A stretch of 64,000 bases of DNA, taken from the NCBI GenBank assembly GCA_964016885.1, contig OZ024748.1, forward strand, positions 18,166,001 through 18,230,000, given 5' to 3'. Within the stretch, counting starts at the first letter, position 1; the number at the start of each line of letters is the position of its first letter. Position numbers and translations under genes: made by a program. The stretch comes from Eledone cirrhosa. Lineage: Eukaryota. The notes beneath the pieces were generated by a model. The model was not told the origin of the DNA. It did not search any database and worked only from the letters and a program-made list of their open reading frames with translations. Positions 1 through 64,000 of the stretch are shown here, piece by piece.

Positions 1-625
1 CCTAACCCTTTCATATCCCTGTATGTCTTAACACCCTTCTCATCCCTAACCCTTTCATATCCCTGTATGTCTTAACACCCTTCTCATCCCTAACCCTTTC
101 ATATCCCTGTATGTCTTAACACCCCTCTCATCCCTAACCCTTTCATATCCCTGTACGTCTTAACACCCTTCTCATCCCTAACCCTTTCATATCCCTGTAT
201 GTCTTAACACCCTTCTCATCCCTAACCCTTTCATATCCCTGTATGTCTTAACACCCTTCTCATCCCTAACCCTTTCATATCCCTGTATATCTTAACACCC
301 TTCTCATCCCTAACCCTTTCATATCCCTGTATGTCTTAACACCCTTCTCATCCCTAACCCTTTCATATCCCTGTATGTCTTAACACCCCTCTCATCCCTA
401 ACCCTTTCATATCCCTGTATGTCTTAACACCCCTCTCATCCCTAACCCTTTCATATCCCTGTATGTCTTAACACCCCTCTCATCCCTAACCCTTTCATAT
501 CCCTGTATGTCTTAACACCCTTCTCATCCCTAACCCTTTCATATCCCTGTATGTCTTAACACCCCTCTCATCCCTAACTCTTTCATCTCTATCTTAACAC
601 CCTTCTCATCTTTAACCCTTTTATC
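1..625. repeat. 44-bp minisatellite, about 13-14 copies, runs off the window start
   Basis: Unit cctaaccctttcatatccctgtatgtcttaacacccttctcatc recurs every 44 nt and decays after about 580. Confidence 0.95.
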
Positions 626-684
626 TTCAGAACTTTACTGTATTGCTGTTGACCCTATACTTGTGTCAATGTCGTGACCTTATT

Positions 685-835
685 GTGTTGGTATTGCTGT
701 GTTAACCTTACACATTGTTGGTATTCCTGTGTTGACCTTACACATGTGTTGGTATTGCTGTGTTAACCTTACACATGTGTTGCTGTGTTGACCTTACACA
801 TGTGTTGGTATTGCTGTGTTGACCTTACACATGGT
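685..835. repeat. Degenerate ~30-bp tandem repeat
   Basis: tgttggtattgctgtgttgaccttacaca is repeated about 5 times. Confidence 0.8.
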
Positions 836-1453
836 CAACCATTTATCAAGCTGACCATGCAGTAGATACAATTATATTACTGGTATGTTTTGGACAGGCC
901 AGTATACAATAGACATGTGGTCACTGTACAAGGGACATCTCAGTATATCTAAGTGGTCAATATGCAGTAGACATGTGGTCACTTTACAAGGGAAATGTCA
1001 GTATACTGTGTGTATCTAAGTGGTCACTTTACAATGGGCATGTGGTCAATATACACTGGACATGTGGTCAATATACACTGGACATGTTGAGTGTCTTGTC
1101 TTTTTATAAGCTGTTTAGACAAGGCAAGAACACTGACCCTATGACCCTTTTCATGTGGTGGTGATGGAATGTTCTGAGGTGTATGTATGTGCACGTGTGT
1201 ATGTGTGCACACATGAATGTATATGTGAGTCTGTGTGTGTCCTGAGCACCAAAACTTGGTGATGGGTCTGTTTGGAACACTTTCAATCATGGGTCTGCCA
1301 GATTCAACAGACCAGGGGCCAAACAACAACAGTTAAACAGAATTTAAAACTCCTTTTTTTGTTTTTTTTTTTATTTGTTTCTGTATTGGCATTTTTTTAT
1401 TTTTATGTATTAATTTTATTTTATTTTATTATTTTTTTTAACTTTAAATCCAG

Positions 1454-1679
1454 GTTACCAAAAATGGTTCTTTTACACGGCACAGAAGATGAAGTGGTGC
1501 CAATGTCCTCTAGCACAAAATTTGGTGAAGCCCTCAGCAACATCTTTGCAGATGTCACCGTACGGGTTATTCCATCATGTGACCACTACAACATTTTTGT
1601 CGACCTTATGTCTCCGGAGAGACAATTACACGATGTAGTTATGTGCATAATATTGGAAACGGCACGAAGGTTCTTCTGA
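1454..1679 (+). CDS. Terminal coding exon of an alpha/beta-hydrolase (isoprenylcysteine methylesterase ICME-like / esterase-lipase type); upstream exons not identified in the window
   Basis: Long T-rich tract then cag acceptor (AG 1452-1453). Frame LPKMVLLHGTEDEVVP...VIPSCDHYNIFVDL...TGA has the HGxxDxxVP catalytic-Asp motif and a catalytic His at typical spacing. Subfamily assignment is from recalled similarity only. Confidence 0.8.
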
Positions 1680-2055
1680 AAGAAACATCTTGCCATCCAA
1701 TTCCACCCCTCCACCACTGTACAAACAACTCTGCTACACAACTCCTTCGTCTTTGAGAGAGAAAAAAAAACGAAAAAAAACCTTTCTTTCCTTCTTTCAG
1801 TCCTTTCTTTTTTTTTTTTTTCATCTTCACCTTTTTTTTTCTGTTATTTATTCCCACCCATGCTTGCTATTATTGATAGAACAGGCATGAATGTCACGGC
1901 TTCCTATTTTTTCCTGCCTGCTTTTCCTTCTACCTCCTCACAAACACCCCACTCGTCCACCCCCAAGCCCCAAATAACTGGTATTTCATACATTCATATA
2001 TATAAGGGCAGTGCTCCAGCATGGCCTCAGCCAGTTGGCTGGAACAGGTAAAAGA

Positions 2056-2092
<37 letters not shown>

Positions 2093-2209
2093 AGAGGGGT
2101 CAATTCCAAAGTCAAAAGGAAGGAGTTTCACCCCCACCAACCCCCTTCACCCCCAACACTCCCAATCCCACCATAACCACTCCTGCCACAACCATCACCA
2201 GATTTGTGA

Positions 2210-2430
2210 AGGAGCATGGCTTAGTGGTTAGGGTGTTGGACTCAGGATTGTAAGGTTGTGAGTTCAATTCCTGGACTGGGATGTGCATTGTATCCTTGAG
2301 CAAGATACTTTATTTCATGTTGCTCCAGTCCACTGTGTCCTTGAGCAAGATACTTTATTTCACATTGCTCCAGTCCACACAGTTGGCTAAATATGTTGTA
2401 CCTTTAATTCAAAAGGGCTGCCTTGGCATG
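2210..2430 (+). mobile_element. tRNA-derived SINE family B (CORE-like domain), partial
   Basis: A box tggcttagtgg, B box gagttcaattcc, then tgtccttgagcaagatacttt (locally duplicated). Other copies at 17200, 53930 and 54768. Confidence 0.8.
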
Positions 2431-2601
2431 TACACCCCTAACACCAGGTTTGAAACTAACTCACTACTGCTTACTCTGCTAGTGCCCTTGGTGGTAGTGA
2501 GAAAGGAAAAGGTATGAATGCCACATAATCTCATTCCGCCTCCTCCCTCACCCCACTCCATCCACTGAATTTGGGGCCTTGTGCATATGAGTGAAAAAGA
2601 A

Positions 2602-2632
<31 letters not shown>

Positions 2633-2633
<1 letters not shown>

Positions 2634-2850
2634 GGGTGATGACTTGGCGGTAACCGTAGTAGAGTGTCTGACAACATGCTTTGCGGCATATAGTTATGGC
2701 CCTTTACAGTCTGAGTTCAAATCCTGCCCAGGTTAACTTTGCCTTTCATAAAATTAGTACCAGTAATACACTGGAGGGGGGGGGGTTAATCAACTTTCCT
2801 CCCCTCCTCCCAAAAGTGGTTGGCTTTATGCCAAAATTATAAAAGATTAT
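2633..2850 (+). mobile_element. tRNA-derived SINE family A (most abundant repeat in the window)
   Basis: Consensus ggtggattggcagtatcggtagagcgtcgg...ctgagttcaaatcccgccgaggttaactttgcctttcatcc...gtaccagtaatgcactgggg...ggccttgtgcc followed by an (ATT)n tail. About 30 copies or fragments, e.g. 6412, 7725, 8440, 9743, 17810(-), 45213(-), 46725(-), 46958(-), 60190. Confidence 0.85.
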
Positions 2851-3212
2851 TATTATTATTATTATTGATATTATATATCTATGTCGTTGGTGTGTTCATT
2901 GTTGAAGCAGAGGTGACATTCTAGCTCCACTGGTTCAATAATTCTGGGTCTCACTTGAGACACACAGACACAGACTAATTCACTTCATTCAAATACAGTT
3001 TTTGTTGCTAATGCTTGGGGTGGGTGGGGAAGGAGATGGGAATGGCATGAACAACACAACAAATTCACTTTGTTTTGGCTTTGGGGAACTGGGGACTTGG
3101 AAACGAAGCTTTACTCAAGAGGCGTAAAGCTTTAATTGGTGGGTAAGGGGGGGGGGGGGGGGGGGAGACAATTACTATATATATATATGTATGTATCTAT
3201 GTGTGTGTGTGG

Positions 3213-3256
<44 letters not shown>

Positions 3257-3265
3257 ATATATATA

Positions 3266-3372
<107 letters not shown>

Positions 3373-3538
3373 CGGGGGGAGTGTAACCCCGACTTTCAAC
3401 ACCAAGTGGTTTCGGCTTGTATTCACCAAGCCCTCTCATGGGTATAACTCAAGGGTTTATACCTTCCTTTTTACCCACTCAGCATCTCCCCATGCATTGA
3501 GTACTCCCAATTATTTGTGGTCCCAGTACTGCAGATTT

Positions 3539-3608
<70 letters not shown>

Positions 3609-3688
3609 CATATATATAGTAATAATAATAAGGGTGAAAGCAGCGATTCTTTGCTTAAACTTTAATCTGTTATTTTAATAAATATACA

Positions 3689-3720
<32 letters not shown>

Positions 3721-3721
3721 C

Positions 3722-3768
<47 letters not shown>

Positions 3769-3790
3769 CATATACACACACATATACATA

Positions 3791-3878
3791 CAGGGTGTCC
3801 CACAAAAATGTAGACATTCTAATAAATATTGCCTTTACAGGTAATCAAAGTGTGTATACATTGTTTTGGGAAATCCTG
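3791..3878. mobile_element. Tc1/mariner-type MITE
   Basis: TA-cagggtgtccc...gggaaatcctg-TA with imperfect TIRs. Related copy at 54387-54465 and an internal hairpin at 13865-13912. Confidence 0.7.
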
Positions 3879-4119
3879 TATATATATATATATATGCATG
3901 TCTGTATCTATATATGTATGTATGTATGTATGCATATGTATATATTTGTATGCATATATGTGTGTGCCTGTGTCAATGTTTACATATGTTTATAGCAGTT
4001 AGACCAAAACAAATAATCAATAAAATAAGTATTGGGGTTGTTGTGATTGATTACATGAAGCCGGTGCTCCAGCATGGTCACAGTCTAATGACTGAAACTA
4101 GTAAATAAAAGTATAAAAT

Positions 4120-4275
4120 ACCATATATATACTCATATATAAGTCAAACCATCCCACCTCCCCTCCAAAATGACATGTTAAAACCAGCATGACATTTATT
4201 TATTGAACCTACAAAAAACTGTACTGAGCCAAGTATGGTGTATGTAAAATGGTGTGACTTATACATGAGTATATA
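4120..4275. mobile_element. Short TIR element (MITE)
   Basis: tatatactcatatataagtca ... tgacttatacatgagtatata imperfect inverted repeats. Confidence 0.5.
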
Positions 4276-4320
<45 letters not shown>

Positions 4321-4369
4321 TGTGTATTAAATTGTGGATTGGAGGAGAAAGAAATATCAAGTGTTTCTT

Positions 4370-4742
4370 TCTTGTGTCACAGAGAATAAGGTAAAACTCT
4401 CTCTTTAAAGACATGTCACAGAGAACAAGGTAAAACTCTCTCTTATTTAAAGACTTGTCACAGAGATTGGAGTAAGAGTGTCTCTCTTTAAAACATGTCG
4501 CAGAGAACAAGATAAAACTGTATCTCCTTAAAGATTTCTGTCACAGAGAATAAGGTAAAATTCTCTCCCTTTAAAGACGTGTCACAGAGAACAAGGTGAA
4601 AGTCTCTCATTTAAAGACATGTTACAGAGAATGAGGTAAAACTGTCTCTCTTTAAATACTTCTGTCACAGAGAATAAGGTAAAATTCTCTTCTTTTAAAG
4701 ACTTGTCACAGAAAACAAGGTGAAAGTTTCTCATTTAAAGAT
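4370..4742. repeat. Degenerate ~38-44-bp tandem repeat
   Basis: tgtcacagagaa(t/c)aaggtaaaactctctctttaaagac is repeated about 9 times. Confidence 0.85.
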
Positions 4743-4770
4743 ATGGAATGAGATAAAAAAAACCTTTTAA

Positions 4771-5790
4771 CCCTTTCATGGACTATATTTATTTCTAATG
4801 AAATATATTGTCTTTCAATTAATTTATGAAGAATTTTGAGGGATTTACAGTACTTATTAATTATTTCATTACGAAGATAGTAACTTAACATATGGTTCTT
4901 ATATAAAATTATGTTGGAAGATTTTAATTTGGGTGGGTTTTGTTTCATAGAACTTGAGCTAGTTTGGGCTAAGTTGATATCAAAAGATTTAAATACAAAC
5001 CCTTTGAAATGGGGCTTTTGTTAGGTTGGTATTAAAAGGATTAAATACAAACCCTTTGAAATAGGTGTTTTTTGTTTCATAGAACCTGAGCTAGTTTGGG
5101 CTAAGTTGATATCAAAAGATTTAAATACAAACCCTTTGAAATGGGGCTTTTGTTAGGTTAATATTAAAAGGATTAAATACAAACCCTTTGAAATAGGTGT
5201 TTTTTGTTTCATAGAACCTGAGCTAGTTTGGGCCAAGTTGATATCAAAAGATTTAAATACAAACCCTTTGAAATGGGACTTTTGTTAGGTTGGTATTAAA
5301 AGGATAAAATACAAACCCTTTGAAATAGGTGGTTTTTGTTTCATAGAACCTGAGCTAGTTTGGGCCAAGTTGATATCAAAAGATTTAAATACAAACCCTT
5401 TGAAATGGGACTTTTGTTAGGTTGGTATTAAAAGGATTAAATACAAACCCTTTGAAATAGGTGGTTTTTGTTTCATAGAACCTGAGCTAGTTTGGGCTAA
5501 GTTGATATCAAAAGATTTAAATACAAACCCTTTGAAATGGGACTTTTGTTAGGTTGGTATTAAAAGGATTAAATACAAACCCTTTGAAATAGGTGTTTTT
5601 TGTTTCATAGAACCTGAGCTAGTTTGGGCCAAGTTGATATCAAAAGATTTAAATACAAACCCTTTGAAATGGGGCTTTTGTTAGGTTGGTATTAAAAGGA
5701 TTAAATACAAACCCTTTGAAATAGGTGGCTTTTATTTCATAGAACCTGAGCTAGTTTTAGTTGGATTGATATCGGAAGTATTAAATTATT
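4771..5790 (+). repeat. piggyBac-like MITE left end followed by a 132-bp tandem repeat (about 6 copies) built from MITE right-end sequence
   Basis: TTAA-ccctttca at 4767. 'tttcatag' ends at 4950, 5082, 5214, 5346, 5478, 5610 and 5742 (period 132). The unit contains ggtattaaaaggattaa, matching the MITE end at 8774-8790. Confidence 0.85.
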
Positions 5791-7133
5791 TCCTGTTGTC
5801 AATAAATAATTCACTAAATGTCTTTGGTGTGGAACAGTGTTGTGACCTTTGATAGGTGGTGAATTGACAGTCGTTAGAATGTTGGATAGAATGCTTTATT
5901 GTATTTGTTCTGGTTCTCTGAGTTCAAATCATGTCAAAGTCAATAAAAAAAGTAACAGTCTAATACTGGGGTTGATTCTTCCTCTACATCTCTTTCTCAC
6001 TTTCTATCTTTGTCTGAAAGAAATCTCCTGTACTCGGACTTGGAGAGGGATGGGCTCTGCCAAGCTTACAATGCCAAAGAAATACTGTATTAACATATGG
6101 CGCCCCTATGACTCTATCAGGAGTTACGGGACCATACATTCATACATGATCTTTGATATGAGTGGTTTTGTTTCAGAGAACCTGAGCTGATTCTTAGCCA
6201 AAAATTGGTAGCATAAGGGTTAAAGAGAAAAGTACTAATATGTCCAATATGAAAGAATGTTGTGATGACAGGTTGACAATAGCCCCAGGCTAGTTTTTAT
6301 TTTTGAACATGTCTGTGTGTTTTTATATACTTCTAAATGATTCATCAGTGTTGTTCTTGTTGTTAAGGAAATAATTGTGTTGCTTTTATTCTTCAATATC
6401 GTTATTCTTAGTAGGGTGGTGGATTGGCAGTATTAGTAGAGCGTCGGACAGCATGCTTTGCGGCGTCGAGTTACGGCCCTTTAGGTTCTGAAGTCAAATC
6501 CCTCCGAGGTTAGCTTTGCCTTTCATCCTTACAGGGGTTGATAAAATAAGACACCAGTAATGCACTTTCTCCTCCCCACAAAATTGTTGGCTTTGTGCCA
6601 TTATTATATAAAGGGGCAGTAGATTTGCAAAATTGTTAGACCATTAGCAGGGTCCATGCTATGATTAAGGTCAACTAAGCAGCTCACCTAATGTGCAGCA
6701 GAACTCAGAAAAGGTGCATTACTGGACCTTAAAGTATCAAGGTTTCATACAAATTTGTATAATTCAATTAAGTATAAAATAATTTCCCGTGTAAATCACT
6801 AAATACTTTGAGTATGAGAATATTTCATGATATTCTCTCAATTCTGCCAATCCACCAGTATTTTACCTTCTGAGTTCAAATCCTACCATGGTCAACTTTA
6901 CTTTTCATCATTCCCAGTAAAGATTTCTTTGCTTTCACCCAAATGGCTTGGGTTGGTTCTATTCCCAGCATGGTAACTAAATCTCAGGGTAGTGATTGAC
7001 AAAAAAACAGCATTATTGGACTGGACAAAATGCCTTGCAGTATTTGCTCTGAGTTCAAATCCTGTTGATGTCAATTTTGCCTTTTATCCTTTCGGTATTG
7101 GATAAAATAAAGCACCAATGAAGTTCTGTTCTT

Positions 7134-7566
7134 CTGCTTACATGGATTCCCTTGACTCTCTTTCACCAGCCAGTTCTAGTGTTCATCATATTCGGCAGGT
7201 GAGAAGGATTACAGTTTATGTTGTCACAAATCTGCTAGGTCCCACTGCTTACATGGATTCCCTTGACTCTCTGTCACCATCCAGTTCTAGTGTTCATCAT
7301 ATTCAGCAGGTGAGAAGGATTACAGTTTATGTTGTCACAAATCTGCTAGGTCCCACTGCTTACATGGATTCCCTTGACTCTCTGTCACCAGCCAGTTCTA
7401 GTGTTCATCATATTCGGCAGGTGAGAAGGATTGCAGTTTATGTTGTCACAAATCTGCTAGGTCCCACTGCTTACATGGATTCCCTTGACTCTCTGTCACC
7501 AGCCAGTTCTAGTGTTCATCATATTCAGCAGGTGAAAGGGATTACAGTTATGTCATCACAAATCTA
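7134..7566. repeat. 111-bp tandem repeat, about 3.9 copies
   Basis: catggattccc at 7141, 7252, 7363 and 7474. Confidence 0.95.
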
Positions 7567-8321
7567 CTTGAGATAGGTCTTGGCTTGTCGTCCTCTGCTA
7601 GCTCCTCCTTGTGTAGGCTCATACCACGAAGCAACTTCACTAACAATTTTGTCTTTAACTTTTTCTATCAAATTTCTGGCCCTGTAACTATGTTGGAAAC
7701 AATTGTTATAATTATTATTATTATGGTAGTGGATTGGCAGTATCAGTAGAGGGTCAGACACCATGCTTTGCAGCATAGATTTACGACCCTTTATAGTCTG
7801 AGTTCAAATCCCGCCGAGGTTAACTTTGCCTTTCATCCTTACGGGGTCGATAAAATAAAGCACCAGTAATACACTGGGGTAATTGCTGGCCTTGTGCCAA
7901 AAGTAAAAACAATTATCACTATTATGGTATATGTTTGGAAACAACTCTCAGAATATTATTCAAGTTCTCCATAAAAAATTTGGGTGGGTGAGGACTGGTT
8001 TCATATTATGTTAAAATGTCTCAAATTTAACTGTCAAATCAATATATTTATGTTGTGAAAATGTAGGGGGTGGGGTGTAAGATAGTAAACCTGTTAACAT
8101 AAGGAAGCATTTGAAGGACTTATGGGCCTCAAGGAAAGGCTTCATATTTGTCATGGTGTTTATCTATTTTGAAACAATGTTTTACAGCCAGATGCTGTAC
8201 CTGATGTCAACTCTTTTAGGGTTCCCTTATGATTCACAGGGATATGGTGTACCTATTATTCTAAACCAGGTACACATGACATATTGTAAACCTGTCAGAT
8301 AAGAATATATGTTCGGGTTAA

Positions 8322-8786
8322 CCCTTTCATTACCATATTTATAATGAAATACACCACCCATGTGTTTGTTGTAATTAATTTTGTAAATAATAACCAATTT
8401 GAAGGAATTCAAGTGAAGTGACTAACCATATTATTAAGTCGGTGGATTGGCAGAATCGGTAGAGTGTCAGACACCATGCTTCGTGGCATAGTTATGGCCC
8501 TTTATGTTCTGAGTTCAAATCCCACTGAGGTTAGCTTTGCCTTTCATCCTTACGGGGAGTCAATAAAATAAAGCACCAGTAATGTACTGGGGTCAATTTA
8601 ATCAACTTTACCACCTCCAAAATTGTCGGCCTTGTGCCTAAATCAGAAACCATTATTAAGTCGGAGTGTAGTACATAGCTTAACAGATATATTCTTCCAT
8701 AATGTTATATATATTTTATTTGAATATGAATACTTTAAACCAGAGGTTTGTGGTCATAGAATTAGGGTGAGTTGGTATTAAAAGGG
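8322..8786 (+). mobile_element. piggyBac-like MITE interrupted by a SINE A insertion
   Basis: TTAA-ccctttcattacca ... tggtattaaaaggg-TTAA. The nested SINE is flanked by the 13-bp TSD attattaagtcgg (8430-8442 and 8652-8664). Confidence 0.75.
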
Positions 8787-10182
8787 TTAAAACAAATTCT
8801 TGTATGTGTGTGTGTTTATATGTGAGAATTATCATAGCTAGCCAAATATATATGGTGTGTATATATATATAATCTGTATGTGTTTATATGTGAGAATTGT
8901 CATAGCTAGCCAAATATACATGGTGTGTTTATTATATATATATATATATGTCCCACCCTTGCAAGCAGGGAAAAGCGGATGTAAAATGAAATGAAATGTG
9001 TTTATATGTGGGAATTGTCATAGCTAGGCAACTATATATAGTGTGAGTTCATTAGCATTAAATAGATGAATATATGAGAGTTTAGTACTGAATAATAACA
9101 AATTTACTAATGAAAGGACTCAATACTGAATGTAGAGTAAAAATTACTATATAAAATAAAGATGTTGACTGTGATTATTCCTCTTGAGGTTTGTTCAAAT
9201 ATATATTAATATATATATGTGTATGTATATGTATATCTGTATGTATAGTGGGTTCTGATCTGGCTATCCTAGTAGCTAGTAGCCCACAATAGAGGAAGAA
9301 CTCAATATTTAAATTAAGTTATTCTATAAGTAGATATATTTATAGACTTACAACATGGCCATGATGTTTCAGCAAAGCTTGTGTTCACTAAGCTATATCT
9401 GATGAAACTTACCAAACACAAACTTTGCTGAAACATTGTGGCCCTACTGTAAAAAAATAAACATATCTACTTATTTATATGTGTGTGTATGTATATATAT
9501 ATATGTTTATATACATATATATATACACACACATTTATCATCAATTGATAATTATCTTAGAGTTCCAGCATTTTTAAAAATTCTCAATGTTGTTGATGTT
9601 GATTGTCGTCCCTCTCCAGAGCTTTTATCGAATAAATACCAGTCATACGCTGGTGCTAATCATATCAACTGTGCTTTCTTCTCTCTACAAAAATGTTGGC
9701 CAATGCCTGGTCAACAGAAACCATTGTTATTGTTGTTGTAAATAGGGTGGAGCATTGGACAATATGCTTTATGGCATAGAGTTATGGCCCTTTACATTCT
9801 GAGTTCATATCCGGCCAAGGTTAACTTTACCTTGCATCCTTCGGAGTTGACAAAATAAAGTACCAGTTATGCACTGGGGTCGATTTAATTGATGTTACCC
9901 TCCCCCAAAAATTGTTGGCCTTGTGCCTAAGTTGTTGTGAAAGCAGTGGAGTGGCAAATAATGAAATAATTTTTAGTTTATTGTTGAAATCCCCATAAGA
10001 TTCAGTTTTCCTTTAACTGTTTCGTGATCATATTTCTGAAGAAATATTCTCTATTTTAATTAATTAATTAAAGAATTTTGAGAGATTTATTAAAATTATT
10101 AATTACTTTTTACTTATTAAAATAGTAACTTAACATACGGTTTAGTTTAAATAGGAATCCTTTAAAATATGTGGTTTTATTT

Positions 10183-10750
10183 CGAGAGAGAGACTGAGCA
10201 TAAGAGGAATCAAATGCTGTTTGCAGGAGAGGCGGTTGCGCTGGTATGGACATGTGATGCGTATGAAGGATGACAGCTGCATAAAAAGGTGCAGAGCACT
10301 AGAAGTCGATGGAAACCGCGGAGTGGGGAGACCCAAGATGACCTGGGATGAGGTGATAAAAGCCGACCTTACCCAATTACACCTCTCAAAGGCAATGACA
10401 CACGACCGTGACCTCTGGCGTCACGCAGTAATACAGAGTACCCGACCTCCCATGGGTACAAGCTGAAGCATATAGACAATATGCTCCCACCGCAAGGTGG
10501 TCGTGGAGGTACCACGACAAAAAAGCACCCAGCCCACACTGTAAAGTGGACGTGTAGGCGCCACGAAAAAGCACCCAGCGCTCACTGTAAATGAGGTTGG
10601 TGTTAGGAAGGGCATCCAGCTGTAGAAATCAAGCCAAATCAGTTCCTGTATGAGCAAGGCATGGCCAGCCGACCAGACACTGCCCACAACAGGACAACCC
10701 GTCTAACCCATGCTAGCGTGGAAGAATGGATGTAAAATGGTGATGATGAT
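10183..10750 (+). mobile_element. 5'-truncated RTE LINE 3' end
   Basis: Encodes QERRLRWYGHVMR...RGVGRPKMTW, followed by a 3' UTR ending in (GAT)n. Near-identical to 21618-22277. Confidence 0.9.
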
Positions 10751-11135
10751 TTCATAGAACCAGAGCTGGTTTTTGTCAGGTTGGTATCAAAAGATTTAAA
10801 ATTATGAATTATTTCATTATTAACATAGTAACTTAACATCTGATTCTTATATATAATTATGCTGGACGATTTTAATTTAAATAGGATCGAACACTTTAAA
10901 ATATGTGGTTTTGTTGCATTATTTGGTTGGGTTGATACTAAAGAGTTTAAATCCCTTCAATTTGTTGATTATTTCCCAAATGATTTCCAGATTATAGGCA
11001 GAGTCCTTCATTGGAAATATGTCTATGCCTTCAACCCTTCCATTACCATATTTCTAATGAAAGACACTGCCTATAAATTTTGAATGTAAGTGAAAATTTG
11101 GAGCAATTTAGTAACATAACTAATTTTGTCATTAA

Positions 11136-11343
11136 CCCTTTAGCATTTACATTACTCTATATTTACTATTATATTTTCACAGTAAAGGCTTTACCTCACA
11201 TAATATTGAATCTATGAGATTTTGATATTATTAATTTTCAGAACAATGCCTTAACATCAGTATGAGCAGCCGGTTACTGCCAGTTTGAACAGAAAGAGGT
11301 GAGAGAATTCTACCTGGATATGGCCAATTTAAATGCTAAATGG
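11136..11343 (+). mobile_element. piggyBac-like MITE (second family)
   Basis: TTAA-ccctttagcattta ... taaatgctaaatgg-TTAA. Reverse-complement copies at 12812 and 13262. Confidence 0.75.
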
Positions 11344-12811
11344 TTAAGTTAGAGTTCGCAGTATAACTAAATCGTTCTAACATAAAATGTTGATGGAAAG
11401 TATGTCGATAAATATAAACACTTAAAAACCAGCAGTTTTGTGGCTTCCTTGAGAATTACATCTCAAATTTTTCTTGGTGATATATGAATTGTAAAATGTC
11501 AGAAGAAAAGAAAATTGAAAATCTTTTACAATTATGTTCTAAATTGTCACCAATTTCACTGTCTCCAGTTGATGAACAACAACACCACCACCATTACCAT
11601 CAATAGCAATATCACCACCATCAACCTCAACACCATCCCACCTCTTCCACCATCATGACCCACCACTGCTACCATCACTACCACCAACACAACCACAACC
11701 ACCACCACCATTATCACAAGCTTCCTCTTCATTCTATCCTGTTGTCATCTACTTTCATATGGTGGTGGTGGTGGTGGTGGGGTGATGAGGTCAATTGACA
11801 CATTTTCTTATGTCTAAGTAGGCCCCTGGGTGTTTGTATAATGTGTGATTATATATGTGTACAAGTGTGGTGTGTGCAATGTGTATTTATATATGTGCAC
11901 AAGTGTTTGTACATACATATATACATATGAATGTACTCTGCCAAATATAAACCCATTTCAAATATATGTATATATATATATATGAGTGTGTGTATATATA
12001 TATATGTGTGTGTGTGTATCGCAGGTTTCAATCGGGTGTAAACACAGTAAGTAAGGTACTCAATACATAGCAGAGCATAGATGATGATTTCCTTCGAATG
12101 AAACAGTTCTAGTTCTGTGGAAGCCATTTCTATATTATATATATATTTCTATATAGTTTATGTGTGTGTATGCCATATGTTTATATATGCGTGTGTATAA
12201 ACATATATTTATATATGTGTATCCAGGCTAGCTAAATTTTTGAGAAGTTCTGTTTGAAATCATGAAATCTCAGGTTTGATCTTACTGTATGGCAGTTCAG
12301 GAGAGCTGACCTGGTGTTAAAGAGCAACACATACATGCAATAACTCACCGACACTGCAGTTCAATAGCTCCATTTGTGTATTCGCTTGCAGTTTCTTGTA
12401 TTCTTTTACTGGTTTCAGTCATTAGACTGTGTCCATGCTGGAGCACTGCCTTAAATCATAAATATTATAGATTAATAAATAACTCTTGCCCACAATTATC
12501 TTAGAAATAATGCTATTTACAATTGTGAAATATCAACACTTAGGAGCAACTTCAAGTAACTTTAAAACCCATTTTTATTTGCATTAAAAAACTCTCTATC
12601 CATAGCTAAATTAATCTGGCATTTAAAAATCTATAACATAAGATACTTTCTTTAGTGGGATATTATTAATTCTGCAAAGCCTTATTGTGGGGGTAAAACT
12701 AAATTTAATCTTTTTCTGACCAAAGCATTAGCAATAATTCAAAAATGATCCTTCTCAAATCTAAAAATGAAATAATCTCTTCTTGTCCACATAGAACATT
12801 TTATTCTTTAA

Positions 12812-13004
12812 CCCTTTAATGTTCAAACCAGCCAGAATTCTCTACCTCTCTCTGTTGGAACTGGCAGTAACCAGTCGCTCAAACTGATGTTAAGGTATTG
12901 TTTTCAAAATCTCAGATTCGATACTATGTGAGATAATTATGCAAGGTAAAGCCTTTACCATGAAAATATAATAGTATATATAGAGTAATGTGAATACTAA
13001 AGGG
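12812..13004 (-). mobile_element. piggyBac-like MITE (second family)
   Basis: TTAA-cccttta...taaaggg-TTAA; homologous to 11136-11343. Confidence 0.8.
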
Positions 13005-13040
13005 TTAAGTAAGTTTGTTTTGAAACAACAAGCAAGTTTA

Positions 13041-13164
13041 ACTAAAGAAATTTTAGCCTGATAGTGGAGTTTAGAAGCCTCTAAAAAATGGAAAAAGCAA
13101 TACTCATTTTTTTCCATTTCTTATAGGTTTCTAAACCCCACTATCAGACTAAAATTTCTTTAGT
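13041..13164. repeat. Fold-back hairpin element (about 55-bp imperfect arms)
   Basis: actaaagaaattttagcctgatagtgg... pairs with ...ccactatcagactaaaatttctttagt. Confidence 0.8.
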
Positions 13165-13261
13165 CAAAAATACAGTGGAAGCTTCTATTTCTATTTTGTT
13201 CTTTCTTTTACAAACTCTGCGACCCAGATTAATTATACACATGTTTAAGTATCTTTATTAA

Positions 13262-13471
13262 CCCTTTAATGTTCAAATCGGCCAGACTTCTCTACCTCTT
13301 TCTGTTGAAACTGGCTGTAACTAGTCGCTCAAACTGATGTTATGGTATTGTTCTCAAAATAAATACTTTCAAAATCTCATAGATTCAATATTATGTGAGA
13401 TAATTATGCGAGGTAAAGCCTTTACCACGAAAATATAATAGTATATATAGAGTAATGTGAATGCAAAAGGG
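13262..13471 (-). mobile_element. piggyBac-like MITE (second family)
   Basis: TTAA-cccttta...aaaaggg-TTAA; homologous to 12812-13004. Confidence 0.8.
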
Positions 13472-13961
13472 TTAATACTTAAAACATTTGTATCATATAA
13501 CATTTATACCCTAAACAAGCAGGGAATGTGTGTGTGTAGGTGTGGTAAATAAATATATACATAATTGCAAACGAATCGAATATTATTATTGATATTCGAA
13601 AAACTCAGATTACATTTATTGTATTCAGCCATACAGAGCGATAGCTAGTTGTTAGTCATATATATATATTTAAGTATGTGAATTTTGTATATCTAATGAT
13701 ATACGGTATGTTTATAAATAAACATTTGGAAAGTCCTTTAGCTATGAATGTTGAAAAAGTGACAGTTAGCACCATCTAAGGTATTCCAGGGGATAACTGC
13801 CATGCCATCATCAGGAATGGCTTCCCCTTCCCTGCTCACACACACACACACAGGATGTTCCCCTCCCAAAATGTATACACACTTTGATTAGAAAGTGTGT
13901 ATACATTTTGGGGGTCACACCTTCCCGCCCGTCTCCTCAATCTATCTTATTTCTCATTCTT

Positions 13962-13997
13962 TCTTCTGATGAAGGACTAGTGTCCGAAACGCTAAGA
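13962..13997 (+). ncRNA. Minimal type I hammerhead ribozyme motif (mutated cleavage triplet) in a dispersed Penelope-type repeat
   Basis: tctt-CTGATGA-a-ggac(tagt)gtcc-GAAA-cgct-aaga; same family as 47967-48002. Confidence 0.6.
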
Positions 13998-14741
13998 CCC
14001 TCTTCCTGCCATATCAAGCGTTAACCTAATATATCCCTTCCATATACTGTACCGATTGTGTTGTTATTTCTGTTTACCTTTTATATATAATTATAATTAA
14101 AAACAGCCAACGCTCTACAGTAAAACTAAATGTGTGCACTCTGAACAGGTGATTGCATAACTGCAATTCACTGGATTTGTTGAGTGAGCTAGATGCTGGT
14201 CGAAGGACACGATCTTCATTAATATTGTTATATATATGTATATGTATGTGCGTGTATATATATGTGTGTATGTATATATATGTGTGTGTGTATATATATA
14301 TGTGTGTGTATATATATATATGTGTGTGTGTGTGTATATATGTGCGTGTGTGTGTGTGTTTACATGACAGGCTTCTGCAGTTTCTGCCCAAGAATGTAGT
14401 AAAAGATTCAACCCAGATCCTTACGGTTGTGGAATAAACACTTTAACCAGACAGCCATTCCTGGGTTTATCTCTATATATAAATTTGAGCGTCTTCCGTT
14501 AATCCCACAATGTGTGTGTGTTTGTGTGAATGTATGTATGTGTGTGTAAAAGGAAGAAAGGGGATTGTGAAAAAAACTATAACAAAACAGTGGTTGGCGT
14601 TTCATTTGCTACGCTGTCTGTGAGTGTATGCGAATGTGTGTCTTTGCGTAAATGTATGTGTGTATTTTTGTAAATGTGTGTTTGCACAGTTATATTTATA
14701 AATGCGTAAACACAGACACACATTTATATTTATAGGTATAA

Positions 14742-14775
<34 letters not shown>

Positions 14776-15279
14776 GAATAATCGAGTATCGAAAAATCGG
14801 CGCACGAGTTCACGATAAACAAAATTCGAAATGAGCGGCAGAGGGCTCAATAATTCAGATAAATCAGAGCTATAACTATCGTTAAAATACCGTCACACAT
14901 AGAACAAGTCTATCATCAACCGTACGACCGAAAAATTGCAATCTGGAAGATTCGGGACACTCAGATAAAAAATCAATAAATCAATAAATCAAATGAATAC
15001 ACCCATACACATACATCTCCATGTCAGCATGTTGAAAAACATTGTTGTATGCATATAAGACAATAAATATCAGATAATGTGAGACATATGTGCAAGCTGT
15101 TTCTTCTATACCTCATTTCATTGCAGCACGTGGTGCAACAACCCAAGTTATGTCATGCACCCTGTTCAATTCTGTACAACTTATACAGCTGTTGCAACCA
15201 TTTTAACAATATTTGTAACCCTGAGCTCTAGATAGGGCAACAACAACAACAACCATATTCTAAATCAATAACACAAGCT

Positions 15280-15834
15280 AATGATGGTGGTGGTGGTGGT
15301 GTCAGTGTTAATGTTGGTTGTGATGATGACTGATGATTATGATGGTGGTTGTGGTGGTGGTGATTGTGATGACAATGATGATTATGATTGGGGATGACAG
15401 TGGTGGTGGTGGTGGTGGTGATAACAATGACAGTGGTGGTGGTGGTGATAACAATGATAGTGGTGGTGGTGGTGGTGGTGATAACAATGATAGTGGTGGT
15501 AGTGGTGGTGGTGGTGGTGATGCGATGTTAGTTGTAGTCGGATGTGCTGTGAGATATACACATTGTAATGTGAAGGAACACGAGACATTGCTGGCAAGTT
15601 TGGCTGAGGTGGGGTAGATGGGAGTGGGAGGGGCGGAATGGGGGCGGGGCTGATACGTGGAGGGGGGGTGCAGGAGTGTGATGCAATAAGAGTTTTGGTG
15701 CCAGTGAAAAAAATGAAGAGAAACTCGGTTACAACATAAACACCACCATCACTATCATCACCAACTGCATCATCACCATCACCACCATCACCATCATCCT
15801 CACCACCATCACTAATACCACCACCATCATCACT

Positions 15835-15865
<31 letters not shown>

Positions 15866-16695
15866 TCATCAGCACCAACATCATCATCATCACAATCACT
15901 ACTTACATTATCATCACCACCACCATCATCGCTACTACCATCTCCACCACCACCATCATCATCTCAACCACCATCATCATCACTACCATCTCCACCACTA
16001 CCATCTCCACCATCACCACCACCATCATCATCACTACTACCATCTCTACCACTACCATCTCCACCATCACCACCACCATCATCATCACTACTACCATCTC
16101 CACCACTACCATCTCCACCATCACCACCATCATCATCATCACTACTACCATTTCCACCATCACCACCATCACCACTACCACCACCATCATCATCATCATT
16201 ATTATTATATATAATCCCGCCGAGGTTAACTTTGCCTTTCATTCTTACGGGGTCGATAAAATAAAGTACCAGTAATGTACTGGGGTAATTGCTGGCCTTG
16301 TGCCAAAAGTAGAAACAATTATTACATCATGTTTATTATTATTGCATCGTCGTTGGTGTTATCATCACCACCATCTTCATCCCCATCACCACCACCACCA
16401 CCATCACCACCATCTTCATCCCCATCACCACCACCACCCACCACCACCACCCACCACCACCACCATCACCACCACCCACTACTACCACCATCATCATCAT
16501 CATCATCATTCTTCTTATATTTGCTATTATTACGTTCGTCTTTGTTATTGTTATCATCACCAGCATCACCATCATCATCATCATCATCAACATCACCCAC
16601 CACTACCACCGTCATTATTATTATTATTATTGCTATTATTATATTGGTGTTGGTGTTTTTGTTATCATCACCACCACCCTCATCATCATCATTGC

Positions 16696-16727
<32 letters not shown>

Positions 16728-16870
16728 TTATTCTTCGTGTTATTGTATCTCCATCATCATCATAATTATCACTATTATTATCAATTCCCCATGCCACCAA
16801 AATTGCTGGCCTTGTGCCTAAATTATAACTCATTATTATTATTGCTGTTGTTGTTGTTGTTGTTATTTTT
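15280..16870. repeat. Compound trinucleotide low-complexity region (GGT/GAT, CAC/CAT, ATT)
   Basis: Direct inspection; it contains SINE A fragments. Confidence 0.9.
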
Positions 16871-17029
16871 GTAATTATTAGGTGGCAAGGAATTTATGGT
16901 GGACGTGTTTGTGACAAACAACCCTCTCTACAGAGGTCACCTTCATTTGAGAAAGTGATCTAGAGTGACTGACTTATGGATAAGGATGGGGTGTATTAAA
17001 CATATATATATATATATATAAGCCATGTG

Positions 17030-17064
<35 letters not shown>

Positions 17065-17199
17065 AGCCATGTGCTCTCTCTCTATATATATATATAAGCC
17101 ATGTGCTCTCCATATATATATATATATAAGCCATGTGCTCTCCATATATATATATATATATATAAGCCATGTGCTCTCCATATATATATATATATATAT

Positions 17200-17540
17200 G
17201 GAGAGCACATGGCTTAGTGGTTAGAGCATTGGCCTTGCAATCGAAAGGTTGTGAGTTCAATTCTTAGACCAGGTGATATGTTGTTTCCTTGAGCAAGACA
17301 CTTTATTTCACATTGCTCCAGTTTACTCAGCTGTAGAAATGAGATGATAGGGACTGGGGTCCATATCATTCCGCTGCAAAGTGGTCGTGGAGGTGCCACG
17401 GCAAAAAAAGCACCCAGCACTCACTGTAAATGAGGTTGGTGTTAGGAAGGGCATCCAGCTGTAGAAATCAAGCCAGAATCAGTTCCCGTCCCACCCTTGC
17501 AAGCAGGGAAAAGCGGACGTAAAATGATGATGATGATGAT
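17200..17540 (+). mobile_element. Full-length SINE B: tRNA head + CORE-like domain + RTE-derived 3' tail
   Basis: A/B boxes, then ccttgagcaagacacttt, then cactgtaaatgaggttggtgttaggaagggcatccagctgtagaaatcaagccaga, which is shared with the RTE 3' UTR at 10584-10636. Ends in (GAT)n. Confidence 0.85.
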
Positions 17541-18130
17541 ATATTATATATGACCTGCTTTTTCTAGAAGAATTGTTTTTCGTTTTTACCCCTGCTCATT
17601 CTCTATCTCTCTATTTCTTCTTTAATTTTTAATTCTATTTTCTGATGAAGGACTAGCATCTGAAACGTTAACATTTTTCCTACTATATTTAGCGGGAAAC
17701 TAATATATATCTTCATTGTACTTCATAGTCTGTTGTGCTTTTTCAGTTTACTTTTCACATACACACAACACACACATACATATGTATATATATAGAGATG
17801 TAGATATATTGTTTCTACTTTTGGCACAAGGCCAGCAATTACCCCAGTGCATTACTGGTGCTTTATTTTATTGATCCTGCAAGGATGAAAGGCAAAGTTA
17901 ACCTCGGCGGGATTTGAACTCAGAACGCAAAGGGCCATAACTCTATGCTGCAAAGCAAAGTGTCTGACACTCTTCCGACACTGCCAATCTTAATAATAAG
18001 GAGTGGGAACAAATAGAAAATTCACAAGTTTGATCAGCTATTGATTCAAGAGTCAGGTGCATTCTATACTGATCATATCCTGAGCAGATCAATTGTGAAA
18101 CATGTGTCTGCTTCTTCTTATTATTGTTAT

Positions 18131-18965
18131 GGGCAGTGGATTGGCAGTATCAGTAGAGCGTTGGACGCCATGCTTTGCAGCATAGAGTTACGTCCCTTTA
18201 TGATCTGAGTTCAAATCCCGCCGAAGTTAACTTTGCCTTTCTTCCTTACGGGATCGATAAAATAAAGTACCAGTAGTGTACTGAGGTAGATTTAATCGAC
18301 TTTCCCCTCTCCCAAAATTTTTGGCCTTGTGCCTATATAAGAAACCCTTATTATTAAGTATCGGTAGAGAGTCAGACGCCATGCTTTGACGCATAGAGTT
18401 ACTGCCCTTGCCATTCTGAGTTCAAATCCCACCGAGGTTAACTTTGCCTTTCATCCTTATGGGCTCGATAAAATAAAGTACCAGTAATGCACTGGATAAT
18501 TGCTGGCCTTGTGCCAAAAGTAAAAACAATTATTATTATTATGGGCAGTAGACTGGCAGAATCGGTAGATCATCGAGCACCATGTTCTGAGTTCAAATCC
18601 TGCCTACGTTAGCTCTTTACCTTTCATCCTTACTGGTAATGCACTGGGGTTAATTTTACTGGCAATGCACTGGGATCGATTTTACTGGTAATGCACTGGG
18701 ATCGATTTTATTGGTAATGCACTGGGGTTAATTTTACTGGCAATGCACTGGGATCGATTTTACTGGTAATGCACTGGGATCGATTTTATTGGTAATGCAC
18801 TGGGGTTAATTTTACTGGCAATGCACTGGGATCGATTTTACTGGCAATTCACTGGGATCGATTTTACTGGTAATGCACTGGGGTCGATTTTACCAGTAAT
18901 GCACTGGGGTCGATTTAATGGTTTTCTCCCCTCCTCCAAAATTGCCTATAGTAAAAATCATTATT
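18131..18965 (+). mobile_element. Three head-to-tail SINE A copies; the third has an internal 26-bp tandem expansion (about 11 copies, 18631-18918)
   Basis: Repeated SINE heads. Unit tactggtaatgcactggg(a/g)tcgattt has period 26. Confidence 0.85.
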
Positions 18966-19299
18966 ATTTTTATTAACTCTCTGTCTGCTTCTTAAGGATA
19001 CTGACTACAGTGAAATACCAAAGATAGAATCCCACATAGGTGGCCGGACCCAAATATTAGCATTGAGTGTTCAAACTGGTTTACCTATAGTAACTAAATG
19101 TTACACACCAATACATTATATATATACATATATATCATCACTGTTTAATGTCCATTTTTCAAGCTTGCATGGGTTAGACAGATCATCGACGGCGAGAGAC
19201 AAGTCTGGCCAGAATTGGCCACACCATACCTTGCTCTGCCGGGACTGTAAATTTGGTCGGAGTTTTCACAGTTGGATGCCCCCCTTAACACCAACCACA

Positions 19300-19890
19300 T
19301 TTACAATGTGGAACTGAATGGCAATGTTATGTGGAGGGACAGGCCAGTTGACTTCACTGAACCCTTCTCATAGCAGAATCACAGTTTGGGAGCCACAACC
19401 ATGTTTACAGTGTAGAACTGGATGGCAATGCTATGTGGAGGGCCAAGCTAGTTGGCCAAACTGAACCCTTCTCACAGTGGAACCATAGTTTAGGAGCCAC
19501 AGCTACATTTCCAGTGTGGAACTGGATGGCAATGCTATGTGGAGGGCCAAGCTAGTTGGCCAAACTGAACCCTTCTCACAGTGGAACCATAGTTTAGGAG
19601 CCACAGCTACATTTCCAGTGTGGAACTGGATGGCAATGCTATGTGGAGGGCCAAGCTAGTTGGCCAAACTGAACCCTTCTCACAGTGGAACCATAGTTTA
19701 GGAGCCACAGCTACATTTCCAGTGTGGAACTGGATGGCAATGCTATGTGGAGGGCCAAGCTAGTTGGCCAAACTGAACCCTTCTCACAGTGGAACCATAG
19801 TTTAGGAGCCACAGCTACATTTCCAGTGTGGAACTGGATGGCTCTGCTATCCAGAGGGACAGACCAGTTGGCTGCACCAAACCCTTCTCA
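19300..19890. repeat. 104-bp tandem repeat, about 5.5 copies
   Basis: ggccaagcta at 19441, 19545, 19649 and 19753; adjoins an antisense RTE/SINE tail. Confidence 0.95.
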
Positions 19891-20795
19891 CATAGATATA
19901 TTAACATCTATTTTCTATACCTGCACGGGTTAGATGAGTTGACTGGTCAGGTGACCACGTCTGGTTCATACAATCCAATTTTGAGTTGGTTTCTACGACT
20001 GGATACCTTTCCTAATGCTAGCAACTTGAGTACTGAAAGCCTTTTATCATGACACTGGTGCTACCACTGTGCAGGGTGAACTGGGTTATTTTCATTTTGG
20101 TACCAGTAGTACTGCCTTACAAAGGGGGAGTGGATGCTTTTCATGTGTGTAAGGCCAGTTTTAGAACCACTACTCCACTACAGTGGTAGCCATAATTGAA
20201 CCCCAAAACCTAAGGTTGTGCATACATCTTAAGTGTATGAACTTTAATATAAACTAAATAAGCTCTCTTGTACCAGGCGAGCATTTTCTTTTTTCCTTGA
20301 CCTTTTATCTACAGATATCCTGCATATATGTGGAAAAATGGATGTAAAACGGTGATGATGATATATATATATATGTGTGTGTGTATGTATGTGTGTGTGT
20401 GTATGTATGTGTGTGTGTGTATGTATATATGTGTGTGTGTGTGTATAAATGTGTATGTATGTATATATGTGTATGTATATATGTGTGTGTATGTATATAT
20501 ATATATGTATGTATATATGTATGTATATATATATATGTATGTATGTGTATATATATATGTATGTATGTGTATATATATATATGTATGTATATATATATGT
20601 ATGTATGTATATATATATATATATATGTATGTATTTATGTATGTGTATATGTATATATGTATGTGTATATATATGTATGTATATATATATATATATGTAT
20701 GTATATGCATGAATGTATGTATGTATGTATATATATATATATGTATGTATATATATATATATGTATGTATATATGTATGTATATAGATGTGTATG

Positions 20796-20856
<61 letters not shown>

Positions 20857-21003
20857 TATTTTCCGTAGTGTTGTAATATAAATATTACACACAGTAGATG
20901 GACAGCTCACGTAGAGTTTGCTCGACGGTTCCAGTTGTAGTTCCAAAAGTAATCCGGAGAAAAATAGAAGGATTTTAATGGATACAGTTTAGTTAAAAGG
21001 AAT

Positions 21004-21124
21004 TTATTGACACGTGTTTCTATAACAGTTACATAACCTGAAAACAGCTGCTATCTACAAAGTATTAGTTATGCAGACAATCAATATTTCAATGTTATTA
21101 TCAACTGTCATTTCATCGGAATAA
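21004..21124 (-). ncRNA. Hammerhead-like ribozyme with extended stem II in the Penelope pLTR
   Basis: Minus strand reads ttatt-CCGATGA-a-atgacagtt...aactgttat-a-GAAAC-acgt-GTC-aataa. Confidence 0.6.
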
Positions 21125-21617
21125 TTTTACTGAGGACCTGTTTGGTTTTTATAGAGAATATTAGGAGGGGGGGGGGGGGTGAAGTTGTTAGAAGAATAGT
21201 TGAGGGAGTGGTTTTTTGATGGCAGTGAGTAATTAGATTCCCATCTGTTGTTTTGACATTTCTATAGAATATATTATTGATTATTTTTCTAAATCTATAG
21301 AAGGATTAGAGATAGTTTAGATGTGGTTGGTTTTGTGTTTGCACTTAATTAACATTCAGATTTAAATTCTTCTTTCAAGTGTACGTATCCTTTCGCCCAT
21401 GCATTCACACACAAACATATATGCACACCTCTACAAAATACATATACTCACATACACATACTTACATGCTCATACTTACATACATATACACATGCATACA
21501 TATATATATACACATATATACATGTACATACATACGCGTTCATGTGTATACATTTTCATACTCAACTTATCTTTATATTCACACGTATAGACACACACAT
21601 ATATACACACATACTCC

Positions 21618-22277
21618 AATTAGAGAGAAACGAAGCCTGCATGCTCCGATGGATGTGTAACAGTAATATACGTGAACGACAAAGCATAAATGAATTGAGA
21701 GAGAGACTGAGCATAAGAGGAATCAAATGCTGTGTGCAGGAGAGGCGGTTGCGCTGGTATGGACATGTGATGCGTATGAAGGATGACAGCTGCATAAAAA
21801 GGTGCAGAGCACTAGAAGTTGATGGAAACCGCGGAGTGGGGAGACCCAAGATGACCTGGGATGAGGTGATAAAAGCCGACCTTACCCAATTACACCTCTC
21901 AAAGACAATGACACACGACCGTGACTTCTGGCGTCACGCAGTAATACAGAGTACCCGACCTCCCATGGGTACATGCTGAAGCATATAAACAATATGCCTC
22001 CACACCCCCCACCACAAGATGGTTGTGGAGGTGCCACGGCAAAAAAGCACCCAGCCAACACTGTAAAGTGGACGTGTAGGCGCCACGAAAAAGCACCCAG
22101 CACTCACTGTAAATGAGGTTGGTGTTAGGAAGGGCATCCAGCTGTAGAAATCAAGCCAGATCAGTTCCTGTATGAGCAAGGCATGGTCAGCCGACCAGAC
22201 ACTGCACACAACAGGACAACCCGTCTAACCCATGCTAGCGTGGAAGAACGAACGTAAAACGGTGATGATGATGATGA
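21618..22277 (+). mobile_element. 5'-truncated RTE LINE nested in the Penelope 3' region
   Basis: LERNEACMLRWMCNSNIRERQSINELR...RLRWYGHVMR matches the C-terminus of the intact RTE; (GAT)n tail. Confidence 0.92.
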
Positions 22278-22562
22278 TATATAAACACTTTAATACATGA
22301 ATGCACTTACATCTAACTATACACATCAAACATATATATATATTTACTTATTTATATACATTTTTCTCATATATATACATACTTATGGTCGCTTTTAGAC
22401 ACATTCATTATAGCATATTTGCACCTATTCTCATCAGCATATCTTTCCATTATTAGTGTGGTAATTTAAGGTTATTAATATACATATATATGTTGAGAAG
22501 AGATTATTTTTATATTTTTCTAACTAGATTGAGGTTTATATAGTTGGGGGGATGTCCCTCTT

Positions 22563-23780
22563 TTATGTAATATTCAGCTTGTAGTGGGAAAAAAGGGTTT
22601 TAGTTCGGTGACGGCAGAATAATGTTCGTTCAATTCTGTTATTCAGCAATTTCCTCTTGTGTGTGATTATGTAATAGATCTCAAGATTACACAATTTGCA
22701 GAAATTTTGGCTCCTGGAAAAGCTTTGGGTTTTAGCTAATTTCTCCCATTTTAGGGTAAACTTTTGATCGCTATCCCTGAGCGTCCAAGCTTTTTCTGCT
22801 AAAGTTGTTACATTTCTTTGGCTCTGGTGTTTTATTGAGTAAGAATGCCTATATAATCGAGATTTAAACGATGTTGCCGTTGATCCCACGTAATACCACT
22901 CGTTGCCTCCGGATTTAATGGTACACTTATAAATAATATTTTTTTCCAGGCACTTATTGCCGAGGGGGCAGTTGTCAGGATAGGTGCAGTTACAGTTGTG
23001 TACGTTGGGTTTTCTCTGGAGTAGTATTGCGGACGAACTTAGGTGTGGTTTATTTATGTTCTGTAGTGTATTGCCTACTGTTTTTTTTGTGTTCTTTGTA
23101 CTTAAGTTCTTAGTGTTTTCGTTTAACCTTCTAGTATTGATCTTTTTTATGTGTTGTTCAAGGTTTAACGCTGTAGAGTATGACAGTCTTATAGTGGTAG
23201 GGTTTAGGATTTTGTGGTATTTGTGTGATGTAGGAAAATGTCTCTTAATTATTTTAAAGAAGAGTACTGGTAAATTTGTACTAATGGAACTATTGTATTC
23301 AGAGTTATACCATAAGTACTCTTTGCATCGCTTTCTATTAGTTTTGTCTGTTGGTTTACTGGTGTGTATACTATGGTAGTAAGTGTGGTTTGGTGTTGTG
23401 TTATTATATCTACCTATGTGGGATTTATTTTGGGTGTTTTGATTGTTCTCATCTATATACTCTATTTTGTTGAGGTAGCCTGCTTTACTAAGGGCGTTAT
23501 CGTAGTACTCGGCGTGTTCCTTAAATACTTGTATGTTAGAAGATAGACCCGAGATTCTAAGGGAAATATTTTTAGGGATAGATTTAATTATAGAGATGGG
23601 GTGGTTAGACCCAACATTTACGTACTTGAGATTTTCATTCAATTTATGAAACGGTTTAATCAGACCAGAGTTTAAATTGAGTGTGACATCCAGGAAGTTA
23701 ACTACTTTAAGGTTGTATTCATATGTTATAGTTAGTCCTATTTCGAGTAGTAGTTTTCTTATATCTTTGCGTAGTTTTCC
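22563..23780 (-). CDS. Penelope-like ORF remnant: RT C-terminus, Cys-rich linker and GIY-YIG endonuclease
   Basis: The open frame extends upstream of the called ORF (GKLRKDIRKLLLEIGLTITYEYNLKVVNFLDVTLNL...YVNVGSNHP). It contains CNC..CPL..CL, IIYKC...YYVGST...SRLYRH and CKLCNLE. Confidence 0.88.
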   Translation of the reverse strand, partial: GKLRKDIRKLLLEIGLTITYEYNLKVVNFLDVTLNLNSGLIKPFHKLNENLKYVNVGSNHPISIIKSIPKNISLRISGLSSNIQVFKEHAEYYDNALSKAGYLNKIEYIDENNQNTQNKSHIGRYNNTTPNHTYYHSIHTSKPTDKTNRKRCKEYLWYNSEYNSSISTNLPVLFFKIIKRHFPTSHKYHKILNPTTIRLSYSTALNLEQHIKKINTRRLNENTKNLSTKNTKKTVGNTLQNINKPHLSSSAILLQRKPNVHNCNCTYPDNCPLGNKCLEKNIIYKCTIKSGGNEWYYVGSTATSFKSRLYRHSYSIKHQSQRNVTTLAEKAWTLRDSDQKFTLKWEKLAKTQSFSRSQNFCKLCNLEIYYIITHKRKLLNNRIERTLFCRHRTKTLFSHYKLNIT

Positions 23781-23819
23781 TAATATTCTCTATAAAAACC
23801 AAACAGGTCCTCAGTAAAA

Positions 23820-23940
23820 TTATTCCGATGAAATGACAGTTGATAATAACATTGAAATATTGAATGTCTGCATAACTAATACTTTGTAGATAGCAGCTGT
23901 TTTCAGGTTATGTAACTGTTATAGAAACACGTGTCAATAA
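23820..23940 (+). ncRNA. Hammerhead-like ribozyme with extended stem II (inverted pLTR copy)
   Basis: Stem I ttatt/aataa, core CCGATGA (23825-31), stem II atgacagtt/aactgttat, GAAAC-acgt-GTC; predicted cut after 23935. Confidence 0.6.
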
Positions 23941-23983
23941 ATTCCTTTTAACTAAACTGTATCCATTAAAATCCTTCTATATA

Positions 23984-24014
<31 letters not shown>

Positions 24015-24033
24015 GTATGTATATGTATTTTTA

Positions 24034-24066
<33 letters not shown>

Positions 24067-24085
24067 CTATGTATATGTATTTTTA

Positions 24086-24118
<33 letters not shown>

Positions 24119-24135
24119 CTATGTATATGTATTTT

Positions 24136-24168
<33 letters not shown>

Positions 24169-24187
24169 GTATGTATATGTATTTTTA

Positions 24188-24220
<33 letters not shown>

Positions 24221-24237
24221 GTATGTATATGTATTTT

Positions 24238-24270
<33 letters not shown>

Positions 24271-24292
24271 GTATGTATATGTATTTTTATAT

Positions 24293-24332
<40 letters not shown>

Positions 24333-24897
24333 ATTTTTAATATGTAGATTGCCGAATTGTTTTCAGGGGTAATCACAGTTAAAAAATGTACTCAATACAT
24401 AGGTAGAGTATAGACATTTTTTTTATTTTATATAGAAATGACTTTCACGGGACTAGAACTGTTTCATGCATATGAAATCATCACACTTCCCTGAAGATTT
24501 CATACGAATGAAACATTTCTAGTCTTGTAGAAGTCATTTCTATATAAAATGAAATATGTGTATTTTTATACATATATGTCTGCATCATCATATTCATCAA
24601 CGTTTAACATCTATCTTCCATGCTAACATGAGTTAGACGGGTTTGTCCCACTAGAGGCAAGTTTGGTCGGGTGACCGTATCTCGCTCGTATAAAATGTCT
24701 ATGGATAGTTTTCTACGGCTGGATCCTCTTCCTAGAGCCAACCACATTTACAGTCTGGACTGGATGCTTTTTACCATGTCTCCTACACGTTCACTTTACA
24801 GCGTGGACTGGGTATATCATCATCATCATCATTTTATGTCCACTTTTCTCTGCTTGCAAGGGTGGTGTGTGTGTATTTATAATCACAGTTAAAAAAT

Positions 24898-25068
24898 GTA
24901 CTCAATACATAGGTAGAGTATAGACATTTTTTATTTAATATAGAAATGGCTTCTACAGGACTAGAACTGTTTCATTTGGGAGAAATGATTTATCCCAAAT
25001 GAAACAGTTCTAGTCCTGTAGAAGCCATTTCTATATTAAATATTTATACTCTGCTATGTATTGAGTAC
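24898..25068. repeat. Palindromic repeat at the left border of the tandem array
   Basis: atttaatatagaaatggcttctacaggactagaactgtttcatttggga is perfectly inverted across an 11-nt loop, with looser outer arms. Related diverged copies at 24425-24550 and 12020-12135. Confidence 0.85.
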
Positions 25069-25213
25069 CTTACTTGTTGTTTTTACCCCTGATTGAACCC
25101 GGGATAAACTTCATCATGATCCATCAGCATCACCGTCTTATGTCAATGTTTCCACGCTAAGATGGGTTAGACAGGTTGTCCTGTTGTGGGCAATGCCAGG
25201 TCAAGACACCATG

Positions 25214-25261
<48 letters not shown>

Positions 25262-25733
25262 TCCAGAAATAGCCGTTGAAATGGCTTGAGCTCTGCCGGC
25301 GGGGTCAAACTTTTTCCTATTACCCACTCTACTACCCTAAATAAAATATTCATAAAGCATAAAATTTATTTAATGCCACATATGTTAATGTGAAATAATG
25401 ATCTGTATCAAAACCAATGATGATTCCTTTGTATTTAGATTGATTTTTATATGTATACTATGTGAGTTATTTAGCAAAATTATTTGCAAAGTCTATACAT
25501 CTGTTGGTGATTTTGCATATATTTGCATATGCATCTTGTTGTGAAGCATTGTCTAAAAATATCCTTGTCAGACCCATGCCACCATGAAAAAGTTGACATA
25601 AAATTGTGTGGTTGTATGTATATACACAGACAACTGATGAAGGAAAATTTTTTCCCGTTCATGCTTTCCTCTTATTTATACGTACACCTTATCGAGCAAC
25701 TCCACAGCCCCTGTTTCTTCTTAAATTTATATA

Positions 25734-25792
<59 letters not shown>

Positions 25793-26115
25793 TACATACA
25801 CATACATAATACATATATAGTATCATTCCATTTTCCATTTCCATTTTGTCTGCTTTTTCCCTGCTTGCAAGGGTGGGACGGGAACTGTTCTGGCTTGATT
25901 TCTACAGCTGGATGCCCTTCCTAACACCAACCTCATTTACAGTGAGTGCTGGGTGCTTTTTTGCCGTGGCACCTCCACAACCACTTTGCAGTGGAATGAT
26001 ATGGGCCCCAGTCCCTATTATCTCATTTCTACAGCTGAGTAAACTGGAGCAATGTGAAATAAAGTGTCTTGCTCAAGGAAACAACACATCAAGACACTTT
26101 ATTTCACTTTATATA

Positions 26116-26157
<42 letters not shown>

Positions 26158-26463
26158 TGTATATATATATATATATATATACTGTATATATATATATATA
26201 TATACTGTATATATATATATATATACTGTATATATATATCATCATCATCATCATCGTTTAACGTCCGTGTTCCATGCTTGCATGGGTTTGGACGGGAGTT
26301 TTCCCACTTCAGGCAAGAGTGATTGTCTTGCTCGCATAGGACTGTCTGACGGGTTTTCTACAGTTGGATGCCCTTCCTAACACCAACCACATTTACAGTG
26401 TGGGGCTGGGAGGTTTTTACCGTGTTGCCTACACGGCCACATTACAGCGTGGACTGTCTGGCA

Positions 26464-26512
<49 letters not shown>

Positions 26513-26605
26513 TGTATATATATATATACTGTATATATAATATATATATTTCGTTTCTGAATTTGTTTAGCAAGATTCTTTATCTGAAATCGTGTGTTGA
26601 AACCG

Positions 26606-27064
26606 ATATTGTTATACTTCGGGAGGGTCATGTTGCCAATAAGAAACACACGCACCAGTTGCTTTCACTTCAATTTATTATATATTTATAAATTTATAAA
26701 TTTACAAATCTACAAACTTATAAATTTCTGGTTGGTTGGTTGGTTCCACAACCAGATAGTTGTTTATATATAGTCATAGTCCTTTCGTCACACACTCTGT
26801 GACCTCTTCAGTGACTGGGGATTCCTTTCTTTGTTTCTGTGCCTTTCCTTTCTTCTATCCTACGCCATTTTTGAAAAACAGAGTGTGTGACGAAAGGACT
26901 ATGACTATATATAAACAACTATCTGGTTGTGGAACCAACCAACCAACCAGAAATTTATAAGTTTGTAGATTTGTAAATTTATAAATTTATAAATATATAA
27001 TAAATTGAAGTGAAAGCAACTGGTGCGTGTGTTTCTTATTGGCAACATGACCCTCCCAAAGTAT

Positions 27065-27072
<8 letters not shown>
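26606..27072. mobile_element. Hairpin element 1 (195-bp inverted arms, 77-bp spacer), probably Penelope pLTR-derived; copies at 34976-35442 and 39636-40098
   Basis: Arms 26606-26800 and 26878-27072 are near-perfect reverse complements and contain an HHR. A shorter relative lies at about 48365-48535. Confidence 0.8.
26772..26816 (-). ncRNA. Minimal hammerhead ribozyme motif in hairpin element 1 (also 35142-35186 and 39798-39842)
   Basis: Minus strand reads agtca-CTGAAGA-g-gtcac(agagtgt)gtgac-GAAA-ggac-TA-tgact, with 5-bp stems I and II. Confidence 0.7.
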
Positions 27073-27097
<25 letters not shown>

Positions 27098-27112
27098 CTA
27101 TATATATATATA

Positions 27113-27512
27113 TAAAATACGTAGTTAAGAAAGCCACAACAATGCAGAGGGAAATCTCGAGGTAGGAAGTGAATGATAGATAGGAGAAACAGGAGAAAGT
27201 GAAAATTGAGAGAGACAAAGATGAAAACAAAACAAAGGTAGAAGGGTTATAACGGCATTCCTGTCTTAACGACATCACAACTTTCTCCGCTTGGCCTGTT
27301 CCCCCCCCCCTTTTTGGAACTTTCCCCCGTTGATGGGCGTGAGCCCGAAATATTGGGATTAAATCTCCACTACGGTAACCCTTCTACCTTTGTTTTGTTT
27401 TCATCTTTGTCTCTCTCAATTTTCACTTTCTCCTGTTTCTCCTATCTATCATTCACTTCCTACCTCGAGATTTCCCTCTGCATTGTTGTGGCTTTCTTAA
27501 CTACGTATTTTA
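27113..27512. mobile_element. Hairpin element 2 (137-bp inverted arms, ~126-bp spacer); copies at 35491-35891 and 40234-40632 (spacer inverted)
   Basis: Arms 27113-27249 and 27376-27512 are reverse complements. Confidence 0.85.
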
Positions 27513-27684
27513 CACATTTCACAATGCTTCAAGCAAACTTTAACACTCTCATATATATATATACTATATATATATATACTATATATATATACTATATATA
27601 TATATACTATATATATATATATATATACTATATATATATATATATATATATACTATATATATATATATATACTATATATATATA

Positions 27685-27720
<36 letters not shown>

Positions 27721-27889
27721 TATATATATATATACAGTATATATATATATACAGTATATATATATATATTATATAGTATATATATAGTATATATATACAG
27801 TATATATATATATATATATATATATACTATATATATATATACTATATATATATATATATACTATATATATATATACTATATATATATAT

Positions 27890-30800
27890 CTACCCCACAC
27901 CCCTCCCTCCCGCCCCCACACGCCACCATACTTAATACGTGGACCAATCATAAGCCAGAGCCCCCCCCCCCCGCATCACCACCATTATTATAAGCCAGAG
28001 CCACCCACCCCCACCCCCACGCATCACCATTATTATTATTACGCGGACCAAATCATAAGCCAGAGGCCTATACTATCGCTTGCCCGGTTGCCTTCGATAT
28101 ACGATGGATGGATAGATGGATGGATGGATGGACGGACGGACGGACTGCGGAATCCTTGGAGAATGGAAGGGAGAGAAAAATCTGGACGCTCAGAGCGAAA
28201 ATGCCAAAGTTAAAGTCAAATTCACCTCGTGGACGAGAATGCGAGCACTCCTCTTTGTTTCGTCCGCGGATGGCTAACATAACCCTATCTCCTCCCGCCC
28301 CCCACCACCCCCACCCTCCAAACGCAACCCAAAACTTCAGAGTTGGTACCATAAATGTAGGCACCCTAAAGGGTCGCGCTAACGAGGTTGTAGAAATGCT
28401 TGAACGTAAGGAGGTCGATGTTTGTTGTATTCAAGAGACCAGGTGGAGGGGTGGGTCTGCTAGATTCATTGAGGGTAAAAAACGATGTTATAAGCTTTTC
28501 TGGGTGGGAAACGACGATGGGCTGGGTGGAGTAGGAATCATGGTAGCAGAAAAGTGGGCAGATAAGATAATAGACGTAAATAGAGTGAACGACAGAATAA
28601 TTAAAATAAGACTTGTCCTCAATAGAACTACGGTGACAGTAATATCTGCGTACGCACCCCAATCCGGACTGCCCGGCACTATAAAAGACAGATTCTATGA
28701 GACACTGTTGCTAACTACCTCCCAAATATCTGACAGTGACTATATAATTATTGCAGGCGACCTAAATGGTCACGTTGGACAACATTGTGACGGCTATGAC
28801 GAAATCCATGGAGGCTATGGGTTTGGTACTAGAAATGAGGAAGGCTCCAGAATTCTGGAATACTGTGATGCAAATAACCTAACTATCTGTAACACTAACT
28901 TCAAAAAACGTGACAATCACCTGATTACCTATAGATCCGGGGAACACACAAGCCAGGTAGATTATATCCTTACCAGAAGACGTGACAGAGTGTCTGTTGT
29001 AAACACTAAATCCCTCCCCCATGAAGAATGCACCTCCCAACATAGACTGATAATTAGCGACCTCATAGTCAGGACGAGACGCACCCGACAGCAGAAGAGG
29101 ACTATCCTCAGGAGGAAAATATGGAAACTAAAAGACCCCACAGCCAGAAATAAATTTCAAAGCATATTACTTGATGCTTTCGACAGTAAGGAAGAGCATC
29201 TAGAATCGGACAATATAGAGGGACAGTGGAAATTTCTGAAAGCTAACCTGCTGTTGGCGACAGACGAAGTCTGTGGCTGGAGCAGGCCTGTAGGCAGGAG
29301 GAGAGTAACATGGTGGTGGAACAGTAAGGTGGAGGGGTCAATTAAGGCCAAAAAGCAGGCTTGGAAAGTATGGCGGGATGGGGGAAGTAGAGTAGACTAT
29401 CAAGTGGCCAGGAGGGAAGCTAGGAGAGAAGTGTACTTAGCAAGAAGGGAAGCTGAGGAAAGAAAGTTCAAGCATGTTCTACAACGCGATGACCAAAAAC
29501 GTGAGGTGTTCAGGATTGCCAGGCAATGCGTCAAGGAAAACCGTGATATTGTCGGGGAGAAGTGTGTACTTAACGATGATGGCATACTTGCCATCACCGA
29601 CACTGATAAGAAGGTAGCTTGGAAGTGTCACTATGAAAGGCTACTAAATGAGGAGAATAAATGGGAGAAAGACAGTCTCCCCCATATCGACCCGATAGAG
29701 GGACCAGCAGTGTTAGTCGAGGGGAGTATAATAAGTAAGGCAATCAAGGATATGAAGACTGGTAAGGCGGCTGGGCCTTCGGAAATAGTTGCTGAGATGC
29801 TGAAGGCATCTGGCACGGTGGGACACACCATGGTCACCCGCATAGTTAACCAAGTCGTACAGAATGGGGTTGTTCCGAAGGACTGGCATAGCAGCATCAT
29901 CGTTAACTGTTATAAGGGTAAAGGAGACGCCCTAGATAGGAGTAACTATAGAGGCATTAAATTAATCGACCAGGTCATGAAGGTCACGGAAAAAGTAATA
30001 GCGCAACTAATCAGAGAGAGAATTGATCTAGATGAAATGCAGTTCGGGTTTGTGTCAGGCAAAAGCACCACAGACGCTCTTTTCATAGTACGACAACTAC
30101 AGGAGAAGTACCTAGCTAAAGGTAAACCCCTCTACTTAGCTTTTGTCGACCTGGAGAAAGCCTTCGACAGAGTCCCCCGCTCCATTATCTGGTGGGCTCT
30201 TAGAAAACTAGGCGTTGACGAATGGCTTGTGAGGGCTATACAAGCCATGTATAAAGAAACAGTCAGCAAGGTTAGAATTAACAACGAATATAGTGAAGAG
30301 TTTAGCGTAAAAGTTGGCGTCCATCAGGGCTCTGTTCTCAGCCCCCTACTATTTATTATTGCCCTTCAGGCTATAACAGAGGAGTTCAAGACAGGCTGCC
30401 CATGGGAACTCCTATACGCAGACGACCTGACACTCATAGCGGAATCAATGGCCGAGCTAGAGAAGAAATTCCAAACATGGAAGCACGGCCTAGAGTCAAA
30501 AGGACTTAAAATTAACCTGGCTAAGACCAAAGTTCTAGTTTGTAGGAAAGAAAACAAGGCGGCGGTCCCTTCTGGGAAATGGTCGTGCTCGGTATGTAGG
30601 AAAGGCGTAGGTAGAAACTCCATCTTATGTCCTAAATGCAAAGTATGGGTGCATAAAAGATGTAGTGGGATCACAGGTAAGCTAACTAAGAACATAGACT
30701 TTACATGTGGCCGGTGTTCTGGTGCAATAAGTAGCAGCAAGTGCCCACAAAATACTAGCTCTTTCAATTGCGCAGAGGGTTTTATAGAAATAGTGGACAG

Positions 30801-31735
30801 CTTCCGTTACCTGGGCGATAAAATCAGCAGTGGGGGAGGGTGCTCTGAAAGTACTGTAGCTAGAGTCAGAACTGGTTGGAAAAAGTTCAGAGAGCTTATA
30901 CCACTATTAGCTGCTAAAGGGTTCTCCCTAAAAATGAAAGGCAGGTTGTACGATGCCTGCATACGAACAGCAATGTTGCATGGTAGTGAGACCTGGGCAT
31001 TGTGTGCAGAGGATATACGCAGACTAGAGAGGAACGAAGCTTGCATGCTCCGCTGGATGTGTAACAGTAATATACGTGAACGGCAAAGCATAAACGAACT
31101 AAGGAAAAAATTAGAGATAAGAGGGATCAGATGTTGTTTACTCGAGAGAAGGCTGCGTTGGTATGGACACGTGATGCGCATGAAAGTCGATAGCTGTATT
31201 ACAAAGTGCAGGGCAATAAAGATAGACGGTAGCCACGGAATAGGCAGACCTAGAAAAACATGGGATGAGCTGATAAACTCCGACCTCACACACTTACACC
31301 TCTCCAAGACAATGTCACTGGACCGTGACCTTTGGCGGTACTCAGTAACAGAGAAGACCCGCCTTGCCAGTAGGCATCTCTAGCAAAATACACCCCTCCC
31401 GCCGCCACCCCCACCCCATCCACACCACCCCGTTCTATGTAAAGTTATGTTGGTGCCGCGCCATCCAGGCCGAAACAAATGAGATCGTGTAGGTGTCACG
31501 ACAAAAAAACACACAGTCCACGCTGTAATGTGGCCGTGTAGGCAACACGGTAAAAACCTCCCAGACCCACACTGTAAATGTGGTTGGTGTTAGGAAGGGC
31601 ATCCAACTGTAGAAAACCTGCCAGACAGTCCTATGCGAGCAAGACAATCACTCTTGCCTCAAGTGGGACTACCCCCGTCCAAACCCATGCAAGCGTGGAA
31701 CACGGACGTTAAACGTTGATGATGATGATGATGAT
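27890..31735 (+). mobile_element. Full-length, apparently intact RTE-clade LINE inserted in a (TA)n tract of unit A
   Basis: C-rich 5' UTR with short repeats (taagccagag x3), a single long ORF, and a 3' UTR ending in (GAT)n. It is absent from the matching site in units B and C. Confidence 0.95.
28108..31383 (+). CDS. RTE ORF: AP endonuclease + reverse transcriptase with inserted PHD-type zinc finger (true start may be ATG 28201 or 28270)
   Basis: APE motifs GTINVGTL, CIQETRW, SAYAPQ, GDLNGHVG, QVDYIL. RT motifs FVDLEKAFDRV, GVHQGSVLSPLLF, YADD. C4HC3 pattern CSVC...CPKC...HKRC...CGRC. C-terminal RLRWYGHV...GRPRKTW. Confidence 0.97.
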   Translation: MDRWMDGWTDGRTAESLENGRERKIWTLRAKMPKLKSNSPRGRECEHSSLFRPRMANITLSPPAPHHPHPPNATQNFRVGTINVGTLKGRANEVVEMLERKEVDVCCIQETRWRGGSARFIEGKKRCYKLFWVGNDDGLGGVGIMVAEKWADKIIDVNRVNDRIIKIRLVLNRTTVTVISAYAPQSGLPGTIKDRFYETLLLTTSQISDSDYIIIAGDLNGHVGQHCDGYDEIHGGYGFGTRNEEGSRILEYCDANNLTICNTNFKKRDNHLITYRSGEHTSQVDYILTRRRDRVSVVNTKSLPHEECTSQHRLIISDLIVRTRRTRQQKRTILRRKIWKLKDPTARNKFQSILLDAFDSKEEHLESDNIEGQWKFLKANLLLATDEVCGWSRPVGRRRVTWWWNSKVEGSIKAKKQAWKVWRDGGSRVDYQVARREARREVYLARREAEERKFKHVLQRDDQKREVFRIARQCVKENRDIVGEKCVLNDDGILAITDTDKKVAWKCHYERLLNEENKWEKDSLPHIDPIEGPAVLVEGSIISKAIKDMKTGKAAGPSEIVAEMLKASGTVGHTMVTRIVNQVVQNGVVPKDWHSSIIVNCYKGKGDALDRSNYRGIKLIDQVMKVTEKVIAQLIRERIDLDEMQFGFVSGKSTTDALFIVRQLQEKYLAKGKPLYLAFVDLEKAFDRVPRSIIWWALRKLGVDEWLVRAIQAMYKETVSKVRINNEYSEEFSVKVGVHQGSVLSPLLFIIALQAITEEFKTGCPWELLYADDLTLIAESMAELEKKFQTWKHGLESKGLKINLAKTKVLVCRKENKAAVPSGKWSCSVCRKGVGRNSILCPKCKVWVHKRCSGITGKLTKNIDFTCGRCSGAISSSKCPQNTSSFNCAEGFIEIVDSFRYLGDKISSGGGCSESTVARVRTGWKKFRELIPLLAAKGFSLKMKGRLYDACIRTAMLHGSETWALCAEDIRRLERNEACMLRWMCNSNIRERQSINELRKKLEIRGIRCCLLERRLRWYGHVMRMKVDSCITKCRAIKIDGSHGIGRPRKTWDELINSDLTHLHLSKTMSLDRDLWRYSVTEKTRLASRHL

Positions 31736-31778
31736 ATATACTATATATATATATATATATATATATACTGTATATATA

Positions 31779-31812
<34 letters not shown>

Positions 31813-31936
31813 TGTATATATATACTATATATATACTATATAATATATATATATATACTGTATATATATATATATATACTGTATATATATATATACTGTA
31901 TATATATATATATATAATGTATAAATATACATTATG

Positions 31937-31981
31937 GCAAGCTGATGAGTTGGGATTACCCAACGAAACTTAAGTACCTGT
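31937..31981 (+). ncRNA. Canonical-core minimal type I hammerhead ribozyme (unit A)
   Basis: gcaag-CTGATGA-gttggg(atta)cccaac-GAAAC-ttaa-GTA-cctgt: intact core, 6-bp stem II, palindromic stem III (acttaagt), GUA cleavage triplet; stem I has one mismatch. Confidence 0.8.
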
Positions 31982-32002
31982 ATATATCACTGTTGTAACT
32001 GA

Positions 32003-33322
32003 ACTATCCTTGAAAGGTCGAGCGGAGGTGGCGAACACTTTTATAGCGTCCGCCATCTACTACCGCTTGACCGTCGTGCCTTGTCCAGCCAAAACGCTCG
32101 CCAAAATGGAGCGCGCCCTCTTCCGATTCCTTTGGAAGAGGCGGGCTCCTTTGGTAAGAAGATCCATCTGCTGCCAACACCCTTCTAACGGAGGGCTGGG
32201 GATGCCGTGGTTGACGATGCGCAAACACGCGCTCAGGCTGCGGCATCTCTACGTATTCCTCACCGGACAACCGGTGTGGGCCCCGTTCGTGAGGCGAGCC
32301 TTCCCACGACTCGTCTCGCTGACCGAGCTGCAGTCCTGGGTCAAGCAGAGACCGAGGAAAATGGGCGACTGGCACATCGAATGTGCTCAGGCGCTCACAG
32401 CCCTCTGGCAGGCGGACCCAGCGATCAGTGGAGACTCCACTTTGTCATTCTATAGAGGGTTGGTCCGCAGCAAGTGCGACGACGCGCTCGGTGAAACTCT
32501 AGGCGTGGAGGAAGATGAACTGGCCAGTCTGTTCGGTAGGACCTTCCGCCCGGGACCGATGGACAACTTTCAAAAGTCCCTGGCCTGGCAGTGCTACCGA
32601 GGAGCTCTACCAGTTCGAGACAAGCTCTACAGACATGGGCGCCCGGGCAGGGACCCTGCAAAAAAGATCTGTCCGAGGTGCGTGCGAGACGAAGAAACCG
32701 TCGCGCACGCATTCATACACTGCCCGGGCGTCAATGACCTGTGGGGCTATGTAGAACGACTATTGTCGCGGGTGGGACCAATCCAGTTGACCACCGAGTC
32801 CATTGTCATGATCAAACCGCCACCCTCCTTCAAAAACGAAGGAGAGGCGGTTTTCCTTTGTGTGATAGCTATGGCGAAAGAGGTTGTATGGTGGACAAGG
32901 TTGAAAGGGCTGAGGTCAGACACCTTTCTCTCCGGCCAACAACTGATTCTTTTTTTCAAATACCACTTTGGAAGAAGAATCAGGATGGAGAGAGAGGTGC
33001 TGTACCCCAGCAAGTTTTATGAAAGGTGGGTGAAAGTGGCGAGAATGGCCCGAGTGAATGGGCCTTCTCTCTATATCAGCCTGTAGGTTGAGGAAAAGGA
33101 GGAGGACAGGAAAGGAGTACAAGCTCTTCGTACTCCTGGAGATGAGGGTTGCACATTTTTTTCGGGGGTCTGTGTTACCCATATAAACTGTCTCCCTCTA
33201 TTGGGGAAAATCGACTAACTTTTAAATTCCATCTGTGATAACATTTTACACGTTTTTATTGTATGTAAACTTCCCCCTTTGTATTTGTCCCCTTCTTTTG
33301 TGCCCCTGTGGCTAATAAAGAA
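32003..33322 (+). mobile_element. 5'-truncated L1/Tx1-clade LINE (ORF2 C-terminal 358 aa, 32010-33086, with zf-RVT CCHC)
   Basis: SLKGR..., FRFLW, GGLG, LPVRDKL, CPRC-x8-H-x4-C; AATAAA at 33314; empty site in unit C. Confidence 0.9.
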
Positions 33323-33587
33323 ATCTATCTATCTATATATATATAAATGATGATGATGATGATTTATCCCAAATGAAACAGTTCTAGTCCTGTAGAAGCC
33401 ATTTCTATATTAAATATTTATACTCTGCTATGTATTGAGTACCTTACTTGTTGTTTTTACCCCTGATTGAACCCGGGATAAACTTCATCATCATCCATCA
33501 TCATCACCGTCTTATGTCAATGTTTCCACGCTAAGATGGGTTAGACAGGTTGTCCTGTTGTGGGCAATGCCAGGTCAAGACACCATG

Positions 33588-33645
<58 letters not shown>

Positions 33646-34117
33646 TCCAGAAATAGCCGTTGAAATGGCTTGAGCTCTGCCGGCGGGGTCAAACTTTTTC
33701 CTATTACCCACTCTACTACCCTAAATAAAATATTCATAAAGCATAAAATTTATTTAATGCCACATATGTTAATGTGAAATAATGATCTGTATCAAAACCA
33801 ATGATGATTCCTTTGTATTTAGATTGATTTTTATATGTATACTATGTGAGTTATTTAGCAAAATTATTTGCAAAGTCTATACATCTGTTGGTGATTTTGC
33901 ATATATTTGCATATGCATCTTGTTGTGAAGCATTGTCTAAAAATATCCTTGTCAGACCCATGCCACCATGAAAAAGTTGACATAAAATTGTGTGGTTGTA
34001 TGTATATACACAGACAACTGATGAAGGAAAATTTTTTCCCGTTCATGCTTTCCTCTTATTTATACGTACACCTTATCGAGCAACTCCACAGCCCCTGTTT
34101 CTTCTTAAATTTATATA

Positions 34118-34178
<61 letters not shown>

Positions 34179-34501
34179 TACATACACATACATAATACAT
34201 ATATAGTATCATTCCATTTTCCATTTCCATTTTGTCTGCTTTTTCCCTGCTTGCAAGGGTGGGACGGGAACTGTTCTGGCTTGATTTCTACAGCTGGATG
34301 CCCTTCCTAACACCAACCTCATTTACAGTGAGTGCTGGGTGCTTTTTTGCCGTGGCACCTCCACAACCACTTTGCAGTGGAATGATATGGGCCCCAGTCC
34401 CTATTATCTCATTTCTACAGCTGAGTAAACTGGAGCAATGTGAAATAAAGTGTCTTGCTCAAGGAAACAACACATCAAGACACTTTATTTCACTTTATAT
34501 A

Positions 34502-34535
<34 letters not shown>

Positions 34536-34841
34536 TGTATATATATATATATATATATACTGTATATATATATATATATATACTGTATATATATATATAT
34601 ATACTGTATATATATATCATCATCATCATCATCGTTTAACGTCCGTGTTCCATGCTTGCATGGGTTTGGACGGGAGTTTTCCCACTTGAGGCAAGAGTGG
34701 TTGTCTTGCTCGCATAGGACTGTCTGGCGGGTTTTCTACAGTTGGATGCCCTTCCTAACACCAACCACATTTACAGTGTGGGGCTGGGAGGTTTTTACCG
34801 TGTTGCCTACACGGCCACATTACAGCGTGGACTGTCTGGCA

Positions 34842-34882
<41 letters not shown>

Positions 34883-35434
34883 TGTATATATATATATACT
34901 GTATATATAATATATATATTTCGTTTCTGAATTTGTTTAGCAAGATTCTTTATCTGAAATCGTGTGTTGAAACCGATATTGTTATACTTCGGGAGGGTCA
35001 TGTTGCCAATAAGAAACACACGCACCAGTTGCTTTCACTTCAATTTATTATATATTTATAAATTTATAAATTTACAAATCTACAAACTTATAAATTTCTG
35101 GTTGGTTGGTTGGTTCCACAACCAGATAGTTGTTTATATATAGTCATAGTCCTTTCGTCACACACTCTGTGACCTCTTCAGTGACTGGGGATTCCTTTCT
35201 TTGTTTCTGTGCCTTTCCTTTCTTCTATCCTACGCCATTTTTGAAAAACAGAGTGTGTGACGAAAGGACTATGACTATATATAAACAACTATCTGGTTGT
35301 GGAACCAACCAACCAACCAGAAATTTATAAGTTTGTAGATTTGTAAATTTATAAATTTATAAATATATAATAAATTGAAGTGAAAGCAACTGGTGCGTGT
35401 GTTTCTTATTGGCAACATGACCCTCCCAAAGTAA

Positions 35435-35476
<42 letters not shown>

Positions 35477-36063
35477 TATATATATATATATAAAATACGT
35501 AGTTAAGAAAGCCACAACAATGCAGAGGGAAATCTCAAGGTAGGAAGTGAATGATAGATAGGAGAAACAGGAGAAAGTGAAAATTGAGAGAGACAAAGAT
35601 GAAAACAAAACAAAGGTAGAAGGGTTATAACGGCATTCCTGTCTTAACGACATCACAACTTTCTCCGCTTGGCCTGTTCCCCCCCCCCCCTTTTGGAACT
35701 TTCCCCCGTTGATGGGCGTGAGCCCGAAATATTGGGATTAAATCTCCACTACGGTAACCCTTCTACCTTTGTTTTGTTTTCATCTTTGTCTCTCTCAATT
35801 TTCACTTTCTCCTGTTTCTCCTATCTATCATTCACTTCCTACCTCGAGATTTCCCTCTGCATTGTTGTGGCTTTCTTAACTACGTATTTTACACATTTCA
35901 CAATGCTTCAAGCAAACTTTAACACTCTCATATATATATATACTATATATATATATACTATATATATATACTATATATATATATACTATATATATATATA
36001 TATATACTATATATATATATATATATATATACTATATATATATATATATACTATATATATATA

Positions 36064-36099
<36 letters not shown>

Positions 36100-36218
36100 T
36101 ATATATATATATACAGTATATATATATATACAGTATATATATATATATTATATAGTATATATATAGTATATATATACAGTATATATATATATATATATAT
36201 ATATACTATATATATATA

Positions 36219-36254
<36 letters not shown>

Positions 36255-36279
36255 TATATATATATACTATATATATATA

Positions 36280-36347
<68 letters not shown>

Positions 36348-36358
36348 CTGTATATATA

Positions 36359-36392
<34 letters not shown>

Positions 36393-36518
36393 TGTATATA
36401 TATACTATATATATACTATATAATATATATATATATATACTGTATATATATATATATATACTGTATATATATATATACTGTATATATATATATATATAAT
36501 GTATAAATATACATTATG

Positions 36519-36563
36519 GCAAGCTGATGAGTTGGGATTACCCAACGAAACTTAAGTACCTGT
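36519..36563 (+). ncRNA. Canonical-core minimal hammerhead ribozyme (unit B)
   Basis: Identical to 31937-31981. Confidence 0.8.
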
Positions 36564-36584
36564 ATATATCACTGTTGTAACTGA

Positions 36585-37904
36585 ACTATCCTTGAAAGGT
36601 CGAGCGGAGGTGGCGAACACTTTTATAGCGTCCGCCATCTACTACCGCTTGACCGTCGTGCCTTGTCCAGCCAAAACGCTCGCCAAAATGGAGCGCGCCC
36701 TCTTCCGATTCCTTTGGAAGAGGCGGGCTCCTTTGGTAAGAAGATCCATCTGCTGCCAACACCCTTCTAACGGAGGGCTGGGGATGCCGTGGTTGACGAT
36801 GCGCAAACACGCGCTCAGGCTGCGGCATCTCTACGTATTCCTCACCGGACAACCGGTGTGGGCCCCGTTCGTGAGGCGAGCCTTCCCACGACTCGTCTCG
36901 CTGACCGAGCTGCAGTCCTGGGTCAAGCAGAGACCGAGGAAAATGGGCGACTGGCACATCGAATGTGCTCAGGCGCTCACAGCCCTCTGGCAGGCGGACC
37001 CAGCGATCAGTGGAGACTCCACTTCGTCATTCTATAGAGGGTTGGTCCGCAGCAAGTGCGACGACGCGCTCGGTGAAACTCTAGGCGTGGAGGAAGATGA
37101 ACTGGCCAGTCTGTTCGGTAGGACCTTCCGCCCGGGACCGATGGACAACTTTCAAAAGTCCCTGGCCTGGCAGTGCTACCGAGGAGCTCTACCAGTTCGA
37201 GACAAGCTCTACAGACATGGGCGCCCGGGCAGGGACCCTGCAAAAAAGATCTGTCCGAGGTGCGTGCGAGACGAAGAAACCGTCGCGCACGCATTCATAC
37301 ACTGCCCGGGCGTCAATGACCTGTGGGGCTATGTAGAACGACTATTGTCGCGGGTGGGACCAATCCAGTTGACCACCGAGTCCATTGTCATGATCAAACC
37401 GCCACCCTCCTTCAAAAACGAAGGAGAGGCGGTTTTCCTTTGTGTGATAGCTATGGCGAAAGAGGTTGTATGGTGGACAAGGTTGAAAGGGCTGAGGTCA
37501 GACACCTTTCTCTCCGGCCAACAACTGATTCTTTTTTTCAAATACCACTTTGGAAGAAGAATCAGGATGGAGAGAGAGGTGCTGTACCCCAGCAAGTTTT
37601 ATGAAAGGTGGGTGAAAGTGGCGAGAATGGCCCGAGTGAATGGGCCTTCTCTCTATATCAGCCTGTAGGTTGAGGAAAAGGAGGAGGACAGGAAAGGAGT
37701 ACAAGCTCTTCGTACTCCTGGAGATGAGGGTTGCACATTTTTTTCGGGGGTCTGTGTTACCCATATAAACTGTCTCCCTCTATTGGGGAAAATCGACTAA
37801 CTTTTAAATTCCATCTGTGATAACATTTTACACGTTTTTATTGTATGTAAACTTCCCCCTTTGTATTTGTCCCCTTCTTTTGTGCCCCTGTGGCTAATAA
37901 AGAA
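36585..37904 (+). mobile_element. Duplicate of the L1/Tx1 fragment (ORF 36592-37668)
   Basis: Same breakpoints as 32003-33322; the protein differs at one residue (L vs S). Confidence 0.9.
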
Positions 37905-38169
37905 ATCTATCTATCTATATATATATAAATGATGATGATGATGATTTATCCCAAATGAAACAGTTCTAGTCCTGTAGAAGCCATTTCTATATTAAATATT
38001 TATACTCTGCTATGTATTGAGTACCTTACTTGTTGTTTTTACCCCTGATTGAACCCGGGATAAACTTCATCATCATCCATCATCATCACCGTCTTATGTC
38101 AATGTTTCCACGCTAAGATGGGTTAGACAGGTTGTCCTGTTGTGGGCAATGCCAGGTCAAGACACCATG

Positions 38170-38209
<40 letters not shown>

Positions 38210-39009
38210 TCCAGAAATAGCCGTTGAAATGGCTTGAGCTCTGCCGGCGGGGTCAAACTTTTTCCTATTACCCACTCTACTACCCTAAATAAAATATTCA
38301 TAAAGCATAAAATTTATTTAATGCCACATATGTTAATGTGAAATAATGATCTGTATCAAAACCAATGATGATTCCTTTGTATTTAGATTGATTTTTATAT
38401 GTATACTATGTGAGTTATTTAGCAAAATTATTTGCAAAGTCTATACATCTGTTGGTGATTTTGCATATATTTGCATATGCATCTTGTTGTGAAGCATTGT
38501 CTAAAAATATCCTTGTCAGACCCATGCCACCATGAAAAAGTTGACATAAAATTGTGTGGTTGTATGTATATACACAGACAACTGATGAAGGAAAATTTTT
38601 TCCCGTTCATGCTTTCCTCTTATTTATACGTACACCTTATCGAGCAACTCCACAGCCCCTGTTTCTTCTTAAATTTATATACTGTATATATATATATATA
38701 TATATGCATACATACACATACATAATACATATATAGTATCATTCCATTTTCCATTTCCATTTTGTCTGCTTTTTCCCTGCTTGCAAGGGTGGGACGGGAA
38801 CTGTTCTGGCTTGATTTCTACAGCTGGATGCCCTTCCTAACACCAACCTCATTTACAGTGAGTGCTGGGTGCTTTTTTGCCGTGGCACCTCCACAACCAC
38901 TTTGCAGTGGAATGATATGGGCCCCAGTCCCTATTATCTCATTTCTACAGCTGAGTAAACTGGAGCAATGTGAAATAAAGTGTCTTGCTCAAGGAAACAA
39001 CACATTATA

Positions 39010-39073
<64 letters not shown>

Positions 39074-39156
39074 TATATAAAGTGAAATAAAGTGTCTTGA
39101 TGTGTCTTGCTCAAGGAAACAACACATCAAGACACTTTATTTCACTTTATATACTG

Positions 39157-39188
<32 letters not shown>

Positions 39189-39472
39189 TACTGTATATAT
39201 ATATATACTGTATATATATATATATATACTGTATATATATATCATCATCATCATCATCATCATCGTTTAACGTCCGTGTTCCATGCTTGCATGGGTTTGG
39301 ACGGGAGTTTTCCCACTTGAGGCAAGAGTGGTTGTCTTGCTCGCATAGGACTGTCTGGCGGGTTTTCTACAGTTGGATGCCCTTCCTAACACCAACCACA
39401 TTTACAGTGTGGGGCTGGGAGGTTTTTACCGTGTTGCCTACACGGCCACATTACAGCGTGGACTGTCTGGCA

Positions 39473-39553
<81 letters not shown>

Positions 39554-40090
39554 CTGTATATATATATATATATATATATTTCGTTTCTGAATTTGTTTAG
39601 CAAGATTCTTTATCTGAAATCGTGTGTTGAAACCGATATTGTTATACTTTGGGAGGGTCATGTTGCCAATAAGAAACACACGCACCAGTTGCTTTCACTT
39701 CAATTTATTATATATTTATAAATTTATAAATTTACAAATCTACAAACTTATAAATTTCTTGTTGGTTGGTTCCACAACCAGATAGTTGTTTATATATAGT
39801 CATAGTCCTTTCGTCACACACTCTGTGACCTCTTCAGTGACTGGGGATTCCTTCCTTTGTTTCTGTGCCTTTCCTTTCTTCTATCCTTCGCCATTTTTGA
39901 AAAACAGAGTGTGTGACGAAAGGACTATGACTATATATAAACAACTATCTAGTTGTGGAACCAACCAACCAACCAGAAATTTATAAGTTTGTAGATTTGT
40001 AAATTTATAAATTTATAAATATATAATAAATTGAAGTGAAAGCAACTGGTGCATGTGTTTCTTATTGGCAACATGACCCTCCCAAAGTAT

Positions 40091-40134
<44 letters not shown>

Positions 40135-40152
40135 TATATATATATATATATA

Positions 40153-40188
<36 letters not shown>

Positions 40189-40694
40189 TATATATATATA
40201 TATATATATATATACTATATATATATATATATATAAAATACGTAGTTAAGAAAGCCACAACAATGCAGAGGGAAATCTCGAGGTAGGAAGTGAATGATAG
40301 ATAGGAGAAACAGGAGAAAGTGAAAATTGAGAGAGACAAAGATGAAAACAAAACAAAGGTAGAAGGGTTACCGTAGTGGAGATTTAATCCCAATATTTCG
40401 GGCTCACGCCCATCAACGGGGGAAAGTTCCAAAAGGGGGGGGGGAACAGGCCAAGCGGAGAAAGTTGTGATGTCGTTAAGACAGGAATGCCGTTATAACC
40501 CTTCTACCTTTGTTTTGTTTTCATCTTTGTCTCTCTCAATTTTCACTTTCTCCTGTTTCTCCTATCTATCATTCACTTCCTACCTCGAGATTTCCCTCTG
40601 CATTGTTGTGGCTTTCTTAACTACGTATTTTACACATTTCACAATTCTTCAAGCAAACTTTAACACCCTCATATATATATATATATACTATATA

Positions 40695-40738
<44 letters not shown>

Positions 40739-40889
40739 TGTATATATATATATATATACTATATATATATATATACTATATATATATATATACTATATAA
40801 TATATATATACTGTATATATATATATATATATACTGTATATATATATATACTGTATATATATATATATAATGTATAAATATACATTATG

Positions 40890-40934
40890 GCAAGCTGATG
40901 AGTTGGGATTACCCAACGAAACTTAAGTACCTGT
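40890..40934 (+). ncRNA. Canonical-core minimal hammerhead ribozyme (unit C)
   Basis: Identical to 31937-31981. Confidence 0.8.
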
Positions 40935-41848
40935 ATATATCACTGTTGTAACTGATTATATATCTATCTATCTATATATATATAAATGATGATGATGATG
41001 ATTTATCCCAAATGAAACAGTTCTAGTCCTGTAGAAGCCATTTCTATATTAAATATGATATATACACACATATACACAATACACACACACAAAAGTGACC
41101 ATGCTAACACACACACATATATATATATATATAAGCATGGAAAGCTGGACACACTCTCCCATAATGCTGCTGAAATGGGTAAAAGCTTTCAGTCCATCTT
41201 GTTAGGTGGTCATGCTGGTGTCACAACAAACGCCCCTAGTCCACCATGCTAGATGCTCATGATAGTAACATGACAAAAGAACACCCAGTCCACCCTGTAA
41301 AGTGGTCGTGTTTGTGACGCCACAAAATGTACCTAGTACACCCATTAAAGTGGTTGTATTGGTGACACAGCTAAAAGTACCCAGTCCATCCTGCCAAGTG
41401 GTCATATTGGTGATACAGCAAAAAGTACTCAGTTCAACCTGTCAGTTGGCCATGGAGGTGTATCCCAACAAAAAGCAACCAGTCACCATTGTAAATGTGT
41501 TGGCGTTAAGAAGGGCATCCCACTGTATTTACGGAGAACTTACATTTGTGACATATATACAAAAACTAATTTCGTTCCATTGCTTATGTTTACGTTTCGT
41601 GTTTTCGATTTTCCATTTCACTTTAATGGAATCCTTCTGTCCAGAATTTAATAGCAGGTAGAAATCGCATCAACGCTTAATTTTCACAAGAATTATATAT
41701 AGCTGTGTTGTCAAGTTTTTGTTTACATCATTATAGTTATTGTATAAACAGAAATGAGTGCAACGCGAGTGGAATTTGATGAGTGTGGAAACAATGAAAG
41801 CAACAAAACTTATCTATTAAAATACAATAAAATGAAAAGAAATAGCAT

Positions 41849-41855
41849 CGTCCCT

Positions 41856-41905
<50 letters not shown>

Positions 41906-41922
41906 AATTGCGCCACAGAGAC
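41849..41922 (-). tRNA. tRNA-Asn (anticodon GTT)
   Basis: Minus strand GTCTCTGTGGCGCAATTGGTTAGCGCGTTCGGCTGTTAACCGAAAGGTTGGTGGTTCAAGCCCACCCAGGGACG, 74 nt, full cloverleaf. A T4 Pol III terminator lies downstream (41835-41838). Confidence 0.96.
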
Positions 41923-42084
41923 GTAACCGAAAACGCTTGGCTAAATAAATAACTTATATGCCTGACTTTCTCTTCTCTTCTCTTTTTTTCCTATGACCTA
42001 ATTTCCTTTGCTAAAGGACAGTAAAGATAGTTAATACAAACAGATTGTCAGTAGGGTTGTTTTGGTGGGCGATGTTTTCATTTT

Positions 42085-42500
42085 TAAGGAGGTATGTGTA
42101 AAAGCCAAACTCGCTATTTTCAATTCGATGTTCGTGTTTCTCATGAATTTTTGGCTAATAAACGAAAGAAAGCAGCTGAGATGAGGTTCTTCTGAAGTCT
42201 TTGGAGTAACGTTACTTGATAGGGTGTATAGCTCGGAGATCAGGGAACAGCTACTTCTTCGAATTAAGAGATCACAGCTCCGATACTACTGACATGTGGT
42301 TAGAATGCCTGAGGAAAGAATCGTTGGACAGATTTTACGAGTAATACCTACCGACAGGAGACCTAGAGGTAGACAACGAGCAAGATGGTTGGATAACACC
42401 CACGAGTTCTGTTGGAACTCGCTTGGGTGATTCAACAGAGTTAACTCTAATAGGACCCTCTGGTAGGCTTGTTTGAGGACTCTTACCCCCCCCCCCCCCC
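42085..42500 (+). mobile_element. Decayed fragment of a second, older RTE family
   Basis: Homologous to 62700-63260 (aggaggtatgtgtaaaagccaaactc..., agagatcacagctccgatact). Confidence 0.7.
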
Positions 42501-42679
42501 GTAAGGACCCTCTCATGTAGAGGGCAAAGAAGAAGTATTTAAGGAATATAGTAGCTTCCATGTACGATATAAACTAGGGTTTGCTGTCTTTCTCTTCATT
42601 TTATTTTGACATTTATTTCTGTAAATAATTTAAAAGTTGCAGATAGCTGAAACAATAATTGATAATAATAATTATAATA

Positions 42680-43250
42680 ATTGTTTCTACTTTAGGCACA
42701 AGGCCAGCAATTACCCATTGCATTACTGGTACTTTATTTTATCGACCCCGTAAGGATGAAAGGCAAAGTTAACCTCGGCGGGATTTGAACTCAGATCGTA
42801 AAGGGACGTAACTATGCTGCAAAGCATGGCGTCCGATACTGCCAATCCACCGCCCTAATAATAATTATAATAATGATTTCTACTATAGGCACAAGGCCAG
42901 GAATTTTGGGGGAGGGGAACGTCGATTAAATCGACCTCAGTTCGTTACGGGTACTTTATTTTATCGACCCCGTAATGATGAAAGGAAAGGTTAACCTCGT
43001 AAAGGGACGTAACTCTATACCGCGAAGCATGATAATAATTGTTTCTACTTTAGGCACAAGGCTAGCAATTTGGGAAGGAGAAAGTCGATTAAATCGACTC
43101 CAGTACATTACTGGTACTTTATTTTATCGACCCTGTAAGGATGAAAGGCAAAGCTATCCTCGGTTGATTTGAAATCAGAACGTAAAGGGCCGTAATTCTA
43201 TGCCGCTAAGTATTTGGTTCGACGCTCTACCGATTGTGCCAATCCACTAT
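42680..43250 (-). mobile_element. Cluster of three co-oriented SINE A copies
   Basis: Reverse-complement SINE A consensus repeated head-to-tail. Confidence 0.85.
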
Positions 43251-43310
43251 CTTTTCCTCATCTCATATATGTATGTTGACTCGTAAATTATTGTTGGGGA
43301 AAACTTTCTG

Positions 43311-43378
43311 TCGTTTTAGGATATATAAAATGGTTGACAATAATATTATTGTCAACCATTTTATATATCCTAAAACGA
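43311..43378. repeat. Perfect 68-bp palindrome with no spacer
   Basis: tcgttttaggatatataaaatggttgacaataat|attattgtcaaccattttatatatcctaaaacga. Confidence 0.95.
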
Positions 43379-43423
43379 AATATCGCCCCTCCCCCACAAT
43401 TGCTATATTCCACCTGATACTTT

Positions 43424-44355
43424 GATTGGCTGGTTGGTTGGTTGGTCGGCTGGCTGGATGGTTGGTTGGTTGGTTGGCTGGTTGGTCGGTCGGCTGGTTG
43501 GTTGGTTGGTCGACTGGCAGGTTGATCGGTTGGTTGGTTGGTCGACTGGCTGGTTGGTCGGCTGGCTGGTTGGTCGGCTGGCTGGTTGGTTGGTTGGTTG
43601 GCTGGTCGGCTGGCTGGTTGGTTGGCTGGTCGGCTGGCTGGTTGGTTGGTTGGTTGGTCGGTCGGCTGGTTGGTTGGTTGGTCGACTGGCAGGTTGATCG
43701 GTTGGTTGGTTGGTCGACTGGCTGGTTGGTCGACTGGCTGGCTGGTTGGTTGGTTGGTTGGTTGGTCGGCTGGCTGGTTGGTTGGTTGGTCAGCTGGCTG
43801 GCTGGCTGGATGGTTGATTGGCTGGTTGGTCGGTCGGTTGGTTGGTCGACTGGCTGGCTGGTTGGTTGGTTGGTTGGCTGGTTGGTCGGCTGGCTGGCTG
43901 GTTGGTTGGTTGGTCGACTGGCAGGTTGATCGGTTGGTTGGTTGGTCCACTGGCTGGTTGGTTGGTGGACTGGCTGGTTGGTTGGTTGGCTGGTCGGTTA
44001 GCTGCCTGGTTTGTTGGCTGGTTGGTTGGCTGACTGATTGGTTCGTGTTGTTTTCATTCTTGTTTTGTTTTTCCTCCCAAGAAATGAATCAGATTAATAA
44101 AGGAAAGTATTGCTGTAAAGTTTTCTGGCTGGATGGATGGCTGGCTGGGTGGATGGTTGGTTGGTTTGACGGTGGTTTTCGACAGTTGCCTGGCTTGTCG
44201 GTAGGTTCTGTGGAGGGGGCGTGCTTTCAATTGGCTGGCTGGCTAGTTGGTTGGCTGGTTTGCTGGTTAGGTGGTTGGTTGGTTAGCTGGTTGGTTGGTT
44301 AGTTGGGTGGCTGGCTGGCTGGTTGGGTGGTTGGCTGGTTTGTTGGTTGGTTGAT
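43424..44355. repeat. (GGTT/GGCT/GGTC)n tetranucleotide-derived satellite
   Basis: Direct inspection; a higher-order unit ggtcgactggcaggttgatcgg recurs three times. Confidence 0.9.
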
Positions 44356-44410
44356 GTATATGTGTGTGCATATGTCTATATGATTGTGTGCATATGTATA
44401 TTAGTATGTA

Positions 44411-44456
<46 letters not shown>

Positions 44457-47400
44457 TATGTGTGTGTATATATATATATATATATATGCATATGTGTGTG
44501 TATATATATATATATATATGCATATGTGTGTATATATATATATATGTGTGACACAGATTCATGCATATATATACTCACACACATGCACATCTACACAAAT
44601 GCATCCATACATACACACGTACGTACATCCACACACACACATATATATATATATACACATATGCATATATATATACACACACATATGCATATATATATAT
44701 ATATACACACATACATACTAATATACATATGCACACAATCATATAGACATATGCACACACATATACATATAAACATATGTACACATACATATATACATAT
44801 ACACACACATACATATATATATACATACATATATATATACACATACATACTTATATACATATATACACACACATACATATAAACATATGCACACATACAC
44901 ATATACATATACACACACATAGATATATAGATATGCTCACATAGAGATCTAGTGTAACAGTTGAATGTGCACATATGGTTAAAAATACTGATTATACGCC
45001 CAAAATATAAAATACATTTATCTAAAGGAAGTATGCTACTAAGTAATGTGTTGCTTACATGTTTTTATATTATTATCTTGTGATAAACGGACTACGGACT
45101 GACAGTTAAGCTACATAGAGTAGGATTGGCGTTACCTTTAAGGCCAACTAGGGAGTCGTTATGGGCGCAGATATTATTTAACCGCAAAGAATCGAATTAT
45201 TCACTAATATAATGGTTTCTACTTTTGACACAAGGCCAGCAATTACGCCAGTGCATTACTGGTGCTTTATTTTATCGACCCGAAAGGCAAAGTTAATCTC
45301 GGTGGGATTTGGACTCTGAAAGTAAAGGGCCATAACTCGATGACTGCCAATACACCACCCTATATTTACTAATATAATCACCTTGTGTATTTGTCCGTCA
45401 CAGACTAGAGATGACTGAGGAAGGAAGAGGTGATGATGTTGACTGAGGAAGGAAGGGGTGATTATGTCGACTGATGAAGGGAAGGGTGTTTACGTCGACT
45501 GGGGAAGGAATACACTCACATCTATGCGATGACTCAGGAAGCAGAGGGGGGGGGGGGATGAGAAACTATAGAAGTCCAGCGTTCTAAGATTCGTCACAGC
45601 TGTGTGTTTGTATGTTTGTATCTCTTGTGTGAGTGAGCACGATGAAATCAACCAACCAACCAACAAACATCTCTGTTTTATATTATATATAGATATTACA
45701 ATTAGCCGTCATGTATATATAATAAACAAAAGTATATTTTAGGCCTCATGCTACGTTTCTGGGGCGGGTTTGTAAAGACAGAATCTTTGGAAGAATGGAC
45801 TCACAGAAGCCATGTTGGATAGGGACAATGGAGACGTATAATTATCAACGTTGTATGAAGGAACTCGACATCGTGATGATATTCAAAGAGCGTTGAATGA
45901 ATTATGAATTTCGAATATATATTAGCTCGAAACAGGCAAATATTTATCTCAAAATGGATGTTGCGTGGTTGCTGTGGGGGCCCTCTTAGTTCTTGGGCCC
46001 CGGAACAAAGAGCCCGCTAGACCCACCCCCCATAGGCCCTGCTAATGAGCCTCCTGGGTTCGAAACAGACTTTAGACTTTTAGACTAAAGTATGACGTGA
46101 ATGCTGTTCTATGCTGTTGTTCAACTTGCTAAAAATACCAGCTAAACCTCTCTCTAACCACACACAACTATTTATTCTGTTTTCAAGTGTCTATATTGTG
46201 GATGTGGTAGGTATCCCCGCCCCTTGTTAGTCAATGGTTATATTTAGCCTTAGAAACAGATTGTATAATAGACTTTATGAAAAACAATATCATTTGTAGA
46301 ATTGGTGCTGAATTTTTTTTGGGGGGTGGGTGGAGGGGGCAACGTTTTGTCGTTGTTTGTTTGTTTTTAAAACTTCTTTTCTCAGAATTCTTAAATGCAA
46401 ATTTGTTGATGTTTTAGAATAAATCTATCTATCTATCATTCTATCTGCCCGTCTGTCTATGGCTATCTATCTATCTATCTATCTATCCTTTTATAAGTAT
46501 ATGTTAGATAATTCTAAACACTGATTGGTTGAACTCTGATACGTCACATCTCAACAGTTACCCGTCTTACGAAGTGTTTATGTGTAATTTTAAAGTAAGG
46601 CTACTTAATGGAGATACTTAAAGATGACCTTTCACTAATTCTGACACAGCAGAGATTTTTTGGTAATTCTGTTTGACTTTTGGACTTAGCTAATTCCGTA
46701 ATTATATTTAAACTAATAACAATAGTTTCTACTTTCGGCTCAAGGCCGGCAACTTGTAGGGAAGGGGTGAAAGTCGATTAAAACGACCCCAGTGCGTTAC
46801 TGGTACTTTATTTTATTGACCTCCAGGAAGATGAAAGGCAAAGCTAAGCTCGGCGGGATTTGAACCCTGAATGTAAAGGGACGTAATTCTGTGTCACAAA
46901 GCATGATGTCTGACTCTTTACTGATATTGCCAATCCATCGCAGCTTAATCAAATAATTGTTTCTTATATAGGCACAAGGCCAGCAATTTTGAGGGAGGGG
47001 GGGAAAGTCGATTAAATCGACGCCAGTGCGTGACAGGTACTTTATTTTATCGACTCCGTAAGGATGAAAGGCAAAGCTAACCTCGGTGGGATTTGAACTC
47101 ATAGCATTAAGGGCCGTAACTCTATGCCACAAAGAATGTTATCCTGCGCTCTACCAATTTCTGCCAATCTGTATTTAATCAATAATAATTGTACTTCATC
47201 GGATGTTGTATTTTACCGTTTACTTTTCGCGCGCACACACACACAAACTTTTCTGTACTTATCGTTGTTGTGGTATATGTAAAACCACTGCCTTCGGTCG
47301 TTTTTCTTGGTGTCACATTTTTTGTAACTGTTGTGTATACTCTGGACGATAATGTATTAACTTTTTGCTCCATTGAGTACTTTGTGATTGCCTCAAACAA

Positions 47401-47797
47401 CTTGAATAGTACCTGCTGTAACAGCTACACAACTTCGGTTTATACCTAATATATATTTATATATATATATGTATATATATATAAGTACAGAGAACAAAAC
47501 AAAAGACACTGGAAAATCGAAGTTAAACAACAGCTACCCGTGGGGAGTGAATATGATTTTGGTTAATAGACGTTACTACTCTTCCCAGCATACCAGTAGC
47601 CGTTAGTTAAGTGCTACTTGGGAATGAAGTACAAAGAGACGGATCAAAATACAGTACGTCTGCCATTTGAGTTAAATGGCTGGGAAGTCGAAATGCAAAA
47701 AAAAAAATGTACATACTGATATGAGTCCACAGGGTGTTCCTGAAATAGAATACAAGGAAAACAGGAGTTAACCATATAAGGAAAAGAGACACCGTTG

Positions 47798-47871
<74 letters not shown>

Positions 47872-47966
47872 GTGTATGTAAAAGGTAAACAGAAAAGATA
47901 AAACACAATCGGTACAGTATATGGAAGGAATATATTAGGTTAACGCTTGAAATAGCAGGAAGAGGG

Positions 47967-48002
47967 TCTTAACGTTTCGGACGCTAGTCCTTCATCAGAA
48001 GA
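47967..48002 (-). ncRNA. Minimal hammerhead ribozyme in a dispersed ~170-bp Penelope-type repeat (about 47880-48035)
   Basis: Minus strand reads tctt-CTGATGA-a-ggac(tagc)gtcc-GAAA-cg-TT-aaga with palindromic aacgtt stem III. Relatives at 13962, 17642 and 55725. Confidence 0.72.
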
Positions 48003-49242
48003 ACAAATGAGAAATAAGATAGATTGAAGGGACGGCTGGAGTGAAATTGGAAAAAATGTCTTTATAATTATGAAACGAGGCTCAGGAATAGAATGGACAC
48101 AGCTTCGGTCGTCTTTTCACTCACTCAATAATTTAATTAAGTCTGCATTATTAAAATACAAGCCCACTCGATTAGGGGTAGTCTATATATATATATAAAA
48201 GTAGTTCCACAACAGTTATTACACCATTTCCGAGAACAATTTCTTTCACCTCAACCGGATCATCAACTCAGTTTAAATGAGATGATACAGAAAAGGAAGA
48301 CGATGGCACAAATAAACATGCGCAGAAGATATATATATATATAGTAATAATAATAAATTTTGGTTTTTGATATGAAATCGTGTGTCGAAACAAATATTGT
48401 TATACTTGGAGAGGGTCATATTAACCGATATAAAAGACACAGAAGCGAAAACCAACCAAACAGTGAGTGTGTTCTGTTATTAATTCTGGTAATATTATTA
48501 CACAAATATGACCCTCCCCAAGTATAACAATATATATATTTATTTATTTATTAAAATAACAGATTAAAGTTTAAGCAAAGAATCGCTGCTTTCACCCTTA
48601 ACGGGATCTTCTGAAACTAAAAAAGTCAATCTGTGAACGCAGAAGTAAATATTTCAAAAAATGTTGCAACCGAAGGAAGAACGTCTCCATGAACCACCTA
48701 ATAGAATATTAGTCTACGACTTCATTTATACCATAAACGTGGTTTTGTCTTTGCGTGTAATTGTTTTCACAGCCTTATCAATAAAGGCCTTTATCATCTA
48801 AACTTTGTATTTCCTCATTCTGTGTATTTAACACGCCTTTACATTGCCTAGAAACTTGATAGTTTGGCAAAACATTTCACTTTAGCAACAAAAACAAGCA
48901 GAATAAAACCAGTTATATAACTTACAACTTTATATATAGAGACTTTTTTTTCACATCCTGACACTAAGTGTGCAATTATATTGTGGAAAATGATGTCAAA
49001 ATTCAGTGAAATACCATCATACGGGGGGTCGATAAAATAAAGTACCAGTAATGCACTGGGTAATTGCTGGCCTTGTGCCTAAAGTAGAAACAATTATCAT
49101 TACCCTCATCTTCATCAACACAACTACCACTATCACCACCACCACCACCACCATCATCACAATTACCACTACCACCATCATCATCACCCTTATCATTAAC
49201 ACAACTACTACCACCACCACTACCACCCTTATCATTAACACA

Positions 49243-49275
<33 letters not shown>

Positions 49276-49299
49276 GTTATTATTATTATTATTTATTTT

Positions 49300-50132
49300 T
49301 TGGATTGGCAGTATCGGTAGAGGGTCGGACGCCATGCTTTGCAGCAAAGAGTTACGTCCCTTTATGGTCTGAGTTCAAATCCCGCCGAGGTTAACTTTGC
49401 CTTTCATCCTTACAGGGTCGATAAAATAAAGTACCAGTAATACACTGGGTAATTTGCTGGCCTTGTGCCAAAAGTAGAAACAATTATTTTTATTTTTTTT
49501 TTAACATTGTTAAAATTTGTTTACATGCAAAACCCACGCACCAACACACACACACACATATATATATATATACACACACACACACATATACATACTCACC
49601 TGAGCACTGTACACAATAATTTCATTATTATTATTATATATATTCATCATATACACACGCGCGCGCGCAGTTTTCGTCCTGTACTGTCATAATGTTTTTC
49701 TTGATGTAAACCCTTTGTGGTTAATAAAGAAATCATTATTATTTGGCTTGGCAGTATCGGTAGAGCGGCGGACGCCATGCTTTGACGCATAGAGTTACGG
49801 CCCTTGCCATTCTGAGTTCAAATCCCGCCGAGGTTAACTTTGCCTTTCATCCTTACGGGGTCGATAAAATAAAGTACCAGTAATGAACTGGGTAATTCCT
49901 GGCCTTGTACCAAAAGTAGAAACAATTATTATTTAGCAGTATCGGTAGAGGGTCGGACGCTATGCTTTGCGGCATAGAGTTATGGCCCTTTATGATCTGA
50001 GTTCAAATCCCGCCTAGATGAGCTTTTCCTTTCATCCTCACGGGGTTGATAAAATAAAACACCAGTAACGTACTAGGATTGATTTAATCGACCCCCCCCC
50101 CCCAATTGCTGGCCTTGTGCCTATACTAGAAA

Positions 50133-50180
<48 letters not shown>

Positions 50181-50570
50181 GGGCGGTGGTTTGGCAGTAT
50201 CGTTAGAGCGTCGGACACCCTGCTTCGCAGTATAGAGTTACAGCCCTTTACATTCTGAGTTCAAATCCCGCCTAGATTAACTTTTCCTTTCATCCTTACT
50301 GGGTCGATAAAATAAAGTACCAATAAGAACTGAGGTCGATTTAATCGACTTCCCCTCCCCTTCAAATTGCTGGCCTTGTGCCTAAAGTAAAAACATTATC
50401 GATAGAGGGTCGGACACCATGCTTTGACACATAGAGTTACGGCCCTTTATGGTCTGAGTTCAAATCCCGCCGAGGTTAACTTTGCCTTTCATCCTTACGG
50501 GGTCGATAAAATAAAGTACCAGTAATGTACTGGGTAATTGCTGGCCTTGTGCCAAAAGTAGAAACAGTTA
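49300..50570 (+). mobile_element. Cluster of five co-oriented SINE A copies
   Basis: SINE heads near 49300, 49743, 49936, 50180 and 50400, mostly following ATT-rich tails. Confidence 0.88.
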
Positions 50571-51109
50571 TTATTATTATTATCATTATCATTGTTGTTG
50601 TTGCTGTTGTTATATTACTGAGGCAGCTCTCTAAGAAGGCGGTAGCCATTTAAAACCTCTGTCCGTTCAGATAAAAGGTGACTGAAAATTGCTGGCCTTG
50701 TGCCAAAAGTGGAAACAATTATCTCCATTTATCTCGTAAAAGATTGTTGAAAAGCAGAAGAAAAAAACAATAACAGCAACAACAACAACAACAACAATAC
50801 CAACAATAACAATACCAACAACAAGTGAACAAAACAACAAATAAGTCTGAAAGGAGAAACGACGTATAAAAAAAAACATAACCGGGAGAAGGAAAGCCAC
50901 TGGCAATTGTTGTTACATAAATCTTTCAACAAGAAAGAATGATGGTCCTCCCTCGGTTTGACGATGATTGTTCTAGTTGTTCGATCAATGAAACGGCCTA
51001 CTGTTGAAATTAGCATGTTAACTGGCGGAGCATTCTATTAATTAGCACGTGTACGTGTAGTTTTTACATAATTGTCAGGGAGATTCAACATGACATGTGT
51101 GACATCTTT

Positions 51110-51640
51110 TTCGCCCACTTACTCCTGAGAGGGTCATGGTGGCAGAGTCCTCAAACACTCTCTCCAGCGGCTGCTCCTGTCAGAAGCAACAGTCTCCAAC
51201 TGATCCTGCTGGATCCCCAAGCGAGACCAGCCAAGCTCATGGATGTTATCCAACCATCTTGCTCTGGGTCTCCTAACTGTTGGTCTTGCCCGTAAAATAT
51301 GTCCAGCGATTCTTTCCTGAGATATTCTAGCCACATATCCATAGTATCGGACTTATGATCTCTCTATTCGGAGAAGTAGCAGCTCTACCTGGAGTGATTC
51401 TCCAAAGACCCTTCGGAGGAACCCATTTTGTCCGCGTGTATTCGCGATCGCATTCTTTCGGTCATTACCCAAGATTCATGACTATAGGTAAGGGTTGGCA
51501 TGAAAACCGAATTGAAGATAGTGAGTTTGGTTTTTACACCTACCTCCCTTCTGATTACTGAATGCTGAAGCTGGCACATTATTGCCCCAGCTTTTGCAAT
51601 TCTTGCACTTAATTCAGCCTCCTGCCTTCCATCACTCGTG
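51110..51640 (-). mobile_element. Decayed RTE (second family) 3' fragment
   Basis: Minus translation ...VKTKLTIFNSVFMPTLTYSHESWVMTERMRSRI..., ...RPTVRRPRARW. Confidence 0.8.
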
Positions 51641-53123
51641 TGACATAATGTGTAAATAGTGGAGCATTTCATTGACATGTGTCGTCTTTGCGTAATTCTC
51701 AGGGAGATGGTTGGCCCTTGGAATTACAGATACAATCTATTTTGGAAGTGGTTGAGTATTCCAATGTGACCTTTGGAATTACAGGTTCAGTCTATTTCAT
51801 ATTATAGTATAAGTGGTTGAGTATTCCACAGACACGTATAGTCTTTATATAATTCTGAAGGAGATTCAGCATGACATTGTGTGATAAGACTGGCCCTTGG
51901 AATTACAAGGGCCAGTCTTATCAGTAGGAAAGACTTAACCCCAAAATTCACATGGTTGCGAGCTAACCCTTTAACCACACAGCTATCCAAGCCTGTACCA
52001 TTATTTTTAAAAGACCTTTTCCCACAAGAATAAATGTGATTCTTATGTTCAGAAACGGGAAGGTGAATAATTCATTTTAGAACTGGTTCGTTTGGGAATA
52101 AGTTAAACATAAATCTATGTCAGGCTTTGTATAAGGTAGCCTAGTTTGAAAGTTAAACAAACAGACATTAAATTTGAATTAAATTTCCAAATTTTAAACA
52201 TTCCTGCATGGCGTTAGGAAGTTAGGAGAATGATTTATGTTGTATTTTCATAAATTAAATATATTACAGTGAGTGGAATTAGAAGGGTCTTTTTTTAACT
52301 CTTAACATCCTATAGCATAAATTATCTAAAAACAGGATTGTTAATTTAAATGTTTATAGTACCAGGAGAGATCGTTGTGAAAATTTACAGTAAACTAAAA
52401 CAAAAACTTGTGTGTGTGTGTGTACATGTATGTACATGCGTGTGTGTATGTATGTGTGCGTGCATGTATATGTGTTTATGTCTATGTGGACGTGTGTTGG
52501 TGTCTGTTTGTGAGTTTGCATGTATGTATATATATGTGTGTGTGTGTATAACAAACAACGTACGTGGCTCATATGTCAAGTTATACTTAGTGTTGTCTCT
52601 CTTTCTAGCTCTTTGTCAATCTATCATTCTCTCCCTCACTTCCTTTTTATCTTTCTGCCACTCTCTCTCTCTCATTCTCCTATCCCTCCTCCCTTTCTCC
52701 TTATCTCTGACCCTCTCTATCTCCCTTTCATTCTCCTATCCTTCTATCTCTCTTCCTCTCTCTTTATCTTCCTCGCATTGTTTTCTTGCTGTATTTTAAG
52801 AGAAACTTTGTTCTGTAACAGTAAAATACTAACACGATTTAAACAAGTTAATGTCACACACACACACGTGTGTGTATGTGTGTATATATATATATATATA
52901 TACTCACATACACACATTTGTATATATATACAAATACACGCACACATATTCTGTGTGTGAGAGAGAGAGTGAGAGTGTGTGTGTGTGTGTGTATACGAAT
53001 TACTCCTTCAGTTTCTGTTTACCATATTCCACTCACAATACATTGTCAGAGATACAATACATTGTCAGAGATATTGTCAATACAATACATTGTCAGAGAT
53101 ACAATACATCTTCTCAGAGATTG

Positions 53124-53800
53124 GCAGCTATTTTATGAGATTGTAGCCAAATATTTGCCCACAAACCAAACCCTCTGGTTACGACCTCTTTGACAAAGGT
53201 TTTTGGTCTTAATTTTCCCAGAAACTGACAGCTATTTTATGAGATTGTAGCCAAAATATTTGCCCACAATCCAAACCTTCTGGTTACAACCTCTTTGACA
53301 AAGGTTTTTGGTCTTAATTTTCCCAGAAACTGACAGCTATTTTATGAGATTGTAGCCAAAATATTTGCCCACAATCCAAACCCTCTGGTTACAACCTCTT
53401 TGACAAAGGTTTTTGGTCTTAATTTTCCCAGAAACTGACAGCTATTTTATGAGATTGTAGCCAAAATATTTGCCCACAATCCAAACCCTCTGGTTACAAC
53501 CTCTTTGACAAAGGTTTTTGGTCTTAATTTTCCCAGAAACTGACAGCTATTTTATGAGATTGTAGCCAAAATATTTGCCCACAATCCAACCTTCTGGTTA
53601 CAACCTCTTTGACAAAGGTTTTTGGTCTTAATTTTCCCAGAAACTGACAGCTATTTTATGAGATTGTAGCCAAAATATTTGCCCACAATCCAAACCTTCT
53701 GGTTACAACCTCTTTGACAAAGGTTTTTGGTCTTAATTTTCCCAGAAACTGACAGCTATTTTATGAGATTGTAGCCAAAATATTTGCCCACAATCCAAAA
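53124..53800. repeat. 105-bp tandem repeat, about 6.4 copies
   Basis: gaaactgaca at 53221, 53326, 53431 and onward. Confidence 0.95.
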
Positions 53801-53929
53801 CTTCTTGCTCTAACTATCTATCGCGAAAACTTAACCCTGGAAACCGGCTTCTCTACACAGTGTTATATCTACAACCTTTTCTCACCAGTAAGTAGAGAAG
53901 GGTTTCCTTCATTCATTGGCCCAGTGTGG

Positions 53930-54235
53930 AGATGCGTGGCTAAGTGGTTAAGGTGTTTGGCTCACGAAGCTCGCAAGATCATGAGTTCAACTCCCGACGG
54001 CGCGTTGTGTCCTTGAATAAAACACTTTATCTCACTCACATCGCTACAGTTCACTCTTGTGTTTGTGATTCAAAGAGCCAACCTTGTCACGCTGCACACT
54101 GTGTCCCTGAGAATTATGTTCAGACTACGCGAGTCTTTGAAATACTCAGCCACTTGTAAGTAAATTTCACGGGCAAGATGTTTCGTTGACTACACAGCTG
54201 GAATAGTAGTCGTTGAAACTGACGGAAGTCCCACA
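53930..54235 (+). mobile_element. SINE B variant with an alternative 3' region (diverged)
   Basis: tRNA head plus gtgtccttgaataaaacactt; collinear with 54768-55075. Confidence 0.75.
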
Positions 54236-54386
54236 TCAGTAATGGTGTGGTGTCATGAAAACATGTTTGAGTAAAAACGTGTTTTTGTGGTGTAACCATT
54301 GTTTTCTACAAATAAAAAAACAACTGTCTGTTGACAATATTAATTTATCCTCTGTCTGCTGTGACTGTAGGAGGGTAGACAGTGTA

Positions 54387-54465
54387 CAGAGTGTCCTCAA
54401 AAATGTATACACACTTCAACAGCATTCTAATAATTATGTGTATACATTTTTGGGAGGTCACCCTG
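54387..54465. mobile_element. Tc1/mariner-type MITE
   Basis: TA-cagagtg...aaaaatgtatacaca / tgtgtatacattttt...caccctg-TA. Confidence 0.7.
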
Positions 54466-54767
54466 TATATAGAGGGAATATAGAGAAGGGTATAAAGAGT
54501 ATAGAAGAAGTATAGACAGGGTAATAGAGGGTATATAGAGGGCATAAAGATAGTATATAGTAGGTATATAAAAGATATATGGAGGGTATATAGTAGGTAT
54601 ATAGAGAGTATAAAGAGGGTATATAGTAGGTATATAGAGAGTATAAAGAGGGTATATAGTACGTATATAGAGGGTATATACTAGGTATATAGTAGGTATA
54701 TGGAGGGTATATAGAAGGTATTTGGAGGGTATAGAGGTGTAGAGGGGTGTATAGCACGTATATAGAA

Positions 54768-55075
54768 GGCGCATGGCTTTGTGGTTGGGTTACTCAGCTC
54801 ACAATCGTAAGGTCGTGAGTTCGATTCCTGGCGGCACATTGTGTCCTTAAACAAGACACTTTATTTCCCGTTGCTCCAGTCCACTCAGCTGTCAAAAATA
54901 AGTTGTACTTGTAGTTCGAGGGACCAACCTTGTCACACACTGTGTCACACTGAATCTCCCTGAGAACTGCGTAAACGGTACGAGTGTCTGTGGAATGCTC
55001 AGCCACTTGCACGTTAATTTCACGAGCAGGCGGATCAACTGGAACACTCGTCGTCGTAACCGACGGAGTGCCCCA
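54768..55075 (+). mobile_element. SINE B variant (tRNA head + CORE-like domain, non-RTE-tail body)
   Basis: ggcgcatggctttgtggtt...gagttcgattcc...gtgtccttaaacaagacactttatttc...ggaatgctcagccacttgcacg; body fragments are triplicated at 60790-61170. Confidence 0.8.
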
Positions 55076-55297
55076 TTTAGAAGGTATATAGGTTGGGATA
55101 GAGAAAATATATAGAATGTGTTGGATATATTGAGGTGGGGTGTATAAGGTATGTAGGAGAGATGTATTGTCTGGCGTGTTGTTGACACCTGAGTATAGGG
55201 AGCGGTTTAACGAGGTGTGAATGATGAGTGTATGCATATGTGTGTATGTGTGTATGTGTACAGGAGGCGGTTACGTGTATGTAAATGAAGGTGAAGG

Positions 55298-55343
<46 letters not shown>

Positions 55344-55402
55344 TTATGTGTATATACACACACACACACATACGTATATGTATGTGTATATATATATGAG
55401 AA

Positions 55403-55461
<59 letters not shown>

Positions 55462-55522
55462 CGTCAAGAATGAAATTTGTAGAAATTTGTTTTTTTCTAC
55501 AAATTTCATACTTGACGACACA

Positions 55523-55579
<57 letters not shown>

Positions 55580-55959
55580 TACATACATACATACATACAT
55601 ACATACATACATACATACATAAATACATATGTGTGTTTTTTCTCATACCCCCCCCCCCCCCCCTCCGTTCCTTCCTCTTCTCACTTTCTATTTCTATTTC
55701 ATATTCTATTTCTCATTCTACCTTCTGAGGAAGTACAATTGTCCGAAATGTTAAGACCCTTTTCCTATTATTTCAAGCGTTAAACTAATATATTTCTTCG
55801 TTGCTAAGTGTCATTTGCTTTATTTCTGTTTACCATTATACACACACACATACATACATATACATACATACATACATACATTCATACATACATACATATA
55901 CACACATATATCATCAGGTGTTGTTGTTGTCGTTGTTCCAATAGTTGCAGCAATACCAA

Positions 55960-56840
55960 TTATTCCACACTCTAGCAACAACAACAATAACCACTACAAC
56001 CACTACAGCAACAGCAACCACCACCACAACAACCACTACAACAACCACTACAATAACAGCAACCACTACGACAACAAAAACCACCACAACACGACTACCA
56101 CAACAACAACAACCACCACCACTACTGCAACAACCACAACAACAACCACTTTGATAACAACCACAACTACCACCACTACAACAACAACCAATACATCAAC
56201 AACAACAACAACAACCACTACATCAACAATCACTACAACAACCAGCACCACCACAACTACTACAACAAAAACCACAACAACAACCTCAACCACAACAACT
56301 ACACCAACAACAACCACCACTATTACAACAACAACCATTACAACAACCACTACCACCACTACTACAACAACCACCACTACAACAGCAACCACTACTACAA
56401 CAACCACTACCACCACTACTACAACAACCACCACTACAACAACAACCACTACTACAACAACCACTACCACCACTACTACAACAACCACCACTACAACAAC
56501 AACCTCAACCACAACAACTACATCAACAACCGCCACTACAACAACCACTACAACAACAACCACTACTACAACCACCACTACAACAACAACCGCCACTACA
56601 ACAACCACTACAACAACAACCACTACTACAACAACCACCACTACTACAACAACCACCACTACAACAACAACCACTACTACAACAACCACTACAACAACAA
56701 CCACTACTACAACAACCACTACTACAACAACCACTACTACAACAACCACCACTACAACAACAACCACTACTACAACAACCACTACAACAACAACCACTAC
56801 AACAACCGCCACTACAACAACCACTACAACAACAACAACA
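55960..56840. repeat. (ACA/ACC/ACT)n trinucleotide array
   Basis: Direct inspection. Confidence 0.95.
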
Positions 56841-56979
56841 CCTATTCAGTATTTATTCATTATTATCTGACATTTAAAAATTACTTAAAGATTATTAAGT
56901 AAAAGGTCATCTCAAGTGACCTCTATAAACAATTTACAGCGCCATCTAGCGATATCTAGCACCTTAACTACACATAATA

Positions 56980-58255
56980 ATGTGTTTCTACATTTGGCAC
57001 AGGGCCAGCAATTTCGGGGAAGAGGAAGTCGCTTATATCGACCTCAGTGCATTACTGGTACTTTATTTTATCGACCTCAAAACGTTGAAAGGCAAAGCTA
57101 ACCTCGACGGGATTTGAACTCAGAGCGTAAAAGGCCGTAACTCTATGCTGCAATTCTGCCACTCCTCGGCACTTCTGTCCTCTAATAATTGTTTCTACTT
57201 TTGGCACAAGGCCAGCAATGATCTCAGTGTATTACTGGTACTTTATTTTATCGGCCCCGTAAGGATGAAAGGCAAAGCTAACCTCGGCGGGATTTGAACT
57301 CAGACCGTAAAGGGCTGTAACTCTTTGCTGCAAAGCATGGCGTGGCTGTAACTCTATGCTAAAAAACATGGTGCCCGACGCTCTACCGATTCTACTGCCA
57401 ATCCACCGCCCTCTAATAATAATTTATTCTGACAATGGCCCATGGTGGAATGGCAATGTCGATTATATTATATCCTCAGTACGTTACTGGTACTTTATTT
57501 TATCGACCTAAGAAGGATGAAAAGCAAAGTTAACCTCGGTAGGATTTGAACTCAGAAACGTACAAAGTCGCAATGTAATTTGTTCGACGCTCTACCAATT
57601 ACTGCTAATCTACCACCCTTCGGTCCTCTAATAATGGTTTCTGATTTAGGCACAAGACCAGCAATCTTAGGGGAGGGAAAAGTCGACGCCAGTGCATTAC
57701 TGGTACTTTATTTTATCGACCTCGTAAGGATGAAAGACGAAGCTAACCCCGGCAGGATTTGAACTCAGAACGTAAAGAACCGTAACTCTATGCCACAAAG
57801 CATGTTGTTCGACGCTCTACCGATTGTTGGCAATCCACCACCCTCTTCGGTCCTCTAGTAATTTTCTATTTTGGGCACAAGGCCAGCAATTATCCCAGTG
57901 TATTACTGGTACTTTATCTTATCGACCTCGTAAGGATGAAAGGCAAAGTTAACCCTCGGCGGGATTTGAACTCAGAATGTAAAGGTCCATAACTCTATGC
58001 TGAAAAGCATGGTGTCTGACGCTCTACCAATACTGCCAATCCTCTAATAATAAAAATAATAATTCTTTCTAATATTGGCCTAATTTATGACAGTTGTCAT
58101 GACAGCAATTTATGGCGAGGGGGCTAGGTTGATTACATTGACCCCGCAGTTTGTTACTGGTACTATATTTCATCCACCTCGGAAGGATAAAAGCTAAACA
58201 GTAGGAACAAATACTGCTAAGCATTTTGTCCGGCGCTCTATCGACTCTGCCGGTC
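56980..58255 (-). mobile_element. Cluster of five to six co-oriented SINE A copies
   Basis: Repeated ggcacaaggccagcaatt...gtactttattttatcgac...ggatttgaactcag blocks. Confidence 0.85.
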
Positions 58256-58508
58256 TATAACGTTTGTTTCAATTTGAAAAGGGTGAGGGGGGGTTGGTTA
58301 AGAAACGGAAAGAAAACAAGCAACCAACACATAATGTAGAAGTTGAGAATATTTATATTGATAGTTTGACTTATTTCTGCTTTACCAAACGGTTTCGTGG
58401 ACGTAAATACGACTACTCTTTCAGATAGATTGTTATATATATTCGCAGCCCAAAGAGCTGATCGTATTTATGGCTGCGAAACTGTGTGGTAAATCTCTCT
58501 CTCCTTCT

Positions 58509-58572
<64 letters not shown>

Positions 58573-58702
58573 AGGATTCGGGACCCCGACGGCTGAGCTC
58601 CCACCGTTGCAACAGCTAGATCCGAATCCTTCATATTACCCACTCTACGACTCAGGTGAGTAATGGTCTAATCTAACTGACTATTACTACACCCAATCTT
58701 CT

Positions 58703-58813
<111 letters not shown>

Positions 58814-60136
58814 TATTTGTTCAGTTGAAAACCTTTGAACGGTTTGCCAAGTGTCGCATAGTAGTGTTTCTTGACTTTTGAACAGCCTCTTCAGCGAGAG
58901 AGAGAGAGGAATAGTGAGTAAGTGAGGGAGAGAGAGAGGAATAGTGAGTAAGTGAGAGAGAGAGAGAGAGAGAGAGATAATGAGTGAGAGAGAGAAAGAT
59001 AATAAGTGAGTGAGAGAGAGAGAGAGATAGTGAATGAGAGAGTGAGTGAAGAGTCATTTAGTCCACCCTTATCACTCTAGGCTATTTTTAATTTTAATAT
59101 ATCTCTGATCGAGTTGTTTACTTTATGTCACAGATAGATAGGAATTATTCTTGAAGTATGTAGAGGGAAGATTATTATTCCCAGTTTGTTTGTCGAGGGC
59201 GGTGAATTGGCACTAGAATCGGTAGAGTGTCGGACACCATGCCCCGTGGCATATAGTTATGCGCATTTCCGTTCTGAGTTCAAATCAGACGTCTAAATAT
59301 AATAAACATTTAATACAACTTCTGGTTTCACTGAACGGGAGGGTAAATCCCGCCTATACTGTTATGTCACATTGGAAACCACTCAGCAGGCGATGTATGT
59401 GTGTGTGTATGTGTGTATGTGCGTGTGTATGTGCGTGTGTATGTATGTGTGTGTGTGTATGTGTGTGTGTGTGCGTGTGTATGTATGTATGTATGAATGT
59501 ATGTATGTATGTATGTATGTATGTATGTATGTATGTGCGTGTGTATGTATGTGTGTGGATGTATGTGTGTGTGTGTGTGTGTGGATGTATGTGTGTGTGT
59601 ATGTGCGTGTGTATGTATGTATGTATGTATGTATGTATGTATGTATGTATGTATGTATGTATGTATGTATGTATTTATGTATGTATGTATGAATGCAAAG
59701 GGCGGAAGAACTCAGCCGAGTCAATGGCCACCCAAATAAGTTTTTTTTTTTGTTTTTGTTTTTTTTTGTTTTTTTTTTCACTTGGGAGTGAAAGGCCACC
59801 GGTTGTTGACACAACACCTTTCTAGGAGAGAGAAACTGAAAAAAAAAAAAACCTGCGGCTTCGTAAGCATCCGATGATGTTGATTAGTTCTCCCTTTCGG
59901 GTAGAGTTTTCGATGCTCAGAGAATGGAACTGGCAGAGCGCAAGGATCTAGCGGTAGTCTGAAAGTGCACCAAACTCTATAATCTGACAAACGATTGCAA
60001 TACTCTTAGCAGAGTTTGCAGCCATCATGTATGTATGTATGTTGTAGATATTCGTGTTGTTCCTTCTGATGTTGTAGGTATTGGTATCGTTTTGATGCTG
60101 TTGTTGCTGTAAATATTGGTGTTGGTGTTCGTTCTG

Positions 60137-60187
<51 letters not shown>

Positions 60188-61849
60188 CTTCTGGTTTACG
60201 TTCTGAAGTCAAATCCCTGCGAGGTTAGCTTTGCCCTTCATCCTTACGGAGTCGATAAAATAAAGTACCAGTAACGCACTGGGGTCAATTTAATCGACTC
60301 TTCCCTTTCTCGCCAAATTGTTAACCTTGTGTCTAAATCAGAAATCATTATTGTCAGTTTGTTGAAAGGTGGATGTGAGTGGCGAGCATGGTCTGAGTGA
60401 ATGAACCTGCTCTGAATTGAGTGAGGACAGTTAGGAAGGGACTCTTGCCTTAGTGGTCAAGTTGGCCGTGGTATTTTGTGGCCTTTCTCCACATGTGACC
60501 CTATTGGGACATTTTCTTTTGTTTTAATTTTTATGTGTTTGTTGTTTTTGTTATACTTTTTACACGAATAAAAAAACAGAAAGCTGACATTGTATTTCTG
60601 TTGAGGGCAACTTGTATTTGAGTCGGACAGAAAGACAGGAGTCACATCAGTTATGAAGTGTTTACTTCATAATCATAAGGTCCTCTGTTCAGTCCCGTGG
60701 GGGTAGCATCTTGGGCAAAGGTCATTTTACATAGCCTCGTCTCTGCTCATAAAATTGGGTAGACAGAAGCTGCTTGGAAGCCCATCGGATGGACTGTACT
60801 TTTAATCCAAAAGGGCCAACCTTATCACACGTTCTGCCATACTGAATCTCCCTGAAAAAATTACATTAAGAGCACATGTATCTATGAGAATGCTCAGACA
60901 CTTGCATAATAAGATGGACTGTACTTATAGCTCAAAGGGCCAGACTTGTCACACACTGTGTCATACTGGATCTCCCTGAGAATTACATTAAGGTTACACG
61001 TGTCTGTAGGAATGCTTAGTCACACTATGAGATGGACTGTACTTGTAACTCAAAGGGCTATACTTGTCACACACTGTGTAACACCGAATCTCCCTGAGAA
61101 CTACAGTAAGGGTACACTTGTCTGTTGGAATGCTCAGCCACTTACACGTTAATCTCATGAGCATGCTGTTCCATAAAAAACGTAAAAAAACGAGCATGCT
61201 GTTCCATAAAAACGTAAAAAAACGAGCATGCTGTTCCATAAAAACGTAAAAAAACGACACAAACCTCCCCCTAAAACAACAATATCCTCGATAAAAACTC
61301 AAAATACTAATAATATTAATAGACAGTGTTTTGTGTTCGATATTATCGATCACCTGCCCCCTCCTCCCTACCACTACCACTTAACATTCTCCTATAAAGT
61401 TTAGTCTTTTGTTTAATCAAAATGGAATCAATTTTCATCAAAGGTTAGTGGAGCTGGCAGAAATAGAAGAAACGAACATGTTGAATAGGTGGTGATGGCG
61501 GGGGGGGGGGGGGAGTGGCGGTGGTGGTGGTGGTGGTGGTGGTGGTGGTGGTGGTAGTGGTAGTGGTGGTGGTGGTACAATCGTGGCTGTGGTGGTAGTG
61601 ATAGTGATGGTGGGGTGGTAGTGCTGGTTTCTGGCGGTGGTGGTGGTGGTGGTGGTGGAGGATGCGGTGGTGGTGGTGGAGGAGGATGGGGTGGTGTTGG
61701 TGGTGGTGGTAGCGGCGGCAGTGGTGGTGGTGGTAGAGGATGCGGTGGTGATAGTTTTTTATTTGTTTAAGGGTCTCACACACATTTAGAATTCCTTTTG
61801 GATTAATTTTGGTTTTTCATCTCTCACTACATTGACGAATAGATGAATA

Positions 61850-62490
61850 ATTGTTTCTGATTTAGGCAGAAGGCCAACAACTGTTGGGGTGGTGGTGGTG
61901 GTGGTGGTGAGGAATCGATTAAATCGACCCCAGTACGTTATTGGTACTTTATCCGTAAGGATGAAAGGTAAAACTAACCTCGACGGGATTTGAACTCAAA
62001 ACGTAAAGTGCCGTGACCCTATGCCGCAAAACATGGTGTCCGACCATCTACCGATTTTGCCAATCAACCGCTCTTAATATATTTATAATTGTTTTATACT
62101 TTAGGCACAAGGCCAGTAATTTGAAGGGGAGGGGAAAGTCGATTAATTCAAACCCCAGTACTGGTACTTTATTTTATCGACTTCGTAAGGATGAAAGGTA
62201 AAGTTAACCTCGGCGGGATTTGAACTCAGATCGTAAAGGGTCGTAACTCCATGCTGAAAAACATGGCGTCTGCCCCTCTACCGATACTGCCAATCCATCA
62301 CCCTTATATATTTATAATAACGCTTTCTGAAATAGACACAAGGCCAATAATTTGGGCGGAGGGGGAAAGTCAAATACACCGACCCATTGTATTACTAGTA
62401 CTCTGTTTTATCAATTCCTGGTAGGATGAACGATAAAGCTAACTTTGGCAGGATTTTGAACTCACAACGTAAAAGTGCCGTAACTCTATG
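61850..62490 (-). mobile_element. Cluster of three co-oriented SINE A copies
   Basis: Same blocks as 56980-58255. Confidence 0.82.
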
Positions 62491-62699
62491 AGTAAGATAG
62501 TGAGAAGTGAAACTTCATCCAGCATTGTTAATTTCTTTATATTTTTAGTACTAATTACTTTACCATAATAACCACAGTCTATTTCAGTAGCTGAACATTG
62601 CTGTTTGGTGCTTTAGTGTACACTTGTTTACAGGTCAGTAACATCTACTGTTTTAATTAGTATCAGAAGCAGATAGAGTAGTTCAAGTATCTCGGAGCC

Positions 62700-63260
62700 G
62701 TGTTCACGAGTGATGGAAGTGTAAGAATTGCAGGAGCTGATGCAGTAATGTGCCAGCTTCAGCATTCAGTAATCAGAAGGGAGGTATGTGTAAAAGCCAA
62801 ACTCACTATCTTCGGTATTCGTGCCAACCCTTAATTATGGTCGTGAATCTTAGGTAATGACCGAAAGAATACGATCGCGAATACAAGCAGCCGAAATTTG
62901 GGTTCCTCCAAAAGGTCTTTTGAGCAATGTTACTCGATAGAGTGTGTACCTCGGTGATCAGAGAGTCACTCCAGGTAGGGCCGTTACTTCTCCGAATTGA
63001 GAGATCACAGCTCTGATACTATGGGCATGTGGTTAGAATGTCTCAGGAAAGAATCCCTGGACAATTTTACGGGCAAAACCAACAGGTAGGAGACCCAGGG
63101 GTAGACCCCGAGCAAGATTGTTGGATTACATCCATGAGCTTGGCTAGTCTCGCTTGGGAATCCAGCTGGATCAGTTGGAGACGGTTGCTTCTGGTAGGAC
63201 CTGCTGGAAGGAGTGTTTGAGGACACTTCCCCCCACGACCCTCTCAGGAATAAGAGGGCG
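62700..63260 (+). mobile_element. Decayed RTE (second family) 3' fragment
   Basis: Reverse-complement match to 51110-51640; frameshifted ...SQL*YYGHVVRMSQERIP. Confidence 0.8.
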
Positions 63261-63733
63261 AAGAAGAAAAAGGCACAACAGTATGTGACAAGCTTGGTCC
63301 TTTGATTTTCAGGTACATTTCCACTGAAAAGCTTCCAAATATATAGTTTCTCTTCTTTTTCTGTCCAGCGATTCTTTCCTGAGTCATTATAACCACATGC
63401 CCGCAATATCGGAACTGTGATTCCTCAATTTGACTCACAAGATTTAACTAGAGCCGTGTCTATGGTAAAAGATGATTCACCTAATATACCCCCACAGTGG
63501 CCTCGAATGAGAATCCTCATACTTATGATCAAATTTCTAGACAGCCCTGGTACAATACATATTGTACTTTAGTCTGGCGCTCTACCGATTTCACCAACCA
63601 CACACTCACCTACATATTACGTCTAATAATCGTTATAATAAACATCATAACCATATGTTGTTTATCATGACAAATGTACCATGTGTATATATATAATGGA
63701 GGAAGATGTGAAATAGATAGATAGGACAAACAG

Positions 63734-63803
<70 letters not shown>

Positions 63804-63953
63804 CATTTGTATGTATATATGAATATTTATTTATATGTATGTATATATATATATATATAAATGAAAGGTATAGAAAACACTGCAGCGAAAAGCGAACAGC
63901 ATTCCATAGTATATAAGTGACTATATATATATATATATATATACTAAACCTTG

Positions 63954-64000
<47 letters not shown>

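What the first reader, a model, noticed from the sequence alone, without database searches (positions are those of the whole stretch)
40234..40632. Flipped spacer between 137-bp inverted arms: a natural invertible segment carrying an HHR-like motif
Seen: in units A (27250-27375) and B (35628-35754) the spacer reads taacggcattcc...ctccactacgg. In unit C (40371-40495) it is the reverse complement, while the arms and outer flanks keep their orientation. Inference: recombination or template switching between the arms inverts the spacer, which switches the strand that carries the ribozyme-like motif. It may be recurrent or polymorphic.
Basis: partly seen in the sequence, partly recalled or inferred. 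Interest (0 to 1): 0.7.

Follow-up and report, generated by a model that had tools for sequence, protein, structure and literature searches.

The report
Penelope mirror stub with flipped loop
The hairpin is a mirror-ended stub of a very common Penelope-type jumping gene that was later copied three times in tandem, and in one copy the loop between the two identical arms points the other way, likely through a one-off passive DNA inversion rather than a genetic switch.

Summary
Spacer plus right arm is the 263-nt pseudo-LTR of a Penelope-like retrotransposon (about 1,500 motif copies; an 877-aa RT + GIY-YIG copy exists elsewhere). The 'unique flank' is the element's own 39-nt tail. Such inverted stubs are the described footprint of these elements: 32 of 74 sampled loci have them, 10 in the A layout and 11 in the C layout. 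The exact fold-back junction occurs only three times in the 3-Gb genome, all here, so A, B and C are one insertion, tandemly duplicated; B is a C-left/A-right chimera. That leaves one likely post-insertion flip, of unknown direction, by a known process (spacer inversion between perfect inverted repeats). Nothing shows switching, recurrence or polymorphism; available reads cannot phase it. The hammerhead-like motif fits a minimal hammerhead only with two core changes (U4C, A6U); untested. The scan noted similar Penelope 'flip/flop' stubs before in this genome, but at independent insertions.

The parts
40234..40370 (-). Unit C left arm: last 137 nt of the Penelope-like pLTR, inverted, 3' end abutting (TA)n with no tail
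40371..40495 (-). Unit C spacer: first 125 nt of the pLTR; in C it is contiguous with the left arm (complete pLTR 40234-40495 on the minus strand)
40388..40423 (-). Hammerhead-like motif in C (stem I UCCC/GGGA, core CCGUUGA + bulged U, stem II GGGC-GUGA-GCCC, GAAA, UA, U, U); departs from consensus at positions 4 and 6
   Evidence: position; conservation; parse is my inference; no Rfam hit
40496..40632 (+). Unit C right arm: last 137 nt of the pLTR; fold-back junction at 40495/40496
40633..40671 (+).
27113..27249 (-). Unit A left arm (short inverted copy, no tail); fold-back junction at 27249/27250
27250..27512 (+). Unit A complete pLTR: spacer 27250-27375 + right arm 27376-27512; 258 of 264 columns identical to the 3' pLTR of the full-length copy L031
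27323..27358 (+). Hammerhead-like motif in A
27513..27551 (+). Unit A tail (reads MLQANFNTL, as the ORF start of L032)
35491..35930 (+). Unit B hairpin and tail, same layout as A (arms 35491-35627 and 35755-35891, spacer 35628-35754, motif 35702-35737, tail 35892-35930); private G>A at 35537 in the left arm
24985..41056 (.). Three-unit tandem duplication that holds the hairpins (units start near 24985, 33359, 37941; a fourth start at about 40985-41056); B = C-like left part + A-like right part
26606..27072 (.). Second inverted stub of another repeat family (195-bp arms, 77-nt spacer, canonical minimal hammerhead CTGAAGA..GAAA on minus at 26811); copies at 34976-35442 and 39636-40098, all in the same orientation (internal control)

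Best explanation
The hairpin is an inverted, 5'-truncated insertion of a Penelope-like retrotransposon in a (TA)n tract that was later triplicated in tandem, and the loop between its two perfect 137-bp arms was likely flipped once, passively, in either the C lineage or the A/B lineage. Steps: (1) SHOWN: spacer+arm is the element's pLTR and the right flank its 39-nt tail. (2) INFERRED from the literature and the genome-wide pattern: the element's RT/GIY-YIG protein made two cDNAs from one RNA, one starting at the pLTR end and one 39 nt further (tail), both stopped early and were joined head to head, giving a full pLTR facing a 137-nt stub. (3) SHOWN by sequence, mechanism inferred: the region was duplicated (A and C, about 0.7% apart on this side), and an unequal crossover made B. 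(4) INFERRED: a replication template switch or intrachromatid recombination between the identical arms inverted the spacer once; no recombinase is needed. The flip moves the intact pLTR and its hammerhead-like motif to the other strand, likely without consequence: no coding sequence or known gene lies under its control.
For: Spacer is followed by the arm in 40 of 40 rows from 30 loci; an 877-aa ORF with RVT_1 (E 6e-11) and GIY-YIG (E 2e-4, just under Pfam's cutoff) lies between these pLTRs in L031; the tail translates as the ORF start. 1,505 exact motif matches and 1,769 arm matches in G000, controls 0. 32 of 74 loci fetched on contig C1 are inverted pairs; of these 10 have the tail on the longer copy (A-like), 11 on the shorter (C-like), 8 are symmetric, 2 have no tail, 1 has two. 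29 of 105 copy 5' ends fall within 17 nt around the spacer's first base, so the spacer boundary is the family's own truncation hot spot (list read by hand). The exact junction occurs 3 times in 3 Gb, all in the window. C has 7 private substitutions and 2 gaps in the linked right-hand block, so it is a distinct physical copy. Spacer inversion between perfect inverted repeats is a described mutation type (PMC8604942 passages; PMC8755829 abstract).
Against: No read evidence: Logan contigs and 150-nt RAD reads do not link the junction to a flank across a 137-bp multi-copy arm, and no listed piece spans the junction. The direction of the flip cannot be set, as both layouts are equally common elsewhere. 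Near-identical junctions do arise independently (4 other loci, two with the same junction as each other), so junction sharing is strong but not absolute proof of one insertion. Arms+spacer show 0 substitutions in 398 bp between A and C against 7 in 647 bp around them (Fisher p=0.049; p=0.14 over all compared blocks; post hoc), a weak hint of later homogenisation.
Confidence: 0.78

Rival explanations
1. Assembly or library artefact: unit C really has the A/B orientation and the flip comes from a fold-back read or a mis-resolved palindrome.
For: Perfect long hairpins (predicted about -175 kcal/mol as ssDNA) are hard templates; PMC8557442 (passage) notes that PLE inverted structures trouble assemblies; reads could not confirm the junction or its phase.
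Against: No gaps in the window; C carries its own substitutions on both sides and lacks the Tx1-like fragment of A and B; the neighbouring longer hairpin is consistent in all three units; both junctions of the flipped spacer are base-exact.
Confidence: 0.09
2. Frequent, recurrent flipping: PLE mirror stubs invert their loops often (germline or soma), so orientation is polymorphic at each unit and the 1:1 genome-wide split is partly made after insertion.
For: One flip is seen in only two lineages; the 10:11 split is what equilibrium flipping would give; zero A-C substitutions in the hairpin (p=0.049, weak); reversible spacer flips are reported in yeast for short arms (PMC8604942 passages).
Against: Arms are not kept homogeneous: B's left arm has an uncorrected mismatch, the second hairpin has 1, 2 and 2+gap mismatches, and the 21 asymmetric pairs on C1 carry 44 substitutions in 4,060 arm columns. 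Both layouts occur among pairs with at most one arm difference (6 C-like, 3 A-like), as expected if insertion itself makes both; the tail 'at either end' is described (PMC8557442 passage). The second hairpin did not flip; nor did three tandem copies of its family on C4 differ at their junction.
Confidence: 0.09
3. Two independent insertions into the same TA tract of two alleles or paralogs, one in each layout, with no inversion.
For: Both layouts are made at about 1:1, the spacer start is a truncation hot spot, and microhomology yields near-identical junctions elsewhere (L180 and L181 share one).
Against: Needs the same microsatellite, the same junction to the base (3 of 3 genome-wide matches are here), identical arms and spacer and the same tail end twice.
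Confidence: 0.03
4. A programmed invertible switch (phase-variation type) that controls which strand carries a ribozyme.
For: Only the layout: inverted arms around a segment seen in two orientations.
Against: Arms are retrotransposon ends present at about 1,700 places; no recombinase-like ORF among the 9 ATG ORFs of 150 aa or more in the window (spliced genes would be missed); no gene under control; locus is a young, single-site duplication.
Confidence: 0.01

Closest known systems
Insertions of endonuclease-positive Penelope-like elements with an inverted 5'-truncated pLTR and a 30-40 bp tail (Craig et al. 2021, PMC8557442, passages; Arkhipova et al. 2013, PMC3846280, passages; Frangieh et al. 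2024, PMC11167929, parts 1-2 of 4 read)
   Same: RT + C-terminal GIY-YIG parent; pLTR; inverted truncated copy adjacent at the 5' end; 39-nt tail at one end only that equals the ORF start; insertion in (TA)n.
   Different: Here both copies are so short that only a 399-bp hairpin remains, and a later tandem duplication preserves the same insertion in two orientations. Clade not determined; it is not Hydra (DKG and CCHH are present) and not Naiad (EN is C-terminal).
Spacer inversion / microinversion between perfect inverted repeats by template switching or break repair (Abraham and Hazkani-Covo 2021, PMC8604942, passages; Potapova et al. 2022, PMC8755829, abstract)
   Same: Spacer exactly reverse-complemented, arms and outer flanks unchanged.
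   Different: Those cases have arms of about 10-16 bp and spacers of 2-5 nt (yeast) or inversions of 17-33 nt (human-chimp); here arms are 137 bp and the spacer 125 nt, long enough for homologous recombination as well.
Minimal type I hammerhead ribozymes of metazoan PLEs (Cervera and de la Pena 2014, PMC4209133, parts 1-2 of 4 read)
   Same: Position in the pLTR; 4-bp helix I; C3-G8 pair, G5, A9, bulged nucleotide before 10.1, G10.1-C11.1, G12 A13 A14, A15.1-U16.1 with palindromic 15.2-16.2.
   Different: U4 is C and A6 is U; helix II is only 4 bp with a GNRA loop. Perreault et al. 2011 (PMC3088659, passages) report U4C and A6C as low-activity natural variants and do not mention A6U.
Recombinase-driven invertible segments (Hin/Gin, fim switch; recalled, no call)
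   Same: A segment between inverted repeats seen in two orientations.
   Different: No recombinase, no short crossover sites, no controlled gene, no evidence of switching.

Membership tests
EN+ Penelope-like element (canonical, C-terminal GIY-YIG) | Parent ORF with PLE-type RT followed by GIY-YIG endonuclease with CCHH motif | tested here: met
   L031:1674-4304, 877 aa: RVT_1 E 6e-11; GIY-YIG E 2.3e-4 (21.8 bits, cutoff 22.6); DKG at 324, YVDD at 572, CDKC..YIGST..H..H at 790-830
EN+ Penelope-like element (canonical, C-terminal GIY-YIG) | pLTR: same sequence before and after the ORF in partial tandems | tested here: met
   L032 has spacer+arm at 4781-5042 and 8233-8494 around the ORF; L079, L096, L123 likewise
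EN+ Penelope-like element (canonical, C-terminal GIY-YIG) | Inverted 5'-truncated copy with a 30-40 bp tail at one end only | tested here: met
   29 of 32 inverted pairs have the tail on exactly one side; tail 39 nt = ORF start
EN+ Penelope-like element (canonical, C-terminal GIY-YIG) | RT phylogeny placing it in Penelope/Poseidon, Neptune or Nematis | not tested
   No reference PLE set was fetched; linker reads C-x4-C-x6-C (residue 768 on), which does not match CX2-5CxxC as given in PMC8557442
Minimal type I hammerhead ribozyme | Core CUGANGA (or UUGANAA) ... GAAA ... UH | tested here: not met
   Descriptor scan finds none in the spacer or in the element part of L031/L032; Rfam none; best parse has CCGUUGA (U4C, A6U)
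Minimal type I hammerhead ribozyme | Helices I and II and palindromic 15.2-16.2 around the core | tested here: met
   UCCC/GGGA, GGGC/GCCC, A-UA-U (sequence); this fold scores -12.2 against an MFE of -13.7 kcal/mol for the 36-mer
Minimal type I hammerhead ribozyme | Conservation / covariation of the motif | tested here: inconclusive
   13 differences in 988 cells in the motif against 220 in 5,571 in the rest of the pLTR among 30 copies picked by an arm pattern; copies are related, and no compensatory change was seen
Minimal type I hammerhead ribozyme | Self-cleavage | not testable with these tools
   needs in vitro assay
Programmed invertible segment | Dedicated site-specific recombinase and short recombination sites | tested here: not met
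   None among window ORFs; arms are transposon ends; spliced or distant genes not excluded
Programmed invertible segment | Both orientations among molecules of one individual or clone | not testable with these tools
   Only contigs and 150-nt RAD reads were served

The most novel reading that the evidence does not exclude
The hundreds of mirror-ended Penelope stubs in this genome are standing microinversion cassettes: their loops keep flipping after insertion, this tandem triplet is a caught before/after pair, part of the 1:1 tail-side split is made by such flips, and each flip moves a pLTR with an active, doubly variant hammerhead (core CCGUUGA) to the other strand.
Probability: 0.1. Interest if true: 0.5.

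Novelty: new member of a known kind. Interest (0 to 1): 0.22.

Why it matters
Modestly. It is a clean natural before/after example that a Penelope mirror insertion can be the substrate of a later microinversion, and a warning that the side on which the tail lies is not a safe record of the integration mechanism. If flipping proved frequent, PLE-rich genomes would hold thousands of small invertible loops that short reads cannot see. The fixed U4C/A6U hammerhead-like core in a family of about 1,500 copies is a cheap test of how far the hammerhead core can bend, or of a non-cleaving role for PLE hammerheads.

Tried and rejected
Read support: no RNA holder listed. Laying contigs X1, X4 and RAD reads X15, X16 on unit C and contigs X1-X4 on the junction gave family-wide coverage only; no listed piece spans the junction (434 and 105 pieces were not shown), so neither presence nor phase was settled. 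Rfam on the whole window gave only a tRNA and hairpin-shaped miRNA hits far below gathering scores. Folding the spacer gave no unusual stability (z 0.61 and 0.96). A first parse of the motif with U3-G8 and no A9 was dropped for the CCGUUGA parse. A conservation count on loci picked by the motif itself was discarded as biased and redone on loci picked by an arm pattern. Polarising the flip by the commoner layout failed (10 vs 11; among pairs with at most 1 arm difference 3 vs 6). L180/L181 (same junction, opposite strands, 177 kb apart) looked like a second flip but have unrelated flanks and the same layout. A MITE/TIR reading was rejected: the arms are one end of a retroelement and elsewhere occur singly. 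A parvovirus-like flip/flop terminus was rejected for the same reason. In the tally, 42 of 74 loci were left out (no inverted pair, or one side without a pLTR end, e.g. L074, L080, L089, L090); pairs were read by hand. Lunse et al. 2017 on PLE hammerhead variants was seen only as a reference-list entry, so whether U4C/A6U is already described there is open. Six paper searches listed no paper on post-insertion flipping of PLE inverted stubs; I saw listings only for most, and subscription papers are not searched.

Full report
Observation. The three hairpins are as described. Arms are 137 bp: 27113-27249/27376-27512 (perfect), 35491-35627/35755-35891 (one mismatch at 35537) and 40234-40370/40496-40632 (perfect). 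The spacers (126, 127, 125 nt) are identical apart from homopolymer length once C's is reverse-complemented. (TA)n lies left and acacatttcaca right in all three. The window has no N.

What the parts are. The spacer is a high-copy repeat: 1,516 first-look candidates, 1,505 exact matches to its central motif and 1,769 to the arm start, controls 0. That flank reads on into an ORF (MLQANFNTLLSLHLSQ..FLKRCL..IIP) in tandem copies. [quoted passage not shown] So spacer+arm is the pLTR of an endonuclease-positive Penelope-like element, and the flank is its 39-nt tail. Craig et al. 2021 (PMC8557442, passages) and Arkhipova et al. 2013 (PMC3846280, passages) describe exactly this: an inverted 5'-truncated copy next to the 5' end and a 30-40 bp tail at either end; Frangieh et al. 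2024 (PMC11167929, parts 1-2) tie the tail to two adjacent RT start sites.

How ordinary the layout is. I fetched the 74 clusters made by the first 100 motif matches on contig C1. 32 of 74 are inverted pairs with a pLTR end on both sides; 10 have the tail on the longer copy (as A/B), 11 on the shorter (as C), 8 are symmetric, 2 have no tail, 1 has two. 29 of 105 copy 5' ends fall at reference positions 3182-3198, around the spacer's first base. A relaxed junction pattern finds four more hairpins almost like this one at other loci, three C-like and one A-like. Both layouts are therefore common products in this genome, and counting them does not measure flipping.

Why this case is still a flip. 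The exact junction occurs three times in 3.0 Gb, all in the window, and the surrounding unique DNA has three full-length copies, all here. The units are a tandem duplication running from about 24985 to 41056. In the left part of the unit B equals C and A differs by 5 substitutions; in the right part, which holds the hairpin, B equals A and C differs by 7 substitutions and 2 gaps. B is thus most simply a C-left/A-right product of unequal crossover (inference). A and B also share a Tx1-like fragment that C lacks, and A alone has an RTE-like element. So there are two lineages of the hairpin, not three, and one inversion between them; its direction is unknown. It may have happened on one allele before the two were joined in tandem.

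Mechanism. Shown: perfect arms, exact reversal, shared junction. Inferred: a template switch at the replication fork or intrachromatid recombination between the arms. Spacer inversion with unchanged perfect arms is a described mutation type (PMC8604942, passages; PMC8755829, abstract), there on much shorter repeats. Against frequent flipping: the adjacent hairpin with 195-bp arms keeps one orientation in all units and has 1, 2 and 2-plus-gap arm mismatches; B's left arm keeps a private change; the 21 asymmetric pairs carry 44 substitutions in 4,060 arm columns. For some exchange: 0 substitutions in 398 hairpin bp between A and C against 7 in 647 bp around (p=0.049, or 0.14 over all blocks; post hoc).

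Reads. Only contigs and RAD-seq reads were served, none on record as RNA. They cover the family but cannot link the junction to a flank through a multi-copy 137-bp arm, and no listed piece spans the junction. An assembly error is therefore not excluded, though C's private variants and gap-free context argue against it.

The hammerhead-like motif. Rfam finds nothing and a canonical descriptor misses it while finding canonical minimal hammerheads in neighbouring repeats. The best parse (my inference) is helix I UCCC/GGGA, core C3 C4 G5 U6 U7 G8 A9, bulged U, helix II GGGC-GUGA-GCCC, G12 A13 A14 A15.1 U A U16.1 U17 at 27323-27358, 35702-35737 and 40388-40423 (minus). It keeps the features Cervera and de la Pena list for PLE minimal hammerheads (PMC4209133) but has U4C and A6U; Perreault et al. 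describe U4C and A6C as weakly active and do not mention A6U (PMC3088659, passages). It is more conserved than the rest of the pLTR (13/988 vs 220/5,571 cells in 30 copies picked by an arm pattern), without covariation. 'HHR-like' is fair; activity is untested. The flip does put it on the other strand, but nothing shows the locus is transcribed or that a gene is affected: the nearest features seen are a tRNA-Asn at 41848-41923 and a hydrolase-like exon near position 1476.

Earlier notes. The scan already reports Penelope mirror stubs in this genome, including a 'flip/flop' case explained by either arm being the longer (e1-9560044). My counts agree for independent insertions; this locus differs in being one insertion seen in both states.

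Verdict. Real feature, known kind of structure, one likely passive microinversion; not a switch. Interest 0.22.

Noticed in passing
window 20964-23980: Another Penelope-like family: 408-aa RT-thumb/GIY-YIG fragment on minus (22563-23789) framed by 203-bp inverted repeats (20964-21166 / 23778-23980, 99.5%), interrupted by an RTE fragment.
   Followed up: no
window 26560-27072 (copies 34976-35442, 39636-40098); L042 = G000:C13:25625387: Second inverted stub family with a canonical minimal hammerhead (CTGAAGA-G-GTCAC..GTGAC-GAAA) and a tail of about 46 nt; nearly the same fold-back junction recurs once on C13 with unrelated flanks, same layout.
   Followed up: partly
window 31942, 36524, 40895 (+); 13966, 17642 (+); 47998 (-): Further canonical minimal hammerheads (CTGATGA..GAAA) of other repeat families; each duplicated unit carries three different hammerhead-type stubs.
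   Followed up: no
window 27994-31383: Uninterrupted 1,091-1,129 aa RTE-like ORF (APE + RT + PHD finger) inserted in unit A only; likely young.
   Followed up: partly
window 31992-33320 and 36574-37900: 5'-truncated Tx1/L1-like fragment (zf-RVT) in units A and B, absent from C.
   Followed up: partly
window 24942-25032: Small hairpin (about 40-bp arms) whose right arm marks the start of every duplicated unit (33359, 37941, 40985).
   Followed up: no
L180 = G000:C7:82911274 and L181 = G000:C7:83088805: Two independent insertions with the same fold-back junction, joined over a short microhomology between the pLTR start and the spacer/arm border.
   Followed up: partly
L072, L091, L122, L127: Near spacer-less palindromes of up to about 1.25 kb per arm made by the same family.
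   Followed up: no
window 41848-41923 (-): tRNA-Asn(GTT) gene 1.2 kb right of unit C.
   Followed up: no
window about 1400-1600 (+) and L035:6674-7306: Exons of an alpha/beta-hydrolase-like host gene (GHSCG and HGTED motifs; family label recalled, no search) upstream of the array.
   Followed up: no
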